A DNA stretch of 64,000 bases, from positions 129,006 through 193,005 of the forward strand of contig DAOORK010000001.1 of assembly GCA_035389185.1 (NCBI GenBank), given 5' to 3'. This DNA comes from Candidatus Woesebacteria bacterium (GTDB taxonomy: Bacteria; Patescibacteriota; Microgenomatia; UBA1400; MFAQ01). Under the pieces are notes generated by a model. It did not search any database. It saw only the letters and a program-made list of their open reading frames with translations, and had not been told where the DNA came from. Positions within the stretch are counted from its first letter, which is position 1, and each line of letters opens with the position of its first letter. This document shows positions 1 to 64,000 of this stretch, piece by piece. A program made the translations under genes and the position numbers.

Positions 1-239
1 CGTATAAAACAAAACACTTGAACCACTGTTATTTGTTTATGACTGATGGAGAAAAGATGCTGAAAGACGTTTTATTTTCTCAGCCATATTCTTTAGTTTT
101 TGGAGGCGAAAGCTCGGGACTTTCGAAGGAGTATAGAAAATACGGGGAAACAGTAACGATTCCCCAGTCGAAATCTGTTGACTCATTGAACCTATCCATT
201 GCTGCAGGAATTGCGATGTACTCAGCCTCAGTTAGATAG
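1..239 (+). CDS. TrmH/SpoU-family RNA 2'-O-methyltransferase, C-terminal fragment (5' end outside window)
   Basis: ORF running in from window edge; C-terminal motifs VFGGESSGLS ... IPQ ... SLNLSIAAGIAMY match SpoU/TrmH motif 2-3 region. Confidence 0.5.
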   Translation, partial: YKTKHLNHCYLFMTDGEKMLKDVLFSQPYSLVFGGESSGLSKEYRKYGETVTIPQSKSVDSLNLSIAAGIAMYSASVR

Positions 240-264
240 GATTGTGCTAAAATATCTCCTATAC

Positions 265-338
265 GCGGGTGTCGTATACCGGTATTACCTCAGCTTTCCA
301 AGCTGATGAAAGGGGTCCGACTCCCCTCACCCGCTCCA
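265..338 (+). tRNA. tRNA-Gly (anticodon TCC), CCA encoded
   Basis: Hand fold: acceptor GCGGGTG/CACCCGC perfect 7 bp, anticodon stem TCAGC/GCTGA, loop TTTCCAA, T-arm AGGGG-TCCGACT-CCCCT, discriminator T then CCA. Confidence 0.7.
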
Positions 339-484
339 AGAAAAATCTCTCCCTTGTGGGGAGATTTTTTTGGACTGAAATAGGGATGTCGGACAAGCGG
401 AGCCAAGCTCGTGACGATCTTGGCGAGCCCGACTGAGAATTCATCAGCAGATGAATATCGAAGGACGACTCCCCTCACCCGCTC
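339..484 (+). repeat. tRNA-linked structured element (copy at tRNA-Gly) ending in a 19-nt duplicate of the tRNA-Gly 3' end
   Basis: 466-484 cgactcccctcacccgctc is identical to 318-336 of the tRNA; internal hairpins gccaag...cttggc and ttcatc-agca-gatgaa; homologous to the elements at 11134-11281 and 13710-13860. Confidence 0.6.
341..372 (+). terminator. rho-independent terminator-like hairpin downstream of tRNA-Gly
   Basis: A-run, stem atctctccc/ggggagat with loop ttgt, then T7 run. Confidence 0.55.
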
Positions 485-487
485 ACT

Positions 488-1558
488 TTAATACTCCTGT
501 TGTTTAAGTTGGTCTTTTGCTTTTTTGATGAATTTACCAAACTTTCTATCTTTTTCTCTTCTTTCTTGTTCGGTCATTTCATAAAATTCAGACTCCTTCT
601 TTAATTTCAGGAAATTTTTGTATTTATCTTTATCAATTACTCCTTCTTTTAGTGCTCCTAAAACTGCACAATTAGGTTCTTGTGTGTGAGAACAGTCTGA
701 ATATCTGCAACTATTTGCAAGAATGCTGATATCATCAAACACCTCTTTTAGGCCGATACTGGAATTGGAAATACCTACTTCTCTAGTGCCAGGGTTGTCG
801 ATTATGATTCCTCCATTTTTCATAAAGTACATTTCTCTTCCGGTAGTAGTGTGTTTGCCTTTATTTGTAATGCTAATGATTTCTCCAGTTTTAATAATGT
901 CTTTTCCCAACAGCCTATTTATTAACGATGATTTTCCAACACCAGATGAACCCAAGAAACAATATGTTTCGTTTTTCTTAATATATTCTTTCAGTTTGTC
1001 TAGACCATGATTTGTAATAACACTTGTGGTGATGACATCGGCGATTTTAAATCTTTTTTGAATATCGGAGATTATGGTTTTTAATTCTGCTTCCGATATT
1101 AAATCGGCTTTGTTTAAAACAATTACCGGGGTGATATTTCCTTCTCTTGCAAGAACAATAAATCTTTCAATCCTGTTAAGGTTGTAGTTCTTGCCCACGG
1201 CTTCAACGATAAAAGCAGTATCTATATTGGATGCAATTATTTGGATATCTTGTTTATTGCTATATTTCTTTTTAAGTACAGTTTTTCTGGGGAGGATTCC
1301 GCGAATAACAGCATTGCCGTTTTGAAGTTCTTCGATACTGACCCAGTCTCCTACTGCAGGAAAATCTTCTCTTTTTGTGGCTTCGAATATTTGCTTTCCT
1401 GTTATTCTTCCTAAATATTCTCCAGATTCATTTTTTACTTTATATGCTTCTTTATATTCTGCTATCACTCTAGCGACAGGAGTATCGGGAAACTTGGAGT
1501 TCATTCTCCCCAATTCAAAAAAATCAGTGTAGCCTAGTTCAATTAATTTATCGTTCAT
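488..1558 (-). CDS. rsgA: ribosome small subunit-dependent GTPase A (circularly permuted GTPase)
   Basis: Permuted G-motif order VLNKADL (G4) before GSSGVGKSSLIN (G1) and DNPG (G3); C-terminal Cys/His zinc cluster CRYSDCSHTQEPNC. Confidence 0.85.
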   Translation of the reverse strand: MNDKLIELGYTDFFELGRMNSKFPDTPVARVIAEYKEAYKVKNESGEYLGRITGKQIFEATKREDFPAVGDWVSIEELQNGNAVIRGILPRKTVLKKKYSNKQDIQIIASNIDTAFIVEAVGKNYNLNRIERFIVLAREGNITPVIVLNKADLISEAELKTIISDIQKRFKIADVITTSVITNHGLDKLKEYIKKNETYCFLGSSGVGKSSLINRLLGKDIIKTGEIISITNKGKHTTTGREMYFMKNGGIIIDNPGTREVGISNSSIGLKEVFDDISILANSCRYSDCSHTQEPNCAVLGALKEGVIDKDKYKNFLKLKKESEFYEMTEQERREKDRKFGKFIKKAKDQLKQQEY

Positions 1559-1675
1559 TAATCAAATTATGTCACACATAGAAATTACTAAGTCCAACCA
1601 AAAGACAGTTACTAGCTCCGATGATTTGATGTGGTATACTATGAGCCATCGTAACTTAACATTTAAGGAGGATCG

Positions 1676-2281
1676 ATGTCATATAAAAGTCCTGCTCCTA
1701 GGAGCAAAGCTGTTGCTGTTCGAACGGCCAGTATTGATAGATTCACAAAATATTTTTGTGAAGATCTTAACAAACTGATAAAGGCAAGGAGAATACGAGG
1801 CAAGTTTATCCCTGTACCGATAAACTATGGCTATGACTATTCCTTGATTTGGAATGATTACTTTTTTTGCAAACTTCATGGTATTTATGATGAAACGAAG
1901 ACGAGTTTGCATTTGACTCGTTTCCCTTATTCAAGATTGTTGAGTAAAGAAATAGTCATTGAAACGTTTAAGAACGTTAGCGATCGAAATGTAACTCTTC
2001 CCAAGGGATTGGTACTGCCAAAAATAGAGAAGATTAGTATCAAACCGGATAACAGTCCTGTTTATGGCGAAGGTTTTGAGTTGGTTGTATTGTTTGACGA
2101 TCTACATGTTCCTTCGTATGAAGTTAGTACAAACTACATTGCTATGGCCTTGAGCAGTATCGAAACGCGTGCTTGCTGTCATTTTTCTAATGGATCATTT
2201 GATGAAGTGTTCATCTTCTATCCTTTGGAAAGTTCCGCAATAAAGGCTGTTGAGCGCCTCAAGAAAATTTGTTTAAGTTGA
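1676..2281 (+). CDS. hypothetical protein
   Basis: 201-aa ORF with AAGGAGG Shine-Dalgarno 6 nt upstream of ATG and a terminator just downstream; no recognisable motifs. Confidence 0.5.
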   Translation: MSYKSPAPRSKAVAVRTASIDRFTKYFCEDLNKLIKARRIRGKFIPVPINYGYDYSLIWNDYFFCKLHGIYDETKTSLHLTRFPYSRLLSKEIVIETFKNVSDRNVTLPKGLVLPKIEKISIKPDNSPVYGEGFELVVLFDDLHVPSYEVSTNYIAMALSSIETRACCHFSNGSFDEVFIFYPLESSAIKAVERLKKICLS

Positions 2282-2288
2282 TCTATTG

Positions 2289-2310
2289 CCCGGCGAAAGC
2301 CGGGTTTTTT
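2289..2310 (+). terminator. rho-independent terminator
   Basis: cccggc-gaaa-gccggg hairpin followed by T6. Confidence 0.6.
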
Positions 2311-2418
2311 GTGATTTCGTAGTTGATATGATCGTCCGCTATTTTCCTATAATTATGATTTTTAGGTTATTTCTGATAAAATACGCACATCTGTACTTTG
2401 AAGTTCTGGAGGTTTTAA

Positions 2419-2907
2419 ATGCATACCAAGGCAATATATGTCCTGAAAAATGTAACGTTTATCTTTTTTGTATTATTTTGGTTAGTTGTTAGCCAGCAGT
2501 ATCTTGGTGAGTTGGTTGACGAGTACAACATTCCGGCTGGTCACTATCTGGCTGAGTCCGGTAATGATTATTACGTGTTTATTCAAGAATCACCAAAGAT
2601 CGTTAGCTTTGCTTCGTTAACGTATAGAGCCTTTATTGAAGAAATTATGTTTAGAGGCTTGCCTCTATTCCTGGTTTTACTTTTTGATAAGTCTAGGAAG
2701 TATTGGCCAATTGTAGCAGTCATATCCTCGATACTGTTTGGCCTTACCCATGGACAGATCGGAAACGTATTTATTCAGGGTGTAGGCGGTATGACTTTCT
2801 GTATTTTCTTTGTGGCCATGTGGAAAGTTAAGAAAAATAGTCTTTGGGCTCTGGTGGCTACCACCTTCACCCATGCGTGGTACAACGCCTTTTTGCTATT
2901 TACATAA
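2419..2907 (+). CDS. CPBP-family intramembrane metalloprotease (CAAX protease/Abi family)
   Basis: Hydrophobic multi-TM protein with the three CPBP motifs: EEIMFRG (motif 1, EExxxR), FGLTHG (motif 2, FxxxH), HAWYN (motif 3, HxxxN/D). Confidence 0.7.
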   Translation: MHTKAIYVLKNVTFIFFVLFWLVVSQQYLGELVDEYNIPAGHYLAESGNDYYVFIQESPKIVSFASLTYRAFIEEIMFRGLPLFLVLLFDKSRKYWPIVAVISSILFGLTHGQIGNVFIQGVGGMTFCIFFVAMWKVKKNSLWALVATTFTHAWYNAFLLFT

Positions 2908-2923
2908 TCTATTTCTTTTTAAA

Positions 2924-2946
2924 CCCGGTAATACCCGGGTTTTTTG
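2924..2946 (+). terminator. rho-independent terminator
   Basis: cccgg-taata-cccggg hairpin followed by T-run. Confidence 0.55.
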
Positions 2947-2983
2947 TGGCGCTAGGATCTTAAATATTGAGGTATATTAAGGA

Positions 2984-3952
2984 ATGACTGAACGTGGCGA
3001 AAAAGACGAAGTTAGATTGGACATTCGTGAAATGTCGGAGGAAATTCTTTCGAAAAGCCAGGATATTTTAAGCATCGAAAAGGATGATATCTCGACAGTA
3101 TTACTGCCCAAAATTGAGACATATTTATCCGAAAAAAAAGCCTCTAAATGGCTTCCCGAAGGAAACTTGCTTACTCTTGAACAGGAGTGTGGCATGAACT
3201 TGTTTTTGAACGTAATTAATTTTTGCTACAAAGATCCATCTTCCGGTCACGAATACGTTTATGTAACAGATGATGGAAAACTGATTAAAAGAGCAACTGG
3301 ATTGATCACAGCTTTATCTAGAAGCGGCATTGATTGGGATAATTTTGCGGAGGTTCAAAATCTGTCGCCTGAAAGATGGGAAGGTGTGACTCAGATATCT
3401 AGAGAGAACCCTATGTATCTTGGGGATGAGCGTTTGAAAAGGATTACTGAGTTCGCCAGCTACTTAGCTTCTTTGGGTTATGTCAATATGGATGACTTTT
3501 TGGGTGGTTGTGATTTTGATACGAAAAAAATGGTGAATATATTCGTCAACAGCCGTTATTTTAAGGATGATTTTCTTAAAAGAGCTCAGCTTGCTTGTAG
3601 AATGATAAACGATGTTTGGACGCGTCGGGGAGGGTTCCCTCTCAAAGATATTGAGACATTAACAGTGATGGCGGATTACCGCATTCCTCAAGTTTTTTAC
3701 AATCTAGGAGTGGTGACGATCAATGATTTTGAGTTGATGGATAAATTGATGACGGGGTCTCCTATCGACCCCAATAGCCGTGAAGAAAGAGCTTTACGGG
3801 CAACGGCGGTTGTTATTGGGAAGGAGGTGGCTGAGAAATTAGGAATAACTGAAGCTGATGTTGATGGTATTCTTTGGGGTCTATCTCAGGATATGGTGAG
3901 AAAGGGAGAAATGGAAATTCCACACATGATTGTGGCAACTGACGCATATTGA
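2984..3952 (+). CDS. queuosine salvage protein, QNG1/DUF2419 family (queuosine 5'-phosphate N-glycosylase/hydrolase-like)
   Basis: Recalled family blocks align: YVYVTDDGKLIKRATGLITAL, FLKRAQLACRMINDVW and especially LTVMADYRIPQVFYNLGVV (compare ITMFADYRLPQVLAHLGAL in human QNG1); length of about 320 aa fits. Confidence 0.65.
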   Translation: MTERGEKDEVRLDIREMSEEILSKSQDILSIEKDDISTVLLPKIETYLSEKKASKWLPEGNLLTLEQECGMNLFLNVINFCYKDPSSGHEYVYVTDDGKLIKRATGLITALSRSGIDWDNFAEVQNLSPERWEGVTQISRENPMYLGDERLKRITEFASYLASLGYVNMDDFLGGCDFDTKKMVNIFVNSRYFKDDFLKRAQLACRMINDVWTRRGGFPLKDIETLTVMADYRIPQVFYNLGVVTINDFELMDKLMTGSPIDPNSREERALRATAVVIGKEVAEKLGITEADVDGILWGLSQDMVRKGEMEIPHMIVATDAY

Positions 3953-3991
3953 TGGATGAACTGAGGTTTTTGAGATAAAATACGTAAGTAC

Positions 3992-4075
3992 GCCGGGGTG
4001 GTGAAATGGTAGCCACGCGGGACTTAAAATCCCGTTCCCTTTAAAGGAGTGCGGGTCCGATTCCCGCCCCCGGCA
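3992..4075 (+). tRNA. tRNA-Leu (anticodon TAA), class II with long variable arm
   Basis: Acceptor GCCGGGG/CCCCGGC, D-loop AAATGGTAG, anticodon stem CGGGA/TCCCG loop CTTAAAA, long variable arm, T-arm GCGGG-TCCGATT-CCCGC, discriminator A. Confidence 0.8.
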
Positions 4076-4080
4076 CTTTT

Positions 4081-4269
4081 GATCCGGTAGCTCAGCTGGA
4101 TAACAGCTTACTCGTTCTCCTATCAATAATAACTATTATTGATATGTCGGCCTGCGTTTCCTGTTATATCTGGCGCCGATAATTACTCTGTCATTATCGT
4201 CTGGATATAGCGCTCGCTCTATCTGTCTACCTGCTAAATGGTTAGTACTTAGGTTAAAATATAGATGTT
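4081..4269 (+). repeat. pseudo-tRNA-Arg unit 1: exact 22-nt copy of the tRNA-Arg 5' end, then an insert of about 105 nt and a non-tRNA tail
   Basis: 4081-4102 gatccggtagctcagctggata is identical to 4270-4291; the insert carries hairpins tcaataata-ac-tattattga and gataat-N9-attatc and is homologous to the inserts in units 2 and 3. Confidence 0.6.
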
Positions 4270-4343
4270 GATCCGGTAGCTCAGCTGGATAGAGCGACTG
4301 CCTTCTAAGCAGTAGGTCGACGGTCCGAGTCCGTCCCGGGTCA
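4270..4343 (+). tRNA. tRNA-Arg (anticodon TCT)
   Basis: Acceptor GATCCGG/CCGGGTC (one G-T pair), D-arm GCTC-AGCTGGATA-GAGC, anticodon stem ACTGC/GCAGT loop CTTCTAA, T-arm GACGG-TCCGAGT-CCGTC, discriminator A. Confidence 0.8.
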
Positions 4344-4532
4344 CAATAGTAATTGTTCTGCTTTGCAGAATCAGCTGGATAACAGCTTGCTCCCCTTCTC
4401 TTCAATAATATTATTATTGAAGTATCCAGGCTCCGCTTCCTGTTATTTCCGCTCATAACTTCGTTATGATGCTTGGAAATAGCGCGACTGCCTTCTAAGC
4501 AGTAGGTCGACTACGAGCCCTCCCGGGTCACA
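4344..4532 (+). repeat. pseudo-tRNA-Arg unit 2: degenerate 5' half, about 95-nt insert at the D-loop, then an intact anticodon arm, a degenerate T-arm and the acceptor 3' end
   Basis: 4481-4532 agcgcgactgccttctaagcagtaggtcgactacgagccctcccgggtcaca matches the tRNA-Arg 3' portion except in the T-arm; the insert starts ACAGCTTGCTCC and has hairpins ttcaataatattattattgaa and cataac-ttcg-ttatga. Confidence 0.6.
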
Positions 4533-4719
4533 AAACCAGAGATAATAAATATTTACATAATTGTCTTGCAGTAAGAGCTTGCTCCCTACGACGCACATAA
4601 CATGCGTTATGTTGCTGTCTTCAGTCCGCTTCCTCTTATATTCGCTCGTAGTTCACTCTCTTAGTTCGTTTAACTACGATGCTTGAATATAGGTCGACTA
4701 CGAGCCCTCCCGGGTCACA
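4533..4719 (+). repeat. pseudo-tRNA-Arg unit 3: related insert followed by the T-arm/acceptor 3' fragment only
   Basis: 4691-4719 aggtcgactacgagccctcccgggtcaca is identical to the end of unit 2; the insert shares AGCTTGCTCC, CGCTTCCT, GATGCTTGAATAT blocks and a cataac-atgc-gttatg hairpin (covaries with unit 2). Confidence 0.55.
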
Positions 4720-4720
4720 A

Positions 4721-4746
4721 AGAAAAACCCTCCTTGCGGAGGGTTT
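4721..4746. terminator. bidirectional terminator (A-run, ccctcc-ttgc-ggaggg, T-run)
   Basis: Hairpin flanked by A-run and T-run, between the tRNA array and the convergent nadE 3' end. Confidence 0.55.
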
Positions 4747-4750
4747 GTAT

Positions 4751-5704
4751 TTATTTAGGAAGTTTTTTGATGGCTTCCAGATATAGTTTGCCAAATTCAA
4801 TGGTGTCGATTTCCGGAAGTCCGAGACGTCTACGGCTATTCAAGACACTACAGACATTGTCACCGTAGCGCCTTTTGAAAGCAGTTTTGAGTGCCTGACG
4901 GAGAATTTTTTCAACTTTCTCTTCGGTCTCCCCGATTTCAGAGGCTACTATCTTGATTTGATATCGGTAAAGCTTGTTTTCCAGTTGGTTGAAGCCACCT
5001 TCGGTTTTGAATCCAAGTTGTTTAAGACGGCAAATAATGTAGTCACCCTTTAAGTACGGAAGACCGAGTTGGTCACTGGCTTTATTTGAGTCAGTAACTT
5101 TGAGACCGTCTCCAGGTATTGCATCAAGATTGATCTGGGGAAGTTTGTAAAACTCGCCCATGTCGTAAACCTCGTTTTTGGTAAATATCTGGATAATTTT
5201 GACATCACCTTCATCGCCATGTTTGGTGAAAAAACCCATGTATTTTTCGCTTAGGTCATCGGTGTCCAGATAAATACCACTTTCAAGTTGGGCATAATGC
5301 ATAAGACCCACCATGCGCAGGCGGCATTTGATATTGCCTTTGGCTACCCTTGCCCGCGGATGACCCTCTGGAATAGTCTCAAGAAGCGGACATGATTGGT
5401 ACCACGCAGTAAAGTCATGGTATTCCAGTTTGAGATCAAGCGCATTGCAAAGAGCTTTAGCCCTCTCGTAGTCTTCGGGGTGACTCTCGATGTCGATGAA
5501 ATAACAATGCAGATTTACAGAATATCCTTGTGAAGATAGCGTGTCTGCAGTGCGTTTGGCTATGGCGGCAACGACTGATGAGTCAATACCACCAGAAATC
5601 CCCATGACAATGTCATGGAGGCCATACAATTTTAGGTATCTTGTTAGGGCCTTTTGGGCTTTACAATCGATCTTTGTTGCTTGTTCTTGTGTGAGAATGA
5701 GCAT
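4751..5704 (-). CDS. nadE: NH3-dependent NAD+ synthetase
   Basis: PP-loop SGGIDSS near the N-terminus and the NadE-typical GNIKCRLRM motif. Confidence 0.8.
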   Translation of the reverse strand: MLILTQEQATKIDCKAQKALTRYLKLYGLHDIVMGISGGIDSSVVAAIAKRTADTLSSQGYSVNLHCYFIDIESHPEDYERAKALCNALDLKLEYHDFTAWYQSCPLLETIPEGHPRARVAKGNIKCRLRMVGLMHYAQLESGIYLDTDDLSEKYMGFFTKHGDEGDVKIIQIFTKNEVYDMGEFYKLPQINLDAIPGDGLKVTDSNKASDQLGLPYLKGDYIICRLKQLGFKTEGGFNQLENKLYRYQIKIVASEIGETEEKVEKILRQALKTAFKRRYGDNVCSVLNSRRRLGLPEIDTIEFGKLYLEAIKKLPK

Positions 5705-5824
5705 AGATATCTCCTTTTGATTTAAGGTACTGGGTATATTTTACCACTTAGGGTTGATTTTTTACAGTATATAGGGTAAAATAGCCAGTCTCAAATTACT
5801 CGTACGTTTATATAAGGAGGAACC

Positions 5825-6493
5825 GTGTCTGATATGTATGAACTGACAAAACGTGGTGTTGGAATTCGCGAGCTAGATGGTAATCCGGAAAAGGCAATTG
5901 TATATCTTGAAAGGGCCTACAAACTGTCGAGATATTCTCATGAGAGGGCTAGTATCCAGGGTGAGTTGGCTTTGTGCTATCACTTGATGGGTAACTATGC
6001 AAAAGCGGAAGATCTTTATGAAAGTGCTCTCGAAGATCTAGTGCTACACAGTGATGTCATTGGAGCGGCTCGGATTCGAAGACAGCTTTCGGCGTTAGTC
6101 CTGGAAGCCGGAGGAAGTATTGAAGATGCGCTGAGTTTGGCTTTGAGGGCTAGGAGCGCTGTTGTGAATAGCGGAATTCATTCTAACGATCTGTGTCACA
6201 TGACTCATGGTGTGATTAAAGTTTTTTTGAAAAAACGAAAGGTTGAAGGACTTCTTCATTGGTTTACCAACACAAAAACGATCCTTGAATTGACGAACAC
6301 CGAACGGAAAGAAATCAAGGAAATGGCTGAAAAAGAGAAGTCGATAAAAAAATACGTGTGGATTACGGGTTTTTGGGCCGATGTAGCTCGTGTTTTTCCC
6401 CCCTTCACCTACCCTGCGGCGCTCTTTGGGCTGTATGTGGCAAAAAGTAATGGTTTGGGAATGCGTCTTAGGCAGGCAAAATCTATCCTTTAA
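5825..6493 (+). CDS. hypothetical protein (TPR-like helical repeats)
   Basis: 222-aa ORF with GGAGG RBS; helical repeat character (AIVYLERAYKL..., YAKAEDLYESALE). Confidence 0.5.
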   Translation: MSDMYELTKRGVGIRELDGNPEKAIVYLERAYKLSRYSHERASIQGELALCYHLMGNYAKAEDLYESALEDLVLHSDVIGAARIRRQLSALVLEAGGSIEDALSLALRARSAVVNSGIHSNDLCHMTHGVIKVFLKKRKVEGLLHWFTNTKTILELTNTERKEIKEMAEKEKSIKKYVWITGFWADVARVFPPFTYPAALFGLYVAKSNGLGMRLRQAKSIL

Positions 6494-6495
6494 AC

Positions 6496-6523
6496 AAAAC
6501 CCTCTCTTTTGGAGAGGGTTTTT
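6496..6523. terminator. bidirectional terminator between convergent genes
   Basis: ccctctc-tttt-ggagaggg hairpin with flanking A and T runs. Confidence 0.55.
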
Positions 6524-6525
6524 CT

Positions 6526-8352
6526 TTAGTAGATATTTTTGAGCTCTTCGCGATGGCGACGACGTTCAATACTGGTGAGATATTTTTTTCTTAAACGTAG
6601 ACTTTTGGGAGTGATCTCCAGTAATTCATCGGATTCCAGGAAATCTAGGCATTGTTCGAGAGAATATTTGAGAGGAGGAACGAGTTGGATGACACCATCA
6701 CTAGACTGAGAACGCATGTTGGTTAGTTTCTTTCCTTTGGCCGCATTGATTTCAATATCTTCTTCTTTGGCGTTCATACCGATAATCTGACCTTCGTAGA
6801 TCATATCTCCGGCGTCGACAAAGGTAATTCCTCTCTCCTGAGCCGCCTGAAGGCCATAAGAAAGGGCTTCACCCGACTCTGAGGCAATTAGGGCGCCACG
6901 ACGCATTTTGGGGAGAGGAGAGCCGACTGGTTCAAAGTCCAAAAACTGTGAGTTGAAGATTACTGTACCCTTGGTGGCCGACATAAGGAGTGAACGAAGA
7001 CCCAAAATGGTACGGGTAGGCATTTTGTAGACAAACTCCATTTCCTGTTCATTGATAGGTTCCATATGAATTAGGTTGCCCAAGCGTTTGCCAATTTCTT
7101 GGGTAATGGTTCCGAGATAGTCTTGTGGGGCAATAATAGTTACTTCTTCGACAGGTTCGCATTTGTGTCCATCAATGGTCTTGTAAATAACCTCCGGTTT
7201 ACCGACTTCAACTTCATAACCTTCACGGCGAAGGGTTTCTAGAAGAACAGCCAAGTGAAGTTCTCCTCTACCGGAAACTTTGTATTTACCATTTTCCAGT
7301 TTTTCAAGTTTGAGAGAAAGATTGGTTTCTAGTTCACGAGCCAAACGAGCTTCGATTTGACGAGCGGTTGTGTATTCTCCTTCACGGCCACACAAAGGTG
7401 AAGTGTTCGGGCCAACAGTAACGTGAAGGGTAGGTTCGCTGATTTTGGCACTGGGTAGAGATTCTTCATCACCAAGCATGGAGATTGTTTGACCGATTTT
7501 GGCATCACTTAATCCCGTGAGAGCAACAATATCTCCGGCAAAAGCTTCGGGAACTTCAGTGCGTGTCATACCGCTGGAAATAAACACTTTTTCTATTTGT
7601 CCGGCTTTGATTGAGTCTCCCAGAAGCGTAATTTTCTGACCTGGCTTGACGGTACCACGGAAGACTTTGCCGATGATAATACGTCCAAGATGAGAGTTGT
7701 AATCCAGAGAGGATACCAACATCTTGAACTTGCCCTCTTCATCATTTTCGGGTGCTGGAATATAGGCAAGAATTTCGTCTAGCAATGGAATCACGTTTCC
7801 TGGCTGACTAAAGTCTTCGGGAGGAGAGGTAAAAACCTTGCCTGATTTTCCAACGGCATACAAGACAGGGTACTCAAGCTGATCGTCACGAGTAGCAAGT
7901 TCTAGGAATAGGTTGCCAATTTTGTGTTCGGCGGTTTGAATATTTGAGTTTTGTTTGTCGATTTTGTTAATGACGACAATGACTTTAAGATTGAGCTCAA
8001 AGGCTTTTTTGAGAACGAAACGAGTTTGGGGCATAGGACCTTCTTGAGCATCGACAATCAAGAGAGCTCCATCGGCCATACCTAAGGTACGTTCTACTTC
8101 ACCAGAGAAGTCTGCGTGGCCTGGAGTATCGATGATATTGATTTTGGTGCCTTTGTAACTAACAGAGATATTTTTAGCTAAGATAGTGATACCTCTTTCA
8201 CGTTCGAGTTCGTTGCTATCCAACAAACAGGTCTCAGACATTTCCTCTTCGTTATCACGGAAGATGTGAGACTGTTTGATAAAAGCATCAATTAGTGTTG
8301 TTTTGCCGTGGTCAACGTGCGCGATGACCGCGATATTTCTGATATTCTGCAT
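6526..8352 (-). CDS. typA: translational GTPase TypA/BipA
   Basis: N-terminus IRNIAVIAHVDHGKTTL, then DTPGHADF and NKIDK G-motifs; 608 aa with elongation-factor-like domains. Confidence 0.9.
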   Translation of the reverse strand: MQNIRNIAVIAHVDHGKTTLIDAFIKQSHIFRDNEEEMSETCLLDSNELERERGITILAKNISVSYKGTKINIIDTPGHADFSGEVERTLGMADGALLIVDAQEGPMPQTRFVLKKAFELNLKVIVVINKIDKQNSNIQTAEHKIGNLFLELATRDDQLEYPVLYAVGKSGKVFTSPPEDFSQPGNVIPLLDEILAYIPAPENDEEGKFKMLVSSLDYNSHLGRIIIGKVFRGTVKPGQKITLLGDSIKAGQIEKVFISSGMTRTEVPEAFAGDIVALTGLSDAKIGQTISMLGDEESLPSAKISEPTLHVTVGPNTSPLCGREGEYTTARQIEARLARELETNLSLKLEKLENGKYKVSGRGELHLAVLLETLRREGYEVEVGKPEVIYKTIDGHKCEPVEEVTIIAPQDYLGTITQEIGKRLGNLIHMEPINEQEMEFVYKMPTRTILGLRSLLMSATKGTVIFNSQFLDFEPVGSPLPKMRRGALIASESGEALSYGLQAAQERGITFVDAGDMIYEGQIIGMNAKEEDIEINAAKGKKLTNMRSQSSDGVIQLVPPLKYSLEQCLDFLESDELLEITPKSLRLRKKYLTSIERRRHREELKNIY

Positions 8353-8430
8353 AGTTGGATTGGGCGCCTTAGCGTCGGGCAGTTAGATAACTTGGATATT
8401 ATACACCAAATACACTATGGGGTAAAGTGT

Positions 8431-8877
8431 CTATTTATCTAGTTTCCCGGAGATTTTTACTAGGTGGGCCGAGTAGACAATTTGACGAACTTCACCATCT
8501 TCACTTTCAATCTGATCAGTGTCTGCCAGCTTTTGGTACTGCTGAAGATAGTTACTGAGAGCGACCTTGAGCTCTTTGAGTTCTTGGCGCATATCTTTAA
8601 TTTTTTGATTTAAAGAGGCATTGGATGGTGATTTGAGAATGTTTGATTTGGCTTCTGCTTTTTTCTTGTTGACCTCCTTACCTTGCTCCGTGGCCTCTTT
8701 GTAGGCGGAGTCGTTGGCAAGAATATCGTTCATCATCTCGGCTTGTTTGCCAAGCTCAACTTTTACTGTCTCAATGTGTGAGATGTGGGTTTTGATGAGA
8801 TTTTCAATGTTGAAGAGACTGGAAACTTCTTCATTGGTACCTGCTGGTAATGTGGTTTGGGTGTTTTGTTCGTCCAT
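8431..8877 (-). CDS. hypothetical coiled-coil protein
   Basis: 148-aa ORF rich in K/E heptad-like sequence. Confidence 0.45.
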   Translation of the reverse strand: MDEQNTQTTLPAGTNEEVSSLFNIENLIKTHISHIETVKVELGKQAEMMNDILANDSAYKEATEQGKEVNKKKAEAKSNILKSPSNASLNQKIKDMRQELKELKVALSNYLQQYQKLADTDQIESEDGEVRQIVYSAHLVKISGKLDK

Positions 8878-8936
8878 TTTTAAAATATTATTTGTTCAGG
8901 TTTTATTCTATATACAATACCACCCGAAACACAAGA

Positions 8937-9908
8937 TCATGTTGCTTCTTGTTCGGCCCAGAATTCTAGTTCTTCTAGTTGATTTTCTTCAATAATGTTA
9001 CTTTCGATTTTTTTTACCAATAGATTTAGTTCATCATGACTAAATGAAGATTTTCTAATTTTGATTTTTTCTTCTTTAAACATTTTTTCAAAATGCTCGA
9101 TCTCGTAATCGTTTAAAGCACCATCCCCTTGTGTTTTGAAGCAACCTCGAGGATTTTGCTGATCTATGTTCATGTTTTGGGTAACTATCAGATATTGGCC
9201 AAATTTTTCCGGAGTGTTTACTTCAATGGTCATTTTATCTTGGCCTCGGCCAAAGTGTTTGAGACCATGTTGATCACAGTCATCTTTCATGTTTATATAA
9301 TCGGCAAGTCGATTGATATTTTGGTGAAAATGGGAAAACTGAGAAAGACAACGTTTGTCTAATTGTTTGCTTGATTTGGCTTCACCTACGCCGACCACTC
9401 TAAGTATTTTGCCATCTTTGTCAGTCTCTACAAATGAAATATCTGGGTTTCTGAGATGAGAAACTTCGTGATAGTCGAATCTGTCTGGATTATGAAATAG
9501 GATGGTTAATTGTTCGTCAAGTTCGGCTTCAACTTTGCCGTTTTCAACATCAGTAAAACGCTGCAGATTGTGATTGGCTTCGGTGCCATTGGTCGCTAAA
9601 TTGTAAAGATTATTTTCGATTTTCACTAGTTCCTCAAACAATGTACCCTGAATCACGAATCGATCTTCTACTTGAGAGTCCGGATACTCGACTCTATTTG
9701 CCTTAAGTTCTGCTCTCAAGATACGCGACATTTTTTTGATGTCAGGCAACTCTTTAAATATATTTTCCTGTCTTTCTCTAACACGGGCGTCTATATTCCT
9801 TACTGGTTCAATGATATCCAGGTATTGTTTGGCTCGCTTATCTTTAGCCTTTTCAATTTTTTGTTGCTGTTCTTTTGACGGCGTTGGTTGATCTTGATGC
9901 TCTTCCAT
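8937..9908 (-). CDS. hypothetical protein
   Basis: 323-aa ORF, no recognisable motifs. Confidence 0.5.
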   Translation of the reverse strand: MEEHQDQPTPSKEQQQKIEKAKDKRAKQYLDIIEPVRNIDARVRERQENIFKELPDIKKMSRILRAELKANRVEYPDSQVEDRFVIQGTLFEELVKIENNLYNLATNGTEANHNLQRFTDVENGKVEAELDEQLTILFHNPDRFDYHEVSHLRNPDISFVETDKDGKILRVVGVGEAKSSKQLDKRCLSQFSHFHQNINRLADYINMKDDCDQHGLKHFGRGQDKMTIEVNTPEKFGQYLIVTQNMNIDQQNPRGCFKTQGDGALNDYEIEHFEKMFKEEKIKIRKSSFSHDELNLLVKKIESNIIEENQLEELEFWAEQEAT

Positions 9909-9987
9909 GAGTTCACTATACAGAGGTAAAAAATGAAGAGCAATAGTTTTATGCTAGAATCGCTCAACGCACTTTTAAAGGAGGAAT

Positions 9988-10392
9988 ATGCAGCCATATT
10001 ATCTAATCGGCGTGGTAGCGTTGGTAATAATCTTGATCGCGAAGATTATTGGAGATATGCAACTACGATGGTTTATCAACGAGCATTGGCCCAAATGGTT
10101 ATCAAAGAAGACCAAGATTGAACTTTGGGAGCTTTACAATAACGATGGTGATATTGAAAATTGTAGAGTTCGAAATAAAACGATGTATTTGATAGACTAT
10201 GGAGATTTTTTTCTTGAAGGTTATCGGATACCGAGGGATTGTGGAGTGAGTAACCCTGTTGTTATCGTTGACGATTTTGATTTGCCTTTTGGATCCGAAA
10301 AGGTTATGTCAAAGAATACATTTGAGCTTAGATACAAAGCTTACAAATCGTTTAATTCCTTACGCGAGTATATAAAATACGTACGTAGTTAA
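9988..10392 (+). CDS. hypothetical membrane-anchored protein
   Basis: N-terminal TM helix (YYLIGVVALVIILIAKII); followed by a terminator. Confidence 0.45.
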   Translation: MQPYYLIGVVALVIILIAKIIGDMQLRWFINEHWPKWLSKKTKIELWELYNNDGDIENCRVRNKTMYLIDYGDFFLEGYRIPRDCGVSNPVVIVDDFDLPFGSEKVMSKNTFELRYKAYKSFNSLREYIKYVRS

Positions 10393-10397
10393 AACAA

Positions 10398-10421
10398 ATC
10401 CCCTCATGAAGGGGATTTTTT
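10398..10421 (+). terminator. rho-independent terminator
   Basis: atcccctc-atga-aggggat hairpin then T6. Confidence 0.6.
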
Positions 10422-10500
10422 GTACTCGAGTCCAAGAATTATTGTGTACCTAGAAATAAAATAACCACCTTTTGAGAGGTGGTTATATGTTCTTAGTTCG

Positions 10501-11052
10501 TTACTCGATGCCGAACAATCTCTTCGTATTCTCGAACATTTCAATGTCCGTGAAGAAAAAGAAGCCGTTGTTCAGCTCCAACCAACCGACATTGTCTTGG
10601 TGATTTCTTCTTGGGTTACCTTCAGGATTCATGTGATCTTTAAGACCACAGTATGAGTTTAGGCGAAGGTTTTTTTCGTCTTCAAGCAGAGTATCGAGAA
10701 TGGCTTTTACGCCTTTTTCATAGCTCTTTGGGCAGATGTAGTACACACCGCGATGAATTCCTGAGATGACGAGAGGCAGCATGGACATGCGATTCAAGGC
10801 TTGGTCGTGTATGAAGTTCAATGCCGCGGGAACAGCACCAAATTCAAATTCAGCTGACCCCATGTAATCAAACGAGAAGATGTCTTTTAGAAGAGCCATT
10901 GTCTCATCGTTGAGACCGCCGTTTTTCAGACCACACCCGAAAGAGAATGGATTGTTACGTTCAACAGGCTTGCTGAGGCGCTGGATCAAATAGGTACGAA
11001 CCATTCTTTCTTTCAATTCGAGCTTATCACCAAACATGAGTTTATCCTCCAA
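10501..11052 (-). CDS. hypothetical protein
   Basis: 183-aa ORF, no recognisable motifs. Confidence 0.5.
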   Translation of the reverse strand: MEDKLMFGDKLELKERMVRTYLIQRLSKPVERNNPFSFGCGLKNGGLNDETMALLKDIFSFDYMGSAEFEFGAVPAALNFIHDQALNRMSMLPLVISGIHRGVYYICPKSYEKGVKAILDTLLEDEKNLRLNSYCGLKDHMNPEGNPRRNHQDNVGWLELNNGFFFFTDIEMFENTKRLFGIE

Positions 11053-11133
11053 AAAATGGATTGATTGAATAGGTCAAAGTACGTATATATATTACTACAA
11101 GATACCACTTTTGTCAAGTTATAGGGTATTTTG

Positions 11134-11281
11134 TTGCCGAGCTAGGACTCTGTCACCGGTTGTCGCCTAAGGCGACCCCGTCGACCCCGGCGTTTACCGC
11201 ACGTTACGTGCTGCATTCCGCCATTCTCGTCCTAGTATAGTATCAAAAAATATTCTCCCATAAAGGGAGAATATTGTTTTG
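11134..11281 (-). repeat. tRNA-linked structured element (copy at tRNA-Gln) ending in a 17-nt duplicate of the tRNA-Gln 3' end
   Basis: 11134-11150 ttgccgagctaggactc is identical to 11282-11298 (tRNA-Gln 3' end, minus strand); the GC-rich interior contains GCCGGGGTCGAC, the tcgcc-tta-ggcga hairpin and GGTGACA, homologous to the element at 13710-13860. Confidence 0.6.
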
Positions 11282-11353
11282 TTGCCGAGCTAGGACTCGA
11301 ACCTAGGATATCCTCCTCCAAAGGGAGGCGTCCTACCACTAGACGACTCGGCA
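11282..11353 (-). tRNA. tRNA-Gln (anticodon TTG)
   Basis: Read from the reverse complement: U1-A72 acceptor TGCCGAG/CTCGGCA, anticodon stem CCTCC/GGAGG loop CTTTGGA, T-arm CCTAG-GTTCGAGT-CCTAG, discriminator A. Confidence 0.75.
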
Positions 11354-11381
11354 ATGCAAGCTATATTTTACCACCTGGAGG

Positions 11382-12230
11382 TTATTTCATTCTTGCCTGA
11401 TCTCTGGCTAGAGCAAAAATCATGGTATTCAGGTCTGAGTTTATTGTAGGAATAACTTGATCTAGATAGCGATCTTTTTGGAGATAGATTTCGATAGCCT
11501 CTTTTATCCCTGGTCGAAATTTTTTAAAATCAAAATCGTTGATATTTGTGAGCTTGAGATTTTTTAGCTTGTAGCTTGAAAATTGAGGATATTTTTGAGG
11601 TAGTTCAAGATGATATACCGAAACCTTAATATCTGTGAGATTGATGTTTACGAAGGGAAGAATGTGTTCCGGAATGATGCCCCAGGGAAACTTTTGGGAA
11701 ACAATTGATTTTGAAAAAACCTCGCTTTGGAGAATTCGGGCAAGAGAGTCGCGAATTGGTTCACCCACCTTTGTGTGCCCCATGGGAAGAGTGAGGTCTC
11801 CCCTTTTCCCCATTATGGAGCTTGAACCTAGGCTTTGATCACTACCGACAAGTATTGATTGAGGATCGTTTGGGGGTGTAATGATAAGAATAGCTCCTTG
11901 ACGTCTGGTTAGTCCCAGGCGAGTGAAATGAAGAATTCGATGGAGTGTATTTGTAGATACTTGTAGAGAGTGCGGTGCGTGTTGATGATAAAGTTTCTCG
12001 AGGGGAATTTTGTAGTTGGCCAGAAGGCTTATGAGATAAAGAGACTCGGAAAATTTGGAGTTTGGCCCAGCCGATTTTATGACATGGTATTTATTTAATA
12101 GCCGATCAAATCCGGAAAGCGATATTGGAAGACAGTAATGATGTTTTTGAAAAACTTTGTTGATTGATCCGAAACGGAGATACTCTTTGATAAGAAATTT
12201 TTCAAATGTAGTTTCTTTTGAGGTTGCCAT
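11382..12230 (-). CDS. hypothetical protein with a degenerate Nudix-like box
   Basis: LPMGHTKVGEPIRDSLARILQSE resembles the Nudix box GX5EX7REUXEEXGU, but REU is replaced by RIL and EE by SE. Confidence 0.45.
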   Translation of the reverse strand: MATSKETTFEKFLIKEYLRFGSINKVFQKHHYCLPISLSGFDRLLNKYHVIKSAGPNSKFSESLYLISLLANYKIPLEKLYHQHAPHSLQVSTNTLHRILHFTRLGLTRRQGAILIITPPNDPQSILVGSDQSLGSSSIMGKRGDLTLPMGHTKVGEPIRDSLARILQSEVFSKSIVSQKFPWGIIPEHILPFVNINLTDIKVSVYHLELPQKYPQFSSYKLKNLKLTNINDFDFKKFRPGIKEAIEIYLQKDRYLDQVIPTINSDLNTMIFALARDQARMK

Positions 12231-12330
12231 AATTGCGTAGGTATATTATAGATGATGAGATTAAGAGCTAGCTCGTTATCTATACTTCTATTCAAAAAAA
12301 ATCACCGCAAGGGTGATTATTTTTGAAGTG

Positions 12331-12404
12331 AGCGGGAAACGAGACTCGAACTCGCGACCTTCTCCTTGGCAAGGAGACGCTCTAGCCAACTGAGCTATTC
12401 CCGC
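12331..12404 (-). tRNA. tRNA-Gly (anticodon GCC)
   Basis: Reverse-complement fold: acceptor GCGGGAA/TTCCCGC, D-arm GCTC-AGTTGGCTA-GAGC, anticodon loop TTGCCAA, T-arm GCGAG-TTCGAGT-CTCGT, discriminator T. Confidence 0.8.
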
Positions 12405-12438
12405 AATGTTTGTATTTTAGCTTTAAGACGATTATTTT

Positions 12439-12879
12439 TCAACCTATTGTCTTATGATTTCTATTGTATGTTCTAATTCGGTGACAGTTTGCACATACTA
12501 GATCACATTTTTGTATTTCCTTCAGCAGTTTATTTTTGGTGAAATATGCCTGACTAACTAATGATCCCACATTACCATATTTTTGACTTCCGTCACGATG
12601 ATCAAAATCCATTACACAAGGAGGAAAACTTTTGCCACAGTCTGCACATGGATGATTTTTTAGAGAGTTTACGTATTCTCTTTGATTCCTCCTTCGAATC
12701 CGATTTCTAGTTATTGATAACTGAAGTTGTCTGTCGTGATTTACCTGATAGTATGCTTTTCCCCTAGTTCTCATACAATCCTTACAGTGATTGTATTGTT
12801 CACCAGCTCTACTGCCTTTATGTCGAGTGTAAAATTCCGAATTACTCTTATCTTTGTGACATTTTGAGCACAATTTCAC
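12439..12879 (-). CDS. HNH endonuclease (stand-alone, homing-endonuclease-like)
   Basis: Cys-rich zinc-ribbon N-terminus and C-terminal HNH core DFDHRDG ... CANCHR. Confidence 0.7.
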   Translation of the reverse strand: MKLCSKCHKDKSNSEFYTRHKGSRAGEQYNHCKDCMRTRGKAYYQVNHDRQLQLSITRNRIRRRNQREYVNSLKNHPCADCGKSFPPCVMDFDHRDGSQKYGNVGSLVSQAYFTKNKLLKEIQKCDLVCANCHRIRTYNRNHKTIG

Positions 12880-12925
12880 TATTCATCTTACAATTTTGTC
12901 TGAAAAACATCAATATTGTTTTTGT

Positions 12926-12997
12926 GCCGAGGGTCAGAGTTGAACTGACATCTGAAGTTTTTCAGACTCCCGCCGTGACCACCTTGGCTACCTCGGC
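12926..12997 (-). tRNA. tRNA-Phe (anticodon GAA), tentative
   Basis: Reverse-complement fold: acceptor GCCGAGG/CCTCGGC, anticodon stem GGAGT/ACTTC (one G-T pair) loop CTGAAAA, T-arm GTCAG-TTCAACT-CTGAC; D-stem only 3 bp. Confidence 0.5.
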
Positions 12998-13027
12998 AAC
13001 AGCCTTGATTATATCAAAAAGCCACTC

Positions 13028-13270
13028 TTATGTGGAGTGGCTAATCCTTTTTTGACGTAGGTAGAGTCGAACTGTCATTTCGCACTGACGAATTCCCTGT
13101 TGTTTCTTTCTCATTTTCAGACATAGATATAGTAGGTATTTTTTGTCTTTGATTTCATCTAGCTCATGAACTATACGCAACCCGATAGATTCTTGTTCTT
13201 TTTTAAGAATATCTAACTGGCGACTAGCATTTTCGTACTCGATTTTTGAAATAAGGTGTTTTGTTACCAC
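13028..13270 (-). CDS. hypothetical small protein
   Basis: 80-aa ORF with GTG start preceded by a GGAGAGGAAAGG RBS. Confidence 0.35.
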   Translation of the reverse strand: MVTKHLISKIEYENASRQLDILKKEQESIGLRIVHELDEIKDKKYLLYLCLKMRKKQQGIRQCEMTVRLYLRQKRISHST

Positions 13271-13298
13271 GCTACACCTTTCCTCTCCTGTTTGGGAA

Positions 13299-13559
13299 TT
13301 AATGAAAGTGACCGAAGCGTTTGTAGTAGTTGATCATTTTGTTTAGTTCGCGAAGACCATGTGAACCTTTGCGATTGTGACTGATTTGTTTTTGAATTGA
13401 TCGCAAATGTCCGAGGTTTATTGCATTTTCGTCACTTGATAAGACGTGTTGTTTGCGCTCATTTATCAATATTGCAAATTGTAGTTTGAGGTTGTGTTGT
13501 TTGCGCTCAAGAATAAAGAGAGCATCACAGGTCTGAATATACGTTAAATCTAGTTTCAA
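13299..13559 (-). CDS. hypothetical small protein
   Basis: 86-aa ORF with TTG start 8 nt after an AAAGGAG RBS. Confidence 0.4.
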   Translation of the reverse strand: MKLDLTYIQTCDALFILERKQHNLKLQFAILINERKQHVLSSDENAINLGHLRSIQKQISHNRKGSHGLRELNKMINYYKRFGHFH

Positions 13560-13628
13560 AGTTCAACTCCTTTCTTGGGTTGCGAGTATTTTACCATCTA
13601 AGGTAGTTATATGAGAAAATATACCTGT

Positions 13629-13709
13629 TGGGCAGGTGGCGAAATGGTAGACGCGCAGCGTTCAGGACGCTGTGAGGCAACTCATGAGGGTTCGAGTCCC
13701 TCCCCGCCC
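13629..13709 (+). tRNA. tRNA-Leu (anticodon CAG), class II
   Basis: Acceptor GGGCAGG/CCCGCCC (one A-C mismatch), D-loop AAATGGTAGA, anticodon stem CAGCG/CGCTG loop TTCAGGA, long variable arm TGAG-GCAA-CTCA, T-arm GAGGG-TTCGAGT-CCCTC. Confidence 0.7.
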
Positions 13710-13860
13710 ACATAAAAACATCAATATGTACTCTTGCAGTAAATATTGTGTTTTTGATTTTGTGGAGGACTCGAATGGCGCAGGCATGACTGATGCCGAG
13801 CCGGGGTCGACAGAATCGCCAGCAGGCGAGAACTGGTGACCGAGTCCCTCCCCGCCCACA
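13710..13860 (+). repeat. tRNA-linked structured element (copy at tRNA-Leu-CAG) ending in a 20-nt duplicate of the tRNA-Leu 3' end
   Basis: 13841-13860 cgagtccctccccgcccaca is identical to 13692-13711; interior AGGACTCGAATGGCG, hairpin ggcat-gact-gatgcc, GCCGGGGTCGAC, hairpin tcgcc-agca-ggcga, CTGGTGAC. Confidence 0.6.
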
Positions 13861-13899
13861 CGTGATTCGTGCGGTATAATATAGTCTGTTCGTTAAATT

Positions 13900-13983
13900 G
13901 CCGAGATGGCGAAATGGTAGACGCACTACCTTGAGGTGGTAGCGCCCTTTAAAGGCATGGAGGTTCAAGTCCTCTTCTCGGCA
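13900..13983 (+). tRNA. tRNA-Leu (anticodon GAG), class II
   Basis: Acceptor GCCGAGA/TCTCGGC, D-loop AAATGGTAGA, anticodon stem CTACC/GGTAG loop TTGAGGT, long variable arm, T-arm GGAGG-TTCAAGT-CCTCT, discriminator A; TATAAT-like box about 20 nt upstream. Confidence 0.75.
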
Positions 13984-13996
13984 CAAAAAACTGAAT

Positions 13997-14016
13997 ACCG
14001 GTCGTACCGGTTTTTT
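13997..14016 (+). terminator. rho-independent terminator
   Basis: accggt-cgt-accggt hairpin followed by T6. Confidence 0.6.
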
Positions 14017-14038
14017 GTTATTTGAAAGTGGCCGCTGA

Positions 14039-14112
14039 GGGATTCGAACCCCCGACTTCCTCGATGTAAACGAGGCGCTCTAACCAACTGAGCTAAGCGG
14101 CCATGTTAGGTT
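14039..14112 (-). tRNA. tRNA-Val (anticodon TAC)
   Basis: Reverse-complement fold: acceptor GGCCGCT/AGCGGCC, D-arm GCTC-AGTTGGTTA-GAGC, anticodon stem CCTCG/CGAGG loop TTTACAT, T-arm CGGGG-GTTCGAAT-CCCTC. Confidence 0.8.
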
Positions 14113-14132
14113 ATGCTTGATATTTTACCAAA

Positions 14133-15461
14133 TTATCGACCAAGAGAATCAAGGTCAGATTGACTACGGCCAATATCCATAACGGTTGGGTAATACAAAA
14201 CAAGTGCAGGCAGTTCTTCAGAAAAGGTTTTTTGGAAATCAATGTAGATTCTTTTTCTTTCTTTGTTGTCAACAGTCGTTCTTCCATCTTCGAGGAGTTT
14301 ATCTATTTTTTCATCAGCACCTCGACCAATATTGGTGGCTTGGGTCGAGTGCCAATCTCGATACTGATCCGGGTCGGATGAGATGCTGTAGGTTGTCAGG
14401 AAGAGTTGGAACTGATCGGGAGTAGAGGTAACAACTTTGGTATTTATTTTTAGGATATCTGAATCCAGATCGGTCTTTATTTTCTCGGCAATTGGCAGTA
14501 GTTCCGGAGTAGTTGCAAGTTCGAGAGTAAGTGGAGAGGTAATGAGCTCTTTGGTCCTTTCGATATTGTAAGCATAGGTTTTGACAATCGGACTGTAGGC
14601 CCAAGAATTGGGATTAATGGTGGTTAGAGCTTCAGTATAGCCAAAGGAGTCATCTTTTAGAGCGTATGCAATCCCCTGTCGGACACTTTTTTCTTTTAGA
14701 TTTGGATCAGTTTGATTGAAAGTTAAAAGAACAACTCGATTGTTGTCGGTGTATTTTTTGGTTTTGGCGTATGAAGCTAGTTCGGTTTCATAATCAGAAG
14801 GAAGTTCTAGAACAGTGTCCAGTTGACCCAGTTTGAAGGCGGTGATGGCTTGTTTGGCTGTCGAGTAAACGTTAAAAATGATTTTTTTGGTTGAGGATTC
14901 TAGAATAATTTGGGTGATAAGGCCAGAACTTTTTTGTTTGAGTCTGATGTCGTAGTCTCCAACTATGTCTCCATTTTGGTTAAGTAGAGGAATATTTAAC
15001 AAAGAGAGAAAAGGAGCATATTTGGTTGGAATATGGAACTTAATGACATTTGGATCTTGTGTTTCGACGGTAATGTTGGGAATTGAGAAGCGAATATCGG
15101 AGGCTTTTACAGCAGACCCATCGGACCACTGGAGATTGGATTTGAGATAAAAAACGTAAGTGGTATTGTCATCGAGGATTTCCCATTTTTCTGCCAAGCC
15201 AGCTACCGGTTCTAGTTTGTCATTGATGGAAATTAAGCCTGAGTTAAGATAGTCTACTACTGAGGCAGGTAGTTGTCCGGAAGAGTACTGACCAACGATA
15301 CCAACTTTGATTTCTTTTTTGGAATGAGGAACTCGACTGGAAACAATATTGAGAAGAAGGGCAAGAATAATAGTCAGAGTGAGACTGGAGATGATTTGTT
15401 TGGAATATTTTTGAACAAATCCTTTTATAAACCAAATTCTTTCTCTTAGAGCTTTGATCAT
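14133..15461 (-). CDS. extracellular solute-binding protein (ABC transporter SBP family 5-like), membrane-anchored
   Basis: N-terminal TM anchor; overall similarity to peptide/nickel-type SBPs; no cognate permease genes adjacent. Confidence 0.45.
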   Translation of the reverse strand: MIKALRERIWFIKGFVQKYSKQIISSLTLTIILALLLNIVSSRVPHSKKEIKVGIVGQYSSGQLPASVVDYLNSGLISINDKLEPVAGLAEKWEILDDNTTYVFYLKSNLQWSDGSAVKASDIRFSIPNITVETQDPNVIKFHIPTKYAPFLSLLNIPLLNQNGDIVGDYDIRLKQKSSGLITQIILESSTKKIIFNVYSTAKQAITAFKLGQLDTVLELPSDYETELASYAKTKKYTDNNRVVLLTFNQTDPNLKEKSVRQGIAYALKDDSFGYTEALTTINPNSWAYSPIVKTYAYNIERTKELITSPLTLELATTPELLPIAEKIKTDLDSDILKINTKVVTSTPDQFQLFLTTYSISSDPDQYRDWHSTQATNIGRGADEKIDKLLEDGRTTVDNKERKRIYIDFQKTFSEELPALVLYYPTVMDIGRSQSDLDSLGR

Positions 15462-15679
15462 TTCCAGAAAGCAATATTTAGAAAGGAAAATAGGACAAAA
15501 ACGACAGCAACAACGATGGTTAAAATATAAATCATCTTTTCCGGACCTCGCTTTGTATGGATACCGCTCTTTGTCGCTGATGAGAAGCTGGACCCTAGAG
15601 AGGACTCATTTGATTGGAGAGCGACCAGAATTATCATGATAAGCGAAAGGATGATTTGAATAACGAGTGTAAGTTTCAT
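15458..15679 (-). CDS. secG: preprotein translocase subunit SecG
   Basis: 73-aa two-TM protein with the SecG pattern LVALQ...LGSSF...TKRGPEK...L..V.A.VF..FS. Confidence 0.55.
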   Translation of the reverse strand: MKLTLVIQIILSLIMIILVALQSNESSLGSSFSSATKSGIHTKRGPEKMIYILTIVVAVVFVLFSFLNIAFWK

Positions 15680-15704
15680 GTTATTGATTATAGCGCCAAG
15701 ATGG

Positions 15705-16118
15705 TTAATCGGAGTCTTTTTTTATCAGCCAGACGATACTGTTGTGGAAAATATTTAAAAGACTTGAGGTAACGACGTAAGACCAAAATAAAGAGAGATG
15801 GAACGATGGAATGGTAAACCCCTGATAACTAATTCCCGGGAACCAGTAAGGAGAGATAGTGATGCCGCTGACTAATACCGGTAGCAAAAATAAGGTGATT
15901 AAACTAACGGCCCAGGAAAATAAATTGAGGGTGATTAGATTAATCGGCAGTAAAAGCAGTTTAATTATCGGCTTGACTATTTTGTTGAGAATCATCCAGA
16001 TGATTGCTGCGGTGAGGAGAGTCTTTAGGTCGTGGTAAATAGAAAAACCTGAGTAACAAGCACTAACAACATAAAATACTAGAACATTAATGAGAGTGTT
16101 CCTAAGAAGCGTTTTCAC
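15705..16118 (-). CDS. hypothetical 4-TM membrane protein (YvlD/DUF360-like, phage holin-4 superfamily?)
   Basis: 137 aa, four predicted TM helices; family assignment is only a weak recollection. Confidence 0.3.
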   Translation of the reverse strand: MKTLLRNTLINVLVFYVVSACYSGFSIYHDLKTLLTAAIIWMILNKIVKPIIKLLLLPINLITLNLFSWAVSLITLFLLPVLVSGITISPYWFPGISYQGFTIPSFHLSLFWSYVVTSSLLNIFHNSIVWLIKKDSD

Positions 16119-16121
16119 AAT

Positions 16122-17477
16122 TTAAGTATACCTGTTTATAAAACTTTTTTCTCTTTGTTTTTGATGAAAAGTTGTGGCAAAACGATGGGCTTCGTCTCTA
16201 ATATTTCGGAATAAGTTTAAGACAGGATCTTCTAGGTTGAGACTAATAGAAGTGACGTGATTTTCTTGGTCGTAGAAGTAAATGGTTTCTCTTTTTTTGG
16301 CTAAGGTGATGACCGGTATATGATCGGGAATTACTGAAGAAACAATGGAAAGCTGGGGTATTCCCCCATCAAGAACGATCAGGTCCGGTGTGCCCCATTC
16401 GGGATGAGTGAACCTTCTGACGAGAATTTGCTTCATCGCATGGGGATCGGAACGATCTGTTTCTCCTCTGATGTTGAAATGTCGATATAAGGATGTCTCT
16501 GCTCGTCCATTGATAAATACAGCCATTGAACCAACATAATTATCGCCTTGGAGGTGGGCCAAATCGTAACACTCGATTCGATAAGGAGAACGAGTTAGTT
16601 TTGGATGATTGAGATTTTTTACTATTTGATATTGAAGTTCATCAGAAGCATCCGAGAGCTTTAATAAAAGACTTGAGTTTTGAGAAGTGAGAGCCTGCTG
16701 AAGACTTTCAATTTGTTTTTTATATATTTCTGCTTTTTCAAAATCTTGTATTTTTATAGCCCGATTAATTTTTTTATAAAGGGAACTGTTTAATTGATTA
16801 AAGTGGCCAGAAAGAAGTCTTTTTATTTGGCCTAAGTGTCTTTGATAGTTGCTATAAGAGATATTGGAGAGACAGGCTCCGGGACATTTGTCTAGGTGAT
16901 GGTTAAAACAAGCTCGATTTTGAGCGTTAAAGGGAGATAGGCAATAGCCAAAAATTCTTCTGGCTTGTTTAAGAATAGTTTCTGCTGCCGCTCCCGAAGT
17001 AAAAGGACCGAATACTTGTTTTTTGTAATCATCAAGATCTAGAGTTTGGATATCTGTGGCATGTATGATTTTAATTTTTGTATCCGGTGAGTTGGTAAAA
17101 ACGATATAGATATTTGATTTACCATCTTTGGTAATGGCATTGTATCGAGGTTTATATTGCTTGATGTAGTTAGCTTCAACGATAACTGCCTCTAAGTCGT
17201 TTCGGACAGTTCGGGTGTAGAGAAACCTGGTCTGGGGGATAAAGTTTGCGGCCTTGGTAGAGCCCTCTCTAAAGCCTTCGTAGTGTTGTTTTAATCGACT
17301 TTTGATATCGATGGATTTACCGATATAAAGAGGTTTTTTGTTTTCGTCTTCGAAGATGTATATTCCTGGCTGCGAGGGCAAATGTTCCCAAAATGATGCC
17401 AATTCCGGCAAAAATAGCTGCCTGTGGGATAGCAGGTTCAATGGAGATATCTTGTTCAAGTCTGAGGCCATTAACAT
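16122..17477 (-). CDS. uvrC: excinuclease ABC subunit C (short form, no C-terminal HhH domain)
   Basis: N-terminal GIY-YIG (PGIYIFED...LYIGKS), UvrB-interaction region, C-terminal RNase H-like endonuclease block (DLAHLQGDNYVGSMAVF ... YRHF); the annotated start overlaps the upstream gene by about 160 nt, so the true start is uncertain. Confidence 0.8.
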   Translation of the reverse strand: MLMASDLNKISPLNLLSHRQLFLPELASFWEHLPSQPGIYIFEDENKKPLYIGKSIDIKSRLKQHYEGFREGSTKAANFIPQTRFLYTRTVRNDLEAVIVEANYIKQYKPRYNAITKDGKSNIYIVFTNSPDTKIKIIHATDIQTLDLDDYKKQVFGPFTSGAAAETILKQARRIFGYCLSPFNAQNRACFNHHLDKCPGACLSNISYSNYQRHLGQIKRLLSGHFNQLNSSLYKKINRAIKIQDFEKAEIYKKQIESLQQALTSQNSSLLLKLSDASDELQYQIVKNLNHPKLTRSPYRIECYDLAHLQGDNYVGSMAVFINGRAETSLYRHFNIRGETDRSDPHAMKQILVRRFTHPEWGTPDLIVLDGGIPQLSIVSSVIPDHIPVITLAKKRETIYFYDQENHVTSISLNLEDPVLNLFRNIRDEAHRFATTFHQKQREKSFINRYT

Positions 17478-19125
17478 AGATTATAGCTTTTGACTTTATT
17501 TTTCCGAAAAATGGAGTTGATTTTAGCTTAATTTTGATGCTTTCCACTCCATATGGAAGAATAACTATTTCTTGCTCAGTTTCTAAAAGATAGTCTGTTT
17601 GGTCGGCAATTATTTTCCCAGTGTAAGAGACTCCCGAGTTGTTGATTATTTGCATGGTGACATATCCCCTATCTTGTTTTAACTGGCGAATTGAAAAAGT
17701 GGGATCAGGAAATTGAATCGGGTCAGACGAGACGATGTTGATGTCTTTTGAATTTTCCATTTTATCTTTATATCCTCCAGCCGGAATAGGATAGTTTGGG
17801 TCAGTCCCATGTATGACAAAGACAATATGATTGAAATCCAGTTTGTTGAAGTAGTCGATGCCTCTTGTAGTACTGGACCAGGTAGGATCAATTTGTATCC
17901 ATGTTTTTTTGTTGCCGTCGTAGTACTCAGGCCAAGAATGAAGAACATCTTGGGTTAATGACAAAGGCTTGAGATCGGGATTCTCGGAGATGGCGTAACC
18001 TTCAAGTTCTCTTGATGGGATACCGGATTTCCGAGCGATACTAACAAAGACATTCGAAAAGTCTGTGCAGATGGCGCTTTGACTATTGATAAGAGATTCT
18101 GCCGCTGGAGTTTTTTGTGATTTTTGACGATTAACTTTGCCGTAGTCGTATTTCATTTTATCTACAATGTAGTCGTAGATTGATTTTGCTGAGGTGAGAT
18201 TTTTTATTTCTGGTGTGGAAAATACACCGTTATCGTAGTTCCAAATTGAATTTGATAACAAGTATGTATCCAGTGGGGCGATGTTGGTTGGTTTTGGCTG
18301 GAAATCCAATTTTAGGTAGAGATTGACGGTGACATCGATCTTTGATTTTGGCGAAAGGTTGTATTTTGCCAATGTGTTTCCATCCTGATCGGTGTAAATC
18401 TGTGTTGGCTGGGGTGTGATTTTTTCGTAGTATACAGTTTGATAGGCTGTATCTGGAGGAATGGCGATGATGGCTTCTGTTTTGATATCCAGGTCGTTTA
18501 CAAGGTGATACTTGAGTTCTCCTTTGAAGTACTGGGTTTGGCCAAAAACGGCACTTACGGGCTTGTTTCCTAATGTATTTCCGCTAAAGTAATAAACATT
18601 ATTTTCTGCTTTGTCGGGTTTGGGATCAACATAGGCAGGTGCAGGAAAATTATCAGGTACTGACAAAATAACTGTTTGACTGGAGACATTTTCATCTACT
18701 TCGAGGCGAGGAATGTTGATTTGCCAGGTACTGCCATTTTTTGTAGCTACGTCGGCTGAATCATACTCAATAACAAAGTGGTGAGTTTTGTCTTTACCGA
18801 CAATTTTGTTGGCGAAGGAAAAGGAAATTGTTGTCTGATTGACTGTTTTAATTACATCGGGGATGACAATAACATTTTGATCAGTGACCTTGACGTTGCT
18901 AATTTTTGTCTGATTAACGTTAAGTCCAAAATCGGTGGCGTAAACGACAGAAAGGTTGTTTTTTTGGTTTATCACATACGAGACATGAGTATTTCCACTA
19001 GGTTCGACACGATAAAAGGTTTGATACTCCGTATTAAACTTGGCGATGGCGCTGACTGACTGGGGGCAAAAAAAGCCATAAAATAGAAGAGCGAAAACAA
19101 ATGCTGAGAGAAACTTCTTCATCAA
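17317..19125 (-). CDS. secreted, C-terminally membrane-anchored transglutaminase-like cysteine protease domain protein
   Basis: Signal peptide; transglutaminase core AICTDFSNVFVSIARKSGIPSRELEGYA with Cys, then HSWPEYY (His) and DPTW (Asp); C-terminal TM helix plus a basic tail. Confidence 0.7.
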   Translation of the reverse strand: MMKKFLSAFVFALLFYGFFCPQSVSAIAKFNTEYQTFYRVEPSGNTHVSYVINQKNNLSVVYATDFGLNVNQTKISNVKVTDQNVIVIPDVIKTVNQTTISFSFANKIVGKDKTHHFVIEYDSADVATKNGSTWQINIPRLEVDENVSSQTVILSVPDNFPAPAYVDPKPDKAENNVYYFSGNTLGNKPVSAVFGQTQYFKGELKYHLVNDLDIKTEAIIAIPPDTAYQTVYYEKITPQPTQIYTDQDGNTLAKYNLSPKSKIDVTVNLYLKLDFQPKPTNIAPLDTYLLSNSIWNYDNGVFSTPEIKNLTSAKSIYDYIVDKMKYDYGKVNRQKSQKTPAAESLINSQSAICTDFSNVFVSIARKSGIPSRELEGYAISENPDLKPLSLTQDVLHSWPEYYDGNKKTWIQIDPTWSSTTRGIDYFNKLDFNHIVFVIHGTDPNYPIPAGGYKDKMENSKDINIVSSDPIQFPDPTFSIRQLKQDRGYVTMQIINNSGVSYTGKIIADQTDYLLETEQEIVILPYGVESIKIKLKSTPFFGKIKSKAIIYVNGLRLEQDISIEPAIPQAAIFAGIGIILGTFALAARNIHLRRRKQKTSLYR

Positions 19126-19131
19126 TTGATA

Positions 19132-22053
19132 TTACAACAGTTTTTTTAGCTCCTCGGCTGTTGGGGTATCAAAGTTATCAGTAATTTTTTTTGGTGAGCC
19201 AGAGGCAATAATTTCTCCGCCCTTGTTGCCTCCTTCGGGACCCATGTCAATTACAAAATCGGCATTCTTAATAACATCCAGATTGTGTTCGATGACGATG
19301 ACAGTGTTGTTTTGGTTAACAAGATCAACCAACGTCTGCACTAGTTTGTTTAGATCATCGAAGTGAAGACCTGTGGTTGGTTCATCTAGAATATAAACAG
19401 TGTGTCCATTACCTGTTTTGCTAAGTTCGGTGGCCAGTTTGACTCTTTGGGCTTCTCCTCCGGAAAGTGTTGGTGCCGGCTGACCCATCTTGATATAGCC
19501 AAGACCAACTTTTCTGATGGTCTCTAATTTTTTGCTGATGGTTGGAATGTTGCGGAAAAAGATGGCCGCTTCATCCATGGTCATATTTAGTACATCGGCA
19601 ATATTTTTTCCTTTGTATTGAACTTCAAGAGTGGGTTCATTAAAGCGAGTTCCCTTGCAGGTCTCACAGGTAATATATATGTCACCCAAAAACTGCATTT
19701 CTATTTTGATAACACCATCTCCCTGACAGGTTTCACAGCGACCACCTTTGGTATTGAAGCTAAATCTGCCTGGTCCGTAGCCTCTGTAGTGAGCTTCTTG
19801 GGTATTGGCAAACAAGGCTCTGATGTGATCGAAAACTTTGGTGTAAGTGGCTGGATTACTGCGAGGAGTTTTTCCGATTGGACTTTGGTCAATTAAAGAA
19901 ACTCTTTTTACGGCATCGGGAATCATGATTGAACCAAAACTAATATCTTGCTTACGGTGCATTGAGTTTAATCTTTGGGAAAGAGCCTCGTAAAGTGTGT
20001 CCACAACCAGAGATGACTTACCAGATCCCGAGACGCCTGTAACAGCGATTAATCTGTTGAGCGGGAAATCGGCATCGATATTTTTTAGATTGTGGTGAGT
20101 ACAGCCCTCAAGTCTGATTTGACCGAGACTGTCGGCAGGATTTTTGGGTTTTTTGGCGACGATTTGTTTTTTGCCAGATAAGTATTGGCCGGTAATGCAG
20201 TCAGATTTTTTCATTTCGGCAACACTACCCTCAAAAGTAACCTTACCGCCGAATTCTCCAGCATGAGGCCCAAATTCGACCAGGTGTTCGGCGGACTCGA
20301 TTGTTTGCTGGTCGTGTTCTACGACAATAAGGGAGTTACCCAAACTAACAAGATCTTGCAGTGTTTTTATTAGCTTAGCGTTGTCTCTTTGGTGCAAGCC
20401 AATTGTGGGTTCATCAAGAACATAGAGAATACCGGTGAGGTGTGAGCCTATTTGACTCGCAAGACGAATGCGTTGTAGTTCTCCGCCAGATAATGTGCCT
20501 GATTCGCGACCAAGAGTAAGGTAGCTTAATCCAACCGAGGATAGGAAGTTTAGACGATCCTTGATTTCTTTGACGATTGGTTCACTGATTTGTTTTTCCA
20601 TTTCGGTTAATTTGGAGTTTAGGTCTTGGAAAAACTTAACGTTGTTTTCAATAGATGTTTTGGTTACTTCACTAATTGATTGGCCATCAACATGGATTGC
20701 CAAAACCTCGGGTTTTAGTCTGGTACCCAAACACACAGGACAAGTCTTTTTGATCATGTATCGTTCGATCTCATCTTTTAGCGCTTCAGATGATGTCTCG
20801 GCGTAGCGTCTTTCAAATTCCTTGGCTAAACCTTCATATTTACTTTTCCAAGAAACGATCTTCCCGTAGCGATTTGCACCTTTGACGGAGTAGATTTTGT
20901 CACCGGTACCTTCGAATAAGACCTTCTGTTGTTCGGGAGACATCTCTGAAAGAGGGGCATTGGCGGCAAAACCTACGGAGGCAAGAGCTTCAATAATAAG
21001 TTTGGCAAGCCATGAACGCATCTCGAATTGGGCGGCTAGAGGAATGATGCCTCCTTCAAGTAAGGTTAACGAGGGTGAAATAATACTTTCGGTGTCAAGA
21101 ATCATCTTGGTTCCCAGACCGGTACACTCAGGACAGGCGCCATCCGGGGCATTAAATGAAAAATAGCGTGGTTCTATTTCGGGTATAGAAATGTTGCATA
21201 CAGGACAGGCAAGTTTTTGCGAGAATAGATGATCTTCTGTTTGTTCGGGATTGTCCGGGAAGCTTAGCGATGGATCGCTAACGACAGAGACAACAACTTC
21301 ACCATCGGCAATCTTGAGTGATTGTTCCAAAGAGTCGATAAGACGCTGTTTTTCGTACTCAACTTGACCGCCGACTTGACCAATGACCAGTTTGTCGATG
21401 ACCGCGTCTATTTGGTGACGATTATTTTTGAATAAGGTTAAGGTGGACTGAGTAGAGAGTATTTTTCCATCGACACGTACTTGGGAAATTCCCTGTTTGA
21501 AAAGATTGGGAAAAAGGTCAGAAAACTCACCTTTTTGGTTTTTAACTATTGGGGCCAGAATTAGAATGCGAGTCCCCTTTTGTTTGCTGTATGAAGGATG
21601 AGTTTGAGCCATTTCTACAACAGCTTTGTAGATCTGATTGATGTCTTGGGGCGTGATTTCGCGACCGCATTTGGGACAGTGAGGATGACCGATACGGGCA
21701 AACAGGAGACGGAGATAATCGTAGATCTCGGTTACTGTACCGACGGTACTACGGGGATTGTGGCTCCCTTGTTTTTGATCGATCAGAATAGCTGGAGAAA
21801 GACCTTCAATCTGGTCAACGTCTGGTTTGTCCATGACACCCAAAAATTGACGGGCATAAGAGCTGAGTGACTCGACATAGCGACGCTGGCCTTCGGCATA
21901 AATTGTGTCGTGAGCCATACTAGACTTACCACTGCCTGAAACACCAGTGAAAACCACCAGTTTGTTCTTGGGAATAGTCAAGTCAACGTTTTTGAGGTTG
22001 TGTTGACGAGATCCTTTGATAATAAGATGAGTTGATGGTGAAATTTCCGGCAT
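19132..22053 (-). CDS. uvrA: excinuclease ABC subunit A
   Basis: 973 aa; two ABC ATPase modules (GVSGSGKSS twice, LSGGE signatures) and zinc-finger Cys clusters. Confidence 0.95.
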   Translation of the reverse strand: MPEISPSTHLIIKGSRQHNLKNVDLTIPKNKLVVFTGVSGSGKSSMAHDTIYAEGQRRYVESLSSYARQFLGVMDKPDVDQIEGLSPAILIDQKQGSHNPRSTVGTVTEIYDYLRLLFARIGHPHCPKCGREITPQDINQIYKAVVEMAQTHPSYSKQKGTRILILAPIVKNQKGEFSDLFPNLFKQGISQVRVDGKILSTQSTLTLFKNNRHQIDAVIDKLVIGQVGGQVEYEKQRLIDSLEQSLKIADGEVVVSVVSDPSLSFPDNPEQTEDHLFSQKLACPVCNISIPEIEPRYFSFNAPDGACPECTGLGTKMILDTESIISPSLTLLEGGIIPLAAQFEMRSWLAKLIIEALASVGFAANAPLSEMSPEQQKVLFEGTGDKIYSVKGANRYGKIVSWKSKYEGLAKEFERRYAETSSEALKDEIERYMIKKTCPVCLGTRLKPEVLAIHVDGQSISEVTKTSIENNVKFFQDLNSKLTEMEKQISEPIVKEIKDRLNFLSSVGLSYLTLGRESGTLSGGELQRIRLASQIGSHLTGILYVLDEPTIGLHQRDNAKLIKTLQDLVSLGNSLIVVEHDQQTIESAEHLVEFGPHAGEFGGKVTFEGSVAEMKKSDCITGQYLSGKKQIVAKKPKNPADSLGQIRLEGCTHHNLKNIDADFPLNRLIAVTGVSGSGKSSLVVDTLYEALSQRLNSMHRKQDISFGSIMIPDAVKRVSLIDQSPIGKTPRSNPATYTKVFDHIRALFANTQEAHYRGYGPGRFSFNTKGGRCETCQGDGVIKIEMQFLGDIYITCETCKGTRFNEPTLEVQYKGKNIADVLNMTMDEAAIFFRNIPTISKKLETIRKVGLGYIKMGQPAPTLSGGEAQRVKLATELSKTGNGHTVYILDEPTTGLHFDDLNKLVQTLVDLVNQNNTVIVIEHNLDVIKNADFVIDMGPEGGNKGGEIIASGSPKKITDNFDTPTAEELKKLL

Positions 22054-22100
22054 AACAGCCTATTCTAACATTTTTTACCTTAGATTACCCGAAGGATAAA

Positions 22101-22640
22101 TTATAGTGTTCTGGCCAAAGCATTGTAACGGTTTTCTTTTGCTAAGCCAAACGATTCAAGACCTTTTTTTATGGCCATAATTTGTACTAAACCAATACTT
22201 ATATCTCGAGCAATATTGAATTTCTTCATAATATAGTTTCTAGCTCTGTCATGATAAGAACCACGGAGTTGATCATATCCGATAGCGTCATACTGATCTT
22301 GATGAGTGACGTGATGTTTTAGCAAAGAAAAATATTCATCCAGAGGATTAATTTCGGATGAGTTTCCACTGTAAATATTTTTTTTATAGTCAAGCATAAC
22401 ATCCTCATCTTCGGCAAAATGAATCAGACAAAGGCGTGCTTTTTCGTCAGACTCAAACAAATCTCGCATTTCATAAGGGTAATCTTCGCTGTATGTTTTT
22501 CCACTCTTGAAGTTAGCGAACCCCTTTTTATATTGTTCACTTTGACGAAAGTTTTCTACATATTCGACGGGATCAATAAAAACTTTGTTGTTGTCGATTT
22601 CATTTTGTACGTTTTGTATTTCCGTTAGGGTATTATCCAT
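22101..22640 (-). CDS. hypothetical protein
   Basis: 179-aa ORF, no recognisable motifs. Confidence 0.5.
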   Translation of the reverse strand: MDNTLTEIQNVQNEIDNNKVFIDPVEYVENFRQSEQYKKGFANFKSGKTYSEDYPYEMRDLFESDEKARLCLIHFAEDEDVMLDYKKNIYSGNSSEINPLDEYFSLLKHHVTHQDQYDAIGYDQLRGSYHDRARNYIMKKFNIARDISIGLVQIMAIKKGLESFGLAKENRYNALARTL

Positions 22641-22648
22641 GGATAATA

Positions 22649-24697
22649 TTAACTTATTTTTTTAAGCGTGTCACGATATCGAGCGGCAAGCTCGAAGTTC
22701 CAGGAGTTGGCGGCGATGGTCATCATCTTTTTTAGCTTGATAGAGAGGGCCTTTTTCTTTTGAGGTGTCAGTGATTCGGGGTTGATATCATCTATTTCTG
22801 TCCAGCCAAACTCGGCCAGTTCTTTAATTCTGGGAGCCGGAGACGCGGAATCTCGATGCAAGAGGGCCTCTCGAATAGGTTTAACAATACCGATTGGAGT
22901 GATGTTGTGGTCCAGATTATATTGATATTGGACCTGACGACGTCTTTGGGTTTCTTCAATGGCTATCTTCATAGAGTTTGAAACTCTATTGGCGTAAAGA
23001 ATTACATGTCCGTTGACATGTCTGGCGGCTCTACCCATGGTTTGAATTAAAGCAGTCGGGGTACGTAAAAAGCCTTCTTTGTCGGCGTCAAGGATAGCCA
23101 CAAGGGATACTTCGGGAAGATCTAGGCCTTCGCGAAGGAGATTAATACCCACCAAACAGTCAAAGTTTCCCAGACGAAGATTTTCGAGGATGTCGGAGCG
23201 ATCTAGGGTTTTGATATCCGAGTGGAGATACTCTACTTTGAGTCCGTATTTGGTTTTGAGGTGTTCTGACAAATCTTCGGCCATTTTTTTGGTGAGAGTA
23301 AGAACAAGAGATCTCTCCCCCTTCTCCTTTCTCATTTTTAGTTCGTTTGAGAGGTCGTCTATCTGACCGGTAACCGGCCTGACTTCGACATCTGGATCGA
23401 GTAATCCGGTTGGTCTGATTAGCTGTTCGGCTATGGTAGGTATCTGACTGGCTTTGGATAGAGATAGCTCATACTCTGATGGAGTTGCAGAACAGTATAG
23501 AGTTTGCGGGGTACGAGATTGAAATTCGGTAAAGGTGAGAGGCCGATTGTCTTTGGCACTAGGAAGTCGGAAACCAAAATTGATGAGGTTCTCTTTTCGA
23601 GCTTGATCTCCGTTGTACATGCCTCTAATCTGAGGCAGACTAATATGCGATTCGTCGATGACGGTAAGGAAGTTTGGCAGATTGAACTTTTTGACGTTGT
23701 AGTGAAAATATTCTAAAAGAGAGTAAGGTGGGTCTCCTGGTTTACGGCCATCAAAATAACGGGAGTAGTTTTCGATACCGTTGACGTAACCGACTTCTTC
23801 TAGCATAGAGAGGTCGTAGTTAACTTTTTGTTCCAAGCGATAAGCTTCAATAGTTTTGCCAATACTTTTGAAGTAAGAGATTTGCTTATCCATGTCGGAG
23901 CGAATTAGCGCGACAGCATCAGTTTGGGTTTTGGGGTCGGTAAGGAACAGCTTGGCCGGATTGATAGTAATGAGGCCAGTTTTCTCAAGATCCGGGTCTT
24001 CAATTTTGGTAAAGTTGTAGGGTTCTAGAATGGTGATGTTTTCAAGAGTAGTTGGACTAAAAGTCATGGAAATGACGATGTCCTTGTAAGAGGGATAAAG
24101 CTGTATATTGGAACCGATAACTCTAAAAGTACCTCTTGTAAGCTCTGCGTTTGTTCTTTGGTACTGAAGATCGGCGAGGCGACGGATAACGGTTTCTCGA
24201 GAGATTACTTGACCTTTGGTTAGGGTGAGTATGTATTTTTCCTGATCTTCCGGTGAGCCGATGTTGTAAATACAGGAAACAGAAGCAATAACGATACTGT
24301 CTGGCCGTGAAAGAAGGTTGGCTGTGGTTGTTAGACGAAGTCTGTCGATCTCCGGATTGATATCTGCCTCCTTTTCGATATAGGTATCTGTTTGAGGAAT
24401 GTAGGCTTCCGGTTGGTAATAATCGTAGTAACTAACAAAATAAGAAACGGCATTGTCGGGGAAATAATCACGAAACTCCTGGTAGAGTTGACTGGCTAAA
24501 GTTTTGTTGTGACAGACAATGAGAGTGGGTAGCTGAACTTTCTCAATTACTTTGGCAACGGTGAATGTTTTCCCTGAGCCGGTGACTCCGAGCAGGGTTT
24601 GATGTGTATTTCCTGAGGAGATGGCCTGAGAAAGCTGCTCAATTGCTTGAGGTTGATCTCCTGTCGGCTGGTAGTCGGACTTTATTTTGAATTGCAC
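22649..24697 (-). CDS. uvrB: excinuclease ABC subunit B
   Basis: N-terminal helicase motif TGSGKTFT, UvrB interaction and beta-hairpin regions, C-terminal UVR domain; GTG start. Confidence 0.95.
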   Translation of the reverse strand: MQFKIKSDYQPTGDQPQAIEQLSQAISSGNTHQTLLGVTGSGKTFTVAKVIEKVQLPTLIVCHNKTLASQLYQEFRDYFPDNAVSYFVSYYDYYQPEAYIPQTDTYIEKEADINPEIDRLRLTTTANLLSRPDSIVIASVSCIYNIGSPEDQEKYILTLTKGQVISRETVIRRLADLQYQRTNAELTRGTFRVIGSNIQLYPSYKDIVISMTFSPTTLENITILEPYNFTKIEDPDLEKTGLITINPAKLFLTDPKTQTDAVALIRSDMDKQISYFKSIGKTIEAYRLEQKVNYDLSMLEEVGYVNGIENYSRYFDGRKPGDPPYSLLEYFHYNVKKFNLPNFLTVIDESHISLPQIRGMYNGDQARKENLINFGFRLPSAKDNRPLTFTEFQSRTPQTLYCSATPSEYELSLSKASQIPTIAEQLIRPTGLLDPDVEVRPVTGQIDDLSNELKMRKEKGERSLVLTLTKKMAEDLSEHLKTKYGLKVEYLHSDIKTLDRSDILENLRLGNFDCLVGINLLREGLDLPEVSLVAILDADKEGFLRTPTALIQTMGRAARHVNGHVILYANRVSNSMKIAIEETQRRRQVQYQYNLDHNITPIGIVKPIREALLHRDSASPAPRIKELAEFGWTEIDDINPESLTPQKKKALSIKLKKMMTIAANSWNFELAARYRDTLKKIS

Positions 24698-24760
24698 AAC
24701 TATATTTTACCCGAAAAAAGCCCCATTGACTTTTGGGTATTGTTTGGTAATAATGGATTC
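24698..24760. promoter_or_regulatory. divergent uvrB-lexA intergenic region carrying a candidate operator (TTCGGGTAAAATATAG in uvrB orientation)
   Basis: The same TTCGGGTAA core sits about 32 nt upstream of the uvrA start (22085-22093, minus orientation); a shared motif upstream of two SOS genes and beside lexA. Confidence 0.3.
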
Positions 24761-25381
24761 ATGACCGTAACACTTTATCGAAGACAGAGACAGATCGTGG
24801 AGTTTATTTCTCAGTTTATCCAAAAAAATGGTTACTCCCCTACTCTTTCTGAAATAGCTGTGGCAATAGGAGTATCTTCTTTGGCTACTGTTCACGAACA
24901 TCTCCAAGCACTTGAGAAAAAAGGAATCATCAAGAAATTTGATGGTGCTATCCGGGGTATCTCTTTGGTAGATACAAATGGAGCGGAAGCTAATTCGGTG
25001 GAGTTACCCATTTTGGGATTTATTGCCGCCGGAAGGCCGATTGAGCCTTTGACAGATCCAAATGCTTCAATGAAGGTAGCCTCGTCAATGATCTCCGGGA
25101 AAAAGAGAGCCTTTGTCCTGCAAGTTAAGGGCGACTCAATGATTGAAGAAGGCATTTTTGACCACGATTATGTGATTATTGAAGAGTGCGACATTTCTGG
25201 AGTCAAGGATGGCGATATTGTGGTGGCTTTATTGGAAAATGGTTTGGCTACCCTAAAAAGATTTTTTAAGGAAAGAACTCGAGTCCGTTTGGAACCTGCA
25301 AACTCGTCAATGTCCCCTATTTTTGCCATCAACGTAAAGGTTCAGGGAAAATGTGTTGGTGTTATCCGTAAGTTTAGCTAA
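24761..25381 (+). CDS. lexA: LexA repressor (S24 peptidase)
   Basis: N-terminal winged HTH, then the S24 catalytic region VKGDSM (Ser) with a downstream catalytic Lys (LKRF); start chosen at MTVTLY to avoid overlapping uvrB. Confidence 0.8.
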   Translation: MTVTLYRRQRQIVEFISQFIQKNGYSPTLSEIAVAIGVSSLATVHEHLQALEKKGIIKKFDGAIRGISLVDTNGAEANSVELPILGFIAAGRPIEPLTDPNASMKVASSMISGKKRAFVLQVKGDSMIEEGIFDHDYVIIEECDISGVKDGDIVVALLENGLATLKRFFKERTRVRLEPANSSMSPIFAINVKVQGKCVGVIRKFS

Positions 25382-26082
25382 TGAAATTATTTATTGTTGG
25401 GTTACCGATCGGAAACATTGAGGATATTTCTTTGCGTGCTCTAAGGGTATTGCAGGAGACAAAGTATTTGATCTGTGAAGATACAAGAATGTTTAACAAT
25501 TTATGGAGCAAATTGATGCAACTTGATTTGGCAAAAAAATTCGAAGGTAAGATTCACTTTATCAATGATTTTAATGAGTACAAGGAACTCCCCAGAGTTT
25601 TGGCAGAAGTTTGCTCGTTGGAGTCGGCAGTGCTAGTTTCGGACGCCGGAATGCCCCTTATTTCCGATCCTGGCTATAAATTGGTAAGACAGGCAATCGA
25701 CAATGGTTGGGAGATTGATGTGGTGCCTGGTCCGACGGCCGAAAGTGCGGCTTTGGCTGTCTCCGGATTACCTACTGATCGATACCTGTTTTTGGGATTT
25801 TTGAATAAGAAACCCGGTAAGCGATTGGACTCGCTGAAAGTGGTCAAGGAAATGGGAAAACTGTCAAAGCTGACGGCAGTTATCTATGAATCTCCGATGC
25901 GTATTCAAAAGATTATGCCTGATGTTATTTCTATTTTTGGTGAAGATGCACCTGCGTGTTTGGCAGTTGATCTGACTAAGGTCTCACAAAAGATATTAAG
26001 AGGCTCTTTGACCGAGTTAAGTGATATGGTGGCTACAAAGAAGATTAAGGGTGAGTTGGTTCTATTGATCTCGGTCGAATAA
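25381..26082 (+). CDS. rsmI: 16S rRNA (cytidine1402-2'-O)-methyltransferase RsmI (tetrapyrrole-methylase fold)
   Basis: N-terminus LFIVGLPIGNIEDISLRALRVL ... ICEDTR is typical of RsmI. Confidence 0.8.
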   Translation: MKLFIVGLPIGNIEDISLRALRVLQETKYLICEDTRMFNNLWSKLMQLDLAKKFEGKIHFINDFNEYKELPRVLAEVCSLESAVLVSDAGMPLISDPGYKLVRQAIDNGWEIDVVPGPTAESAALAVSGLPTDRYLFLGFLNKKPGKRLDSLKVVKEMGKLSKLTAVIYESPMRIQKIMPDVISIFGEDAPACLAVDLTKVSQKILRGSLTELSDMVATKKIKGELVLLISVE

Positions 26083-26086
26083 AAAA

Positions 26087-26110
26087 CCGTCTGCCTAAGG
26101 CAGACGGTTT
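26087..26110. terminator. bidirectional terminator
   Basis: ccgtctgcc-taa-ggcagacgg hairpin flanked by A6 and T-run. Confidence 0.55.
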
Positions 26111-26301
26111 AAGTCAGTTCCAAACTTGATCATGGCCGAGAAAAGGAAATTGTTCAAGGATGGATTATATGAAGGAGAGACGTAGACTACGTCTGTCTGA
26201 TTACCTTTTTCAATCAACTTTCTTAGTTCTGCATTCACACTTTTTGTTAATGTTTCTTGGCTTTCAGATGAAAGGATTATAACCAGCATTTTAGCCTCCA
26301 A
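26095..26301 (-). CDS. hypothetical small protein (doubtful)
   Basis: 68-aa ORF whose 3' end overlaps the terminator hairpin; it may be spurious. Confidence 0.2.
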   Translation of the reverse strand: MEAKMLVIILSSESQETLTKSVNAELRKLIEKGNQTDVVYVSPSYNPSLNNFLFSAMIKFGTDLNRLP

Positions 26302-26348
26302 TGGTAAGATATGACTGTATTATATAGGATAGTCCTCAAAAAGTCAAG

Positions 26349-27869
26349 CTATAGGGGTTTGTCTCGCACAATGAGATCTTTGCCGTTCATTTCCGATGGA
26401 AGCGGAATTTGAAGTAGATTGAGAATGGTTGGGGCAATGTCCCCTAGTTTGCCTGGCTGAAGCTGAAAATGGAAATCAGTTGGATGAAATACTATCAGAG
26501 GAACGGGTGAAGTTGAGTGTTGGGTGTTGACTCCGTTAGTGCGGCTAGAGATCAGTTCCTCGGCATTGCCGTGATCGGCAGTGACAAGAAGATAACTATT
26601 TGTTTCTTTGGACAGAGAAACCAGTTGAGCAAGGGCATCGTCTGAGGCTTTGATAGCTTCGATTGTCTTATCTATTTTACCAGTGTGAGCTACCATGTCA
26701 GGACAGGCAATATTGATTACCGATAAGTGATATTTTTCCCCTGTTACTTTTTGACAAAAATCGTTAATTAGTTTATCAGTGGACATTCTGGGCGAAAGGT
26801 CATAAGTGGAGACTTTGGGCGAGTCGACAAAAAGGTGTGATTCACCCGGAAATTCAATCTCATTTTGACCATTAAAATAATATGAAACCATGGCTATTTT
26901 TTCGGTTTCTGCGGCCCGAAGCTGATTGAAGTTGTTTTTGGAGATTACCTCTCCTAAAGTATTGTTTAGTTTGGTGGTAGTAAACATGACCGGATTTTGA
27001 AAGTCTTCGCGATATTTGGTCATAGTTACAAAGCGCAGGTTGGGAATTCCTGAGCCAAGAAACATCTGAGTTAACTGTCTGGGACGATCAGTACGGAAGT
27101 TAAAGAAAACAACGGCGTCTCCGGCTTTTATTCTGGTATTTGGTACATCATCCCCTATGGCAGTTGGTTCAACGAACTCATCAAAAACGTTATTACGATA
27201 ACAGTTCTCAAGATAATTATCTGCGGTGTTCTCGCTTTTGCCTGATTGACCAACTAGGACATCAAATGCTTTTTGGGTGCGATCTAAACGCTGGTCGCGA
27301 TCCATAGCATAGTATCGGCCAATGATAGAAGAGATTTTCCCGACGCCGATTTTATCTATCTGAGTTTGAACAAGTTTGATTTGTTCGGCACCATTTTGAG
27401 GAGGGCTGTCACGGCCATCGGTAATAAGATGCAAAAAAACGTTTTGAATGTTTTGTTTTTTGGCGAAAAGAAGCAGAGCGTAAAGATGTTCATTGTAGGC
27501 ATGAACACCTGAGTTTCCAATCATACCGATAAGATGGAGCCGTGACTGAAAAGTATTAAGGTGTTTTATGGTTTCTAATAGTGCTTTGTTGGTGAAAAAA
27601 CTGCCGTCTGCAATGGCCATGTTGATAAGAGACAGGTCTTGGAAAACTATTCGGCCGGCACCGATATTTAAGTGACCGGTTTCACTGTTGCCATCTTGTC
27701 CTTCTGGCAAGCCAACGGCCGCACCAGATGCTAGAAGCTCTGTGTGAGGATAGTTTTCTAATAGATAGTTAAAGGTTTGTGGATTTGCTTGAGAGATAGC
27801 GTTACCTGACCCGGGTGGAGCAACTCCCCAACCGTCCAGTATGCAAAGAATGACAGAGTGATTATCCAT
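26349..27869 (-). CDS. gpmI: 2,3-bisphosphoglycerate-independent phosphoglycerate mutase
   Basis: iPGM family motifs (ILDGWG near the N-terminus, metal-binding His/Asp blocks); start trimmed to MDNHS, giving an 8-nt overlap with eno. Confidence 0.85.
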   Translation of the reverse strand: MDNHSVILCILDGWGVAPPGSGNAISQANPQTFNYLLENYPHTELLASGAAVGLPEGQDGNSETGHLNIGAGRIVFQDLSLINMAIADGSFFTNKALLETIKHLNTFQSRLHLIGMIGNSGVHAYNEHLYALLLFAKKQNIQNVFLHLITDGRDSPPQNGAEQIKLVQTQIDKIGVGKISSIIGRYYAMDRDQRLDRTQKAFDVLVGQSGKSENTADNYLENCYRNNVFDEFVEPTAIGDDVPNTRIKAGDAVVFFNFRTDRPRQLTQMFLGSGIPNLRFVTMTKYREDFQNPVMFTTTKLNNTLGEVISKNNFNQLRAAETEKIAMVSYYFNGQNEIEFPGESHLFVDSPKVSTYDLSPRMSTDKLINDFCQKVTGEKYHLSVINIACPDMVAHTGKIDKTIEAIKASDDALAQLVSLSKETNSYLLVTADHGNAEELISSRTNGVNTQHSTSPVPLIVFHPTDFHFQLQPGKLGDIAPTILNLLQIPLPSEMNGKDLIVRDKPL

Positions 27870-29130
27870 TGAGACTGGTGAGGTATTCTTGAATGAATAG
27901 TAGTCGGTTATACTTGGCCACACGCTCGCCTCTTCCTGGAGCACCAAACTTGACAAAGTCTGCACCAATTCCTACAGCAAAATCGGCCAGAAAATCTTCA
28001 TCGGTGTCACCTGATCGATGAGAAACGACAATAGTGATGTTGTTCTTTTTGGCAAGTTTGACCACAGAGACTGTTTCGGAAATAGTACCAACCTGATTGG
28101 GTTTGATAATGATGGCATTACATGCATTTTTTTGGATGGATTCCTCGAGGCGTTTTTTGTTGGTAACCAAGAGATCATCACCAACAATCATCATTTGTTT
28201 TCCGATCTGGTTAGTGAGATCTGTCCAGTCTGACCATGAGTCCTGATCAAAAGGATCTTCAACCGAGAGAAGACCGTATTTCTTGTTGAGGTTGATAATA
28301 AAGTCTCGAAATTGCTGACCGGAAATATTGTCTTTAAGGTCGGAAATTTTGTATTTGCCGTTTTTGAATAGACTGGTTGCGGCAATGTCTAGACCAAGGT
28401 AGACGTCTTGATTGAGTTTGTATGGGCTAGCTTCAATTGTTTCGACTAATAACTCGATTGCATCGGTGTTGCTAAATAAGTTGGGAGCGAAACCGCCTTC
28501 ATCGCCAACTGAGTGAATACCTTTTTTCTCGATAAGAAGATTTTTAAGATTGTGATATAAGGTACCGCCAATTTCTAAAGCATCGGAGAATTTTTTTTGA
28601 CTACTGGGAATCACATGGAACTCTTGAAAATCAAGGTTTCCGGCTCCATGTTTTCCTCCGTTGATAAGATTAAAAATGGGTGTCGGCAAGTCGAGGGCGG
28701 TAGGCTTATTTAGACCGTATTTTTCGGCTGTGTATTGGAAAGTAGGCATTCCTGAGCAGGCCGCACCAAGTTCAAAACAAGCTTGAGAGACAGAAAGAAT
28801 GGCATTGGCTCCAAGACGGGATTTATTTTCTGTTCCATCTATGTTTAATAAAATCTGATCAATATTGTTTTGACGGGTTGGGTCTTGACCAATAAGATAT
28901 TTGGCAATTATTTGATTGACATTGGCAACAGCTTTTAGGACTCCTTTACCGTCAAATCGATCAGGATCACCATCTCTTAATTCAAAAGATTCAAGACGTC
29001 CGGTAGAAGCTCCACTGGGAATTGAGGCCACTGATCCGTGTTTGTCATCGGTCCAGATAGTGGTTTCGATGGTAGGATTTCCTCTTGAGTCGAGAATTTC
29101 TCTGGCGTAGACGGATTTAATTTTGGACAT
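27862..29130 (-). CDS. eno: enolase
   Basis: Full-length enolase: N-terminus SKIKSVYAREILDSRGNPT and a SHRSGETED-like block (SHRSGDTDED). Confidence 0.95.
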   Translation of the reverse strand: MSKIKSVYAREILDSRGNPTIETTIWTDDKHGSVASIPSGASTGRLESFELRDGDPDRFDGKGVLKAVANVNQIIAKYLIGQDPTRQNNIDQILLNIDGTENKSRLGANAILSVSQACFELGAACSGMPTFQYTAEKYGLNKPTALDLPTPIFNLINGGKHGAGNLDFQEFHVIPSSQKKFSDALEIGGTLYHNLKNLLIEKKGIHSVGDEGGFAPNLFSNTDAIELLVETIEASPYKLNQDVYLGLDIAATSLFKNGKYKISDLKDNISGQQFRDFIINLNKKYGLLSVEDPFDQDSWSDWTDLTNQIGKQMMIVGDDLLVTNKKRLEESIQKNACNAIIIKPNQVGTISETVSVVKLAKKNNITIVVSHRSGDTDEDFLADFAVGIGADFVKFGAPGRGERVAKYNRLLFIQEYLTSLNG

Positions 29131-29132
29131 TT

Positions 29133-31400
29133 TTATTTAAGTAAGCGTCTTTCAATTTCGGCAACTGTTCTTCGAGTATTATCAACGGCGTCCGGGCTAA
29201 CAGAAACTGAGGTAATTCCCCAGGAAACTAGTTTTTCAACTAGATCCGGATAGAGACTAGCTGCTTGCCCACAAAGTGAACAGGTGATGTGTTTTTTGAC
29301 TGCTGTCTTGACAACATGTTCTAGAGCCCAGAGTACGGCAGGATTTCTTTCATCAAACTCAACAGCCACTGATTCGTTATCCCGATCTGTACCAAGAATA
29401 AGCATGGTGAGATCGTTTGATCCAATAGACACACCGTCGATACCAACATTGATAAAGTCTTCTAGAAGAATCACATTTGAGGGTATCTCGACCATCATCC
29501 ATAGTTTGAAGCTATTGGAACGAGTTAAACCTGCTGCAGAAATAATTCTTTTAACCTTGATCAGTTCGTCAACAGTGCGAACAAAAGGAACCATAAGATG
29601 TAGATTTTTGTAGCCCATTTTGTTGCGGACCATTTTGATGGCTTCCAGTTCGAGATTAAAGACCGTTTCATCTGAGATGTAGCGATAGGCGCCTCTAAAA
29701 CCAAGCATAGGATTGGGTTCTGTGGGTTCGTAATTTTGGCCGCCTATTAGATTACGATACTCGTTTGTTTTGAAGTCGGTAGCTCGATAGATAACCGGTC
29801 TATCGCCAAAACTTTTGGTGAATCGAGCCATGTTTTCGGCCAGTTTTTCGACAAATAATTTGCTTTTGCCGTCGCGAATCATCTTTTTGGGATGAGTACC
29901 AATTTCGGCAATCATAAACTCAGCCCGAAGCAAACCGACACCATCTGAGTTTCCTTGAGCCACAATTGAAGCTAGTTCTGGCTCTCCCAGATTGACATAT
30001 ATTTTGGTGGCTGTTTTGGGAAACTCGAGTTCTTTGAAGTCTTTTACTTCAACTGTTTTACCTTTTTCCGGTACACCATTGTAAATAGCACCAGTAGAGC
30101 CATTGACGGTAACGATTTGATCCTCTTTGAGTATTTTGGAAGCATTTTTTGTACCAACAACTGCCGGAACACCCAACTCTCGGCTAACAATGGCGGCATG
30201 AGAGGTTTGCCCACCCTTGTCAGTGATAATGGCAGCCGCACGTTTCATGGCAGGGACAAAGTCGGGAGCGGTCATCTCGGTTACCAGCACATCTCCGACT
30301 TTTATTTTGTCGATTTCCTTGGCGGACTTAATCTTAACTACTTTTCCAAAGCCAATACCAAAAGAGGCGGGTTCTCCTTGAACGATTTGAGTAAGGTTTT
30401 TGAGCTGGGACTCGGAAATTACTCTCTTTCCTTTGGAAAGATCTAGAGTGGTAATGGGCCTGGTTTGAACCAAGTAGACTTTTCCGTTTTCGACAGCGAA
30501 TTCGGAGTCTTGGGGAAAGAAATAATGTTGATGCACTTTGATCGACAGCTGAGCAACCTCGATTATCTGTTCGTCGGTTAACTTAGGTAGATTAATTTTC
30601 TTTTCGGGAACTTTGACTTTTTTCACCCCGCTTGGATAATCGTAGACTTCCATAACGGTTTGGGGAACATTGTTTCGGGAGTGAATTCGAAGGGTATCTT
30701 TGTTGACGATATAGTGATCAGGATTTACGACTCCTTGAACCATGTAATCTCCCAGACCCCATACTGTTTCAACCACAACTTGGTTTTTGTTTTTACTTAC
30801 AGGGTTAACCGAAAAGGCAACTCCGGATACTTCGGACTGAACCATTAGCTGAACTGGAATGGCAAGGTAAACCTTAAAATGATCAAAGCCTTTGGTAACG
30901 CGATAAAAAATGGCTCTAGCTTCCCAAAGAGATGCCCAGGCACTACGAACAGCCTGAATAAGATTTGATTCCCCTTTGATGTTGAGGTATGACTCTTGCT
31001 GGCCGGCAAAAGATGCGTCAGGAAGGTCTTCGGCCGTAGCAGAGGAACGAACAGCTACAAGAGGATTCTTGTCTCCGGATTTGAGATTAGAGTAGTGATG
31101 GAATATTTCATTGACTAACTCTTGGGGAATATCGGCGGTATTGAGAAGACGCTGGATCTTTACGGAGGCTCTCTCAAGTTCTTTCTGATTGGTAACTTCA
31201 GTTTGACGGATTATTTCTCGGATAACAGGTTGAAGCGCGTTGTGATCAATGACTTTTCGGTAAGCGTCGGCAGTGACAACAAACCCATTTGGAACTGGCA
31301 AACCCATGTGATACATCTCTCCCAAGTTAGCTCCTTTGCCTCCTACAAGAGCAATATCTTCTTTTCTGATTTTGGAAAATGGTAATACCAGGGCAGGCAT
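29133..31400 (-). CDS. ppsA: phosphoenolpyruvate synthase (pyruvate, water dikinase)
   Basis: N-terminal ATP-grasp (GGKGANLGEM), central phospho-His domain (GGQTSHAAIVSRELGVPAVVG), C-terminal PEP-utilising TIM barrel; 755 aa fits PpsA rather than PPDK. Confidence 0.75.
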   Translation of the reverse strand: MPALVLPFSKIRKEDIALVGGKGANLGEMYHMGLPVPNGFVVTADAYRKVIDHNALQPVIREIIRQTEVTNQKELERASVKIQRLLNTADIPQELVNEIFHHYSNLKSGDKNPLVAVRSSATAEDLPDASFAGQQESYLNIKGESNLIQAVRSAWASLWEARAIFYRVTKGFDHFKVYLAIPVQLMVQSEVSGVAFSVNPVSKNKNQVVVETVWGLGDYMVQGVVNPDHYIVNKDTLRIHSRNNVPQTVMEVYDYPSGVKKVKVPEKKINLPKLTDEQIIEVAQLSIKVHQHYFFPQDSEFAVENGKVYLVQTRPITTLDLSKGKRVISESQLKNLTQIVQGEPASFGIGFGKVVKIKSAKEIDKIKVGDVLVTEMTAPDFVPAMKRAAAIITDKGGQTSHAAIVSRELGVPAVVGTKNASKILKEDQIVTVNGSTGAIYNGVPEKGKTVEVKDFKELEFPKTATKIYVNLGEPELASIVAQGNSDGVGLLRAEFMIAEIGTHPKKMIRDGKSKLFVEKLAENMARFTKSFGDRPVIYRATDFKTNEYRNLIGGQNYEPTEPNPMLGFRGAYRYISDETVFNLELEAIKMVRNKMGYKNLHLMVPFVRTVDELIKVKRIISAAGLTRSNSFKLWMMVEIPSNVILLEDFINVGIDGVSIGSNDLTMLILGTDRDNESVAVEFDERNPAVLWALEHVVKTAVKKHITCSLCGQAASLYPDLVEKLVSWGITSVSVSPDAVDNTRRTVAEIERRLLK

Positions 31401-31405
31401 TTTGA

Positions 31406-32497
31406 TTAAATTAATTGTTTTTTAAAAAGATCCACCCAAGGATTGGTTCCAGGATCTTGCTTATTGACGATACTTAAATAATAGCTAAACATAACCAAAA
31501 AGACCAGCGATTCAAATACTTGAGAAATAATATCGACGGACTCAGGCTTGATTACCGTAAGTTGGTATTTTTGTTTGAGAAGAATCTCTTTGGTTAATTT
31601 TAGTCTTTTTTGAATTATCTCGGGATAAAGAGAGGAATCTAGCAAAATAAAACGCGTGTTGTCTTTTAGAGATGTGGGAAAGGTAAAGCCTTCCATTAGG
31701 TGATGATTTAGGTCGGGAAGGGAAAACCAAGTGCTAAATGTTTTTGAGGTTTCATTAAGAAAGTTTGAGGCCGTTTTGGCGACGCCATTGAGATGATTAG
31801 CGGAAAAAATAATGACTGACTGACCTTTATTTTTTAGGGCCAGTGATTTTGCGGGATTAATGGTGCTGGCAATTTCCAGTTTTTGACTGTCCAGACATCT
31901 TTCGATTGTTCTTTCAATGTCTTTGGTATCGATGTGACGGAAAGATTCTGGATTAAGACGAACCAGTAATCCAAGAAGACCGCCAAGCATAAGACCTAGT
32001 CCGAATCTGGGGACACGTGAGTGATTTAGTTTTTCGTCGAGTAGAAGAAGTGGTAGATGTTCTTTGATGGCAAAGTCCTTGAGTTTTCCACCTGTGGTGA
32101 TAACCACTGCGGGAGACTGTCTTTGCTTGACATCTTGGGCACAGGATAGTGTTTCTTCGGTATTACCGGAGTAACTAACCAAAATAACAAGAGTTTTTTT
32201 GTTTACAAAGGACGGTAAGCGATAGTTTGCAATGATTTCAAATGGAATCTTAAGTAGGAATGGAGACAATGACTGGGCGATGTGGGCGGCAAGATTGGAG
32301 CCTCCCATACCGGCAACGACAATATTCTCGATCTTTTCCGGTCCAAAATTGAGATTAACAAACTGCGAGTCATGCCAGGCAGACTCGAATTGTTGGGCAA
32401 GATTCGACAATGACTTATTTACTCCCAAGGAGTCATACTGTGCGAAAGATTTCTGATTATCAAGTAGACTTTTCATGCGGATAGTTAAGTATAGCAA
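31406..32497 (-). CDS. SIS-domain sugar phosphate isomerase (bifunctional phosphoglucose/phosphomannose isomerase family?)
   Basis: SIS motif VVAGMGGSNLAAHIAQ and a second SIS-like half; true start may be MKSLL, 7 codons in. Confidence 0.5.
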   Translation of the reverse strand: MLYLTIRMKSLLDNQKSFAQYDSLGVNKSLSNLAQQFESAWHDSQFVNLNFGPEKIENIVVAGMGGSNLAAHIAQSLSPFLLKIPFEIIANYRLPSFVNKKTLVILVSYSGNTEETLSCAQDVKQRQSPAVVITTGGKLKDFAIKEHLPLLLLDEKLNHSRVPRFGLGLMLGGLLGLLVRLNPESFRHIDTKDIERTIERCLDSQKLEIASTINPAKSLALKNKGQSVIIFSANHLNGVAKTASNFLNETSKTFSTWFSLPDLNHHLMEGFTFPTSLKDNTRFILLDSSLYPEIIQKRLKLTKEILLKQKYQLTVIKPESVDIISQVFESLVFLVMFSYYLSIVNKQDPGTNPWVDLFKKQLI

Positions 32498-32500
32498 GAA

Positions 32501-33907
32501 TCAGGAAAGTGCCGATGTGTTTGAACCTGAGTCCATGTCGATTTCGGGAAACTTCTTAAACATGGAGGCAATCTCTTGTTTGAGTTTGTCATAACCTTCT
32601 TGTGTTTTACTCTCGAATTTGGTGGTCAGATATGGCCCGTTTTGTGAGGCGCGAACGACAACCATTGAGTCATCGGTGTCGATACGAACTCCATCAATTT
32701 CATCCACCTGTCCGTTGGGGACAATTTTTAGCAATTCATTTTTGATCGGCCCGGAGATGAATTGGAATTTGATATCGTCGGCTAGACCGAACTTAATTTC
32801 CGGACTGCTAATGTATTTGGGAAGCTTGTTGACAGCTTCATGAAGAGTAATACCGATTCTTTCCAGATAGCTCAAAAGGCGCATTGAAGCATAAGCGGCA
32901 TCATCGTGGCCATAAAAATTGTCCATAAAGAAAATGTGACCGGAGAGTTCTCCCCCAAAAGGTGAACGTGAGGCTTTGATTTTTTCTTTTACAAAAGAGT
33001 GACCGGTACGAGAGATTGTGGGTATACCTCCGTGAGAGGCAATCGTTTCGGAAACAACTTTGGAACAAAGATTGTTGTAAACAATTGGGGCACCGGGAAT
33101 AAAATCAAGAACATCCTGAGCAAAAAGAGCAACAATCGTATCCATCCATAGAACCTGTCCTTCGTCATCAACAACGGCGATACGATCACCGTCTGCATCG
33201 TAGGCAAAACCAATATCTGCTTTTTCTTTGAGGACTGTTTTAGCCAGCCTTTCCAGAACTTCCGACTCGGTTGGATCAGGGTTACCCAAAGGATAGTTTC
33301 CGTCCGGAGTACAGTTCTGTTCGATTACTTCACAACCTGCTTTTCTTAATATTTTGGGGTAAAAAATACCCGATCCGGTGTTACAACCTTCGATCACCAC
33401 TTTCCACTTTTTTTCCAAGTGAAAATATTTGGTAATTTCTTCAAGATAGGGTTCGAAAATATCCTTGGCAATGTTTTTTCCTTGACCTTCACTAAACTTA
33501 CCGGATTCGACAAGGCGACGAAGTTCTTGAATTTCTTCAGTAACCATAGTGTCGGAGTAACCGACTGAAAGTTTAAGACCGTTGTACTCTTTGGGGTTGT
33601 GAGAGGCGGTTATCATGGCCCCTCCTTTTGTAAGGAAGACATAGGAGCTGAAATAAACTATCTGACTCATGGTGAGACCAAGATCAATAGTGTCTATTCC
33701 ACCGTCGTTTAGACCTTTGATAAAGGAAGATTTGAATTCTTCACTGGTAAGACGGTTGTCACAACCTACTGGACAGAGTTTGATTCTTCTTTGGGCAAGG
33801 AAGGTGGCATATCCCCTACCCAACTGATAATAAACGTCGGATGAGAGATCGACTCCGGCAACTCCTCGTAAATCATAACCTCGGTAAATCACAGGGTTTA
33901 TTTGCAT
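32501..33907 (-). CDS. phosphoglucomutase/phosphomannomutase (alpha-D-phosphohexomutase)
   Basis: Active-site TASHNPKEYNG, Mg-binding YDADGDR, sugar-binding GGELSGH. Confidence 0.8.
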   Translation of the reverse strand: MQINPVIYRGYDLRGVAGVDLSSDVYYQLGRGYATFLAQRRIKLCPVGCDNRLTSEEFKSSFIKGLNDGGIDTIDLGLTMSQIVYFSSYVFLTKGGAMITASHNPKEYNGLKLSVGYSDTMVTEEIQELRRLVESGKFSEGQGKNIAKDIFEPYLEEITKYFHLEKKWKVVIEGCNTGSGIFYPKILRKAGCEVIEQNCTPDGNYPLGNPDPTESEVLERLAKTVLKEKADIGFAYDADGDRIAVVDDEGQVLWMDTIVALFAQDVLDFIPGAPIVYNNLCSKVVSETIASHGGIPTISRTGHSFVKEKIKASRSPFGGELSGHIFFMDNFYGHDDAAYASMRLLSYLERIGITLHEAVNKLPKYISSPEIKFGLADDIKFQFISGPIKNELLKIVPNGQVDEIDGVRIDTDDSMVVVRASQNGPYLTTKFESKTQEGYDKLKQEIASMFKKFPEIDMDSGSNTSALS

Positions 33908-33935
33908 ATATTGAGTATAACAATTTGGCAGATCG

Positions 33936-34184
33936 GTGAATTTGGTTTATGATTTTATGGATATGTCAAAACAAACAAGTCTAAAGATAATTGGTGGAAT
34001 ATCAATTATCGGAGTTCTTTTTTCCGGTTTTTTGTCCTATCGAGAGCTGTTTCTTGGTAGCTGCGACCTGAGTTTTGTTAGCTGCGGTGCAAGTGTAGCC
34101 GGACTCCCTGCATGTGTTTACGGGCTGGTGATGTACACGGGAGTGTTGATTGTCAGCCTAATTGGTTTGAAGGCGAAAAAATAG
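33936..34184 (+). CDS. hypothetical small membrane protein with a Cys cluster
   Basis: 82 aa, two TM helices, CDLSFVSCGASVAGLPAC. Confidence 0.4.
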   Translation: MNLVYDFMDMSKQTSLKIIGGISIIGVLFSGFLSYRELFLGSCDLSFVSCGASVAGLPACVYGLVMYTGVLIVSLIGLKAKK

Positions 34185-34187
34185 TGC

Positions 34188-34213
34188 AAAAAAACACCCT
34201 CTTACGAGGGTGT
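34188..34213 (-). terminator. rho-independent terminator for the minus-strand gene (also bidirectional)
   Basis: A7 run then caccctc-ttacg-agggtg hairpin. Confidence 0.55.
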
Positions 34214-34219
34214 GGTAAA

Positions 34220-35563
34220 TCATTTTTCTACCAAAGTCATCTTGTCGGCAATGTCAGCAATTCTCACACTATATTCCTGACCGTCGATTTTGATACCAAC
34301 CATGGCATCGGCGAACGCAGCCTTCATTCGATCAATCAATTCACTGGATTTAGTCTCAATGGTGTCAGCTAGACCAATTTCATATTTGGCATGGGCGAGA
34401 GCTGTTGGATCACCAGAAGCTTTAGCCGGATTATCTGAAATTTTGACAGTCCAGACACGACGTCCATCGGGAAGATATACAGCAATCTGCTTGATGACGA
34501 TTTGCAGAGGTTCAACTCCGACAATGTCATTACTCAGATTTGTACCGATACCAAAGGCACACTTGATTTTGCCTTTGCAGTAGGCGACGATTTCTTCAAC
34601 AAGGCTTACGTTAAGACTATCGGAGAAGAGAATTGTCTTGGAGAGTGGGTCGATAGCCAGAAACTTGTAATGAGCCACAATTTTGTCGGTGTACACCTTG
34701 TACTCTTCCGAGTCGTTGCGAACTCCGTCATAAAGCATGGCGGTATGACGATCAAAACACTTGAGAAAATCATTGGTGGTGAATGTGTCGGTTAAGGCAA
34801 TGCCCAGACGAGTATCAAAGACTTCTATCCAGGTTTCAAGAGCTTTCTTGTTTGCCATACGAATGCCGAGAAGACCCATCCATGTCTGGTACCACTTATG
34901 GGCATTAGTACCCATAGGATTGATATCAAAGTCCATACACAGCTGGACGTTGCTAGCACCATTGAGTACGCCACCTTCACTGGTAAGTCTTGCGGATTCA
35001 ATAAGGGCCCGGAGAACACACTTCTCCACTTCGTAAGAAAATCGTCTGCGAGCACCAAATTCGGAAAAGTAAGCACTAGCTTTTCTTAGACGGAGGCCTT
35101 TTTCCTTGGCTCGAAGAATGTAGTTGGGGTCTGGCTCTTGGCCCGTCATCTTGTAGTAGAGTTCCGAAATTAGTGCCATGATTGGAGTTTCCCAGTAGAC
35201 TGTACGACAGAATCGTCCTTTGATGCGAACCTCAAGACGTTTGTTGTGCTGGGTTACTTCAACTTCATGCGGATCAAACTGATACGTATGTAACCAGGCG
35301 ATGTATTCCTCAGTGAGATAGTGACCACATCTCCGTCTTAAAAATGCTGCTTGATCTTCCGACAAACTCAGATTGGCCATGAGGTTAATTTGAGCCCTGA
35401 GTTCTTCGGCAAATCCTTCAGGAAATGCGATATCTTTGCGGATTATCAGCTTGTCTTCGGTAATGACTTTGGGGATTTTAATGAGGGCGGCCATCCCCAT
35501 GGTAAAGCCATAGAGATCATTATCAAGTAGCGAGTTAATGATCTGGGGATATTTATTTCCCAT
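34220..35563 (-). CDS. nicotinate phosphoribosyltransferase family protein
   Basis: NAPRTase-like blocks EFGARRRFS (compare DFGTRRR) and AFGIGTNL; about 447 aa. Confidence 0.65.
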   Translation of the reverse strand: MGNKYPQIINSLLDNDLYGFTMGMAALIKIPKVITEDKLIIRKDIAFPEGFAEELRAQINLMANLSLSEDQAAFLRRRCGHYLTEEYIAWLHTYQFDPHEVEVTQHNKRLEVRIKGRFCRTVYWETPIMALISELYYKMTGQEPDPNYILRAKEKGLRLRKASAYFSEFGARRRFSYEVEKCVLRALIESARLTSEGGVLNGASNVQLCMDFDINPMGTNAHKWYQTWMGLLGIRMANKKALETWIEVFDTRLGIALTDTFTTNDFLKCFDRHTAMLYDGVRNDSEEYKVYTDKIVAHYKFLAIDPLSKTILFSDSLNVSLVEEIVAYCKGKIKCAFGIGTNLSNDIVGVEPLQIVIKQIAVYLPDGRRVWTVKISDNPAKASGDPTALAHAKYEIGLADTIETKSSELIDRMKAAFADAMVGIKIDGQEYSVRIADIADKMTLVEK

Positions 35564-35617
35564 ACTTCCTCCTTTTTAGAGTGCGAAAAGAATAGATTAC
35601 GGCCTATATTGTATCTC

Positions 35618-35646
35618 TTGATGATCTATTAATCAAGCGTTATAAT
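35618..35646 (+). promoter_or_regulatory. sigma70-like promoter (TTGATG, 17 bp spacer, TATAAT)
   Basis: Canonical spacing and -10 hexamer about 30 nt upstream of the small ORF at 35677. Confidence 0.4.
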
Positions 35647-35676
35647 CTGAAAGTACAATTTTTAAGGAGGTAGACA

Positions 35677-35856
35677 GTGAACGCAATTACGGACATTTAT
35701 AAATGGCAAAGAGGTTTCGTGTTCAAATCATTCCTAAAGGGAATGAGATCCAAGAAACTCGGTAGCCAACCTGCTCCTTGGATGATCAAGGGTCTTCAGG
35801 CAATTGAGTCCGGCAAGTTTTTGACCGTTGACATGATTAAACTGTATAACAGCTAA
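35677..35856 (+). CDS. hypothetical small protein (59 aa) not in the ORF track
   Basis: GTG start 7 nt after AAGGAGG; a terminator hairpin immediately downstream. Confidence 0.35.
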   Translation: MNAITDIYKWQRGFVFKSFLKGMRSKKLGSQPAPWMIKGLQAIESGKFLTVDMIKLYNS

Positions 35857-35863
35857 ACAAAAA

Positions 35864-35889
35864 CCCTCCATTTAGGAGGGTATTTTTTT
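35864..35889. terminator. bidirectional terminator
   Basis: ccctcc-attta-ggaggg hairpin then T8. Confidence 0.6.
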
Positions 35890-35891
35890 TA

Positions 35892-37028
35892 TTATTCGCA
35901 GGTATTCCCTGAAGGAATTAATGCTTGCGATTTCAAGAGTTGATACTGTTGTTCAAAAGCTAAGGCAAGAGATTTATCATAGATTATGAGGAGATTCTCA
36001 TCGTTACTTTCATCAGCGTTTTTTGAAAAGTTGAATGAGCCAAAGATGACAATCTCTCCATCAATAATGATTACTTTGTGATGGAAGGTGGAACTACTGT
36101 TACCATCAAGGCGGACATCAAAACCCCTATTAAGTAACATTCTGCATTCCGAGGCTTCTGTATTGGCACCCCTGGTTTCAAAGATACCTTCGACTGTAAT
36201 ACCCTTTTCTGCTTCAGAAATCAAAGCTTCACCAAGATCATCGCTAGTGAAACTAAAGATCATAAAATGAATCAAGGTGTCGGCTGTATTGACGACATTG
36301 ATTATTTTTTCTAAAACATGATCTTCGGAGCCAAAATAGTTCTCTATCCTTACTCCATCAACGATAAAAACAGGATAGGGTGTGTCTGATGGTGATGTTG
36401 GCCCAAATTCTCCATGGTACATCTCGTCAAACTCGGTTTCATAGTTGGTCGCAAGCTCTGGAACGCAAATGTATATAGCATTTTCGTTGTTTTTGGTGGA
36501 TGCATTTTCCGTGATATTGAAAGAACCAGTCCAGACACAAGCATTGTCGAAAATGAAAAATTTGTTATGCATCGAAGCACTTCGATTATCTGCTACTGTT
36601 GGAATGCCTACGGCTTGGACTTCACCAATTTGTGGGTCGGTATCTGAGTACTCGTTGTCGTAGACTATTCGAACCTCAACACCACGATTTTGGGCTCTTA
36701 TTAAGGCCTGAGCTACGGATTCTAAATCAAATTCGAATATGGCCAGGTGGATTGAGGTTTCGGCATCATCGATTTTTTGAACTAGCGCCTCTTCAACATT
36801 TCTATCTTGTGGATCGTTGGGGTTGGTGAAATAGACTTCGTATTCGAGGTTGCTGAATGCAGTTTGGGTATTTGTAGAAAGTCCTTGAACTGTTTTTACC
36901 GGTTCAGTCTCAGAGATTGGCAGAGATTCAGTGTCTGTATCGTCATAGATGAAAAGAACAAGAGCAAAAACAATAAGTAGTAAAGACCAGAGCCATTTAT
37001 TGTTTGATTTGGGATGATTCGCGGGCAT
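35892..37028 (-). CDS. phospholipase D family protein (two HKD motifs), membrane-anchored
   Basis: Two HxK(x4)D motifs: MHNKFFIFD...GSFN and FHHKVIIIDGEIVIFGSFN; N-terminal TM helix. Confidence 0.75.
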   Translation of the reverse strand: MPANHPKSNNKWLWSLLLIVFALVLFIYDDTDTESLPISETEPVKTVQGLSTNTQTAFSNLEYEVYFTNPNDPQDRNVEEALVQKIDDAETSIHLAIFEFDLESVAQALIRAQNRGVEVRIVYDNEYSDTDPQIGEVQAVGIPTVADNRSASMHNKFFIFDNACVWTGSFNITENASTKNNENAIYICVPELATNYETEFDEMYHGEFGPTSPSDTPYPVFIVDGVRIENYFGSEDHVLEKIINVVNTADTLIHFMIFSFTSDDLGEALISEAEKGITVEGIFETRGANTEASECRMLLNRGFDVRLDGNSSSTFHHKVIIIDGEIVIFGSFNFSKNADESNDENLLIIYDKSLALAFEQQYQLLKSQALIPSGNTCE

Positions 37029-37335
37029 ATTTCTCCTCTAATTTTGTCATGATTTTCTCGAATACATTCTCATCCGTGTCGCCAATTTCGAGAATTGATG
37101 CGTTGTCAGTGAGGCTTTTTATTGTTTGGAAATGAGCCTTCTTGTCAATCATTTTTAGCGGATTAAACATTTGGTTTATTTCTTTGGCTAGCTGTAGGGC
37201 CACGTTAATTTCTTGTGATTTCTTTTTGTAAACCTTTATCAGCCAATCGATAACTCGAACGGCTTGAGAGTCAGTCAGATTGTCTAGAAGCGCTTCGTTG
37301 TCTAAGAATGACGGTGCTTCGTTATCAGATTCCAT
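36997..37335 (-). CDS. hypothetical protein
   Basis: 112-aa ORF overlapping the PLD gene start by 32 nt. Confidence 0.4.
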   Translation of the reverse strand: MESDNEAPSFLDNEALLDNLTDSQAVRVIDWLIKVYKKKSQEINVALQLAKEINQMFNPLKMIDKKAHFQTIKSLTDNASILEIGDTDENVFEKIMTKLEEKYARESSQIKQ

Positions 37336-37405
37336 GAATTACCTCCTTGTTAAAGTACGGGGGTAATTATATCAATAGGTTTGATGGATAAAGAAAAATA
37401 GCTAC

Positions 37406-39256
37406 TTAACTCATTCCTCCCCCACCCCCGCCGCCTCCTCCCCCACCCCCGCCGCCTGAAAAACCTCCATGCGATCCGGATCCTGAGGCACCGTAACTAG
37501 AAAACGATCTGCTTACACTGCCCAACCCTTGTGAAATCCCTGAAAAATTGATCCCTGTACCTCCTGGGTTCATGGCGGCGAGATAGACAAATGATGATTT
37601 TGTTTCGTCACTAATTTTGAGAGGAAGCTCGGAAAGAGCTTTAAGTGAGACTCCCAATGCGGTTCCATAGACAATATATTTTTCCCAGATAATGACCGAT
37701 TCGAGCGGAGATCTTTTGGTTACTGCGTAGTCTTTGAGATACTTTTTGAATGCTAACCAAGATGATTTTTCGACGGCACCTTTTGGGGTCAACCGGTCCA
37801 TAAAGCGATACAGAATGGTTAAAGCAATAACATAGAGAACAGCCATAAAGACCGAAGCCACACTAACAATGACCGCGTTGTTACTATCGATGAAAATAAA
37901 GTTTGAAATAAAGCCAAAAATGACAAAGCCGATAATGATAAGAACGATCTCAATGGTTATGCGTTGCTTTTCCTTATCCGACTGTGTATCAAGAAGTCCT
38001 TGTTCGAGGAGAAGTTTGGGGAAGTTACTTTTCCATGCTTGAAAATGAATACTGGCCAAACTGTCTGATTGCAGTTTTTTGAGTATCTCGGACTTGGATC
38101 TTTTTTGGACATTGTTTAGATAGAGTAGATTGAGAATCTTTTCTTCGTTTTTGGATAAAACTATTTTGGAATTATTTTTGCCAACAACTTCAAACCAGAT
38201 CTCAGGATTTCTTTTAAATAGACCCATGAGAGGCTTCTTTTCTTCTTGAGTAATTTTGAGATATTTGCGCCGACAAAGTTCTAAAAGCGTGGCTGTTAGC
38301 GAGTTTTCCCCTGGAAGATAGTGAGGAGACAGAATGGCTTCAACTAGCGACGGTTCGAGGTCTGAGGGTGGCTCATGAAGACTGCCGGATAAATTAATGG
38401 CTGGTAAAGGCAGATCTTTACCCATTTTTTTCCACCTGAGAAGCCAGTAAATAAATCTCATCATAAATAGTAGTCCGATGATCGAAATACCGATAATGGC
38501 GGCAGTGTAATCTGTTTTTGCCGTGGAGTCAGAAGAGTCAAGACCATTAATAGTTTCGTTAATATAATCAGCCTCTTCTTGGACAATGCGATCAAAGGCG
38601 TTTTCATTTTCCGTTGCTACTTGAGGCAGTTTGGCAAACAAGACTCTTGATTCAACAAAAGTATCGGCCGGCACGTAGTCTAGCTGATAAACAATTGTTT
38701 GGTTGTCGACGATGGACACTTCGCCCGAAAGAGGTCCATGGCCCCAGGCTTTTAATCGATCATCGGCTGTAGGATTTGGAAGATGAATGGTGGCCGTGAG
38801 ATTGGCAGTTGGAACACCCCAGCCTGTTTGTATTAGCTGCCAGTATAGCTCAGCCGTGTCTTGATAATTATTTACGAAGTTTTCAACTCGATAAGAGACC
38901 GTAAAGTCTTTTGTTTCGTTGAGGGCAGAGTAGTGCCAAGTGACTGTTTTTTGGTTATCTTTATCCGAGACGGAGTGAGAAATTATTTGATTGGCTTCTC
39001 GAACGGTGATGTCTTTGATTATCAGAGAGTCGCACTTTGTGTTGGTACAGGCCTTTTTTAATCCTGTTATCCACCAACCGTTGGAATACTGACCGCTAAA
39101 AGTGTAAGTCCTTTTTTCGGAGATATCGGCAGAACCATTTGAATTAACTTGAATATCAATATCCGCTTTGTCGATGGTGTAGCTTTTGGCAAAACAGTTC
39201 TGAGGAAAGAGAAATACGCCAAAGAATACGATTAAGAAGAGGAGGATCTTTTTCAT
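37406..39256 (-). CDS. DUF2207-family membrane protein with a C-terminal poly-Gly tail
   Basis: Signal peptide, large extracellular domain, TM segments, tail SGGGGGGGGGGGGGGMS encoded by a tandem 19-nt C-rich repeat. Confidence 0.7.
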   Translation of the reverse strand: MKKILLFLIVFFGVFLFPQNCFAKSYTIDKADIDIQVNSNGSADISEKRTYTFSGQYSNGWWITGLKKACTNTKCDSLIIKDITVREANQIISHSVSDKDNQKTVTWHYSALNETKDFTVSYRVENFVNNYQDTAELYWQLIQTGWGVPTANLTATIHLPNPTADDRLKAWGHGPLSGEVSIVDNQTIVYQLDYVPADTFVESRVLFAKLPQVATENENAFDRIVQEEADYINETINGLDSSDSTAKTDYTAAIIGISIIGLLFMMRFIYWLLRWKKMGKDLPLPAINLSGSLHEPPSDLEPSLVEAILSPHYLPGENSLTATLLELCRRKYLKITQEEKKPLMGLFKRNPEIWFEVVGKNNSKIVLSKNEEKILNLLYLNNVQKRSKSEILKKLQSDSLASIHFQAWKSNFPKLLLEQGLLDTQSDKEKQRITIEIVLIIIGFVIFGFISNFIFIDSNNAVIVSVASVFMAVLYVIALTILYRFMDRLTPKGAVEKSSWLAFKKYLKDYAVTKRSPLESVIIWEKYIVYGTALGVSLKALSELPLKISDETKSSFVYLAAMNPGGTGINFSGISQGLGSVSRSFSSYGASGSGSHGGFSGGGGGGGGGGGGGGMS

Positions 39257-39259
39257 GAC

Positions 39260-39928
39260 TTATGGTGTCATGGTAATGCTCTCAATAATATTGCCAACTT
39301 CTTCCTTGAAACCAAGCTTACCGGGATCTTTGATGACTGAGGTAACCAACAAGAACTTTTCTGATGTCTGTGGAATATAGTAATAGGCAACTTCTCCAAA
39401 GGAGTCTTCTGAGAGATAATAAAAACCAGTACTCTTGTATGGAATCGGAGCCACAATAATCTTAAAGTCTGGAGATAGCTGTTCTTTCTTTTGCTCGATA
39501 TCAGCTTCAATCAGCGACTTTAAATCTTTGTTGGCACCAAGACTACCCTGGTCGATATTTACAGAATAACCATCAAATAACTCTGTTTGAGTTTTTTGGG
39601 TTGGGCCCCATTTTGGAAATGAGACAGTCCCGTCAAGATTTTCTTGAGCATCGACACTATTGGGGAGGCTGGCTGAGAAGGCCATTTGGGTATTGATGTA
39701 TTTTTTGGTTTTTGTTTCGCTGACTGATGGAGTTTGAGTAACATCTGTGGAATTACTCTGACTGGAAAGGAAACACTCGGTTGTAGGCATCGGAGTACTG
39801 GGCTGACCGTGTTTTTGCCATGAACCGTCAACACAGATCCAACTGTCTTCTGGCGACAGAAGACGCAGACCAAAAATAACAGCTATGGCGATTAGAGATA
39901 AAACCAGTATTATTTTTATTTTGCCCAT
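39260..39928 (-). CDS. hypothetical membrane-anchored protein
   Basis: N-terminal TM helix; 222 aa. Confidence 0.5.
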   Translation of the reverse strand: MGKIKIILVLSLIAIAVIFGLRLLSPEDSWICVDGSWQKHGQPSTPMPTTECFLSSQSNSTDVTQTPSVSETKTKKYINTQMAFSASLPNSVDAQENLDGTVSFPKWGPTQKTQTELFDGYSVNIDQGSLGANKDLKSLIEADIEQKKEQLSPDFKIIVAPIPYKSTGFYYLSEDSFGEVAYYYIPQTSEKFLLVTSVIKDPGKLGFKEEVGNIIESITMTP

Positions 39929-39955
39929 GTATTTTCAAATCCTAAATAATAATAT

Positions 39956-40168
39956 TTAGTTTAGTGTTGCGGACTCTGTTGCCAGGAAATCACCTGAATT
40001 TGTGGCTGTAGTGGGAGAGACGGAAATTGTAGGTGTAGAAATGGGAGTGGTGTTGGAAGTGGAAAAAGACGAGGGGTTTTTGGACATCCACAAGATTATG
40101 AGAACGATGATGGCAATGATAATAATGATCCACAAAACTGCTTGGCCTTTGAACGTTTTAGCAAACAT
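39956..40168 (-). CDS. hypothetical small membrane protein (Thr/Ser-rich tail)
   Basis: 70-aa ORF with one TM helix. Confidence 0.3.
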   Translation of the reverse strand: MFAKTFKGQAVLWIIIIIAIIVLIILWMSKNPSSFSTSNTTPISTPTISVSPTTATNSGDFLATESATLN

Positions 40169-40228
40169 TTGCTTTTTTATTGTTAACCCCTTGACCTATC
40201 TTAACACTTTGTAAGGAGTGGTTCTCGA

Positions 40229-40915
40229 TTAAATTTTTTGCAAAAAATGACCCAAAAGTTGTTCTGAATTTGCGGTGCTTGTACCGGTCTTTATTTTGAC
40301 GTCTATATCTGCCAGACGTTGATAGAGATCTAGAAGTTGATCAAGGGAAAAGTAAACTGACTGAGCTTGAATCAACCGAGCCGGATATGGAGCTAACTTT
40401 AGGTTTTTGGAGCCCGCTTTTGCTTGGATCAGTAATTTAATCTGTCTAACCATCATGGCGAAGACAAAATCTGGCTCTGTGCCCTCTTGAAGAATGTTTT
40501 TCCAGGATAGTAGTATGGTCTGAGTATTCCCGGGCTTAAGGGAGTCAAGAAATTTAAAGATTACCGGGCTGATGGGAAAGATCTCGGTTTTGGCTGAAGG
40601 GATTTGTTTGAGAGAAGAGGGAGTGAGAGTTTTGTCGTCCCAAAGAATGATTTCGCTGTCTTCGTTTTGATTGATTAACTCGATAATTTTGGCCTTATTT
40701 TTTGATTTTTGTCCGCTAATTAGATTTTTGATGACGAAGCACTTTGACGAACCGAATAACCCGTATGATCCAATTTCCTGTCTGAGACCGGTAATGTCTA
40801 TCTCTGAGGCTTCGTGTACAAGGATCTCAAAATCATGAAGTTTTAACTGGTCGGTGAGAGAAAACAATCTTTGATAGGATTTTTGAACATCTTCTCCATG
40901 CAAAATGGTGATCAT
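40229..40915 (-). CDS. possible DNA polymerase III delta subunit
   Basis: N-terminus MITILHGED resembles the HolA start (LYGEE); helical C-terminus; weak. Confidence 0.35.
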   Translation of the reverse strand: MITILHGEDVQKSYQRLFSLTDQLKLHDFEILVHEASEIDITGLRQEIGSYGLFGSSKCFVIKNLISGQKSKNKAKIIELINQNEDSEIILWDDKTLTPSSLKQIPSAKTEIFPISPVIFKFLDSLKPGNTQTILLSWKNILQEGTEPDFVFAMMVRQIKLLIQAKAGSKNLKLAPYPARLIQAQSVYFSLDQLLDLYQRLADIDVKIKTGTSTANSEQLLGHFLQKI

Positions 40916-42048
40916 ATATTTAACAGTTTAAGCAGTGACTGGAGACTATTGTAAAGCTTTTTGAGAATTGTTTGGCTATTGATTGTGTTAGTTGGTCTGA
41001 GGCTTGCCGATATGGTAACTATTGGCTGTGAGGGAGATATTTGCTTAATCTCGGCTATCTTAGGACTACCCTTGGTCGCAAAAGAACTAAGAACGGATGA
41101 GAATTCTTTGAGAGTGCCATCATTTTTGACAAAGCTAAAATCTACGAAGGAACCATCTTGAGCATTGAGTAAAAAGGGCGTAATAGTGACAATGTTTTCG
41201 TCTTTCCAGGAATGAGAAAGAGCATAAAGATAATAAAGAGCAATTTGATGTTCCGAAAGGTACTGACCCGACCAACCAGTCTCGGTAATAAAGACGGGCA
41301 ATTTTTTCTTGGTAAACAAACGAATAAACCTAAGGTCTGATCTAAAGGAGTCTATCTTGTTGGAACCTGATTTGTCGGGTCTGGCGGAAAAATCTGGATT
41401 TGGATAGGCATGCGATGTCCAGCCGTCTATTTTGTCAAAGATATCGGGGTTTCTAAGATACATACGCTCAAGATACAGTCTCCAGTTGAGTGAGTTTTTG
41501 GTGTTGCTGGCGGCATTATCGAGACCGGCAGGAAGAATAAAAAAGTCAGGTGAGACATTTTTGAAAATATCGCTTGCGTTTTTTAGGGTGTCGGAGTACA
41601 TTTCCGGAGAGACATAGCCTCCATACTCATCGGCTCGATTGACTTCATTAAAAATAATGACGTAGCGATTTTCAACCGGCCAGGAAAGATCACCTAGAAA
41701 ATTGGCAAAGTCGATGAGGTCGTAGTTGTTTGGCTCGGCCCAGTTTGATCCATCAGGAACTGTGGCTACTCTGATAAGAGGAATGACTCTATTTGCTTTG
41801 CAGTCATCTAAAAATTGCTGCCACTTTTTACGATCTCGGTCTGAGGCCTGGATAGGTATTGTGACATATCCCCACTCTCCTTGACCATCATTGTTGACGA
41901 TTTTGGCGGCTTGATTAATTTCGCTGGGAAAAAGAATGTGAATACCAATTTTATTGTTTGGGGAAGAAAGTGGGTCGGTGATCGCCAGTACAGGAGTAAC
42001 AAAATTTAGAAAGGCAAAAATAGAGATGGTGATGGCTAAAAATGACAC
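40912..42048 (-). CDS. secreted glycoside hydrolase-like protein (GH5-like TIM barrel)
   Basis: Signal peptide; IFNEVN (acid/base NEx motif) and FITETGW (nucleophile Glu motif). Confidence 0.5.
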   Translation of the reverse strand: MSFLAITISIFAFLNFVTPVLAITDPLSSPNNKIGIHILFPSEINQAAKIVNNDGQGEWGYVTIPIQASDRDRKKWQQFLDDCKANRVIPLIRVATVPDGSNWAEPNNYDLIDFANFLGDLSWPVENRYVIIFNEVNRADEYGGYVSPEMYSDTLKNASDIFKNVSPDFFILPAGLDNAASNTKNSLNWRLYLERMYLRNPDIFDKIDGWTSHAYPNPDFSARPDKSGSNKIDSFRSDLRFIRLFTKKKLPVFITETGWSGQYLSEHQIALYYLYALSHSWKDENIVTITPFLLNAQDGSFVDFSFVKNDGTLKEFSSVLSSFATKGSPKIAEIKQISPSQPIVTISASLRPTNTINSQTILKKLYNSLQSLLKLLNI

Positions 42049-42068
42049 ACTAATATTATAGAGGTTAT

Positions 42069-42093
42069 AAAAAAACCTCCCCTTGCGGGGAGG
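42069..42093 (-). terminator. terminator hairpin (A-run, cctcccc-ttgc-ggggagg)
   Basis: Nearly identical to the hairpin at 42681-42704. Confidence 0.5.
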
Positions 42094-42099
42094 AGAATA

Positions 42100-42639
42100 T
42101 CAATCTTTGTAATAAAGATAGAAACGATTGTCAAAATACTTGTCGTGGACAAGAATGTATCCTTTTGGATTTGAAAAAAAGCAATAACGTTTTTCCAGTT
42201 TATTTCCGTAAGAATCATCCTTTACGCAGTATTTGGTCGAAAAAATAATTGCCGGTTTTATGAAGTTTATGATCACATAATAGTATTTTTTTGAAGGCGT
42301 CGAATCTCCCACTCTTATAGTGTCGCTGATTTCAATATTTTTCCAGTGATTATTTTCGGCATAGACTTCAAGGTCTTTTTTACCAGTTTTTAATTTTTTG
42401 TAGGTAATTATCGGCCTAAGAATTTGGGCGATAACTAGCAAAACTGCCAGTGCATCTATCGCCAAAACAATTTTGCAATGTATGGGGTTTGGAAAAATGC
42501 TACAACCATTTGCAAACGATGTAATTGAGGCGATTCCTCCATCATGAACAATGAAAATCACGCTGAAAGAAAGTATTAGTACCCAAAAAATGCTATTAAG
42601 AATCTCACCAGCAAGCTGGTTTTTTTCGCTTTTGTCCAT
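42100..42639 (-). CDS. hypothetical membrane protein
   Basis: 179-aa ORF with TM helices, flanked by two near-identical terminator hairpins. Confidence 0.45.
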   Translation of the reverse strand: MDKSEKNQLAGEILNSIFWVLILSFSVIFIVHDGGIASITSFANGCSIFPNPIHCKIVLAIDALAVLLVIAQILRPIITYKKLKTGKKDLEVYAENNHWKNIEISDTIRVGDSTPSKKYYYVIINFIKPAIIFSTKYCVKDDSYGNKLEKRYCFFSNPKGYILVHDKYFDNRFYLYYKD

Positions 42640-42680
42640 TATTTTCTCCTTTAAAGTGCAAGATGCGGGTATTATAGCTC

Positions 42681-42704
42681 AAAAAACCTCCCCAATTGGG
42701 GAGG
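42681..42704 (-). terminator. terminator hairpin (A-run, cctcccc-aatt-ggggagg)
   Basis: Same stem as 42076-42093. Confidence 0.5.
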
Positions 42705-42709
42705 GTCTA

Positions 42710-43153
42710 TTATTTACGATACAGACGAAGTGGGGTTTGCCGATAAAGTAAGTCCTCTACTACACAGTATTGATTGTTGAAGTAGAGTACTTGTTTTTTA
42801 ATCTCAACAGAGTCCAGCTCCGACTTTCTTAGGGCAACAACTTGAAAATTGTCGACGCCGACAAAAAAATCGTCTTTTCCCCCATCTCCAGCCACAAAAT
42901 CGAGTTTTTGGATGGGAGATTGATTTAATTGCTGAGTAAAACCAAGTTTTTTTAGTTCTGCATTGAGGGCATCAATTTCTCGCTTTGATCTGCTTGGACC
43001 ACTAGGGTTAAGAAATATGAGAATGATCAAAAGCATTGAAAGTACTATCGTCACAAAAAATATACTTTTCATGGTTGGGTAGTTCAGAACTGATATTATG
43101 TTTGCGGACAGTAAGAGACATAAAGCAATACCATACATTTCGTTACGGGTCAT
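42710..43153 (-). CDS. hypothetical membrane protein
   Basis: 147-aa ORF with two N-terminal TM helices. Confidence 0.45.
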   Translation of the reverse strand: MTRNEMYGIALCLLLSANIISVLNYPTMKSIFFVTIVLSMLLIILIFLNPSGPSRSKREIDALNAELKKLGFTQQLNQSPIQKLDFVAGDGGKDDFFVGVDNFQVVALRKSELDSVEIKKQVLYFNNQYCVVEDLLYRQTPLRLYRK

Positions 43154-43219
43154 ACGACCTCCTTATGAATGAATGTGCAGTTTTATAGGATTATATCAAA
43201 GGAGTTTTTCAAAATCAAT

Positions 43220-44185
43220 TTAGCGTGGCAGAGTTCTACCTAGATGGATATATGCCTTGGGGGTGGCAATACGACCGCGATTGGTTTTGCCTAGAAAACC
43301 GGATTGAAGCAGATAGGGTTCATATAGGTCGGAGATAGTGTCGACAGACTCGGAGATAAGGGCGGCCAAGGTTTCGAGACCTACTGGACCGCCGGCATGT
43401 TGGTCGATGATAGCTTCCAGAAGTCGTCTGTCTGTGGCATCGAGACCTTCTTCATCTACTTCATAAAATTCAAGTGATTTTTTGGTATTTTCGTGATTGG
43501 ATTTTGATTGGTGTTCAACTAGATTGAAGTCACGAACTCTTCTTAGAAGCTTTAGGGCAATACGAGCGGTTCCTCGAGAACGCTTGGCAATCTCTAAGGC
43601 TGAGTCATCGTCCAGACTGAAATGGAGCTTGTCTGCGGCCTTGAGGATAATACCTTGAAGCTCTTTGGGTTCATAAAAACGCAGGCGATGAACAATACCA
43701 AAACGGTCTCTGAGAGGAGAGCTAATTCTGCCTGCTTGGGTTGTTGCGCCAATAAGAGTGAAAGGACTAAGGTCTAGGCGAAGATTCTTGGCCGCCGGGC
43801 CTTTGCCTAGGATAATATCGATGGCAAAGTCTTCCATGGCTGGATAAAGTGCTTCTTCTACCGGCTTGTTGAGGCGATGAATTTCGTCGATAAACATGAC
43901 ATCCCCAGGCTCAAGGGCGGTGAGGATAGAAGCTAGATCGCCAGCTCTTGTGAGTGCGGGTCCAGAGGTGACTTTGAGATTAACGCCCATCTCGTTGGCA
44001 ATGATGTGGGCAAGAGTTGTTTTCCCCAGACCCGGAGGACCATAGAGAAGAACGTGTTCCACGGGTTCTTTCCTGGATTTGGCGGCTTTGATAGCAATCT
44101 GCAGAGACTTAACGACCTGTGGCTGACCAGCAAAATCCGGCCAGTGTGTCGGACGAACAGTGATTGGTTCTGGTTGTTTGTTCAT
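43220..44185 (-). CDS. ruvB: Holliday junction branch migration ATPase RuvB
   Basis: AAA+ motifs [18 protein letters not shown], sensor arginine; 321 aa. Confidence 0.95.
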
Positions 44186-44739
44186 TTTTTCAAAAGCTTA
44201 AGAGCGGTCTTAACTTGTGTAGAAAGCGAAGAAGATGAGTCAATTTGGGAAAAGACACCGGTAATCTCGGATTTTTGGAAGCCGAGAGCCAGCAGTGAGT
44301 CTACCAGTTCGGAGTTGCCTTCAAGATTCCCAAGGTTGACGTCCCCTTTGCTAATCTTGGATTTGAGATCCAAAATTATTTTTTGGGCTGTTTTTTTGCC
44401 AACACCGGAGATTGAGGAAAAAAACTGAAGATTACTTTCGGAGATGGCTTTTTTGATGTTCTCCCCTGTCGATGAAGAAAGCATGGTTAAGGCAATTTTG
44501 GGACCAACTCCAGAGACGGTAATTAGAAGTTCGAAAAGATCTAGATCTTCAGGGGTTCCGAAGCCAAATAATGCCAGATTGTCCTCTCTGATATGAGTGT
44601 GGATAAAGAGCTTGGCGTTTTGATTTTCGAGAAAATTAAGATTGTGGGGAAGATTGACGGTGAAGCCAATACCGTTAGCAAAGAGAATGATTCTTCCCTG
44701 GGTTGCGTACTTTACCGTGCCTTCGAGATATCCGATCAT
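44182..44739 (-). CDS. ruvA: Holliday junction DNA helicase subunit RuvA
   Basis: OB-fold N-terminus MIGYLEGTV, HhH motifs [11 protein letters not shown] and [10 protein letters not shown]; 4-nt overlap with ruvB. Confidence 0.9.
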
Positions 44740-44845
44740 AAAGTCAGTATATCACCCTCGGTTTCGGTTTTTTAATGGGTATTGTTGACTTTATGGATAA
44801 ATTATATATAATATAGGGTATTGACCTTTTAAATTGGAGGAAGTA

Positions 44846-45223
44846 ATGGCTAAAAGAATTTTGATTGTGCACGCCGATCATACAATGCAATTTCATATGC
44901 AGGCATATGGAGAACGTTTGACCGATGATGGTTATTCTGTAGCAGAAATGCACTTCTTGACTGGAGAACCCATTAAAGACAGAGTCAAGATTCTTGCCGA
45001 CATTCTGGCTGGAAAACCACAAGATAACGTCAAGTATGATCTGGTGATCATTTTCGACAACTACGAAACCATTCTGAAGAAAATTAGAAATTTGAAACCA
45101 TTTGCGATTCCAGTCTTCTATGTAGACATCTTTCGAGAGGTTTCTCCGATTGAAGGATTTACCTGGTTTCAAGATCCAATGCCCTCAGAGCTTTCTGAAG
45201 AAGCTAAAAAAGTGTTGAGTTAA
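44846..45223 (+). CDS. hypothetical protein
   Basis: Start chosen at MAKRIL after a GGAGG RBS; followed by a bidirectional terminator. Confidence 0.5.
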   Translation: MAKRILIVHADHTMQFHMQAYGERLTDDGYSVAEMHFLTGEPIKDRVKILADILAGKPQDNVKYDLVIIFDNYETILKKIRNLKPFAIPVFYVDIFREVSPIEGFTWFQDPMPSELSEEAKKVLS

Positions 45224-45225
45224 AA

Positions 45226-45256
45226 AAATAATCCCGGGAAACCGGGACTTTTTTAT
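45226..45256. terminator. bidirectional terminator
   Basis: tcccggg-aaa-cccggga hairpin flanked by A7 and T6. Confidence 0.6.
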
Positions 45257-45726
45257 TTTGGATGATGAAAGGTATGGGTGAGAGCGATGGCCACAGCATC
45301 TGCGGCATCGTCGGGCTTGGGGATTTCTTTGAGATGCAGGATCTTGGTGACCATAAATTGAATCTGACTCTTTTCGGCTTTGCCATAGCCGGTAAGAGAT
45401 GACTTTACCTGCATTGGCGTGTACTGGAAAATAGGTAGGTGTGCTTGCTGACAGGCGAGGATAATCACTCCCCTAGCGGCACCGACGTCAAATGCGGTGG
45501 TAACGTTTTTGGCAAAGAAAAGAGATTCCATGGAAACAGTATCTATTTGATTGTGAGCAATTAGATCGGTAAAAAAATTGTATATTTTCTCCAGTCTGTC
45601 TGGTAGTTCGGATTTCACTTTTGTTTCAAAACAGCCATATTCGAGCAAGACATCTTGACTTCTTTGATGATCTAGGATGGCCCAACCTACTCTACCTGTA
45701 CCCGGATCTATTCCTAAGACTTTCAT
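45253..45726 (-). CDS. ruvC: crossover junction endodeoxyribonuclease RuvC
   Basis: MKVLGIDPGTGRVGWAIL N-terminus (catalytic Asp) and RNase H fold; start trimmed to MKVLG. Confidence 0.9.
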   Translation of the reverse strand: MKVLGIDPGTGRVGWAILDHQRSQDVLLEYGCFETKVKSELPDRLEKIYNFFTDLIAHNQIDTVSMESLFFAKNVTTAFDVGAARGVIILACQQAHLPIFQYTPMQVKSSLTGYGKAEKSQIQFMVTKILHLKEIPKPDDAADAVAIALTHTFHHPK

Positions 45727-45805
45727 ACTTTGATTGTATATTGAGGACAAAGATTTAGATATTTTATTTTCACCAGCTTCAATGGTAAAATATACTGCGT
45801 TGTAT

Positions 45806-45880
45806 GGGTCAGTAGCTCAGTCGGTTAGAGCACCTGCCTTTTAAGCAGGGTGTCGCGGGTTCGAGTCCCGCCTGACCCAC
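45806..45880 (+). tRNA. tRNA-Lys (anticodon TTT)
   Basis: Acceptor GGGTCAG/CTGACCC, D-arm GCTC-AGTCGGTTA-GAGC, anticodon stem CCTGC/GCAGG loop CTTTTAA, T-arm GCGGG-TTCGAGT-CCCGC. Confidence 0.85.
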
Positions 45881-45883
45881 TTT

Positions 45884-45957
45884 GGTCCCGTCGTCTAGCG
45901 GTCTAGGACGTCAGGTTTTCATCCTGAATATCGCGGGTTCGATTCCCGCCGGGATCA
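45884..45957 (+). tRNA. tRNA-Glu (anticodon TTC)
   Basis: Acceptor GGTCCCG/CGGGATC (one G-T pair), anticodon stem TCAGG/CCTGA loop TTTTCAT, T-arm GCGGG-TTCGATT-CCCGC. Confidence 0.85.
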
Positions 45958-46140
45958 CTAAGTTCAGTTTGTTCCGAGGCGATCCGCAAGGGTCGCTTCG
46001 TTGTATTGATGTATCCGACTAAAATTTTCCTAAATTGATTGAAAATCGCGTTCGAGTCCCGTAAGGGTTGTTATTGGATTGTGGATAATTCTTCAAAAAA
46101 CGTCTATAAATAATAGTAGAGAGCAATCTTTACTCAACAA

Positions 46141-46311
46141 CTATTTGTGTTTTGTTTTATCCACTAGCACAAATTGTTGCCTTTTACCCTGGTTGTTTGG
46201 CGGTGTTTTATCACCTCGACTGAGAGTGTACTCAGTCGTACCACCCGAAGGTCGGTACTGTCCAGAAACTGGAGCAAGTTTGCCTGTATAGGCAATTACT
46301 TTTTTCTGCAT
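46141..46311 (-). CDS. hypothetical small protein (56 aa)
   Basis: ATG preceded by an AGGAGG RBS, internal to the 81-aa track ORF; Gly/Thr-rich. Confidence 0.4.
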   Translation of the reverse strand: MQKKVIAYTGKLAPVSGQYRPSGGTTEYTLSRGDKTPPNNQGKRQQFVLVDKTKHK

Positions 46312-46454
46312 TTCCTTTTTCCTCCTTTCTCGCCGGGCTACGGCGTGCTGGTTGCACCGCTCCTTCGAGAAATTTAGCTGTACCAATAAAGACGCTCTCT
46401 ACTGCGAATAATCTATCACCAAAAATCTAACTTAGCAACTTTTTACTTAGAGTG

Positions 46455-47780
46455 CTAATTATTGATTAAAATATACCTGTTTTTGAGAACGAACCTTGTG
46501 TTAATAAGTGAGAGAATTTCCAATCTTTCTTCTGAAGTTCCTCCCCTGAGAATATGGATCAGGTAGTTCTTCGCCATTGCTTTGAATTCTAGTTTTCCCG
46601 GAATCATTCCATTTTCCCCATCGAACTTACCCAACATATATTCTTGGTGGAGTACATCGGTTTTTAACCTGTGATATCTTTCGATGTCCTCTTGGATTTT
46701 CCGAGAGATGCCAGCCTGATTGTAAGATATTTTGTCGATATGACCAATTATTTGTTTAACGAGATCATCTTCCTCAACATATGGTTCGTTACATTCGTAA
46801 TCTAAATATCTCCGACAGTGGTAGTAGATATGCTTTTTAAACCCTCCTCCCCTTAATTTTCTCAGTTTCTCTTCTGCGGTTACCGAACTTCCGCAAGATC
46901 CACACTTTATTAATGTTTTGAAAGCAAAGATATTTTTGTTCCATGTCTTTGGTACTGTTTCCAGTTGTTTTTGGACTTTCTCGAATAACTCTTTGGTAAT
47001 AAGTGGTTTGTGTTTGCCCTTGTACCAGATGCCACTTCCAGATGGAAATTCAAACTCACCATAATAGAATGGATTTTTGAGAATTGCGTGAACTTTACTC
47101 GTGGGACACAACACACCTTGTCTGGTTTCAAAACCAATTCTATCTAGCCATCTTTTTACCGACCTACCACTGTGACCTTGGACACCAACTCTTTCAAACA
47201 TTTGTTTTACAAATGGGGCCCTAATTGGATCGAGGATAACCAGCTCATCAGTACGGCCATCTCCCTTTTGGTTGAGATATCCCATCGGAGCCATACTTGG
47301 TTTCCAACCTAGACTACATTTGTTTCTTAATCCCCTTTCGACATTTACTCCCTTGTTATCGTTTTCCAATTTGGCTTGGGAGCAGAGGATCATCAGAAGA
47401 AATTTTTCGTTGGGACTATTGGTGAAGGATTGGCTGTAAGTTTGGATGCGGAGTAGTTTCTTCTGGTCCATGAGGTCCACAAGTGTTCCCAGATCACCCG
47501 CATTACGGCTTAGACGATCAGGTGCCCATGTGAGTATTCCGTTGAACTTTCCGGAGCGAATTCCTTTTATTAATTCCACAAATACAGGTCTTGCTCCAGA
47601 TTCTTTGGCTGAATGACTTTCTATTTTTATTTCTTTTACTTTTATGTTTTCTCTCTTAGCCAATACTTTCATTTCGTCAATTTGAGAATCAATGGACATA
47701 ATTTGTCTTTCGTCACTTTCAGAAGACTTGCGGGCGTAGAGACAGTAACTTATTTCCTGTGTTTTTGTGGATGTATCCAT
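46455..47780 (-). CDS. large serine recombinase (integrase)
   Basis: N-terminal resolvase catalytic domain (YARKSS, SIDSQ Ser), recombinase domain, Cys zinc ribbon (CGSCGS...C), coiled-coil C-terminus; 441 aa. Confidence 0.85.
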   Translation of the reverse strand: MDTSTKTQEISYCLYARKSSESDERQIMSIDSQIDEMKVLAKRENIKVKEIKIESHSAKESGARPVFVELIKGIRSGKFNGILTWAPDRLSRNAGDLGTLVDLMDQKKLLRIQTYSQSFTNSPNEKFLLMILCSQAKLENDNKGVNVERGLRNKCSLGWKPSMAPMGYLNQKGDGRTDELVILDPIRAPFVKQMFERVGVQGHSGRSVKRWLDRIGFETRQGVLCPTSKVHAILKNPFYYGEFEFPSGSGIWYKGKHKPLITKELFEKVQKQLETVPKTWNKNIFAFKTLIKCGSCGSSVTAEEKLRKLRGGGFKKHIYYHCRRYLDYECNEPYVEEDDLVKQIIGHIDKISYNQAGISRKIQEDIERYHRLKTDVLHQEYMLGKFDGENGMIPGKLEFKAMAKNYLIHILRGGTSEERLEILSLINTRFVLKNRYILINN

Positions 47781-47813
47781 TACTTATCAATGTACCGCAA
47801 GTTTTCTGTAAGT

Positions 47814-49244
47814 CTAGTCCAGGTATCTAACTCTTGGCTCTCCTTTGCTTGCCTCAGCTATGAAATAGTAAAAACCGAGAGTGAAAGCATCAACTAGATC
47901 ATCGTGTGGCTCTACCCCAAAATGAATAATCTGTCCGATTAGCTCATCGGCTCCATGGACTGGAAAAAGCACTTTACCGTTTTGAATCCAACTACTGGTA
48001 AGTGAGAGTCGACTTCTTTTGTCATTTCCACCGATTGTTATTCCTTTTACGTTTACGCTCTCGGTTTCCAACATTTGGATTAAACTTTTTTGATAAGCAA
48101 CATCTTCTACTAAAACTAAGGGTGAATATTGGAGAAGGGATTGTCGGAGATCATTAATTATTTTGATTGTTTCCGGCATTCCCATTCTTTTATTTACCAT
48201 TGTGGGCATTACCTTCACTTGGATATCTTTGTGGTAACCATACATCAGGAATATTACGATTGCGGTTTTGTCTGCCCTTTGGTTTTCGGAAATAGCAGGA
48301 TCGACAGATATGACGGCACACCTCAGATTTTTTGTATCGATTGGAAGTGTGGAGTCATATCGAGCAATCCACTCCGGTAAAACGACTTGATCACCATCGG
48401 GGATTATTTTAAGCATGAACTCCCGAAGAAAATCGGAATCACTGGCAGTTTTCTTTCTCAATCTTTCAATTGAACGTTTGTCCGTAAACTTCCCCGGCCA
48501 AAGGATTTTGCTTCCCCTCATCAAGGGATACTGTTTATAGATTCCGTCAATTCTTTTCTTGGATATGGCTTTCTTCATCCTCATCATTAGAGAGTCTTCG
48601 TGGACGAGATTACCGATGAAAACAATTTTAGTGTTTTGATCTCCTGAAGGAATAAGCTCCGAGTTTACAAATTGCCAAAGTTTATCTCTTCCTTCTTTCG
48701 TCTTAGCCGACTGCATATCCTCGATATCATCGCAGATGATGAGATCTGGACGGTATTGGCGATGGCGAATACCTCTCATACTTTGTGAAACGGAAACTAC
48801 GGTAATTCTGGCATTGTATCGATCCAAAACTAAACTCTCACTATTCCACTCTCCCTTTTTGGAAGCGAAACTTCCAAAGTCTGTATAAAGTAGTTTGTTT
48901 AACTCCAATTCCGCTTTTATATTTGATAAAGTTTGCTGAGCCTGTTGTTGGGTTTGGCAGACGATCAAAACATATTTCTTTTGTGGCGCACCTACGATTG
49001 ACCAGATCGGGTATGAGAGTGTCATTATGGTCGATTTGGCTGACCCACGGAAGGCAACAATAGCTAGTGTTTTAGTATCGACATTCTCCGTTAAACGAAA
49101 TATTTCCTGTTGGAACTGAGCGGTTTCGTATTTAACAAAAGAAGAGAAATATGTATGGAAAAACCAATAATGTGAACCAAAGGTTACTGATTGCCTTACC
49201 GCTGGATTACCGATGATATTTTCAAAAAGTTTCTGCTTTTCCAT
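47814..49244 (-). CDS. phage terminase large subunit
   Basis: ATPase Walker A-like AFRGSAKST, Walker B LIICDDIED, C-terminal RNase H-like nuclease Asp residues (VISVDPA, LVEDVAYQ, HDDLVDAF). Confidence 0.75.
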   Translation of the reverse strand: MEKQKLFENIIGNPAVRQSVTFGSHYWFFHTYFSSFVKYETAQFQQEIFRLTENVDTKTLAIVAFRGSAKSTIMTLSYPIWSIVGAPQKKYVLIVCQTQQQAQQTLSNIKAELELNKLLYTDFGSFASKKGEWNSESLVLDRYNARITVVSVSQSMRGIRHRQYRPDLIICDDIEDMQSAKTKEGRDKLWQFVNSELIPSGDQNTKIVFIGNLVHEDSLMMRMKKAISKKRIDGIYKQYPLMRGSKILWPGKFTDKRSIERLRKKTASDSDFLREFMLKIIPDGDQVVLPEWIARYDSTLPIDTKNLRCAVISVDPAISENQRADKTAIVIFLMYGYHKDIQVKVMPTMVNKRMGMPETIKIINDLRQSLLQYSPLVLVEDVAYQKSLIQMLETESVNVKGITIGGNDKRSRLSLTSSWIQNGKVLFPVHGADELIGQIIHFGVEPHDDLVDAFTLGFYYFIAEASKGEPRVRYLD

Positions 49245-49656
49245 TTTCTTTGATTGGTTTTTCTTTTATGACTCCTGAAAGCAGAAGTGCTTCTCTTACA
49301 ATTGCCTCTTCATCAGGTGTGAGATCATCACGCAGGTGATTCTGGTCGGAAGAGATTTCCAACTTGGGAATGTATGACTGGTGATGATTTTTGAGCCAGA
49401 AGATGATGGCAGTCATATTCTTGTCTCTTATCGATGAAAGCAACTGCGACTCGGCCATGTCATTAATCATCTCAATGCCTTCTTTGAGAGCTTTATCGCT
49501 TTCCTCTTTGAACTTTTTATCCTCCGACCGCCAACGATAGTAGGTGGCACGGCTAACCCCTGATTTTTCGCAAACGACTTGGACAATTGGTGTCTTTTGC
49601 AACAACTCGATGAGTTTGCTTTTATTTTCTTCTTGACGTTTTTCGATGGTGTTCAT
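49222..49656 (-). CDS. putative terminase small subunit / HTH DNA-binding protein
   Basis: HTH VSRATYYRWR; lies immediately upstream of and overlapping the terminase large subunit. Confidence 0.5.
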   Translation of the reverse strand: MNTIEKRQEENKSKLIELLQKTPIVQVVCEKSGVSRATYYRWRSEDKKFKEESDKALKEGIEMINDMAESQLLSSIRDKNMTAIIFWLKNHHQSYIPKLEISSDQNHLRDDLTPDEEAIVREALLLSGVIKEKPIKENGKAETF

Positions 49657-50978
49657 GTGATTTGTTTAGCTTTTAATCCAGTGAGTCTCTCCCATCTTTT
49701 TTTGATAACCTCAGCGTAGACTGGAGACTTCTCCATGAGATAGCAACGACGTTTCATTTTGGTAGCCGCAATCAAGGTTGACCCGCTGCCACCAAATGGT
49801 TCGACAATCAGGTTACCTCGCTTGGTAAGAACTTTGATGTATGGAATTAATATCTCGGTTGGTTTGGTGCCGAAGATCACACCTTGGCCGGAATGTTTTT
49901 CATCTGAGGCATTAAACTCAATGAAATCTGTTGGTTGTGTTTTCTTTCCTTTCTCATACCCTTCCCATTGAGGTTTGCCAGATATGGCGTAGAGTGCGGT
50001 TTCATATTCTTGCTGGAGTCCGTCTTGTTCTTCCTCGTTGTTGTACTGAATATCCACTTCTTTTGACGCTCCAACCATGGCAATGTCATGTTTGCTGAAG
50101 AACTTATATTTAGCAGAGAAACCTTGATGTCGATTGGGTAAATGCCAAATTATCATATTTTTTACTTTCCAATGTTTTTCCATTTCCCCCCAAATGGTTC
50201 GTAGGTTCTTCCAGTTTTCGTAAACAATGATGGAGAAATGTTCCTTTTGAATATTGGCGATGCTGTTCATCCATTTTTCAGTAAAGTCTAACGGAAGACT
50301 TTCGGTTTCCAAATATCTTCGATCTCTTTTAGCTCCGAATCCTGTTACCGCTTTTCCGTGGCGTTTAGCTTTTAGATAGTCGAGAATGTATGGAGGATCG
50401 GTAAAACACATATCTGCTTTCTCCCCAGCCATCAACTTGAGCCATTCTTCATCGTTGGTGGAATCTCCACACATCAATCTGCTTCCGTCGAGGTCATAAA
50501 TATCACCTTTCTTTATATTTATTTTGGTGATATCCATCTTCAATAGTTCCTTCTGGAGATCAAACTGTTCCGGTGTGTCTTCAATCTCAAAGATTTGATC
50601 TAACTCTTCACTGGAGAAACCAACACTATCCAAAAAAGCAGAATCAAAATCGGCTAACAAACCCCAATCCCATTCACCTGTGTTTTTGTTTAGTCTGAGA
50701 TTTAACTCTTTTTCTTTCTCGATGTCGGGAATATTTACATAGACCACAGGAATTGTTTCGAAGCCCATTTCTTTGGCGACTTCTAACCTGAAATGACCAC
50801 CGATGACAATGTTCTTCCTTTCTGGAGCTTCGTTGACGATGATTGGATCGACCAATCCAAATTTGGTAATACTTTCTTTCAACTGGTCAGCTGATTGTTT
50901 ATCGTGCTTCCTGGGGTTGTATGCCGCAGGATTAAGTTCCTTTATGAAAACTTGGGTTATTTGTATTTGTTTACTCAT
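49653..50978 (-). CDS. ParB-like nuclease domain fused to a DNA methyltransferase (beta-class N4/N6)
   Basis: N-terminal ParB/Srx block (GGHFRLEVAKEMG), motif IV DPPY placed before motif I FGGSGST, so beta-class permutation. Confidence 0.85.
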   Translation of the reverse strand: MSKQIQITQVFIKELNPAAYNPRKHDKQSADQLKESITKFGLVDPIIVNEAPERKNIVIGGHFRLEVAKEMGFETIPVVYVNIPDIEKEKELNLRLNKNTGEWDWGLLADFDSAFLDSVGFSSEELDQIFEIEDTPEQFDLQKELLKMDITKINIKKGDIYDLDGSRLMCGDSTNDEEWLKLMAGEKADMCFTDPPYILDYLKAKRHGKAVTGFGAKRDRRYLETESLPLDFTEKWMNSIANIQKEHFSIIVYENWKNLRTIWGEMEKHWKVKNMIIWHLPNRHQGFSAKYKFFSKHDIAMVGASKEVDIQYNNEEEQDGLQQEYETALYAISGKPQWEGYEKGKKTQPTDFIEFNASDEKHSGQGVIFGTKPTEILIPYIKVLTKRGNLIVEPFGGSGSTLIAATKMKRRCYLMEKSPVYAEVIKKRWERLTGLKAKQIT

Positions 50979-51000
50979 GTTTTTTGAGTAATTGATAATA

Positions 51001-51062
51001 AAAAATGCCTACCTCACAAAAACCTGCTTCAACGCGAAGCGATAAGTTTCTGTGAGGTAGGC
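51001..51062 (-). terminator. large-loop hairpin, probable terminator of the minus-strand operon
   Basis: Perfect 12-bp inverted repeat gcctacctcaca / tgtgaggtaggc around a 32-nt loop, with an A5 run (T-run on the minus strand). Confidence 0.4.
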
Positions 51063-51150
51063 ACGACCGAGGCGAGGCCTCTTCGATAGCTTTGGAGCCA
51101 TCTCCTATCAGGTATTCCTGAAATGAGTGATTCCTACACCACTAATTTAA

Positions 51151-51486
51151 TTATACTGATTTTTTCTGTATTTTTTTCAGGCGCTCTTTTACGTCTTCTC
51201 CAAGAAGAAAGGGTATGCCATTTGGCATAATTATCCGGATGGTCATTCCTTGCTTATTGGCTTTTTCTATTGCTTGAGTAATTTCTGGACCAAAAGGAAT
51301 TGTGAACGTCATTTTCCCTGTCGATTCATCGAGCTTAACATTATCTCTAGTCATAAATGCACGTCCCTGTTGTCCAGTAGATATGGATTTGGAGATAGCT
51401 CTGCCAAATGAAACAGGTTTCCTTACCTCTTGGGTGTGTAGAGAAATATCGGTAAATTGGATATCAAAATATTTTTCATCGGTCAT
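51151..51486 (-). CDS. hypothetical protein
   Basis: 111-aa ORF, last gene of the nuclease-receiver operon. Confidence 0.45.
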   Translation of the reverse strand: MTDEKYFDIQFTDISLHTQEVRKPVSFGRAISKSISTGQQGRAFMTRDNVKLDESTGKMTFTIPFGPEITQAIEKANKQGMTIRIIMPNGIPFLLGEDVKERLKKIQKKSV

Positions 51487-51498
51487 AACTTAATTATA

Positions 51499-51876
51499 TT
51501 AATTTTGACCGTACTTTTTCCCGATTTGGTCTTTGAGTTCTGCCGCGAACTTTTCCAAATCTTGATACTCCTTGTTTATCACAACTTTTACGCCTATTTT
51601 TAGAAGTTCCTCGTTGTATGGTGGGACAGAAGAAATTCCAATTATTTTATCTACTCCAAATTTTTCAAAATCTAATGCATGGAAAGATCCGCCCATGGCA
51701 CAATCACGGTCAAGAAGAATTATGTCGAATTTTAGTTCACTAGGGTTAAGTATCTTTTCGACTTGCTCATAAGTGGAAAAAACTACTGGAGCAAAATCTA
51801 TCTTTGTTTCGAATAATACTCTAAAAATTATCGAGAGCGTCTCCAAATCATCTTCGAGGATAAGCATTGACTTCAT
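51499..51876 (-). CDS. response-regulator receiver-like (CheY-like) domain protein, stand-alone
   Basis: MLILEDD ... ILLDRD pattern (phospho-acceptor Asp position) with alternating beta/alpha periodicity; 125 aa. Confidence 0.4.
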   Translation of the reverse strand: MKSMLILEDDLETLSIIFRVLFETKIDFAPVVFSTYEQVEKILNPSELKFDIILLDRDCAMGGSFHALDFEKFGVDKIIGISSVPPYNEELLKIGVKVVINKEYQDLEKFAAELKDQIGKKYGQN

Positions 51877-53369
51877 TGTCCTTGTTTATCTAAATAGTCT
51901 TTGATAACCATGGTAGCTACACAGTCGTCTTCGTTATACAGAAGAATTCTGTCCATATCGGCCTTGTCTTTGGTTTCAAGATAGTGGTTAAACCATTCAA
52001 TAGACATGGCGCCGGAGGGTGTCTTGTCTCGCCAGCTAAAGCCTAGATACTGAGCAATTTCTTTTAGAGAGTAGCTCATCAAGGGCCAATCGGTATGTTT
52101 GGAAACTACAGAATATAGATCTATTGCTTTTTCTTCACTAAAGAACCAAGCAAGTTCTTCCTCAGTAACCACATCCGGATACTTTTCTCTCATGCGGCGA
52201 TAGGTTGTCTTCTCGTGGTGGGAATAATAGTAAGTAGTAAAGTCGTCTTTGGGTAGTGATCGAATATATTGCCAAAAATTACTCCAGGCTTCTCTTTCTG
52301 ATTCGTCGGTTTTGTCTAATGCAGTAAAGTCTATAAACCTCTCCCCTTTTGGAGAGCGCTCGTATACACCATGAAGATAGACAAAGGCTTGGGTGGGATC
52401 GTCTTCAATATCAAAATATAATTCGTAGCTTGTTTTGGGAAAGTTCATTTTTTCGTAAATGACGGGACTTTTTGTAACTTCCATGATTTTTGATCTTTGA
52501 ACAAACTTTGTGAGTTTTGCCTCTCCCAAACCAAATAAATACTTTTTGTCTTTTTTCTTTTTGGCCAATAGTGTGTCGATGTCCAGGTCAATCAAATCTA
52601 TGTAGCTTTCAATGTCCAAATCTCTTTCTAGGATATCTCTGTTGGCCCTACCGAGACAGAAGATCATACTTGGGTCATGACTCTCTTTTATCCATTTTTT
52701 GCAGCTTGCGTACCATGGGCAAAGTTTGCATTTGCCGGAATATGCTGGTTTGTTTTTTATTTCGTTATTTAAGAGCTTCCCTGCCATTACTTTTGTTTCT
52801 TGGTAAAAGTCCCAGTAAGTTTGAGGTGTTTTTGTGCCAATAGGTTTATCCAAGTCGTATGTAGTTCTCTCGGAGTTAATATCGATAATGGCACCAGAAT
52901 GTTTTTTAGCAAAACCGAGATTGATAAGCACTTCGCAGTAGAGAGCGAGTTGAACCGCATAATGTATTTTGTATTTTCCCTCATTATCATTTTCCTCATC
53001 TACTCCCTCAACTCCCATACCGCTTTTGATGTCGACTGGTAGGTAGGTACCGTCTGGCTGTATTTCTAAGAGGTCCGGAATGCCAAAGAGCTCGCTGTGG
53101 CGAATAGCTCCTTGGTAAATGAGTGGCATTCCTGCATTCATGGCTTCTAGAGTGGCTTTTTCTCTTTCTTTCTCCCCTACTTCTTTGAGATCCAGAATCT
53201 TTCCCAGCTTGCCCACTATATTTTCTTCGTGACTGACTCCTTTTTCCCAAAGCATTTCTACAAAGGGATTTGTATCTGGATTCTTTTCGGCCTTTGGGCC
53301 ATACACATCACGCCAAATACGATGTTCGCACTGGAGGTAGTTATATAGTTTAGATGGTGTGATTTTCAT
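51873..53369 (-). CDS. RecB-family nuclease, TM0106-like (Cas4-like PD-(D/E)xK with Fe-S cysteines, plus a C-terminal RNase H-like domain)
   Basis: N-terminal Cys (YLQCEH), IPDLLEI...VDIK, QLALYCEV (QxxxY), CKLCPWYASC; C-terminal FDIEDD ... YYSHHEKT ... YNEDDC; ATGA overlap with the receiver gene. Confidence 0.55.
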   Translation of the reverse strand: MKITPSKLYNYLQCEHRIWRDVYGPKAEKNPDTNPFVEMLWEKGVSHEENIVGKLGKILDLKEVGEKEREKATLEAMNAGMPLIYQGAIRHSELFGIPDLLEIQPDGTYLPVDIKSGMGVEGVDEENDNEGKYKIHYAVQLALYCEVLINLGFAKKHSGAIIDINSERTTYDLDKPIGTKTPQTYWDFYQETKVMAGKLLNNEIKNKPAYSGKCKLCPWYASCKKWIKESHDPSMIFCLGRANRDILERDLDIESYIDLIDLDIDTLLAKKKKDKKYLFGLGEAKLTKFVQRSKIMEVTKSPVIYEKMNFPKTSYELYFDIEDDPTQAFVYLHGVYERSPKGERFIDFTALDKTDESEREAWSNFWQYIRSLPKDDFTTYYYSHHEKTTYRRMREKYPDVVTEEELAWFFSEEKAIDLYSVVSKHTDWPLMSYSLKEIAQYLGFSWRDKTPSGAMSIEWFNHYLETKDKADMDRILLYNEDDCVATMVIKDYLDKQGQ

Positions 53370-53462
53370 TTAGACAAGGCGACTCCTGTGTTTTATATGC
53401 ACTCTTCGGGTGGTGGCTAAATTATATGCCAGTTATTCATCAATAGAGTTACAATAGAAACT

Positions 53463-56400
53463 ATGACTTTCAATAAAATATTGGATCGTTTTAGGTCTGA
53501 ATCATTTTCTGAGCGAGATAAGGGATTTAAGTTTGAAAGGCTTATTCAAGCATATTTATACACTGACCCAAAATATACCCACCTACAAAAGATATGGCTT
53601 TGGGGTGAATTTCCCTTTCGCTCCTCATTTGGAGGCCAAGATGTAGGAATTGATTTGGTTGCTAAAACATTTGAAGGTGAATATTGGGCAATACAATGCA
53701 AATGTTATCAAGAAGATAATCGCATTAATAAAGAGGAGGTCGATACTTTCTTAGCCACATCGAGTCGCAGTTTTAAGGATGAACAATTAGCAGAGATCAA
53801 ATTTAGTCACTGTCTTTGGGTTTCTACAACAAATAATTGGTCCTCAAATGCGAACGAATCGTTGCAAAATCAAAATCCTCCGGTAACCAGAATAAATCTA
53901 TCTGACTTACAGGAAGCATCTGTTGACTGGTCTAAAATAAGTGAAGGAATGTATGGTGAGAAAGCACGAACTCCTAAGAAGCAACTTAAATATCACCAAA
54001 AAGAGGCCCTTGATAAAGCCATAAACTATTTTAAGAATGACAACCGTGGAAAATTAATCATGGCTTGCGGCACAGGCAAGACTTTTACCAGTCTAAAGAT
54101 TGCAGAGGAACTGACAAATCACACTGGTACTATTTTGTTCTTAGTCCCCTCGATCGCCTTACTCGGACAATCTCTTCGAGAGTGGACAAGTGACGCCGCA
54201 GAAGAAATAAATCCTATTGCAATCTGTTCTGATTCGGAAATTACAAAAGACAAAAAAAAGAATGAAGACACCGACACCTACAGTGTAGTTGACTTAGCTA
54301 TCCCCGCCTCTACAAACATGAGAGACATTCTCAAACAATTTGAGTATTTTGAAATGGCAAAAAAGAAAGGCCTGACCGTTGTCTTCTCCACATATCAGTC
54401 AATTGATGTAATTTCCCAGACCCAGAAGAGACTTGAAAGTATCGGGAGTAAGTACCAAAAGTTTGATCTTATTGTATGCGATGAAGCACACCGTACTACT
54501 GGAGTAACGATTTCCGGAGAGGATGAATCATCATTTGTCAAAGTACACGACAATGCTTTCATTAATGCAGATAAGCGTATATACATGACTGCCACACCTA
54601 GACTATATGGTGAAGAGTCAAAGAGAAAAGCTGAAGAAACATCTGCTGTGTTGTGCTCAATGGATGATGAGGCACTTTATGGTAAAGAAATATATCGCAT
54701 TGGCTTTGGTGAGGCAGTTGAACGAGATTTACTGTCGGACTACAAGGTCTTAATCCTTACTCTTTCCGAAAATGATGTAACTCCAGAGGTCCAAAAAATA
54801 CTCCAGAATCCTGAACACGAAATCGGTGTTGATGATGCTTCAAAGTTGATTGGATGTATAAATGCAATGTCAAAACAAATTATTAGTGATAAGGGCACTG
54901 TGAACACAAATGACCCTGATCCTATGCGACGTGCCGTGGCATTTACTTCGAGCATAAAGATTTCCAAAAAAATTACTGATTCGTTTAATGAAATTGGTGA
55001 AACTTACGCAAAATCAGTTCCGGAACTAAAACAACAAACACTAGTAAACCTTAACTCAAAACACATAGATGGATCTATGTCTGCGACTGACCGCAATGAG
55101 CTTATGTCTTGGCTAAAGGCAGAGCCTAACGACTCCCAAGAGGCTCGGGTTCTCACAAATGTTAGATGTTTAAGTGAAGGTGTTGATGTACCAACTCTCG
55201 ATGCTGTTATGTTCCTTTCGGCAAAGAACTCCCAAATTGATGTAGTTCAATCAGTGGGTCGAGTAATGCGAAAAAGTCCAGGTAAACAATATGGTTATAT
55301 TATTATTCCTATTGTTATCCCAACAGATGTTAAACCTGAAGATGCTCTGAAAGATAATGATAGATATAAGGTTGTCTGGACAGTATTAAACGCACTACGT
55401 GCACATGATGACCGATTTAACGCGATTGTAAATAAGATCGATCTAAACAAAAATCGTCCAGTACAAATTATTATCGGAAGGCCAGATCCAGATGGTGATG
55501 GAGATCCTTTTAATGATTCTGACGAATCAAAAAAGGCACTCAAGGGTTCTCAGCTAGCATTACAATTTGATCAACTCCAAAATGCTATTTATGCGAAAAT
55601 GGTGCAAAAAGTTGGTGATCGTCAATATTGGGAAAACTGGGCAAAAAGTGTTGCAGACATAGCTGAAAGGCAGATTGTAAGAATCACGAAGATAGTTGAC
55701 GAAGATGACTCTGCGCACATGGGCTTCCGTGAATTTGTTCGAGGTCTACGAAAAAATATAAATCCATCGATAACTGAACAGCAGGCTATTGAAATGTTGT
55801 CGCAACACATAATCACAAAACCAGTTTTTGAGGCATTGTTTGAAGGGTATTCTTTTGTTTCAAACAATGCAGTGTCCATATCTATGCAAAAAGCACTTGA
55901 TGCTATAGAAACAAAGGCTATCGAAGATGTTGATGCAGAGCTTCTTCAGGGGTTTTATAAATCAGTTCGAAAACGAGCAGAGGGAATTGATAATTCAGAA
56001 GGAAAACAAAGAATAATAGTTGAGCTTTACGACAAATTTTTTAAGACTGCATTTCCAAAACTGGTAGAGCAGTTGGGCATAGTATATACACCTGTGGAGG
56101 TGGTTGATTTCATAATCCACTCCATAAATGATGTGTTACAAAATGAATTTGGTCGTAGCTTGAGTGATGAGAATGTAAATATTCTCGACCCATTCACTGG
56201 GACAGGAACATTTATTACTCGCTTATTACAGACTGGTGTAATAAAGCATCAAGATCTTGAAAGAAAATACAAGGGAGAAATTTTTGCTAATGAAATAGTA
56301 CTACTTGCCTACTACATAGCAGCAGTAAATATTGAAAATGCATATCATGATCTGCTTAAAAAAGATGTCTATGAGAGTTTTGAAGGTATTGTTCTTACTG

Positions 56401-58325
56401 ACACCTTCCAGCTGAGTGAAGATGGCGACAATGAAAAATTATTTTGTGATGCGTTAGCAGAAAACTCAGAGAGACTTGAACGTCAGAAAAATACACCTCT
56501 TAAAGTGATCATGGGAAACCCACCATATTCGGTTGGCCAAACTTCAGCAAATGACGCGTCACAAAATCAAAGCTATCCAAAACTAGAAAACCGAATCGGA
56601 CAGACATATGTATCTCAAATCACCGATAACACCCTCAAGCAATCACTATATGATGCATATATTAAGGCGTTCCGCTGGGCCACTGATCGCCTTGATAAAG
56701 ATGGTGGAATTATCTGTTTTGTTTCTAATGGAGCCTGGCTTGACGGAAAAGCTACCTCTGGATTTAGAAAAACAATTGAAAATGAGTTTACTAGTGTTTA
56801 TGTCTTTAATCTTCGAGGTAACCAACGAACAAATGGAGAAGAATCTCGTCGCGAGGGGGGGAAAATATTCGGAAGTGGCTCTCGTACACCGATTTCTATC
56901 ACACTACTAGTCAAAAATCCAAACAAACATAACGATAAAGCTGAGATTTTGTATCACGACATTGGAGACTATCTAAGTCGGGAAGAAAAACTGAAAATTA
57001 TATCTGATTTTAAGACAGTATCAAATCAAAAATTAGTCTGGAAAACGCTTAATCCAAACAATGAGGGAGATTGGATAAACAAACGTCATAGCATTTTTGA
57101 TACTTATGTAGAGCTTGGTTCAAAAGCTAAAAATAAGAACTCGTGCTTTGATCTGTATTCTGCTGGAGTTATTACGCATCGCGATGCATGGGTTTACGAC
57201 TTCAGCGAAATTAAGCTGGAAGATAAACTAACCAGAATGATTTCCTTTTATAACAGTGAGGCAAAAAAGCTGCAAGTGATGAGGCAAAAAAATCATAGAG
57301 TATCTGTCGAGAAAAGTGTTAATAAAGATTCTAAACTTATCAAATGGGATCGTAGGCTGTATGAACATGCTGATAAATCTGTAGTTCACACCTTTAATAG
57401 TGCTGATATTTATACAACGCTATATCGCCCATTCTCGAAACAACATTATTATTTCAATAAAAATTTAAGCTGGAGCAGATACTTACAACCGAAGCTATTT
57501 CCCTACCCCACGAGCAGTAATCTTGTGATCTGCACCACAGGACCAGGAGCAAACAAGGATTTTTCTGCATTAATGAGCAATGTTGTCACTGACTTCCATA
57601 CGTTAATGAATAATCAATCTTTTCCGCTATATTACTATGAAAAGAATGAACAAAATATTCCTTCTCTTTTCGATTTAGAAAAGAATAACGAATATAACAA
57701 GAGAGATAGTATAAGTGATTACGTTTTGCGTAAAGCACAAACACAATATTCTGATAATGAAATCAGCAAAGAAGATATCTTTTATTACATATATGGACTG
57801 CTTCATAGCATGGACTATCGAATTGAGTTTGCAAATGATTTAAAAAAAATGTCACCTAAAATTCCCCTTGTTGAAACAATAAGTGATTTCAAGAAATTTA
57901 GTAAAGCAGGTAGAAAATTGGGAGAACTACATGTAAACTACGAAAAAGTTCCCCCATATGAAGGTGTTAGGGTGAGCGGGACACAGCACAATAACTATCT
58001 TGTTGAGAAACTCAAATTCATTAAGAAGGGACAACGTGACACAATAATATTTAACAATCAAATAAAGATTGAGAATATCCCCGAAATTGCTTATAAGTAT
58101 GTTGTAAATGGGAAGAGTGCAATTGAATGGATTGTCGAGAAATATCAGATTAAAACGGATAAGGAAAGCGGAATAGTTAATGATCCAAATGATTGGGCGA
58201 AGGAAGTTGGAAATCCCAGATATATTCTTGATTTGCTTCTGAGTGTAATTAATTTAAGTGTTCAAACAGTGGACATTGTAAATAGCTTACCCAAGCTAAG
58301 TTTTGACACTGGGACAAAAGAATAA
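53463..58325 (+). CDS. Type ISP-like single-polypeptide restriction-modification enzyme (Mrr nuclease, SF2 helicase-like ATPase, gamma-class N6-adenine methyltransferase, target-recognition domain)
   Basis: N-terminus GQDVGIDLVA...IQCKCY (Mrr PD-QxK); LIMACGTGKTFT (motif I), VCDEAHRTTG (DEAH), QSVGRVMR (motif VI); DPFTGTGTF (methyltransferase motif I) then NPPY; 1620 aa. Confidence 0.7.
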   Translation: MTFNKILDRFRSESFSERDKGFKFERLIQAYLYTDPKYTHLQKIWLWGEFPFRSSFGGQDVGIDLVAKTFEGEYWAIQCKCYQEDNRINKEEVDTFLATSSRSFKDEQLAEIKFSHCLWVSTTNNWSSNANESLQNQNPPVTRINLSDLQEASVDWSKISEGMYGEKARTPKKQLKYHQKEALDKAINYFKNDNRGKLIMACGTGKTFTSLKIAEELTNHTGTILFLVPSIALLGQSLREWTSDAAEEINPIAICSDSEITKDKKKNEDTDTYSVVDLAIPASTNMRDILKQFEYFEMAKKKGLTVVFSTYQSIDVISQTQKRLESIGSKYQKFDLIVCDEAHRTTGVTISGEDESSFVKVHDNAFINADKRIYMTATPRLYGEESKRKAEETSAVLCSMDDEALYGKEIYRIGFGEAVERDLLSDYKVLILTLSENDVTPEVQKILQNPEHEIGVDDASKLIGCINAMSKQIISDKGTVNTNDPDPMRRAVAFTSSIKISKKITDSFNEIGETYAKSVPELKQQTLVNLNSKHIDGSMSATDRNELMSWLKAEPNDSQEARVLTNVRCLSEGVDVPTLDAVMFLSAKNSQIDVVQSVGRVMRKSPGKQYGYIIIPIVIPTDVKPEDALKDNDRYKVVWTVLNALRAHDDRFNAIVNKIDLNKNRPVQIIIGRPDPDGDGDPFNDSDESKKALKGSQLALQFDQLQNAIYAKMVQKVGDRQYWENWAKSVADIAERQIVRITKIVDEDDSAHMGFREFVRGLRKNINPSITEQQAIEMLSQHIITKPVFEALFEGYSFVSNNAVSISMQKALDAIETKAIEDVDAELLQGFYKSVRKRAEGIDNSEGKQRIIVELYDKFFKTAFPKLVEQLGIVYTPVEVVDFIIHSINDVLQNEFGRSLSDENVNILDPFTGTGTFITRLLQTGVIKHQDLERKYKGEIFANEIVLLAYYIAAVNIENAYHDLLKKDVYESFEGIVLTDTFQLSEDGDNEKLFCDALAENSERLERQKNTPLKVIMGNPPYSVGQTSANDASQNQSYPKLENRIGQTYVSQITDNTLKQSLYDAYIKAFRWATDRLDKDGGIICFVSNGAWLDGKATSGFRKTIENEFTSVYVFNLRGNQRTNGEESRREGGKIFGSGSRTPISITLLVKNPNKHNDKAEILYHDIGDYLSREEKLKIISDFKTVSNQKLVWKTLNPNNEGDWINKRHSIFDTYVELGSKAKNKNSCFDLYSAGVITHRDAWVYDFSEIKLEDKLTRMISFYNSEAKKLQVMRQKNHRVSVEKSVNKDSKLIKWDRRLYEHADKSVVHTFNSADIYTTLYRPFSKQHYYFNKNLSWSRYLQPKLFPYPTSSNLVICTTGPGANKDFSALMSNVVTDFHTLMNNQSFPLYYYEKNEQNIPSLFDLEKNNEYNKRDSISDYVLRKAQTQYSDNEISKEDIFYYIYGLLHSMDYRIEFANDLKKMSPKIPLVETISDFKKFSKAGRKLGELHVNYEKVPPYEGVRVSGTQHNNYLVEKLKFIKKGQRDTIIFNNQIKIENIPEIAYKYVVNGKSAIEWIVEKYQIKTDKESGIVNDPNDWAKEVGNPRYILDLLLSVINLSVQTVDIVNSLPKLSFDTGTKE

Positions 58326-58326
58326 T

Positions 58327-59757
58327 ATGGAATGGCTAGTCCTCATGGGAGGAGTTCTATTAGTCGGATATTTTCTCGGTAAATCAGATAAGTCTGGTAG
58401 AGAGGTTAGCACTCCTGATCCAGTCAAATCTGTACAATCAGGTCAATTTCCTAAGAAACTAAATGTTAAGCATGAGGAAATTGACAGCATTAATCTTAGT
58501 GATGAGCAATCTGAAATATTTAACTTACTAGAAACGACAAATAATGCTTATTATGTAACTGGAAAAGCAGGCACTGGTAAATCCATACTATTAAAATATT
58601 TTGTTACCCATACTGGAAAAAGAGTTGTTGTAGTTGCTCCTACAGGAGTGGCTGCTCTAAATATTGGTGGCCAGACAATACATTCACTTTTTAAGATGCC
58701 ATTTGATATCGATTTTAATGATATCAAGGTTGATTACAGAACCAGAGAGCTATTGAGAAATATCGATACGGTAGTTATTGATGAAGTATCAATGGTTCGT
58801 GCTGATTTGATGGAGGCAATGAATATTAAACTGCAAATATCCAGAGGAAATACTCTGCCGTTTGGTGATGTCCAAATGATAATGTTTGGTGATTTGTATC
58901 AATTACCTCCAGTCGTAAGTGATGGCGAATTACAAAGATACTTAAATCATAAGTTTGGTGGACACTATTTCTTTAACGCACCGTCAATAAACAAAGCTAA
59001 TCTGCAAACCTATGAACTTAAAAAAGTATTTCGGCAGAAAGATGCTGAATTTATAAGAATATTGGATGCCGTAAGGAGAGGTGTAATTAAAGAAATTGAC
59101 TTAGAGGCACTTAACGAACGTTCTCGTGCCGATAAACCTACTGATGGATATGTAACTCTGGCAGGAACAAATGAAACTGTGTCGTATATCAACCATAAAA
59201 ACTTAGATAAACTCCCTGGAGAAGAAAAGGTATATGAGGCTGAAATATGGGGAGATATCACAGAGAATTCGTTTCCAACTGAAAAGAAGTTGAGACTTAA
59301 AATTGGTGCTCAAATTATGATGCTAAAAAATGACACTGAGAAACCGAGGCGATGGGTAAATGGAACACTTGGCGTAATTACAAAATTAAGTCAAGACGTG
59401 GTTCGCGTAAACATTGATGGAGTTGAGCACACCATCACACCCGCAAACTGGGACAAAATTCAATACGAATACGACCCAGATAATCGAGAGCTAAACAAAA
59501 AAGTTGTAAGTTCTTTTAAGCAATTACCATTACGATTGGCTTGGGCTATAACAATCCATAAATCACAAGGGCAAACATATAAAACAATTGCAATTGATTT
59601 AACAGGTGGTGCGTTTGCTCACGGACAGACATATGTTGCACTCAGTAGATGTGTCTCGCTAGAAGGAATATATCTTAATGCTCCAATCAAGAAGGAGGAC
59701 ATCATTGTTGACCCTGACATTATTGAATTTATGAGCAAGGCGGTGGTACTTAATTAA
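58327..59757 (+). CDS. PIF1/RecD-like SF1B helicase
   Basis: VTGKAGTGKS Walker A, VVIDEVSM Walker B, C-terminal LAWAITIHKSQGQTY...VALSRC (PIF1 motifs V and VI); ATG 1 nt after the upstream stop. Confidence 0.7.
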   Translation: MEWLVLMGGVLLVGYFLGKSDKSGREVSTPDPVKSVQSGQFPKKLNVKHEEIDSINLSDEQSEIFNLLETTNNAYYVTGKAGTGKSILLKYFVTHTGKRVVVVAPTGVAALNIGGQTIHSLFKMPFDIDFNDIKVDYRTRELLRNIDTVVIDEVSMVRADLMEAMNIKLQISRGNTLPFGDVQMIMFGDLYQLPPVVSDGELQRYLNHKFGGHYFFNAPSINKANLQTYELKKVFRQKDAEFIRILDAVRRGVIKEIDLEALNERSRADKPTDGYVTLAGTNETVSYINHKNLDKLPGEEKVYEAEIWGDITENSFPTEKKLRLKIGAQIMMLKNDTEKPRRWVNGTLGVITKLSQDVVRVNIDGVEHTITPANWDKIQYEYDPDNRELNKKVVSSFKQLPLRLAWAITIHKSQGQTYKTIAIDLTGGAFAHGQTYVALSRCVSLEGIYLNAPIKKEDIIVDPDIIEFMSKAVVLN

Positions 59758-59795
59758 TAATAATTGGAATTGTTAAGACATTGGCGGTGCCGATG

Positions 59796-61313
59796 TTATT
59801 TCTTTACTTCAGGGTTAAGGAAGAATTCTGGACCTTGGGAATCGTAAAGGCTTTTGAGTTCCAGAATATATGACTTGTTAAGTAGGTAGGTACTGCCGTC
59901 TTTGACAGTTTCCCAAGTTCCCTCGTAGGTTTTTCGTATCTGTTCGCCATTGACCCACTCTGCCATGCCAAACATGACATAAACTAGATTTGGTTTGATT
60001 TCCTCAACACGGAACACCTCAACACTTATGACATTTGGGAAGCGAGCTGTCCACTCTGCATAGGTTGATTTGGTTTTGTAGGATGGACTCAAAAGATCGT
60101 AGCAACCCTGAGTGTCTCTGGCTTTTAGAAGATAGTAGTAGGCATAAACTGATGCCTTTGGTGATGCACCTGGCTCTAGCTTTATTTTTTTGGGTTCCTC
60201 TTTGGTAGCTAACTTTGCGGTATCTAAAGTGTCTCCACTAATAATTAGTGAAGTACCCGAAGTTGTCATTGTATTTATGCCGACAAAGTCACCACACTTG
60301 TCAAATACTGGTCCACCACTCATTCCTGATACTAGAGCTGAAGAGAATTGATAATATTCCGCCTTATCTTGTGGCATGACACGAACATCTACGTATCGAA
60401 TAGGGAGAACTGTTGGTGATCCCTTAATATCTGAACCCAATGGATAGCCAAATGATAGGAACTCTTCACCAGAAACCATTTTTGCCTTATTTCCATTAAC
60501 AACATACCCTGGCTCGTTTATATTTATTGTAATGATGGCAATATCGTAGTCTTTGGACATTTCTACCTTTGTAGGAGTAATGAACTCTCCTGTTGGAAGA
60601 ACTATTTTTGGAAAATCTTCACCTTCTACTACATGTCTATTGGTAATAACTGTAGTTTGGTCTATGAAGAAACCTGAACCCTCTGAATACGAGCCGATAA
60701 TCCTGACTACTTTTGGTGAAATCTTTGTCTTTGTGTCTTGGTATGAACAGAAAAATTTATCATATCCATTTAATTGAGAATACAGGCGGTATTCAAGAGT
60801 AGAGATGTAAAGAAGCGAAACCAAAAGAACAAACGAGAACATAAAGTACTGTGGTTTTTTGAAGATGAGCTTGAAGTAGGCTGGAATTGACAAGGCTATT
60901 ACAAATATACTCGCGAGTCCGATTGGAAGTGCAAGACTGAAGAAGTAACGATAATGATCCGCTGCTAACACAGAGGCATTTACGTCTGGAGAGGTGTAGA
61001 TGAAGGCTATAGGAATGGATATCAGCCCTACAATACCCAACGGGACTGAGAAAAAACGAGAAATTTTTCTGAGTAATTTGAAGGATATGATAAATAAGGC
61101 TATTGGGAGATAGAAATAGGCAAGAATTTCAAAAAAGTTATTTGACTCTTCGAAGTTGAAATTAGTTTTTGAACAGTACCACCAGAATATTAAATATACC
61201 CAGATGTAGAGCTTCCAATTAAACAGTATCCCAAAAAATCTACTGAGCTTGGGTCTAACTCCAAATTGAACCCGTAAAGATGTCCCTACTTTTCTTAATA
61301 TTCGTGATGTCAC
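59796..61313 (-). CDS. membrane-anchored trypsin-like serine protease (S1 family)
   Basis: Multi-TM N-terminus; catalytic triad context TNRHVV (His), DYDIAII (Asp), GMSGGPVF (Ser); extra C-terminal domain. Confidence 0.6.
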   Translation of the reverse strand: MTSRILRKVGTSLRVQFGVRPKLSRFFGILFNWKLYIWVYLIFWWYCSKTNFNFEESNNFFEILAYFYLPIALFIISFKLLRKISRFFSVPLGIVGLISIPIAFIYTSPDVNASVLAADHYRYFFSLALPIGLASIFVIALSIPAYFKLIFKKPQYFMFSFVLLVSLLYISTLEYRLYSQLNGYDKFFCSYQDTKTKISPKVVRIIGSYSEGSGFFIDQTTVITNRHVVEGEDFPKIVLPTGEFITPTKVEMSKDYDIAIITININEPGYVVNGNKAKMVSGEEFLSFGYPLGSDIKGSPTVLPIRYVDVRVMPQDKAEYYQFSSALVSGMSGGPVFDKCGDFVGINTMTTSGTSLIISGDTLDTAKLATKEEPKKIKLEPGASPKASVYAYYYLLKARDTQGCYDLLSPSYKTKSTYAEWTARFPNVISVEVFRVEEIKPNLVYVMFGMAEWVNGEQIRKTYEGTWETVKDGSTYLLNKSYILELKSLYDSQGPEFFLNPEVKK

Positions 61314-61379
61314 TGTAATGGTATTGTGTATCTTTCTGTATAAAATTACTAGAGGTTTGTTGTGCTTGAAGTGTAAGAT

Positions 61380-62465
61380 ATGGATATGTCCAAATACATC
61401 CTAACTAGTGATGGAAAGATTCATGTAAGAACTGATAACGTGAGCTTGCTTGATGTTGATGAGAAATTTGAAGAAGCTGCGAGATTGATAATATTGGAAG
61501 GAAGAGGTTCGGCGTCGATATTACAGAGAAGATTAGAGGTCGGGTATGCAAGAGCCGCGAGAATATTGGATCAACTTGAACAAGCAGGAATTCTAGGACG
61601 ATCCGAGGGGAATAAACCTAGAGAAGTGATTATTAGCTCTTTTGATGAATTTATAAAAAGTGATGGAAAAGAGGTTGGACCAGAAGAAGTATTTCCAGAG
61701 GATATTAAGAAGGAGTGGGCACCAAAAGAGATTGCAGATGCAGTTATGTCAAATCTACAGAAAGAAGCCTTATATGTGGAGGGAATAATGATTCCGGTGG
61801 GAATGGAGAAAAAGAGAATGATTTCTGCTTCACTGGACAATCTTGGTCATATCTATATTTTTAATAGCCCAATGTGTAACTCGATTGGACTACTTAAATC
61901 GCAACTGGAATTTCTAACTAATACATATAGCCCAGATGCACTTAAGCTGATTGTGAGTGATGATACTAGATTGTTTTCGAACTCTACAATTGCTGACTCA
62001 CCTCACATGCTGACTCCGGTAATTTATGACCAGAGCAAAGTCCAAAACGCACTTGGTTGGGTGAGTGCTGAGATTGAAAGAAGATTCCGAATTCTTCAAG
62101 AGACAGGTGTGAGTAGTTTTGACGCTTATGGAAAAACAGGGAATCCCCCACTGCCTAGAATTATTTGTGTTGTTAGTAGTACTTCTAGCAGACTGGCATA
62201 TAACGAAGATTGTCATTATGGTATTGAAAACATACTAAATTCTGGTCATTTGGTTGGTGTGCATTTGATTGTTGCATCGCCACTAATTGAGAGGAAGTTC
62301 TCTAAACTGATGACTTCGTTCCCCACAAAGATTATCTTTAAAACATTCTCTGCTTCACAAGCAGACTTGCTAGGAACTGATGATGCATTCGATCTGACCA
62401 GTGGTGATGAGTTTGTATTTGTACCGGCATATGGTGAGATACAAAAATTGAAAGTGAATGGATAA
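61380..62465 (+). CDS. FtsK/SpoIIIE-like protein with an N-terminal gamma domain and a degenerate (Walker A-less) motor domain
   Basis: EAARLIILEGRGSASILQRRLEVGYARAARILDQLEQAGILG matches the FtsK gamma winged helix; HLVGVHLIVASP...KIIFKTFSASQADLLG matches the FtsK motor C-terminus, but GxxGxGKS is absent and the Walker B region reads VVSSTSS. Confidence 0.55.
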   Translation: MDMSKYILTSDGKIHVRTDNVSLLDVDEKFEEAARLIILEGRGSASILQRRLEVGYARAARILDQLEQAGILGRSEGNKPREVIISSFDEFIKSDGKEVGPEEVFPEDIKKEWAPKEIADAVMSNLQKEALYVEGIMIPVGMEKKRMISASLDNLGHIYIFNSPMCNSIGLLKSQLEFLTNTYSPDALKLIVSDDTRLFSNSTIADSPHMLTPVIYDQSKVQNALGWVSAEIERRFRILQETGVSSFDAYGKTGNPPLPRIICVVSSTSSRLAYNEDCHYGIENILNSGHLVGVHLIVASPLIERKFSKLMTSFPTKIIFKTFSASQADLLGTDDAFDLTSGDEFVFVPAYGEIQKLKVNG

Positions 62466-63126
62466 AGGGATGTGGGACAAGTTGATGAATACAAATTGGT
62501 GGGAGAAATTTGTAAAGTTTGTATTTGAAGGATTGAGAAAATTATTAGTCTTGGTTGGCAATTTAATTGTTAAGATTCAAGCATTTGTTCATAGCGGTGA
62601 GTGGACGAAGAAACATTTGTCTTTTGTTAAGGAGGGAAATAAGTTCAAGTTTGTTGTAAAAAGTCATGACGATTTAGTTGATGAGGTGGAAATAGAGATA
62701 GCTAAGTACAAAGGAAAGAGATGGGGCAAGAAGTTCATTAAGTTTGTTTTAGAACAGGCATTGTCGGGGTGTAACTTTGTAGTAATTGAGAGCGACAATG
62801 TGTTTGTACAGTTTTGGACTGGGAAAGGCAGACTGGAGATGGATATACCTTTAGTAAAGGGAAATGGCTTGAGGAAGTACTACTACACCGTGATTGGATT
62901 ACTCACCGACATGAATTACTTTAAGTATCCATTTACTAGAACAGGTATTCCTACGATCCTCAAAGTGCCGGAACATTTTACTTTTCGAGTAGATGAGGAA
63001 GAAGGTTTTACTAAGGTAATTGGATATTTTGATAAGAGGACTGATCAGGCGGTTGAATTTGTGGATAGGTTGTTTAGGGAAGTTTATGAGGTGAAGAATA
63101 AGGTGCTGGAGATTAAGGTTGGGTAA
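62458..63126 (+). CDS. hypothetical protein
   Basis: 222-aa ORF overlapping the FtsK-like gene by 8 nt (co-operonic). Confidence 0.45.
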   Translation: MDKGMWDKLMNTNWWEKFVKFVFEGLRKLLVLVGNLIVKIQAFVHSGEWTKKHLSFVKEGNKFKFVVKSHDDLVDEVEIEIAKYKGKRWGKKFIKFVLEQALSGCNFVVIESDNVFVQFWTGKGRLEMDIPLVKGNGLRKYYYTVIGLLTDMNYFKYPFTRTGIPTILKVPEHFTFRVDEEEGFTKVIGYFDKRTDQAVEFVDRLFREVYEVKNKVLEIKVG

Positions 63127-63181
63127 CTTTGGTTGCTGGAATATACATCAAGTGGTTTTTTCAAATTTATATTTACTAAAA

Positions 63182-64000
63182 CTATCTACTAAAGGCATCT
63201 CTAAATAGTTTCCAGCACGCGTAACTTGTAAAATTATAAATTGCCCCTTTCAGTACTAGTAGACTAATGTTGCTTTCAACTTTGTGCATATCGCCAAAAT
63301 ATATTGAACTAAAATCATTATGAAAATCGCTGTATTTAACTGCCAATTCACCTTTATCTAATCCAGAATTGCTTGTTATACCCTCGATAAATTTAAGTAG
63401 TCCAGGTTTTTTCTCCTTTTTAACGATAGGAATAGCCATTGGAAGAAGTTTTTTGCCAATTTCTATTACATCAGCGCTTTTTCCAGATCCATCTCTTTGA
63501 CTAAGTGCTTCGACTACATGGAGACACCCTGATTCATAAAGTTCCTTAATTGTTTTTCTCCCCTTTATTTTTTCAGCTATTTCCTTTAGTCGGCTTTCGT
63601 TTGATATAAGTTCATCTTGTAAATCCTTAGCGTAGACCTGTTCTCTTGAAATAAAAATTGCTCTCACACACCGAGTGAATATTTTTCTGGCGAAGCTAAT
63701 ATGATTTAAATGTTCATCAGTTGAATTCCTACCTCTGTATAGAGTGTTAGGTTCCTCCTTTCCATGGACAATTTTTGAACGTTGTTCGTAAAAGTTTTTC
63801 ACCCAATGATTCATTTCTGGTGTTTCCCCCAACAATGCCATTATGTTTGATGACAATGTAGCCTGAATCGCTTCAGACGGTGAATTGAATAGTGCTTCAA
63901 AGGCAACTGCTAAACTAGTAAATCTTTCCAGATCATCGACCTCTGGATCAACCTTGAAAGATCGGTTAAACCAGTCAAACGCCCTAAGATACCGAGCAAT
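63182..64000 (-). CDS. hypothetical protein (N-terminus outside window)
   Basis: The reading frame stays open from 63856 to the window edge; the track start is an internal TTG. Confidence 0.45.
   Translation of the reverse strand: MARYLRAFDWFNRSFKVDPEVDDLERFTSLAVAFEALFNSPSEAIQATLSSNIMALLGETPEMNHWVKNFYEQRSKIVHGKEEPNTLYRGRNSTDEHLNHISFARKIFTRCVRAIFISREQVYAKDLQDELISNESRLKEIAEKIKGRKTIKELYESGCLHVVEALSQRDGSGKSADVIEIGKKLLPMAIPIVKKEKKPGLLKFIEGITSNSGLDKGELAVKYSDFHNDFSSIYFGDMHKVESNISLLVLKGAIYNFTSYACWKLFRDAFSR

What the first reader, a model, noticed from the sequence alone, without database searches (positions are those of the whole stretch)
339..484. tRNA-Gly(TCC) copy of the tRNA-linked element with a 19-nt 3'-end duplication
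cgactcccctcacccgctc occurs at 318-336 inside the tRNA and again at 466-484. The interval holds a terminator-like hairpin and two further hairpins, gccaag-N11-cttggc and ttcatc-agca-gatgaa. The second has the same loop AGCA, but different stem bases, as the tcgcc-agca-ggcga hairpin of the tRNA-Leu copy. The element ends 3 nt before the rsgA stop on the opposite strand.
Basis: seen in the sequence. Interest (0 to 1): 0.55.

Follow-up and report, generated by a model that had tools for sequence, protein, structure and literature searches.

The report
Structured mini-element duplicating tRNA gene ends
Directly behind the tRNA-Gly gene sits a ~130-base non-coding, hairpin-rich insert flanked by a repeat of the tRNA's last 19 bases; it is one member of an apparently undescribed family that occupies the 3' ends of many different tRNA genes in Microgenomates (CPR) bacteria and behaves like a tRNA-targeting mobile element.

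Summary
CGACTCCCCTCACCCGCTC occurs at 318-336 (in tRNA-Gly-TCC) and at 466-484, and nowhere else in the window. The Leu-CAG and Gln copies have the same layout and the same 148-nt spacing, and covariance models confirm that they are homologous. The unit has five parts: a terminator hairpin, a segment antisense to the adjacent tRNA's T-arm, two covarying hairpins in a three-way junction, and a copy of the tRNA from the T-loop to its 3' end. In related Woesebacteria and Collierbacteria MAGs the same element follows Gly, His, Pro, Arg, Leu and Lys tRNAs, each copy matched to its own tRNA. It is present or absent at orthologous sites exactly at the repeat boundaries, it occurs in tandem, and nearly identical bodies sit at different tRNAs. 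Its stems are almost pure Watson-Crick. It has no ORF and no Rfam, phage or literature match, and no recombinase gene lies nearby. The most likely reading is a non-autonomous insertion element specific for tRNA genes. The mechanism is inferred, and a functional RNA remains a serious rival.

The parts
265..338 (+). tRNA-Gly(TCC) gene with encoded CCA; the target or host gene of the element
   Evidence: ARAGORN; Rfam tRNA 53.3 bits
318..336 (+). Proximal copy of the 19-nt repeat (T-loop nt 56 to C74 of the tRNA)
343..371 (+). Terminator-like hairpin (A-run, stem tctccc/gggaga, T-run). It travels with the unit in related copies.
   Evidence: The same terminator type occurs in L016 and L014. The terminator of unit A in L041 is shared with L009.
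383..394 (+). antiT segment GGGATGTCGGAC. It is the reverse complement of the tRNA T-arm (GTCCGAC-A-TCCC, with one bulged T) and forms the 5' strand of helix P1.
397..428 (+). P2 domain. It consists of an outer 2-3 bp (397-398 with 427-428), the stem gccaag/cttggc (402-407 with 419-424), and an apical mini-stem tcg/cga around a tga triloop (409-417).
439..456 (+). P3 hairpin attcatc-agca-gatgaat
466..484 (+). Distal copy of the 19-nt repeat. Its first 9 nt (466-474) form the 3' strand of P1. The remainder is the acceptor 3' strand plus the discriminator.
339..484 (+). The whole inserted unit as read here (terminator + antiT + P2 + P3 + repeat). The covariance-model match covers 383-484.
   Evidence: R1 87.9 bits, E 8e-17; R2 83.6 bits, E 1e-18
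13712..13860 (+). Sister copy behind tRNA-Leu(CAG) 13630-13711. The repeat 13693-13712 equals 13841-13860, and the spacing is 148 nt.
11129..11280 (-). Sister copy behind tRNA-Gln(TTG) 11281-11353(-). The repeat 11277-11298 equals 11129-11150, and the spacing is 148 nt.
488..1558 (-). rsgA, convergent with the tRNA. This neighbour is not conserved in relatives and is not part of the element.

Best explanation
The 339-484 segment is one copy of a family of small (about 75-150 nt), non-coding, hairpin-rich insertion elements. These elements lodge in the last ~20 bp of tRNA genes in Microgenomates (Woesebacteria/Collierbacteria, CPR). Insertion leaves the tRNA gene intact because the stretch from the T-loop (nt 54-57) to the 3' end is present on both sides of the insert, either as a long target duplication or as an att-type identity block. 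The element also supplies a new terminator for the tRNA. Its core is a three-way junction. Helix P1 pairs an internal segment antisense to the T-arm (antiT) with the repeated T-loop/T-stem sequence, so P1 is a duplex replica of the target. P2 and P3 are two hairpins joined by conserved purine-rich linkers (CGGAG, CGAG, GAAG). Inferred steps: the element is moved in trans by a recombinase or transposase encoded elsewhere. That enzyme recognises the folded, probably single-stranded DNA form and the T-arm of a tRNA gene, and it cuts or exchanges strands about 20 bp apart, in the T-loop and at the gene end. The inverted repeats (P2, P3 and antiT versus the T-arm) are kept perfectly complementary by DNA-level processes such as templated correction of quasi-palindromes. 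This would also re-fit antiT to each new tRNA. Shown: the anatomy, homology, covariation, presence/absence at orthologous sites, tandem insertion, and exchange of bodies between tRNA types. Not shown: the enzyme, the intermediate, and current activity.
For: Three features mark the window copies. (1) The repeat is exact, and the 148-nt spacing is identical at three different tRNAs in the window. (2) Homology is supported statistically: R1 and R2 find 29 or more copies in 230 kb of related MAG DNA. All lie 0-50 nt downstream of a tRNA and on the tRNA strand. The tRNAs are Gly-TCC, His, Pro, Arg-TCG, Arg-TCT, Leu-TAA, Leu-CAG, Gln and Lys. (3) Presence/absence: 4 of the 11 tRNA-Gly loci returned by the genome-contig scan are filled. 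L015 (empty) and L014 (filled) are syntenic, and the indel is bounded by the repeat. L042 (one unit) versus L041 (a second unit of another subfamily, 162 nt, inserted next to the tRNA) has about 97% identical flanks. Tandem units also occur in L046 and L039. (4) Bodies move between tRNA types. The Arg-TCG copy of L014 is 88% identical to the Gly copy of L042, whereas many Gly-Gly pairs are below 60%. Its antiT differs at exactly the two positions where the two T-loops differ, and its 3' repeat is Arg-specific. (5) antiT matches its own tRNA: the mean complementary run is 9.2 nt for cognate pairs against 4.8 nt for non-cognate pairs. (6) The structure is real. 89.2% of cells are paired against 67.8% in shuffles (0 of 500 shuffles reach the observed value). 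171 cells show a change on both sides against 52 in shuffles. Slid controls give 24-41%. (7) The stems are almost pure Watson-Crick on both strands. G-T pairs are 6 of 635 against 55 of 1340 in tRNA stems of the same loci (p = 7e-5). Inner-helix A-C pairs are equally rare. This fits a DNA-level constraint. (8) There is no room for a promoter between the terminator and antiT, no sigma-70-like site was found, and the neighbouring genes vary. (9) The distal repeats decay and acquire insertions while the proximal tRNA stays intact.
Against: No recombinase, transposase, RT or HUH gene lies beside any copy examined. The only recombinase in the window is a large serine recombinase 45 kb away, a type that makes 2-bp rather than 20-bp repeats. 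No autonomous long version was found. A double-stranded circle of 97-148 bp would be very strained. Conserved single-stranded junction purines and tandem G-A pairs in P3 look more like RNA than like transposon ends. The element persists at tRNA-Gly across relatives whose RsgA is only 71% identical, which could reflect function rather than repeated insertion. antiT follows the proximal tRNA in L003 but the distal copy in His_L018, so no single simple rule fits every copy. All sequences are MAGs or metagenome contigs, and activity has not been observed.
Confidence: 0.5

Rival explanations
1. The element is a functional structured RNA, not primarily a mobile element. It would be a 3'-trailer or small RNA co-transcribed with the tRNA by terminator read-through. 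Its antiT segment pairs with the T-arm of the nascent or unfolded tRNA, and the downstream T-loop/T-stem copy acts as an internal competitor (P1). This would make a tRNA-specific switch, chaperone or decoy affecting tRNA maturation, quality control or a tRNA-targeting enzyme.
For: The three-way junction covaries strongly and has conserved unpaired purines (CGGAG, CGAG, GAAG) and tandem G-A pairs. Orientation and distance relative to the tRNA are fixed. antiT is complementary to the cognate T-arm and follows the proximal tRNA's changed T-loop in L003. Copies at Arg-TCG (L014) and Leu-CAG (window) have no terminator between tRNA and element, so co-transcription is certain there. The element is retained in relatives whose RsgA is only 71% identical.
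Against: A strong bidirectional terminator precedes most copies. G-U pairs are four-fold rarer than in tRNAs of the same genomes, and there is no strand asymmetry. The element is dispensable in 7 of the 11 tRNA-Gly loci returned by the genome-contig scan. Tandem and truncated copies exist. Bodies are swapped between tRNA types. The acceptor part of the distal copy decays freely. His_L018 antiT does not match its tRNA. No Rfam family matches.
Confidence: 0.25
2. The element is guide-directed. antiT, as RNA or single-stranded DNA, base-pairs with the T-arm of a tRNA gene and programmes where a trans-acting enzyme inserts the element. The distal repeat is target DNA used as a primer or staggered overhang, as in target-primed reverse transcription or a Cas1-like staggered integration. 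Point changes in antiT would retarget the element to other tRNAs.
For: The complementarity spans the left edge of the repeat: 1-4 nt of the T-stem 5' strand, the whole T-loop, and the T-stem 3' strand. The Gly-to-Arg-TCG switch involves only the 2 antiT positions that differ between the T-loops, while the 21-nt repeat is entirely target-derived. Repeat length is a near-constant 19-22 nt, about two helical turns. A 5'-shortened copy lacking the terminator exists (L014 Arg-TCG). A second repeat family at tRNA-Arg(TCT) shows the same logic at the D-loop and 5' end.
Against: No RT, Cas1, IS110-type or TnpB-type gene was seen near any copy or in the annotated parts of the window. Perfect antiT matches can equally be produced after insertion by palindrome correction or selection. 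The Gln and Gly_win antiT segments are imperfect. No direct evidence exists for an RNA intermediate.
Confidence: 0.15
3. The copies are scars of ordinary integrase-borne islands or prophages: attL and attR brought close together after internal deletion, with no family identity of their own.
For: A regenerated tRNA plus a displaced 3' fragment is the classical signature of tyrosine-integrase islands (Islander abstract, PMC4383910). Two P3-less His-type copies lie 1.1 and 4.6 kb from tRNA-His with cargo genes in between.
Against: The insert is homologous at nine tRNA types and in many genomes. Its length is identical, at 148 nt, at three window tRNAs. It has a covarying three-way junction. No integrase remnant is present. 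Independent deletions would not converge on one structured 130-nt sequence.
Confidence: 0.06

Closest known systems
tRNA-gene-integrating genomic islands and prophages using tyrosine integrases with a T-loop crossover (Islander; Williams 2002, cited from my own knowledge)
   Same: Both target the 3' part of a tRNA gene. The gene is regenerated and a displaced 3' fragment marks the far end. The identity block starts in the T-loop and runs to the gene end. Tandem accretion at one tRNA occurs, and sites are polymorphic for presence or absence.
   Different: These elements are 75-150 nt with no integrase or any other ORF. They have a conserved covarying three-way junction and an internal segment antisense to the T-arm. 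The same body is found at nine different tRNA types, with the repeat always that of the local tRNA. A fixed attP could not produce that pattern without creating chimeric tRNAs.
Casposons (Cas1 casposase), e.g. Aciduliprofundum boonei (PMC5137440)
   Same: Staggered integration gives a long direct target duplication (15 bp) that overlaps the 3' end of a tRNA gene. Recognition requires the adjacent T-psi-C-loop segment. The repeat-duplicating logic resembles CRISPR spacer insertion.
   Different: Casposons are large, carry terminal inverted repeats, and encode Cas1 and PolB. Their duplication lies mostly downstream of the tRNA. The duplication here is 19-22 nt and lies inside the tRNA. No TIRs and no Cas1 gene were seen, and the organisms are CPR bacteria rather than archaea.
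Folded single-strand recombination substrates: integron attC sites and CTX-phi attP (from my own knowledge)
   Same: All are non-coding elements whose sequence varies while their hairpin structure is conserved. A folded single strand recreates a duplex recombination site. Units accumulate in tandem next to a fixed site.
   Different: No intI/attI or dif/Xer context is present, and there is no GTTRRRY core. P1 mimics a tRNA T-arm. The repeats are 19-22 nt. A single-strand mechanism is only inferred here.
MITEs, REP/BIME elements and IS200/IS605-derived PATEs
   Same: All are short, non-autonomous, multi-copy intergenic elements with strong hairpins. IS608 uses short internal guide sequences that base-pair with its cleavage and target sites (my own knowledge).
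   Different: There are no terminal inverted repeats. The target duplication is far longer than the 2-10 bp typical of MITEs, and IS200/605 elements make none. Linkage to tRNA 3' ends is strict and in one orientation. The target-complementary segment is 9-13 nt.

Membership tests
Tyrosine-integrase tRNA-integrating island | Direct repeat of the tRNA segment from the crossover (T-loop or anticodon loop) to the 3' end flanks the insert, and the tRNA is regenerated | tested here: met
   318-336 equals 466-484, starting at T-loop nt 56. The tRNA is intact. The same holds at Leu and Gln.
Tyrosine-integrase tRNA-integrating island | Integrase gene inside the element next to an att site | tested here: not met
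   The insert is 129 nt, and the only ORFs overlapping it are spurious ones that also overlap the tRNA. Pfam finds no integrase in neighbouring ORFs of the window or of L009/L011.
Tyrosine-integrase tRNA-integrating island | A fixed attP sequence, so that one element family uses one tRNA identity block | tested here: not met
   Bodies that are 88% identical sit at Gly and Arg-TCG with entirely different repeats.
MITE | Terminal inverted repeats at both ends | tested here: not met
   The only long-range inverted repeat is antiT (internal, 383-394) with the flanking repeat (466-474). The element's ends are not inverted copies of each other.
MITE | Short target-site duplication (2-10 bp) and a related autonomous IS | tested here: not met
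   The repeats are 19-22 nt. No related longer element was found in the loci, in IMG/VR or in GenBank phages.
Known structured RNA families (Rfam 15, including hammerhead, twister, group I/II introns, tRNA-like and retron msr) | Covariance-model match at or near the gathering score | tested here: not met
   The only matches are terminator-hairpin look-alikes at 8-20 bits, against gathering scores of 37-127. The junction sequences do not fit the hammerhead core: the P2-P3 junction is CGAG..., not GAAA.
Integron cassette / attC | Adjacent intI/attI platform and a GTTRRRY core at the cassette boundaries | tested here: not met
   The boundaries are tRNA 3' ends. No tyrosine recombinase is present in the annotated 1-16 kb and 22-58 kb of the window. 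The boundary sequence varies with the tRNA.
Casposon | Cas1 casposase gene, TIRs and a 14-15 bp TSD | tested here: not met
   There is no ORF and no TIR, and the repeat is 19-22 nt. Only the target logic resembles that of PMC5137440.
The new tRNA-linked element family itself (as defined by models R1 and R2) | Position downstream of a tRNA on the same strand, antiT complementary to the T-arm, P2 with a YG-TRA-CR apex, P3, and a 3' copy of the T-loop to the 3' end | tested here: met
   The window copy scores 87.9 bits (R1) and 83.6 bits (R2), and all features are present.

The most novel reading that the evidence does not exclude
This is a new class of nucleic-acid-guided mobile element. It would be a ~100-nt structured module that carries a programmable guide (antiT) complementary to the T-loop region of tRNA genes, and it would be inserted by a still unidentified host or helper enzyme with a two-turn (~20 bp) stagger that automatically regenerates the tRNA. 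One- or two-base changes in the guide would retarget it to other tRNAs. A sister family at tRNA-Arg(TCT) would use the mirror-image strategy at the D-loop and 5' end.
Probability: 0.2. Interest if true: 0.9.

Novelty: new variant of a known kind. Interest (0 to 1): 0.72.

Why it matters
CPR/Patescibacteria have tiny, streamlined genomes and a poorly known mobilome. Here up to a quarter or more of the tRNA genes sampled carry a structured, non-coding passenger. This passenger regenerates the gene it enters, brings its own terminator, and is individually matched to its tRNA by a complementary segment. If it is mobile, it defines a new way of using tRNA genes as safe harbours without encoding any protein, and it points to an unidentified recombinase or transposase with a ~20-bp ruler and possibly base-pair-guided targeting. 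That would interest both mobile-DNA biologists and genome engineers. If it is instead a functional RNA, it would be the first tRNA-specific cis/trans antisense module attached to tRNA genes. In practice, these repeats also mimic island endpoints and will mislead att-site and genomic-island predictors, as well as tRNA 3'-end annotation, in CPR genomes.

Tried and rejected
- **Rfam.** Rfam 15 was searched over 1-16 kb at E<=1, and over the element alone in the window and in L016 at E<=10. It returned only tRNAs and terminator look-alikes.
- **IMG/VR, first pattern.** GCCGGGGTCGACNGNNTCGCC gave 20 hits, all in 54-74% GC phage DNA with no flanking similarity, so they are chance matches.
- **IMG/VR, P2-based patterns.** One pattern gave 0 hits. 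The other gave 4 hits, none confirmed by R2.
- **GenBank phages.** blastn in distant mode found no match.
- **Partner enzyme.** Pfam on 18 ORFs flanking copies, plus precomputed Pfam for about 50 kb of the window, showed no tyrosine integrase, RT, HUH, Cas1 or IS transposase. The exceptions were a weak Mutator-like fragment in L011 and a large serine recombinase at 46455-47780 that belongs to a separate island. One look-up failed, probably because of a wrong start codon.
- **Hammerhead or other small ribozyme.** I rejected this because the junction sequences do not fit and Rfam finds nothing.
- **Group I intron.** The element is too small (76-130 nt), and the distal 'exon' copies decay.
- **PBS-like tRNA priming on the opposite strand.** The repeat excludes CCA and extends past nt 58, so this was rejected.
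- **Degenerate second tRNA.** The tRNA matches R1/R2 only through the shared 3' end (19-25 bits).
- **Strand assignment.** The attempt to assign the folding strand from G-U versus A-C counts was uninformative, because both are nearly absent.
- **Alignment.** MAFFT alone misaligned P3 and the Leu/Gln copies, so alignment to the covariance model was needed.
- **Literature.** Six full-text searches found no description of such an element.

Full report
**Observation.** The window begins with the end of a SpoU-type methylase gene, followed by tRNA-Gly(TCC) at 265-338 with an encoded CCA. The 19-mer CGACTCCCCTCACCCGCTC is at 318-336 and again at 466-484. No third site matches even with 3 mismatches, and 0.01 are expected by chance. 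In tRNA numbering the repeat runs from C56 in the T-loop through the T-stem 3' strand, the acceptor 3' strand and the discriminator to C74. Between the copies lie three hairpins:
- a strong bidirectional terminator-like hairpin (stem 348-364 with a T-run; fuller stem 343-371);
- gccaag-N11-cttggc (402-424);
- ttcatc-agca-gatgaa (440-455).

The repeat ends at 484, and the convergent rsgA ORF (488-1558, minus strand) has its stop at 488-490.

**Anatomy.** Two features were not in the finding. First, the spacing between the repeat copies is exactly 148 nt at tRNA-Gly, at tRNA-Leu(CAG) (13693-13712 = 13841-13860) and at tRNA-Gln(TTG) on the minus strand (11277-11298 = 11129-11150). Second, positions 383-394 (GGGATGTCGGAC) are the reverse complement of the tRNA's own T-arm apart from one bulged T. 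Folding pairs this segment (antiT) with the start of the distal repeat. The resulting helix P1 closes a three-way junction whose other arms are the two hairpins P2 and P3. The last ~10 nt, the acceptor strand copy, remain single-stranded.

**Sister copies in the window.** A covariance model built only from Gly-linked copies of other genomes (R1) finds the window Leu-CAG copy at 28.5 bits, E about 7e-4 to 9e-4. A broader model (R2) was run with filters off over all 64 kb. It finds exactly three sites above noise:
- Gly at 383-484, E = 1e-18;
- Leu-CAG at 13765-13859, E = 1e-8 (this copy was in the seed);
- Gln at 11131-11236 (minus strand), E = 1.9e-4 (this copy was not in the seed).

**Organism and relatives.** The identical RsgA protein is annotated as Candidatus Woesebacteria, and the contig is JAKQJP010000175.1 of GCA_029561095.1. 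The element follows tRNA-Gly in relatives whose RsgA is 89% and 71% identical, although the flanking gene differs. It is therefore linked to the tRNA and not to rsgA. A scan of species-representative genomes with a 39-nt piece of this tRNA-Gly returned 11 Collierbacteria, Woesebacteria and Patescibacteria MAGs. Four are filled and seven are empty.

Two filled/empty comparisons locate the indel:
- L015 (empty) and L014 (filled) share the downstream sequence, so the indel is one unit bounded by the repeat.
- L042 carries one unit. L041 has the same tRNA and the same unit, plus a second unit of a different subfamily (162 nt) inserted next to the tRNA. The flanks are about 97% identical.

The terminator of that new unit is the one found with its closest relative in L009, so the terminator travels with the element. 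Tandem or truncated second units also occur in L039 and L046.

**A family across tRNAs.** In 230 kb of these loci, R1 and R2 detect about 29 copies. All lie 0-50 nt downstream of a tRNA, on its strand. They follow Gly-TCC, His, Pro, Arg-TCG, Arg-TCT, Leu-TAA, Leu-CAG and Gln genes. One further copy carries a tRNA-Lys-type 3' repeat. Overall 25 of 89 tRNA genes carry a copy, though Gly is over-sampled by the search design. Each copy ends with 10-22 nt identical to the 3' end of its own tRNA, starting at T-loop nt 54-57. Each also has an antiT complementary to its own T-arm: the longest complementary run averages 9.2 nt for cognate pairs against 4.8 nt for non-cognate pairs.

The distal repeat is often degraded or interrupted. 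Several interruptions are a GC-rich palindrome placed between the T-stem and acceptor parts. The proximal tRNA is always intact.

Bodies do not cluster by tRNA type. The Arg-TCG copy of L014 is 88% identical to the Gly copy of L042, whereas many Gly-Gly pairs are below 60%. The antiT segments of these two copies differ at just the two positions that distinguish the T-loops TCCGACT and TTCGAAT. Their 3' repeats are entirely different and tRNA-specific. The body has therefore moved between tRNA genes, and the repeat is derived from the target.

**Structure.** On 28 distinct copies aligned to the model:
- 89.2% of pair cells are standard pairs, against 67.8% in shuffles (0 of 500 shuffles reach the observed value);
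- 171 cells carry changes on both sides, against 52 in shuffles;
- 24 of 28 pairs show such changes;
- sliding the partners by 1-3 columns drops pairing to 24-41%.

This alignment was fitted to the model, which favours the structure. However, the same helices came out of RNAalifold on a plain MAFFT alignment and out of single-sequence folds. The helices are almost purely Watson-Crick: 6 G-T pairs among 635, against 55 G-U among 1340 in tRNA stems of the same loci (Fisher p = 7e-5). A-C mismatches, which would be G-U pairs on the other strand, are equally rare in the inner helices. Close relatives differ by double, fully compensated changes without wobble intermediates. This pattern gives no strand signal. 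It is what DNA-level hairpins or templated correction of quasi-palindromes would produce (inference from established knowledge of quasi-palindrome mutagenesis). It does not exclude an RNA.

**What it is not.** There is no Rfam match for the element, and the junctions do not fit the hammerhead core. It has no ORF. No integrase, RT, HUH, Cas1 or IS transposase gene lies next to any copy or in the roughly 50 kb of the window for which precomputed Pfam annotation was retrieved. The one recombinase, a large serine recombinase at 46455-47780, belongs to a separate island beside tRNA-Lys/Glu. No copies were found in IMG/VR or GenBank phages with the patterns tried. Six literature searches found nothing comparable.

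**Mechanism.** The evidence best supports a non-autonomous insertion element specific for the T-loop-to-3'-end segment of tRNA genes. The following are shown:
- insertion/deletion polymorphism at the repeat boundaries;
- successive insertion of different subfamilies at one tRNA;
- transfer of bodies between tRNA types with target-derived repeats;
- a conserved folded core.

The rest is inferred. The near-constant 19-22 nt repeat suggests strand cleavages or exchanges about two helical turns apart, in the T-loop and at the gene end. This regenerates the gene automatically. The logic resembles the casposase target at tRNA-Pro (15-bp duplication with recognition of the T-psi-C-loop segment; PMC5137440) and the regenerated-gene rule of integrase islands (PMC4383910). 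P1 is a duplex replica of the target T-arm. I propose that it is the recognition or synapsis site in a folded single strand, as with integron attC or CTX-phi (my own knowledge). The alternative is that antiT acts as a guide that selects the tRNA.

A fixed-attP integrase model is disfavoured by the Gly/Arg-TCG pair. A pure scar model is excluded by the homology and covariation. A functional-RNA reading, in which antiT pairs with the tRNA's T-arm and the distal copy competes with it, remains a serious rival. It is supported by the RNA-like junction, the fixed orientation and the terminator-less copies. It is weakened by the terminator in most copies, the dispensability of the element, the tandem and truncated copies, the scarcity of G-U pairs, and His_L018, whose antiT no longer matches its tRNA.

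**Novelty and verdict.** The Gly copy is a genuine, well-preserved member of a family I could not find described anywhere. I classify it as a new variant of a known kind (non-autonomous, tRNA-targeting insertion elements). There is a substantial chance that the targeting principle is new.

**Caveats.**
- All data are MAG or metagenome contigs.
- The family sample is biased towards tRNA-Gly by the search design.
- E-values from the shortened calibration are rough.
- No expression or activity data exist.

Noticed in passing
window 4077-4725: A second, unrelated repeat family surrounds tRNA-Arg(TCT) 4270-4344. It includes a 24-nt copy of the tRNA 5' end (4079-4102 = 4268-4291) and three units of about 190 nt. 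It also includes a 33-nt anticodon-arm copy (4479-4511) and a 32-nt repeat (4503-4534 = 4690-4721). Each unit begins with ACAGCT, complementary to the D-stem AGCTG just upstream. This is the same 'antisense to target plus duplicated tRNA segment' logic, mirrored at the D-loop and 5' end.
   Followed up: partly
window 46455-47780 (-) and 45806-58325: A large serine recombinase (Resolvase + Recombinase + Zn_ribbon_recom) lies beside tRNA-Lys(TTT)/tRNA-Glu(TTC). It is followed by a ParB-N6 methylase, a PDDEXK/RNase H protein, a 1620-aa Type ISP restriction enzyme and a PIF1 helicase, so this is probably an integrated island. A T-arm-like fragment, GCGTTCGAGTCCCG, sits at about 46040-46062.
   Followed up: partly
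window 13040-13110 (-): A fragment resembling a tRNA 3' end (…GACAGTTCGACTCTACCTACGTCA) followed by a terminator hairpin lies just upstream of tRNA-Phe. ARAGORN does not call it as a tRNA, and it overlaps an 80-aa ORF.
   Followed up: no
L009 5745-5775, L013 ~3480-3500, L041 2060-2085, L045 ~4940-4960: A GC-rich palindromic mini-insert (CCTACCGGCGGGCAGGCC or CTGCCTGCCGGCAGGCAGG) sits inside the distal repeat. It always lies between the T-stem 3' strand and the acceptor strand, at both Gly and Arg-TCT copies.
   Followed up: no
L009 3337-3422 (-) and L011 5548-5633 (+): His-type copies without P3 lie 1.1 kb and 4.6 kb from tRNA-His. Cargo genes sit in between: a Na/Ca exchanger in one locus; a methyltransferase, NUDIX, GT2 and polyprenyl synthase in the other. 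About 100 nt upstream of both copies is conserved. In L009 the distal repeat is followed by the same terminator as the tRNA itself.
   Followed up: partly
L046 1-230: A tRNA-Lys-linked tandem of two identical units. The second unit breaks off in the P2 loop. This body resembles the window Leu-CAG and Gln copies (GGGGTCGAC…GGTGAC).
   Followed up: no
L048 120-380 (-): Two degenerate mini-copies (antiT + P2 only) lie in tandem between tRNA-Leu(TAA) and tRNA-Arg(TCT). One has the GCACGTAACGTGC hairpin seen in the window Gln copy.
   Followed up: no
window 13733-13742, 4362-4368, 4567-4576: The motif CTTGCAG(T/A)A is shared by the left part of the Leu-CAG copy and by the Arg-type repeats. It may be a promoter -35-like box or a common boundary sequence.
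   Followed up: no

What the first reader, a model, noticed from the sequence alone, without database searches (positions are those of the whole stretch)
4081..4719. Tandem array of three ~189-bp pseudo-tRNA-Arg units, each with a ~95-nt insert at the D-loop, flanking the intact tRNA-Arg(TCT)
Unit 1 (4081-4269) starts with a perfect 22-nt copy of the tRNA-Arg 5' end. Unit 2 (4344-4532) ends with the anticodon arm, a degenerate T-arm and the acceptor 3' end. Unit 3 (4533-4719) ends with the same T-arm/acceptor fragment as unit 2 (identical 29 nt). That fragment differs from the intact gene, so units 2 and 3 derive from each other by duplication. The three inserts are homologous (ACAGCTT(A/G)CTC start, CGCTTCCTGTTAT block, GATGCTTG(G/A)AAT end) and carry covarying hairpins: gataat-N9-attatc, cataac-ttcg-ttatga and cataac-atgc-gttatg. 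The unit lengths are nearly constant at 189, 189 and 187 bp. This could be an expanded-D-loop tRNA-like gene family, a SINE-like tRNA-derived repeat, or serial integration footprints. None of these is standard for a bacterial tRNA locus.
Basis: seen in the sequence. Interest (0 to 1): 0.7.

Follow-up and report, generated by a model that had tools for sequence, protein, structure and literature searches.

The report
Interspersed structured repeat splitting tRNA-Arg copies
The three "pseudo-tRNA units" are three copies of a previously undescribed ~105-120-nt hairpin-rich repeat, scattered through the genomes of tiny uncultured (CPR/Patescibacteria) bacteria, that sit inside leftover pieces of the arginine tRNA gene next to the one working copy.

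Summary
The exact repeats are 24 nt (4079-4102 = 4268-4291) and 32 nt (4503-4534 = 4690-4721), and the three inserts are homologous. The interpretation needs changing. The insert, here called E (E1 4101-4212, E2 4380-4484, E3 4572-4694), is not derived from tRNA and is not specific to this locus. A degenerate pattern hit more than 116 metagenome contigs and no viral contigs. Those copies lie between housekeeping genes, tRNA genes and rRNA genes. E has fixed ends (R-TAAGAG...ATATA-R), no terminal inverted repeats and no linked transposase. Its two-domain fold is backed by strong covariation: 94.5% of cells paired against 82% when shuffled. Rfam and a literature sequence search gave no match. 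About 22% of copies are flanked by 17-61-nt duplicated host sequence, mostly tRNA ends. Neither the units nor their E-deleted versions are called as tRNAs. Copies at the same locus in different genomes are 94-99% identical while their flanks are 51-80% identical. E is therefore either under selection or spreading in a homing-like way. The window comes from a Microgenomates (Collierbacteria/Woesebacteria-like) chromosome. The units are co-transcribed passengers of the tRNA-Leu/tRNA-Arg operon. The element's function and its means of moving remain unknown.

The parts
3992..4076 (+). tRNA-Leu(TAA), first gene of the transcription unit
   Evidence: ARAGORN. Rfam tRNA, 56 bits. It is 100% identical in L007.
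4079..4102 (+). A': exact 24-nt copy of the tRNA-Arg 5' end (2 upstream bases plus positions 1-22), cut in the D-loop at GGATA|
   Evidence: the repeat finder family D6. It sits directly after tRNA-Leu. That is where the whole tRNA-Arg gene sits in relatives without the element, L005, L006 and L017.
4101..4212 (+). E1: copy of the interspersed structured element (TAACAG/CTGTTA variant, subtype with CGATAAT...ATTATCG hairpin)
   Evidence: nhmmer E = 1e-17 to 1e-29. Fold z-score -3.8. The copy at the same locus in L007 (5199-5309, minus strand) is 94% identical, while the adjacent spacer cannot be aligned.
4213..4269 (+). Spacer upstream of tRNA-Arg with a conserved -10-like GGTTAAAATAT box (4252-4262). 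It is not a tRNA remnant.
   Evidence: The box is shared with L007 and with L009, which has no element here. That it acts as a promoter is inferred. The consensus scan did not call it.
4270..4344 (+). Intact, presumably functional tRNA-Arg(TCT)
   Evidence: ARAGORN. Rfam tRNA, 65 bits.
4345..4381 (+). Spacer plus A'': decayed tRNA-Arg 5' part (4360-4381, GCTTTGCAGAATCAGCTGGATA) adjoining E2
   Evidence: Family D1. Read directly from the sequence. The same segment in L202 is about 78% identical.
4380..4484 (+). E2: second copy of the element (TAACAG variant, CATAAC-TTCG-TTATG hairpin)
   Evidence: The copy at the same locus in L202 (3543-3646, minus strand) is 95% identical, and 4 of the 5 differences lie in hairpin loops. 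NadE next to it is 51% identical at the amino-acid level.
4485..4534 (+). B'': tRNA-Arg 3' part (anticodon arm, degenerate T-arm, acceptor 3' strand, plus 3 nt)
   Evidence: Families D3 and D4. In L202 the same fragment keeps an intact T-arm but has a damaged anticodon stem.
4535..4571 (+). Y3: 37-nt AT-rich spacer ending in GCAG(TA), the tRNA sequence that precedes the variable loop
   Evidence: Read directly from the sequence. L035 has the same GCAG|TAAGAG junction.
4572..4694 (+). E3: third copy of the element. It belongs to a different subfamily (CCCTACGACGCACATAAC...), whose closest relatives are at unrelated loci (L088, L172, L153).
   Evidence: It is 63-65% identical to E1 and E2.
4690..4721 (+). 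B''': exact 32-nt copy of the end of B'' (degenerate T-arm, acceptor 3' strand, AAA). It lies directly before the terminator. That is where the end of the tRNA-Arg gene lies in L009, and the end of fragment B'' in L202.
   Evidence: Family D4. Comparison with L009 and L202.
4725..4746 (.). Bidirectional intrinsic terminator shared with the convergent NAD synthase gene (4751-5704, minus strand)
   Evidence: scan_promoters_terminators. No terminator-like site lies between 3992 and 4725.

Best explanation
The region is a tRNA-Leu/tRNA-Arg operon of a CPR (Microgenomates) bacterium. Three independent copies of a small interspersed structured element (E, about 105-123 nt) lie inside leftover pieces of tRNA-Arg.

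What E looks like:
- Defined ends (R-TAAGAG ... ATATA-R), no ORF and no terminal inverted repeats.
- A conserved fold of two stacked hairpin domains.
- Its 5' end (AGAG) and its 3' end (GAUAUA) both pair with one central strand (CUCUUAUAUC).

How the locus arose:
- E enters DNA at (A)TA sites. In tRNA genes these are the AT-rich loops: GGATA|GAGC in the D-loop for E1 and E2, and GCAGTA|GGTC in the variable loop for E3.
- The flanking tRNA pieces (A', A'', B'', B''') are host sequence duplicated or displaced at these events. They are now decaying.
- One uninterrupted tRNA-Arg (4270-4344) does the work.
- E1 and E2 are old, because each is shared with another genome. E3 is a later insertion into the already dead fragment B''. 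It still produced an exact duplication of about 29-32 nt.

Expression: everything from 3992 to the terminator at 4725-4746 is probably transcribed together. The E copies would then be made as spacer or trailer RNA of the tRNA operon.

Shown: repeat family membership, fold and covariation, element boundaries, dispersal across loci, the flanking duplications, and conservation above that of the flanks.

Inferred:
- E is, or was, mobile through a structure-dependent mechanism supplied in trans or homing-like.
- Its fold is the selected feature.
- At the RNA level it acts, if at all, as a processing or stability module in polycistronic transcripts.
For: 1. E is a dispersed family.
- There are 129-133 profile hits.
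- Many pairs are 88-98% identical with unrelated flanks.

2. The neighbours are housekeeping genes (DnaK, MreB, DnaE, EF, S1, L19, aminoacyl-tRNA synthetases, TsaD). No transposase or integrase is enriched among them.

3. The fold is supported.
- 94.5% of cells are paired, against 82.4% when shuffled and 36-56% when the partners are slid.
- 289 cells have changes on both sides, against 73 in shuffles.
- G4-C82 switches to C-G in all four TAACAG copies.
- G10-C76 switches to A-U in 11 copies.

4. The boundaries are sharp, with random sequence outside them.

5. 22 of 100 copies have flanking direct duplications of 17-61 nt. Most are tRNA ends, but some are not: the sufB stop region in L097 and a promoter region in L088.

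6. Relatives show presence or absence at this locus.
- L005, L006 and L017: Leu-Arg-terminator, with no E.
- L007: E1 only.
- L035: only a downstream unit inserted at the same GCAG|TA junction as E3.
- L202: only the E2 unit is visible on the contig, which ends inside tRNA-Arg.

7. Copies at the same locus in different genomes are far more conserved than their surroundings.
- E1: 94%.
- E2: 95%, against NadE at 51% amino-acid identity.
- Other loci: 94-99%, against flanks at 67-80%.

8. The units are not tRNAs, with or without E.

9. There is one terminator, at the end of the region.
Against: - No transposase, integrase or longer autonomous form of E was found. Only the top 25 of 83 Pfam families matched by the window's ORFs were displayed.
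- No target duplication beyond a possible TA/ATA can be shown for ordinary copies.
- High conservation at the same locus across genomes fits a host-selected RNA as well as it fits a homing element.
- In L202 the intact tRNA and the displaced fragment carry different but each internally consistent T-arms. The flanks there are therefore not a simple insertion-generated duplication.
- The strand of the functional form is ambiguous. There are more G-U pairs on the + strand (177 against 76), but the - strand folds slightly better.
- Orientation bias relative to neighbouring genes is weak: 29 against 15 in tandem contexts.
- Only 3 copies occur in this 64-kb window, and all are at this locus.
Confidence: 0.75

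Rival explanations
1. E is mainly a host-selected cis-acting or small RNA module. It might be an RNase III/processing and transcript-stabilising element, or a protein-binding RNA, placed in tRNA, rRNA and housekeeping operons. On this reading it is not a selfish mobile element. New copies arise rarely, and the tRNA fragments are accidents of those events.
For: - Copies at the same locus in different genomes are 94-99% identical where flanks are 51-80% identical. The few changes lie in hairpin loops.
- Covariation is strong.
- Copies lie in the 16S-tRNA-Ile spacer, inside tRNA operons, and directly before the start codons of housekeeping genes. In some, E's TAA or ATG serves as the stop or start codon.
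- No transposase is linked.
Against: - About one third of copies face the 3' end of a convergent gene or are antisense to both neighbours.
- Exact duplications flank several copies, which points to recent DNA-level events.
- Many near-identical copies have unrelated flanks.
- No Rfam family matches, and no shared downstream gene class suggests a regulatory ligand.
Confidence: 0.35
2. These are serial site-specific integration footprints. Miniature derivatives of tRNA-targeting integrative elements (like cis-mobilisable elements left by ICEs or prophages) stacked up at tRNA-Arg. E would be the att-proximal arm, and the tRNA pieces would be attL/attR identity blocks.
For: - Direct repeats of the tRNA 3' end flank [spacer+E] downstream of an intact tRNA in units 2 and 3 and in L110, L183, L194 and L119. 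The repeat ends within a few nt of the tRNA end.
- In L202 the intact gene and the displaced fragment have different T-arms, as expected if incoming DNA supplied a replacement part.
- A second element family shows the same layout with T-loop-to-3'-end repeats.
- Partial tRNA genes are a known by-product of element integration (PMC9897764).
Against: - No integrase lies near any copy.
- Most E copies lie at non-tRNA intergenic sites with no repeat.
- Junctions fall in D, anticodon, variable and T loops, and in both orientations. A site-specific integrase would not do this.
- Covarying hairpins point to a single-strand structure, not to protein arm sites.
- There are no viral-contig hits.
Confidence: 0.12
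3. The units are functional tRNA-like genes with an expanded D-loop or an intron that is removed after transcription.
For: - Inserts 1 and 2 sit exactly in the D-loop, with D-loop-like sequence on both sides.
- Patescibacteria are unusually rich in tRNA introns (PMC13011429).
Against: - There is no acceptor stem in units 2 and 3. Unit 1 has no 3' half. The T-arm is degenerate.
- ARAGORN finds nothing in the units, in their E-deleted versions, or in an A'+B'' chimera.
- There is no group I intron or any other Rfam hit.
- E occurs away from tRNAs and antisense to tRNAs.
- The tRNA pieces decay faster than E.
Confidence: 0.03
4. The region is a purely local tandem duplication of a [tRNA-Arg + spacer] block followed by decay. 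No separate element is involved.
For: Spacings of 187-190 bp between successive tRNA-derived repeats.
Against: - TRF finds no array.
- The inserts are spaced 279 and 192-193 bp apart, out of register with the 187-190-bp spacing of the tRNA-derived repeats.
- E2 and E3 belong to different subfamilies, whose nearest relatives are at unrelated loci.
- Relatives carry single units.
Confidence: 0.03

Closest known systems
Small non-autonomous intergenic repeats of bacteria (Correia/NEMIS of Neisseria, ERIC/IRU, RUP, bcr1, Rickettsia palindromic elements, MIRU). Compared from general knowledge, not by sequence.
   Same: - About 100-150 nt, with no ORF and many dispersed copies in intergenic and operon-internal positions.
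- Able to form long hairpins, and co-transcribed with neighbouring genes.
- Sometimes supply stop or start codons to neighbouring genes.
- Insert at TA-containing sites.
   Different: - E has no terminal inverted repeats, and no demonstrable short target duplication.
- Its stems covary like those of an RNA.
- Copies at the same locus in different genomes are far more conserved than flanking coding DNA.
- A fifth of copies carry 17-61-nt duplications of host sequence.
- No partner transposase is known.
IS200/IS605-derived miniature elements (PATEs) and REP/BIME elements mobilised by Y1 (HUH) transposases. Compared from general knowledge.
   Same: - No inverted terminal repeats and asymmetric ends.
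- Subterminal hairpins about 18 nt from the left end and about 8-10 nt from the right end.
- An internal strand that base-pairs with the element's own end, like the guide/cleavage-site pairing of IS608.
- The structure matters in single-stranded form.
   Different: - No TnpA, TnpB or RAYT gene was found near any copy or among the window's displayed Pfam hits.
- The Rfam IS605-orfB-II hit is noise: 17 bits against a threshold of 88.
- The pairing is 7-11 bp, not 4.
- Long flanking duplications are not a feature of that family.
tRNA gene fragments left by integrative elements (att-site duplications; accretion of cis-mobilisable elements)
   Same: An intact tRNA is followed by one or more direct copies of its 3' part, separated by foreign sequence. 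Such fragments are known to confuse tRNA annotation (PMC9897764).
   Different: - The foreign sequence is only about 140-170 nt, has no genes, and belongs to a family found mostly away from tRNAs.
- 5'-end fragments also occur (unit 1, L098, L121, L154).
- The breakpoints lie in several different loops.
Group I introns in Patescibacteria tRNA genes (PMC13011429)
   Same: The same phylum, and the same theme of tRNA genes interrupted by structured RNA-like inserts.
   Different: - Those introns sit in the anticodon loop of intact, spliced tRNAs and match Rfam intron models.
- E is half their size or less and has no intron hit.
- E interrupts dead gene copies and occurs in both orientations.

Membership tests
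Functional tRNA / tRNA with expanded D-loop or intron | Cloverleaf detectable by tRNA models, before or after removal of the insert | tested here: not met
   ARAGORN and Rfam call only 3992-4076 and 4270-4344. No tRNA is found in the full or E-deleted units, or in the A'+B'' chimera.
Functional tRNA / tRNA with expanded D-loop or intron | Paired acceptor stem and intact T-arm | tested here: not met
   Units 2 and 3 lack the GATCCGG 5' strand. Unit 1 lacks a 3' strand. The T-arm is GACTACGAGCCCTCC, against GACGGTCCGAGTCCGTCC in the gene.
Group I intron in tRNA | Match to an intron covariance model; insertion in the anticodon loop of an otherwise intact tRNA | tested here: not met
   No Intron_gpI or other hit at E <= 10. 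The insertion sites here are the D and variable loops of decayed copies.
Simple tandem repeat array | Head-to-tail copies detectable as a periodic array | tested here: not met
   TRF gives 0 rows at score >= 30. Insert spacing is 279/192-193 bp, against 187-190 bp for the tRNA pieces.
MITE (miniature inverted-repeat transposable element) | Many dispersed, short, non-coding copies | tested here: met
   More than 116 contigs and 129-133 copies. Near-identical copies have unrelated flanks.
MITE (miniature inverted-repeat transposable element) | Terminal inverted repeats | tested here: not met
   The consensus ends ATAAGAGCTTGCTC and GATGCTTGAATATAG are not inverted copies of each other, as read from alignment A4. 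Instead, both ends pair with an internal strand.
MITE (miniature inverted-repeat transposable element) | Fixed-length target-site duplication | tested here: inconclusive
   The longest abutting exact match is 3.6 nt, against 3.5 for shuffled partners. TA/ATA is present at both ends of every copy, so a TA duplication cannot be told apart from element sequence.
MITE (miniature inverted-repeat transposable element) | Related autonomous element with a transposase | tested here: not met
   No transposase is enriched among 150 flanking ORFs. No split copies surround cargo.
IS200/IS605-type miniature element / REP | Subterminal hairpins, no terminal inverted repeats, an internal guide pairing with the end | tested here: met
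   Hairpins P2 and P3, and pairing of the central strand with the 3' end, with covariation.
IS200/IS605-type miniature element / REP | Y1 (HUH) transposase, RAYT or TnpB in the genome | tested here: inconclusive
   None among the flanking ORFs or the top 25 of 83 Pfam families in the window. The rest of the genome was not available.
Integrase att-site footprint at a tRNA gene | Direct repeat of the tRNA 3' part bounding foreign DNA downstream of an intact tRNA | tested here: met
   4289-4321 ~ 4479-4511 and 4503-4534 = 4690-4721. The same layout occurs in L110, L183, L194 and L119.
Integrase att-site footprint at a tRNA gene | Tyrosine/serine integrase or a remnant of one; a single preferred sublocation in the tRNA | tested here: not met
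   No integrase is seen. Junctions lie in D, anticodon, variable and T loops and in both orientations. Most copies are not at tRNAs.
Any Rfam 15 RNA family | Covariance-model match | tested here: not met
   Nothing for E in the window at E <= 10, nor for consensus-like copies in 7 loci at E <= 1.

The most novel reading that the evidence does not exclude
E, together with the companion element F seen at window 13717-13860, would represent a new class of small elements of Patescibacteria. They would be gene-less and structure-guided, and would home into AT-rich loops of tRNA genes and other TA sites. Each carries an internal strand complementary to its own terminus or to the adjoining target-derived sequence. 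In F, the 5' strand tracks the T-loop sequence of the particular neighbouring tRNA. This pairing would act as a guide for insertion or excision, as single-stranded DNA or as RNA. The enzyme would be supplied in trans and is not yet identified. This would explain copies that are more conserved than the genes around them, long variable host duplications, and regeneration of the interrupted tRNA.
Probability: 0.25. Interest if true: 0.85.

Novelty: new variant of a known kind. Interest (0 to 1): 0.6.

Why it matters
CPR/Patescibacteria have tiny genomes with very little non-coding DNA. A conserved, structured, multi-copy 105-nt element wedged between core genes is therefore unlikely to be neutral.

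If E is an RNA, it is a new widespread motif with strong covariation support and no Rfam entry. It would be a candidate processing, stability or protein-binding module in organisms whose gene regulation is almost unknown.

If E is mobile, it moves without a linked transposase. It also repeatedly breaks and regenerates tRNA genes, which is an unusual way of shaping tRNA loci.

There are practical consequences as well:
- The element creates tRNA fragments that can mislead tRNA annotation.
- It breaks short-read assemblies. The Logan contigs end in the 32-nt repeat.
- It gives a convenient marker for strain-level variation in these lineages.

Tried and rejected
1. Phage origin, or T4-like stable RNAs next to tRNA-Arg (an idea from memory). 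BLAST against phages hit only tRNAs. The window encodes RsgA, BipA, NadE and similar proteins, and is a CPR chromosome.

2. Rfam families, including group I introns, ribozymes and IS605 RNAs. Nothing significant.

3. Tandem array. TRF was negative.

4. Syntenic search with the queuosine-salvage protein in GTDB genomes found nothing. TypA worked.

5. Promoter hypothesis for the 3' end of E (TGnTATAAT-like).
- Many start codons lie inside the end of the element.
- One third of copies face gene 3' ends.
- The scan calls no promoter there.

6. Terminal inverted repeats and short target duplications. Absent or undetectable.

7. Left flank resembling the element's own 3' end. The effect is statistically present but small (5.84 against 5.53 matches out of 10). 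It is partly driven by copies of the same locus from different contigs and by nested copies.

8. Autonomous long form, or split copies. None found.

9. Enrichment of mobile-element proteins next to E. None found.

10. Close relatives through NadE homologues. The nearest is only 56% identical, but one look-up (L202) gave the informative E2 copy at the same locus.

11. Literature search by sequence and by topic. No description of the element was found.

12. Strand assignment by folding energy. Ambiguous.
Full report
**1. Where the window comes from**

The window is part of contig JAKQJP010000175.1 (538 kb) of assembly GCA_029561095.1. The genes around the finding are ordinary bacterial housekeeping genes: RsgA, a queuosine-salvage protein, NAD synthase and TypA/BipA. 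The closest TypA sequences, at 80-87% identity, belong to Candidatus Collierbacteria / Microgenomates MAGs. One source names the identical NadE protein as Candidatus Woesebacteria. This is a CPR/Patescibacteria chromosome, not a phage.

**2. Checking the observation**

- tRNA-Leu(TAA) lies at 3992-4076 and tRNA-Arg(TCT) at 4270-4344.
- The 5' end of tRNA-Arg is repeated exactly at 4079-4102 (24 nt).
- Its D-stem/anticodon arm is repeated at 4479-4511 (97% identical).
- A degenerate T-arm/acceptor end is repeated exactly at 4503-4534 and 4690-4721 (32 nt).
- Each insert folds into the same two-domain hairpin structure, with z-scores of -2.7 to -5.4.

Several points need correcting.
- This is not a tandem array in the strict sense. 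TRF finds none, and the inserts are only 63-75% identical.
- The third insert is at the variable-loop position (GCAGTA|GGTCGAC).
- The tail of unit 1 is the upstream spacer of tRNA-Arg, with a conserved GGTTAAAAT box.

An independent assembly of run SRR4244858 agrees with the window and breaks exactly in the 32-nt repeat.

**3. The insert is an interspersed element**

The decisive step was to look elsewhere. In related genomes the Leu-Arg pair takes every possible state:
- In L005, L006 and L017 the two genes are 1 nt apart by ARAGORN coordinates and are followed directly by a terminator.
- L007 has only unit 1.
- L035 has only a downstream unit inserted at the same GCAG|TA junction as E3.
- L009 has an ORF between the two genes.
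- L202 shows only the unit-2 equivalent downstream of tRNA-Arg. Its contig ends inside the tRNA-Arg gene, so the upstream side is not visible.

It hit no viral contig. I call the insert E.

Properties of E:
- Its ends are sharp, R-TAAGAG...ATATA-R, with random sequence outside them.
- It has no ORF and no terminal inverted repeats.
- No Rfam family matches it.
- A literature search by sequence found no match.
- Its neighbours are core genes: dnaK, mreB, dnaE, EF-G/TypA, rpsA, rplS, aminoacyl-tRNA synthetases, tsaD, and tRNA and rRNA genes. No transposase or integrase is enriched among them.
- In this window, E occurs only at the tRNA-Arg locus.

**4. Structure**

The analysis used 101 distinct copies (alignment A4). 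The 5' GAG pairs with CUC of the central block. In all four TAACAG copies, including E1 and E2 of this window, the G-C pair has switched to C-G. A second pair switches from G-C to A-U in 11 copies. Hairpin P2, the outer stem of P3 and the inner hairpin of P3 all covary.

| Measure | Observed | Control |
|---|---|---|
| Cells forming a standard pair | 94.5% | 82.4% shuffled; 36-56% with partners slid |
| Cells changed on both sides | 289 | 73 in shuffles |

The central strand CUCUUAUAUC pairs with the 5' end of the element on one side and with its 3' end on the other. The two termini are therefore brought together on an internal splint. Both hairpins carry an AUAAY...RUUAU apex. G-U pairs favour the strand as written, but folding energies do not settle the strand.

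**5. Relation to tRNA genes**

About 22 of 100 copies are flanked by direct duplications of host DNA, 17-61 nt long. They come in two layouts.
- A fragment ends exactly at the 5' end of E, and the intact gene follows 10-55 nt after E. Examples are unit 1, L007, L098 (tRNA-Ile cut in the anticodon loop), L121 and L154.
- An intact gene is followed by 21-70 nt, then E, then immediately a copy of the 3' part of the gene. Examples are units 2 and 3, L035, L110, L183, L194 and L119.

Junctions fall at ATA/TAA in D, anticodon, variable and (reverse-strand) T loops. Non-tRNA examples also exist: the sufB stop region in L097 and a promoter region in L088.

E3 is informative. It inserted into B'', which was already a dead fragment, yet it is still flanked by an exact duplication of about 29-32 nt. 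This suggests that the duplication is part of the insertion process, and not only a survivor effect of selection for an intact tRNA.

L202 points the other way. There the intact gene carries one T-arm type and the displaced fragment carries another, intact one. At that old insertion the two copies are therefore not a simple duplicate. I could not resolve the mechanism.

**6. Conservation**

Copies at the same locus in different genomes are much better conserved than their surroundings.

| Copies compared | E identity | Surroundings |
|---|---|---|
| E1: window vs L007 | 94% | adjacent spacer cannot be aligned |
| E2: window vs L202 | 95% (4 of 5 changes in loops) | NadE 51%, TypA 87% (amino acid); adjoining tRNA remnants about 78-88% |
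| Other loci | 94-99% | flanks 67-80% |

E is therefore the constrained part, and the tRNA pieces are decaying by-products. This pattern fits purifying selection on a functional RNA. It fits recent homing-like spread of a structure-dependent element equally well. I cannot separate the two with the data at hand.

**7. How the locus most likely works**

One uninterrupted tRNA-Arg supplies the function. No terminator-like site lies between tRNA-Leu and the bidirectional terminator at 4725-4746. A'-E1, the spacer, tRNA-Arg, A''-E2-B'' and Y3-E3-B''' are therefore probably transcribed together. They would be released as spacer and trailer RNA when the tRNAs are processed. This is an inference.

None of the units, with or without E, is recognised as a tRNA. 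The expanded-D-loop or intron reading is rejected.

**8. Comparison with known systems**

E behaves like the small intergenic repeats of other bacteria (Correia, ERIC, RUP, bcr1, RPE, MIRU). Its end architecture recalls IS200/IS605-derived elements and REPs. The tRNA fragments recall att-site footprints of integrative elements (PMC9897764). E fails defining tests for each of these: it has no terminal inverted repeats, no demonstrable target duplication, no transposase, no integrase, and insertion sites in several different loops. I therefore file it as a new variant of the interspersed-repeat kind, not as a member of any named family. It is also distinct from the group I introns recently described in Patescibacteria tRNA genes (PMC13011429).

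**9. Verdict**

The tRNA-like-gene interpretation is wrong. The "interspersed repeat" and "insertion footprint" readings are partly right. Its function and its mode of spread are open.

Noticed in passing
window 13693-13860 (between tRNA-Leu(CAG) 13630-13711 and tRNA-Leu(GAG) 13900-13984): A second structured element family, F, lies here. It is followed by an exact 20-nt copy of the 3' end of the upstream tRNA-Leu (13693-13712 = 13841-13860). Related copies lie after tRNA-Leu, Asp, Lys and Arg genes in L010, L035, L155, L152, L190 and L176. Most end in an exact copy of the local tRNA's sequence from the T-loop to the 3' end. The 5' strand of F (GGGACTCG / GGGAATCG / GGGAGTCG) is complementary to that tRNA's T-loop and T-stem sequence, and mostly tracks it. 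L010 is an exception. No Rfam hit.
   Followed up: partly
L152 2822-3216, L155 585-996, L176 5970-6379: E (inverted) and F lie on either side of one tRNA gene (L152, L155) or both just downstream of it (L176). In L152 an 18-nt copy of the tRNA-Lys 5' end lies beyond E, and a copy of its 3' end lies beyond F. The intact gene looks like a cassette set inside the ends of an older gene.
   Followed up: partly
L085, L126, L165, L172, L098 (just 3' of E copies): A third short repeat follows E in several unrelated loci: a GC-rich hairpin GATTCC(C/G)G...C(G/C)GGAATGACA.
   Followed up: no
L106, L117, L143, L199 (5' end of E); L105, L106, L168, L186, L196, L199 (3' end of E): The first three bases of E (TAA) serve as the stop codon of the upstream ORF. 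An ATG inside the 3' end of E (GAATATG) is the apparent start codon of the downstream gene, for example arginyl-tRNA-synthetase-like, TsaD-like and MurA-like N-termini. No room is left for a Shine-Dalgarno sequence.
   Followed up: partly
L098 1-2215: Two E copies sit in the 16S-23S spacer region of an rRNA operon. One is just after the 16S 3' end. The other is inside a truncated tRNA-Ile copy next to the intact tRNA-Ile.
   Followed up: no
L202 (JGI Ga0066602_10008483), reverse strand of 3440-3738: The working tRNA-Arg carries the T-arm type of the element-free relatives (CCGCG/CGCGG). The displaced fragment after E2 carries, intact, the T-arm type of this window's working gene (GACGG/CCGTC). 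The functional copy has been exchanged or converted in one lineage.
   Followed up: partly
window 4079-4102 vs 4268-4291; L007 equivalents: The 5' fragment A' is identical to the working gene, including the 2 (window: TT) or 4 (L007: ATAT) bases upstream of the tRNA. Those upstream bases differ between the two genomes. This suggests gene conversion or independent re-duplication within each genome.
   Followed up: no
L009 8778-9748 (between tRNA-Leu and tRNA-Arg): A relative has a roughly 270-codon ORF of unknown function with its own terminator at the position where this window has A'-E1.
   Followed up: no
window 4136-4456 (minus strand): A 106-codon ORF overlaps E1, tRNA-Arg and E2 on the opposite strand. 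It is almost certainly spurious, but a gene caller could annotate it.
   Followed up: no
window 53463-58322 and neighbours: The far end of the window encodes a large Type ISP restriction-modification enzyme, PLD-like and Mrr-like nucleases and a PIF1-like helicase. This looks like a defence island and is unrelated to the finding.
   Followed up: no

Follow-up and report, generated by a model that had tools for sequence, protein, structure and literature searches.

The DNA downstream of the tRNA-Gln(UUG) gene in the 64-kb stretch analyzed here (the window) holds a member of a structurally conserved family of elements, whose position and strand are strictly tied to tRNA and tmRNA genes, whose repeat of the tRNA 3′ end has its left edge between T-loop positions 55 and 56, and which also forms tandem arrays. 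Orthologous sites differ in their filling, and tRNA and tmRNA genes gain and lose this conserved, folded and non-coding unit at their 3′ ends. Our best reading, to which we give about an even chance, is a small non-coding cassette that is mobilized in trans and inserts at T-loop 55/56 while the tRNA is left intact. The family is apparently an undescribed, non-coding, folded element: full-text literature searches did not find a description of it, and in searches against Rfam 15 only tRNAs passed the gathering thresholds, with the core unmatched at E<=5/E<=10 (15 kb of the window; a canonical copy).

Patescibacteria are widely held to represent a large share of bacterial diversity and have tiny genomes. 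To our knowledge, few non-coding RNAs or mobile elements have been characterized in them. The presence of a highly conserved fold with covariation, located behind up to most tRNA genes of a locus and behind tmRNA genes, points to either an unknown route of DNA insertion at the universally conserved T-arm or unknown tRNA biology in this group. The cassettes also create tRNA 3′ fragments, which can confuse tRNA annotation as well as the prediction of att sites and genomic islands, and the motif looks useful as a marker for CPR contigs. If the strand complementary to the T-arm (P1 strand) guides insertion, this would be a compact, retargetable insertion system.

The cassette behind tRNA-Gln

The intact host gene, tRNA-Gln(UUG), is located on the minus strand at 11281-11353 (ARAGORN; Rfam tRNA model, 65 bits). 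Its positions 57-73 plus the trailer CAAAA (11277-11298, minus strand) recur at 11129-11150 as an exact direct repeat of 22 nt (repeat search, 100% identity, spacing 148; TTTTGTTGCCGAGCTAGGACTC on the plus strand). The earlier note had described a 17-nt duplication of the tRNA-Gln 3′ end; this 17-mer is duplicated as described, while the full exact repeat extends to 22 nt, so that the unique interior between the copies amounts to 126 nt and not to 131 bp. According to our own arithmetic, which is not a shuffle, about 1e-6 exact repeats of 22 nt within 150 nt are expected per 64 kb. The repeat copy reads ...GGCAACAAAA, without CCA, and the ORF scan showed no ORF inside the 126-nt interior.

Read in the direction of the tRNA (all parts on the minus strand), the gene is followed by a linker (11241-11276) containing an 11-bp hairpin (11249-11275) and a T-run, which is terminator-like on both strands (terminator scan). 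A homologous linker hairpin is found at the same position in the tRNA-Gln cassettes of the loci L146 and L150/L151, and this common sequence suggests vertical descent. The linker is followed by the P1 5′ strand CUAGGAC (11229-11235), which is complementary to the T-loop/T-stem portion of the repeat copy in the MFE fold, and by the conserved core of 78 nt (11151-11228; fold z = -3.9; R2 56.8 bits; covariation). Within the core, J1/2 is GAGAAU, P2 is formed by 11219-11222 with 11189-11192 and encloses a hairpin, and GGGG follows. P3 pairs GUC (11183-11185) with GAC (11152-11154), P3a pairs CGG (11178-11180) with CCG (11157-11159), P3b is the hairpin 11162-11176, and the core ends 3′ with GGUGACA. 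In the downstream repeat copy (11129-11150), 11142-11148 serve as P1 3′ strand, and the remainder, which repeats the acceptor 3′ strand and the trailer, is single-stranded. The sequence motifs previously quoted for this interior were all recovered on the minus strand in the order given, and its GC richness is real as well (G+C of the core 63% vs 40.5% for the window).

The Gln copy is an old, diverged family member, with divergence in the P2 arm and a mutated C56. No convincing promoter was detected for it in the scan, and a strong terminator precedes it. Read by eye, TGATACTAT before the P1 strand resembles the TGnTAAAAT stretches that precede tRNA genes in these genomes; among the copies it shows no conservation.

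Sister copies and an empty site in the window

A covariance model (R2) was built from metagenomic copies only, with no window sequence included. Used on the 64-kb window, it gave exactly three matches, behind tRNA-Leu (101.6 bits, E 4e-31), tRNA-Gln (56.8 bits, E 2.4e-16) and tRNA-Gly (18.3 bits, E 1.3e-3). The proposal that one and the same element sits at Gly, Gln and Leu tRNAs was thereby borne out by an independent model. The cassette after tRNA-Leu(CAG) (13630-13711) spans 13713-13860 on the plus strand, has a near-canonical core and a repeat of 20 nt (13693-13712 and 13841-13860). After tRNA-Gly(UCC) (265-338), a diverged cassette is found at 337-484, also on the plus strand, with a repeat of 19 nt (318-336 and 466-484); in its P2 arm it is almost the same as the tRNA-Gln cassette of L151. 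The T-loop of this tRNA-Gly reads UCCGACU, where position 55 is a C and not the universal U.

Although the sub-parts differ in length, the repeat spacing is 148 nt in all three window copies. A fixed 148-nt ruler was nevertheless rejected: the spacing in single cassettes elsewhere ranges from 97 to 166 nt, with 148 as the commonest value. An empty site is present at 45881-45883 (plus strand), where only 3 nt separate tRNA-Lys(UUU) from tRNA-Glu; in the close relative L021, a cassette occupies the same position.

Edges and parts of the cassettes

Across the family, the repeat normally starts with C56, its left edge being constant at 55/56, and the right edge varies from +0 to +27 nt, most often falling exactly at A76 (21 nt); where it reaches into the trailer, the extension measures 5-27 nt. 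The resulting repeats measure 19-48 nt, the 48 nt being found in L006. A cassette consists of an optional linker, often with a terminator hairpin, a strand of 7-10 nt antisense to tRNA positions 56-63/65, a core of about 66 nt with invariant junction bases, and the copy of the host tRNA from C56 to the 3′ end. In L090, units of 97 nt are arranged in tandem, which sets the minimal unit at about 76 nt in addition to the 21-nt repeat. For the CCA-less tRNA genes of the window, the repeat reproduces gene plus trailer sequence, and it therefore derives from DNA or a primary transcript and not from mature tRNA.

More divergent cassette types were observed in the same arrays (L074 1500-1720 on the minus strand, L030 1249-1378, L033 6140-6303 and L026 2474-2600). 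One of these types has the core GAGAAUGCCGG...GGCGGGGUCGCGAG...GUGAC, and in a third type from L074 the tRNA copy is joined at about 58/59 instead of 55/56.

Fold and covariation

Each of the three window copies folds as a three-way junction (MFE). In P1, the strand just 5′ of the core pairs with the first 7-10 nt of the repeat copy, i.e. the 3′ part of the T-loop and the 3′ strand of the T-stem. Two hairpin arms, P2/P2a and P3/P3a/P3b, leave the junction, and the acceptor 3′ strand is left single-stranded. By this closing stem, the junction between core and C56 is placed at the branch point of the fold. The consensus reads P1 5′ strand, (C/A)GAAUGGCG, P2 hairpin, GAGCCGGGGUCGACGG, a variable hairpin (loop AGCA), AACCGGUGAC, directly followed by C56.

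In an alignment of 66 copies fitted to the covariance model, 94% of the pair cells hold standard pairs and 23 of the 25 pairs show compensatory changes on both sides; none of 500 shuffles reached the observed value, and slid controls were paired to 25-41%. When 18 copies were analyzed independently by MAFFT/RNAalifold, this structure came out again, and compensation was seen at 15 of 25 pairs. Across copies, P1 covaries with host tRNA identity and comprises 7-10 bp counted from C56 in nearly all of them, compared with a mean background complementarity of 6.7 of 10 positions in the control. The bases just 3′ of the P1 strand (invariant AA, usually AAU) are likewise complementary to U54-U55 and G53 of the genuine tRNA; their counterpart in the Gly copy is GAC, which matches the unusual G53-U54-C55 of its tRNA (n=1, manual alignment). 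A strand test based on wobble pairs gave 23 G.U vs 18 A.C, and mismatches (54 G.A vs 4 C.U) lean weakly to the tRNA-sense strand.

Among the tRNA-Gln cassettes of the window, L146 and L151, the P2a and P3b sequences differ completely, with both hairpins kept. In the tail-less copies (L021, L085, L092 and the first copy of L146), the acceptor-strand tail is lost, and of the repeat only the 8-nt P1 strand is kept together with the core. This retention argues for selection on the fold after insertion and fits a host function at least as well as mobility. A comparison of the linker with the 5′ part of a degenerate tRNA revealed no similarity. No promoter of its own is conserved across the copies, and many copies have a terminator between tRNA and element.

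Distribution of the family

A pattern scan of 185,579 species genomes yielded 30 loci, of which 18 were genuine: 16 labelled Patescibacteria, WWE3 or Saccharibacteria, and two on low-GC contigs binned as Pseudomonadales. The remaining 12 were discarded as chance matches (10 high-GC, none with a repeat). By adding a metagenome scan and covariance-model searches, a total of about 90 copies was reached, all of them in Patescibacteria or CPR-like contigs, on the tRNA strand and just 3′ of a tRNA or tmRNA gene. The contigs bear the labels WWE3, Saccharibacteria, Collierbacteria-like or 'Patescibacteria group'. The gap between gene and cassette is 10-62 nt, except where a further cassette or an IS lies in between.

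Hosts are 20 tRNA species (Gly, two Gln, four Leu, two Lys, Asp, Glu, four Arg, four Ser and Tyr) and three tmRNA genes; in L030, four of five tRNAs have a cassette. With the core behind so many different genes, the earlier view that the element is not tied to one tRNA identity, and that an integrase specific for a single tRNA is insufficient to explain it, holds for the whole family. Pattern scans of 2.9 million viral contigs revealed no true copy; their single match, L152, fails the model.

The two cassette-bearing contigs binned as 'uncultured Pseudomonadales' (L008 and L021, 39-41% GC) are probably misbinned Patescibacteria. L021 is very probably a misbinned relative, as its tRNA-Lys is almost identical to the one in the window and the layout of tRNA-Lys, tRNA-Glu and recombinase is the same.

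Gain, loss and rearrangement at orthologous sites

At the orthologous locus consisting of a gene for a 282-aa protein and then tRNA-Gln, a homologous cassette is present in the window, L146 and L151 and a truncated one in L150. The same locus is empty in L147 and L148/L149, where the tRNA is directly followed by unrelated DNA. The alternative that relatives would carry the 131 bp as a conserved tRNA-Gln trailer lacking a duplication was not encountered, as these relatives have either the cassette with its duplication (L146, L151) or nothing (L147, L148/L149). The tRNA-Lys(UUU)/tRNA-Glu site likewise holds a cassette in L021 vs 3 nt in the window. L026 contains a second, diverged tandem cassette that is absent from the same locus in L019; the cassette common to both is 97.7% identical over 176 nt, compared with 71.5% for the adjacent 2.5 kb. 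Behind tRNA-Ser(UGA), two cassette types occur in either order (L016 vs L074), and one linker-core combination is found both behind tRNA-Ser in L016 and behind tmRNA in L031.

L150 and L151 (2483-3700) come from the same species and share the tRNA-Gln cassette. It is full in L151 and followed there by an IS110-family transposase gene; in L150 it is cut after GAGCCGGGTTC, with different DNA beyond.

Neighboring genes and candidate enzymes

The ORF at 11382-12230 next to tRNA-Gln had been taken for a degenerate Nudix-like gene. This did not hold: it is intact and encodes a conserved protein of 282 aa with 128 homologues and no Pfam match, Nudix or other, at E<=1. The product is a conserved hypothetical protein, whose homologues are named Collierbacteria by their sources.

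No mobilizing gene was identified, and none is carried by any of the about 90 cassettes. The candidate enzymes seen in passing are large serine recombinases and a rolling-circle Rep protein, each associated with cassettes in very few cases. In L043 (368-5705), the core and an 18-nt tRNA end are located about 10 nt past the stop codon of the Rep gene (PF23343); a large serine recombinase is encoded 3.7 kb upstream on this contig, which has no tRNA. This locus may be an integrative rolling-circle element that carries or abuts a cassette; the adjacency, seen in one of about 90 copies, may also be coincidental. Large serine recombinases are also found near cassettes in L005 and L021, and the one in the window (46455-47780) lies beside tRNA-Lys/Glu.

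Three loci were considered as autonomous versions of the element and rejected. In L054 (9890-11030, 1.3-kb spacing), the linker of a cassette behind tRNA-Arg(GCG) is interrupted by an unrelated IS of the IS256/Mutator family with 21-bp inverted ends; L005 has decayed and lies close to an island with a serine recombinase; L043 is a single case. L005 (1-90) and L006 (6240-6300, minus strand), both from one MAG, have a common sequence upstream of tRNA-Lys up to ...GCGCACCA and then diverge. In L005, the next 6.5 kb contain a serine recombinase, Nramp and two tRNAs and end at a decayed tRNA-Lys 3′ end, after which comes the cassette.

Comparison with known systems

Genomic islands, prophages and CIMEs that enter the T-loop by tyrosine integrases resemble the cassettes in several respects: they target tRNA and tmRNA genes in their 3′ portion and leave the gene intact, their direct repeats are copies of the tRNA 3′ segment beginning within the T-loop, and they accumulate in tandem and are lost by recombination between repeats. 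They differ in that the cassette has only 76-150 nt without integrase or genes, one family serves about 20 tRNA species plus tmRNA, and a covarying three-way junction is present whose closing stem includes the repeat. Direct repeats of the tRNA 3′ end, which characterize integrative elements, were found here too (22 nt for Gln, 19-48 nt elsewhere). An integrative element bearing its own integrase was rejected, because all but two copies with upstream flank have no integrase or cargo between the repeats and the family is not specific for one or a few tRNAs.

Integron attC sites and the folded attP of CTX phage are similar in a structure kept by covariation, plausibly a folded single strand that imitates a duplex target, and in arrays 3′ of a fixed entry. 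In contrast to attC, the cassettes lack R″/R′ core sites (GTTRRRY), an integron integrase and ORFs; in place of a 7-nt core, their repeat comprises 21 nt of tRNA, and the junction bases show high sequence conservation. The consensus end CCGGTGAC|CGA does not contain GTTRRRY, and no integron-type tyrosine integrase was found in the selected ORFs scanned, so that an integron cassette was rejected. Casposons and Cas1-mediated spacer integration in CRISPR arrays share with the cassettes an insertion at tRNA 3′ ends that duplicates a fixed target segment, and the order leader-repeat-insert-repeat-insert-repeat. Here, however, Cas1 and terminal inverted repeats are missing, the duplication of 19-48 nt has one variable edge, and the inserts are all homologous structured elements. 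Insertion by a casposon or Cas1 was rejected because the cassette has no ORF and no terminal inverted repeats and its duplication is variable vs a fixed 14-15 bp.

MITEs and REP-type repeats are likewise small, non-coding, multicopy, intergenic and presumably mobilized in trans. The cassettes lack their terminal inverted repeats and short fixed duplication and show strict tRNA linkage and orientation as well as deep covariation across CPR. A MITE was rejected as the left end is a variable linker, the sole inverted repeat is P1, which involves the target copy, and the duplication is 19-48 nt long.

With group II introns, IS200/IS605 and the IS110 bridge RNA, the cassettes have in common an element strand complementary to target sequence that flanks the insertion point on either side; they differ in the uninterrupted tRNA gene, the absence of intron domains, TnpA/TnpB and a DEDD transposase in cis, and the lack of an Rfam match. 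Archaeal non-canonical tRNA introns and split tRNAs are comparable in an intervening sequence in the T-loop and a pairing of intron and exon that defines the junction, whereas the cassette has a complete tRNA upstream, a bacterial host and no evident bulge-helix-bulge. Three further RNA-based candidates were rejected. A tRNA intron (group I, group II or archaeal BHB) conflicts with the complete upstream tRNA-Gln and the lack of an intron family match. A guide RNA of the TnpB/IscB omega-RNA type has no adjacent ORF, and 7-10 nt of the would-be guide are sequestered in P1. For a retroelement primer-binding site, the copy in the CCA-less window genes would have to end in ...CCA and instead follows gene and trailer (GGCAACAAAA). 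The Rfam 15 families, including self-cleaving ribozymes and tmRNA, were discarded at the thresholds given above.

Explanations for the family

For a cassette mobilized in trans, the following course can be envisaged. A single strand (RNA or ssDNA) would fold into the three-way junction, and a factor encoded elsewhere would recognize the folded junction and catalyze insertion at T-loop 55/56, resulting in a complete tRNA upstream and a displaced or duplicated 56-76 segment downstream. One family could occupy about 20 tRNAs because the T-arm is universally conserved and the P1 strand is complementary to the target. The wide host range would also follow from the fact that 1-3 substitutions suffice to fit the P1 strand to another T-arm, and from the AA(U) 3′ of P1, by which complementarity is extended across the junction to U54-U55/G53. 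Against this reading, a simple fixed staggered cut would not give repeats that vary from 19 to 48 nt, and excised or circular forms of the cassette were not seen. As a more far-reaching and tentative proposal, the core could be a new functional fold that programs insertion into, or attack on, the T-loop matched by P1, acting as a putative ribozyme or as a handle for a recombinase or reverse transcriptase in a retargetable mobile element unique to CPR, or the copies could be CPR-wide RNAs mimicking tRNA 3′ ends in tRNA metabolism.

A host-functional small RNA, or a cis-acting RNA of tRNA operons, that spread by duplication is the main rival; it is rather unlikely in our estimate and stays a serious one because the tail-less copies argue for selection on P1 and core. 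As a candidate mimic of the T-arm and 3′ end it might act in tRNA maturation, quality control or protection, and the repeat would either belong to the functional RNA or be left over from its origin. The invariance of the junction bases and the compensatory changes across WWE3, Saccharibacteria and Collierbacteria-like lineages are in line with such a role, as are the P1 and core of the tail-less copies, the P2a/P3b hairpins of the Gln cassettes of the window, L146 and L151, kept despite unrelated sequences, the high tRNA occupancy of some loci (four of five in L030), and the AA(U) next to P1 that complements U54-U55/G53, with GAC in the single, manually aligned Gly copy. Against this role speaks the patchy occurrence at orthologous tRNA loci, with close relatives free of the cassette; tandem arrays, permuted orders and decayed copies resemble the turnover of selfish elements, and many copies stand behind a terminator with no conserved promoter. 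We regard it as quite improbable that the cassettes are scars (attR ends) of larger integrative elements, such as prophages, integrative rolling-circle plasmids or islands, that entered the T-loop by an integrase and whose bodies later disappeared; in that case the core would have lain close to one end of the element, for example as a single-strand origin or a folded attachment site. The T-loop is reportedly one sublocation of tRNA-gene integration, as described by Williams in 2002. Direct repeats of the tRNA 3′ segment are the hallmark of integration into tRNA and tmRNA genes. Fragments of tRNA genes commonly stem from the integration of such elements, and an island flanked by one complete and one partial tRNA copy as direct repeats has been shown (PMC9897764). 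The core and tRNA end directly after the Rep gene in L043, with its upstream serine recombinase, and the large serine recombinases near the cassettes of L005 and L021 and beside tRNA-Lys/Glu in the window point the same way. Against scars, about 75 copies have an upstream flank, and all but L043 and L005 (decayed tRNA end) show 3-240 nt between tRNA and core, or an unrelated IS (L054). Independent and precise loss of the bodies at 20 tRNAs is implausible, a duplex att site needs neither P1 complementarity nor covarying hairpins, and the viral contigs yielded no true copy. Also, the right-hand arms of attP and attB would be identical, which is atypical for serine recombinases.

The fixed 3′ junction together with the variable 5′ side of the duplication is reminiscent of target-primed insertion. 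It would suit a mobile element guided at the RNA level or as a single strand, in which P1 as guide pairs with the target T-arm across 55/56 and the core is a putative ribozyme or a handle for a reverse transcriptase or nuclease, with insertion resembling reverse splicing or primed by the target. The guide-like strand complementary to positions 56-63, and via AA(U) to 53-55 across the junction, and the location of the junction at the branch point of the fold agree with this idea. We consider it very unlikely, given that the core matches no ribozyme or intron family in Rfam 15 (E<=10), that no reverse transcriptase or nuclease gene is associated, and that the copy follows the gene including its trailer instead of the mature, CCA-ended tRNA. 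Chance resemblance or an ordinary conserved tRNA trailer can practically be dismissed: only the general conservation of the T-arm, which raises background complementarity (control mean 6.7/10), speaks for it, against the exact 22-nt repeat, the E value of 2.4e-16 from the independent model, empty sites in relatives and covariation above all controls.

Further sequences at tRNA genes of the window

Directly after tRNA-Lys(UUU)/tRNA-Glu(UUC), a prophage-like island is located at 45959-53369. It contains the large serine recombinase, terminase-like genes, a ParB-methylase and a protein with PD-(D/E)XK and RNase H fold, and a T-arm-like fragment (CGCGTTCGAGTCCCG) is found in it at 46047-46061. Between 4079 and 4721, pieces of tRNA-Arg(UCU) (4270-4344) are repeated at a spacing of 187-190 nt: the 5′ part 4079-4102 equals 4268-4291, the middle part 4289-4321 is similar to 4479-4511, and the 3′ part 4503-4534 equals 4690-4721. 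The DNA between these pieces belongs to a second, unrelated and AT-richer element family (ACAGCTT...GATGCTTGGAAATA) with no Rfam match, one copy of which is placed like a D-loop insertion of a partial tRNA-Arg.
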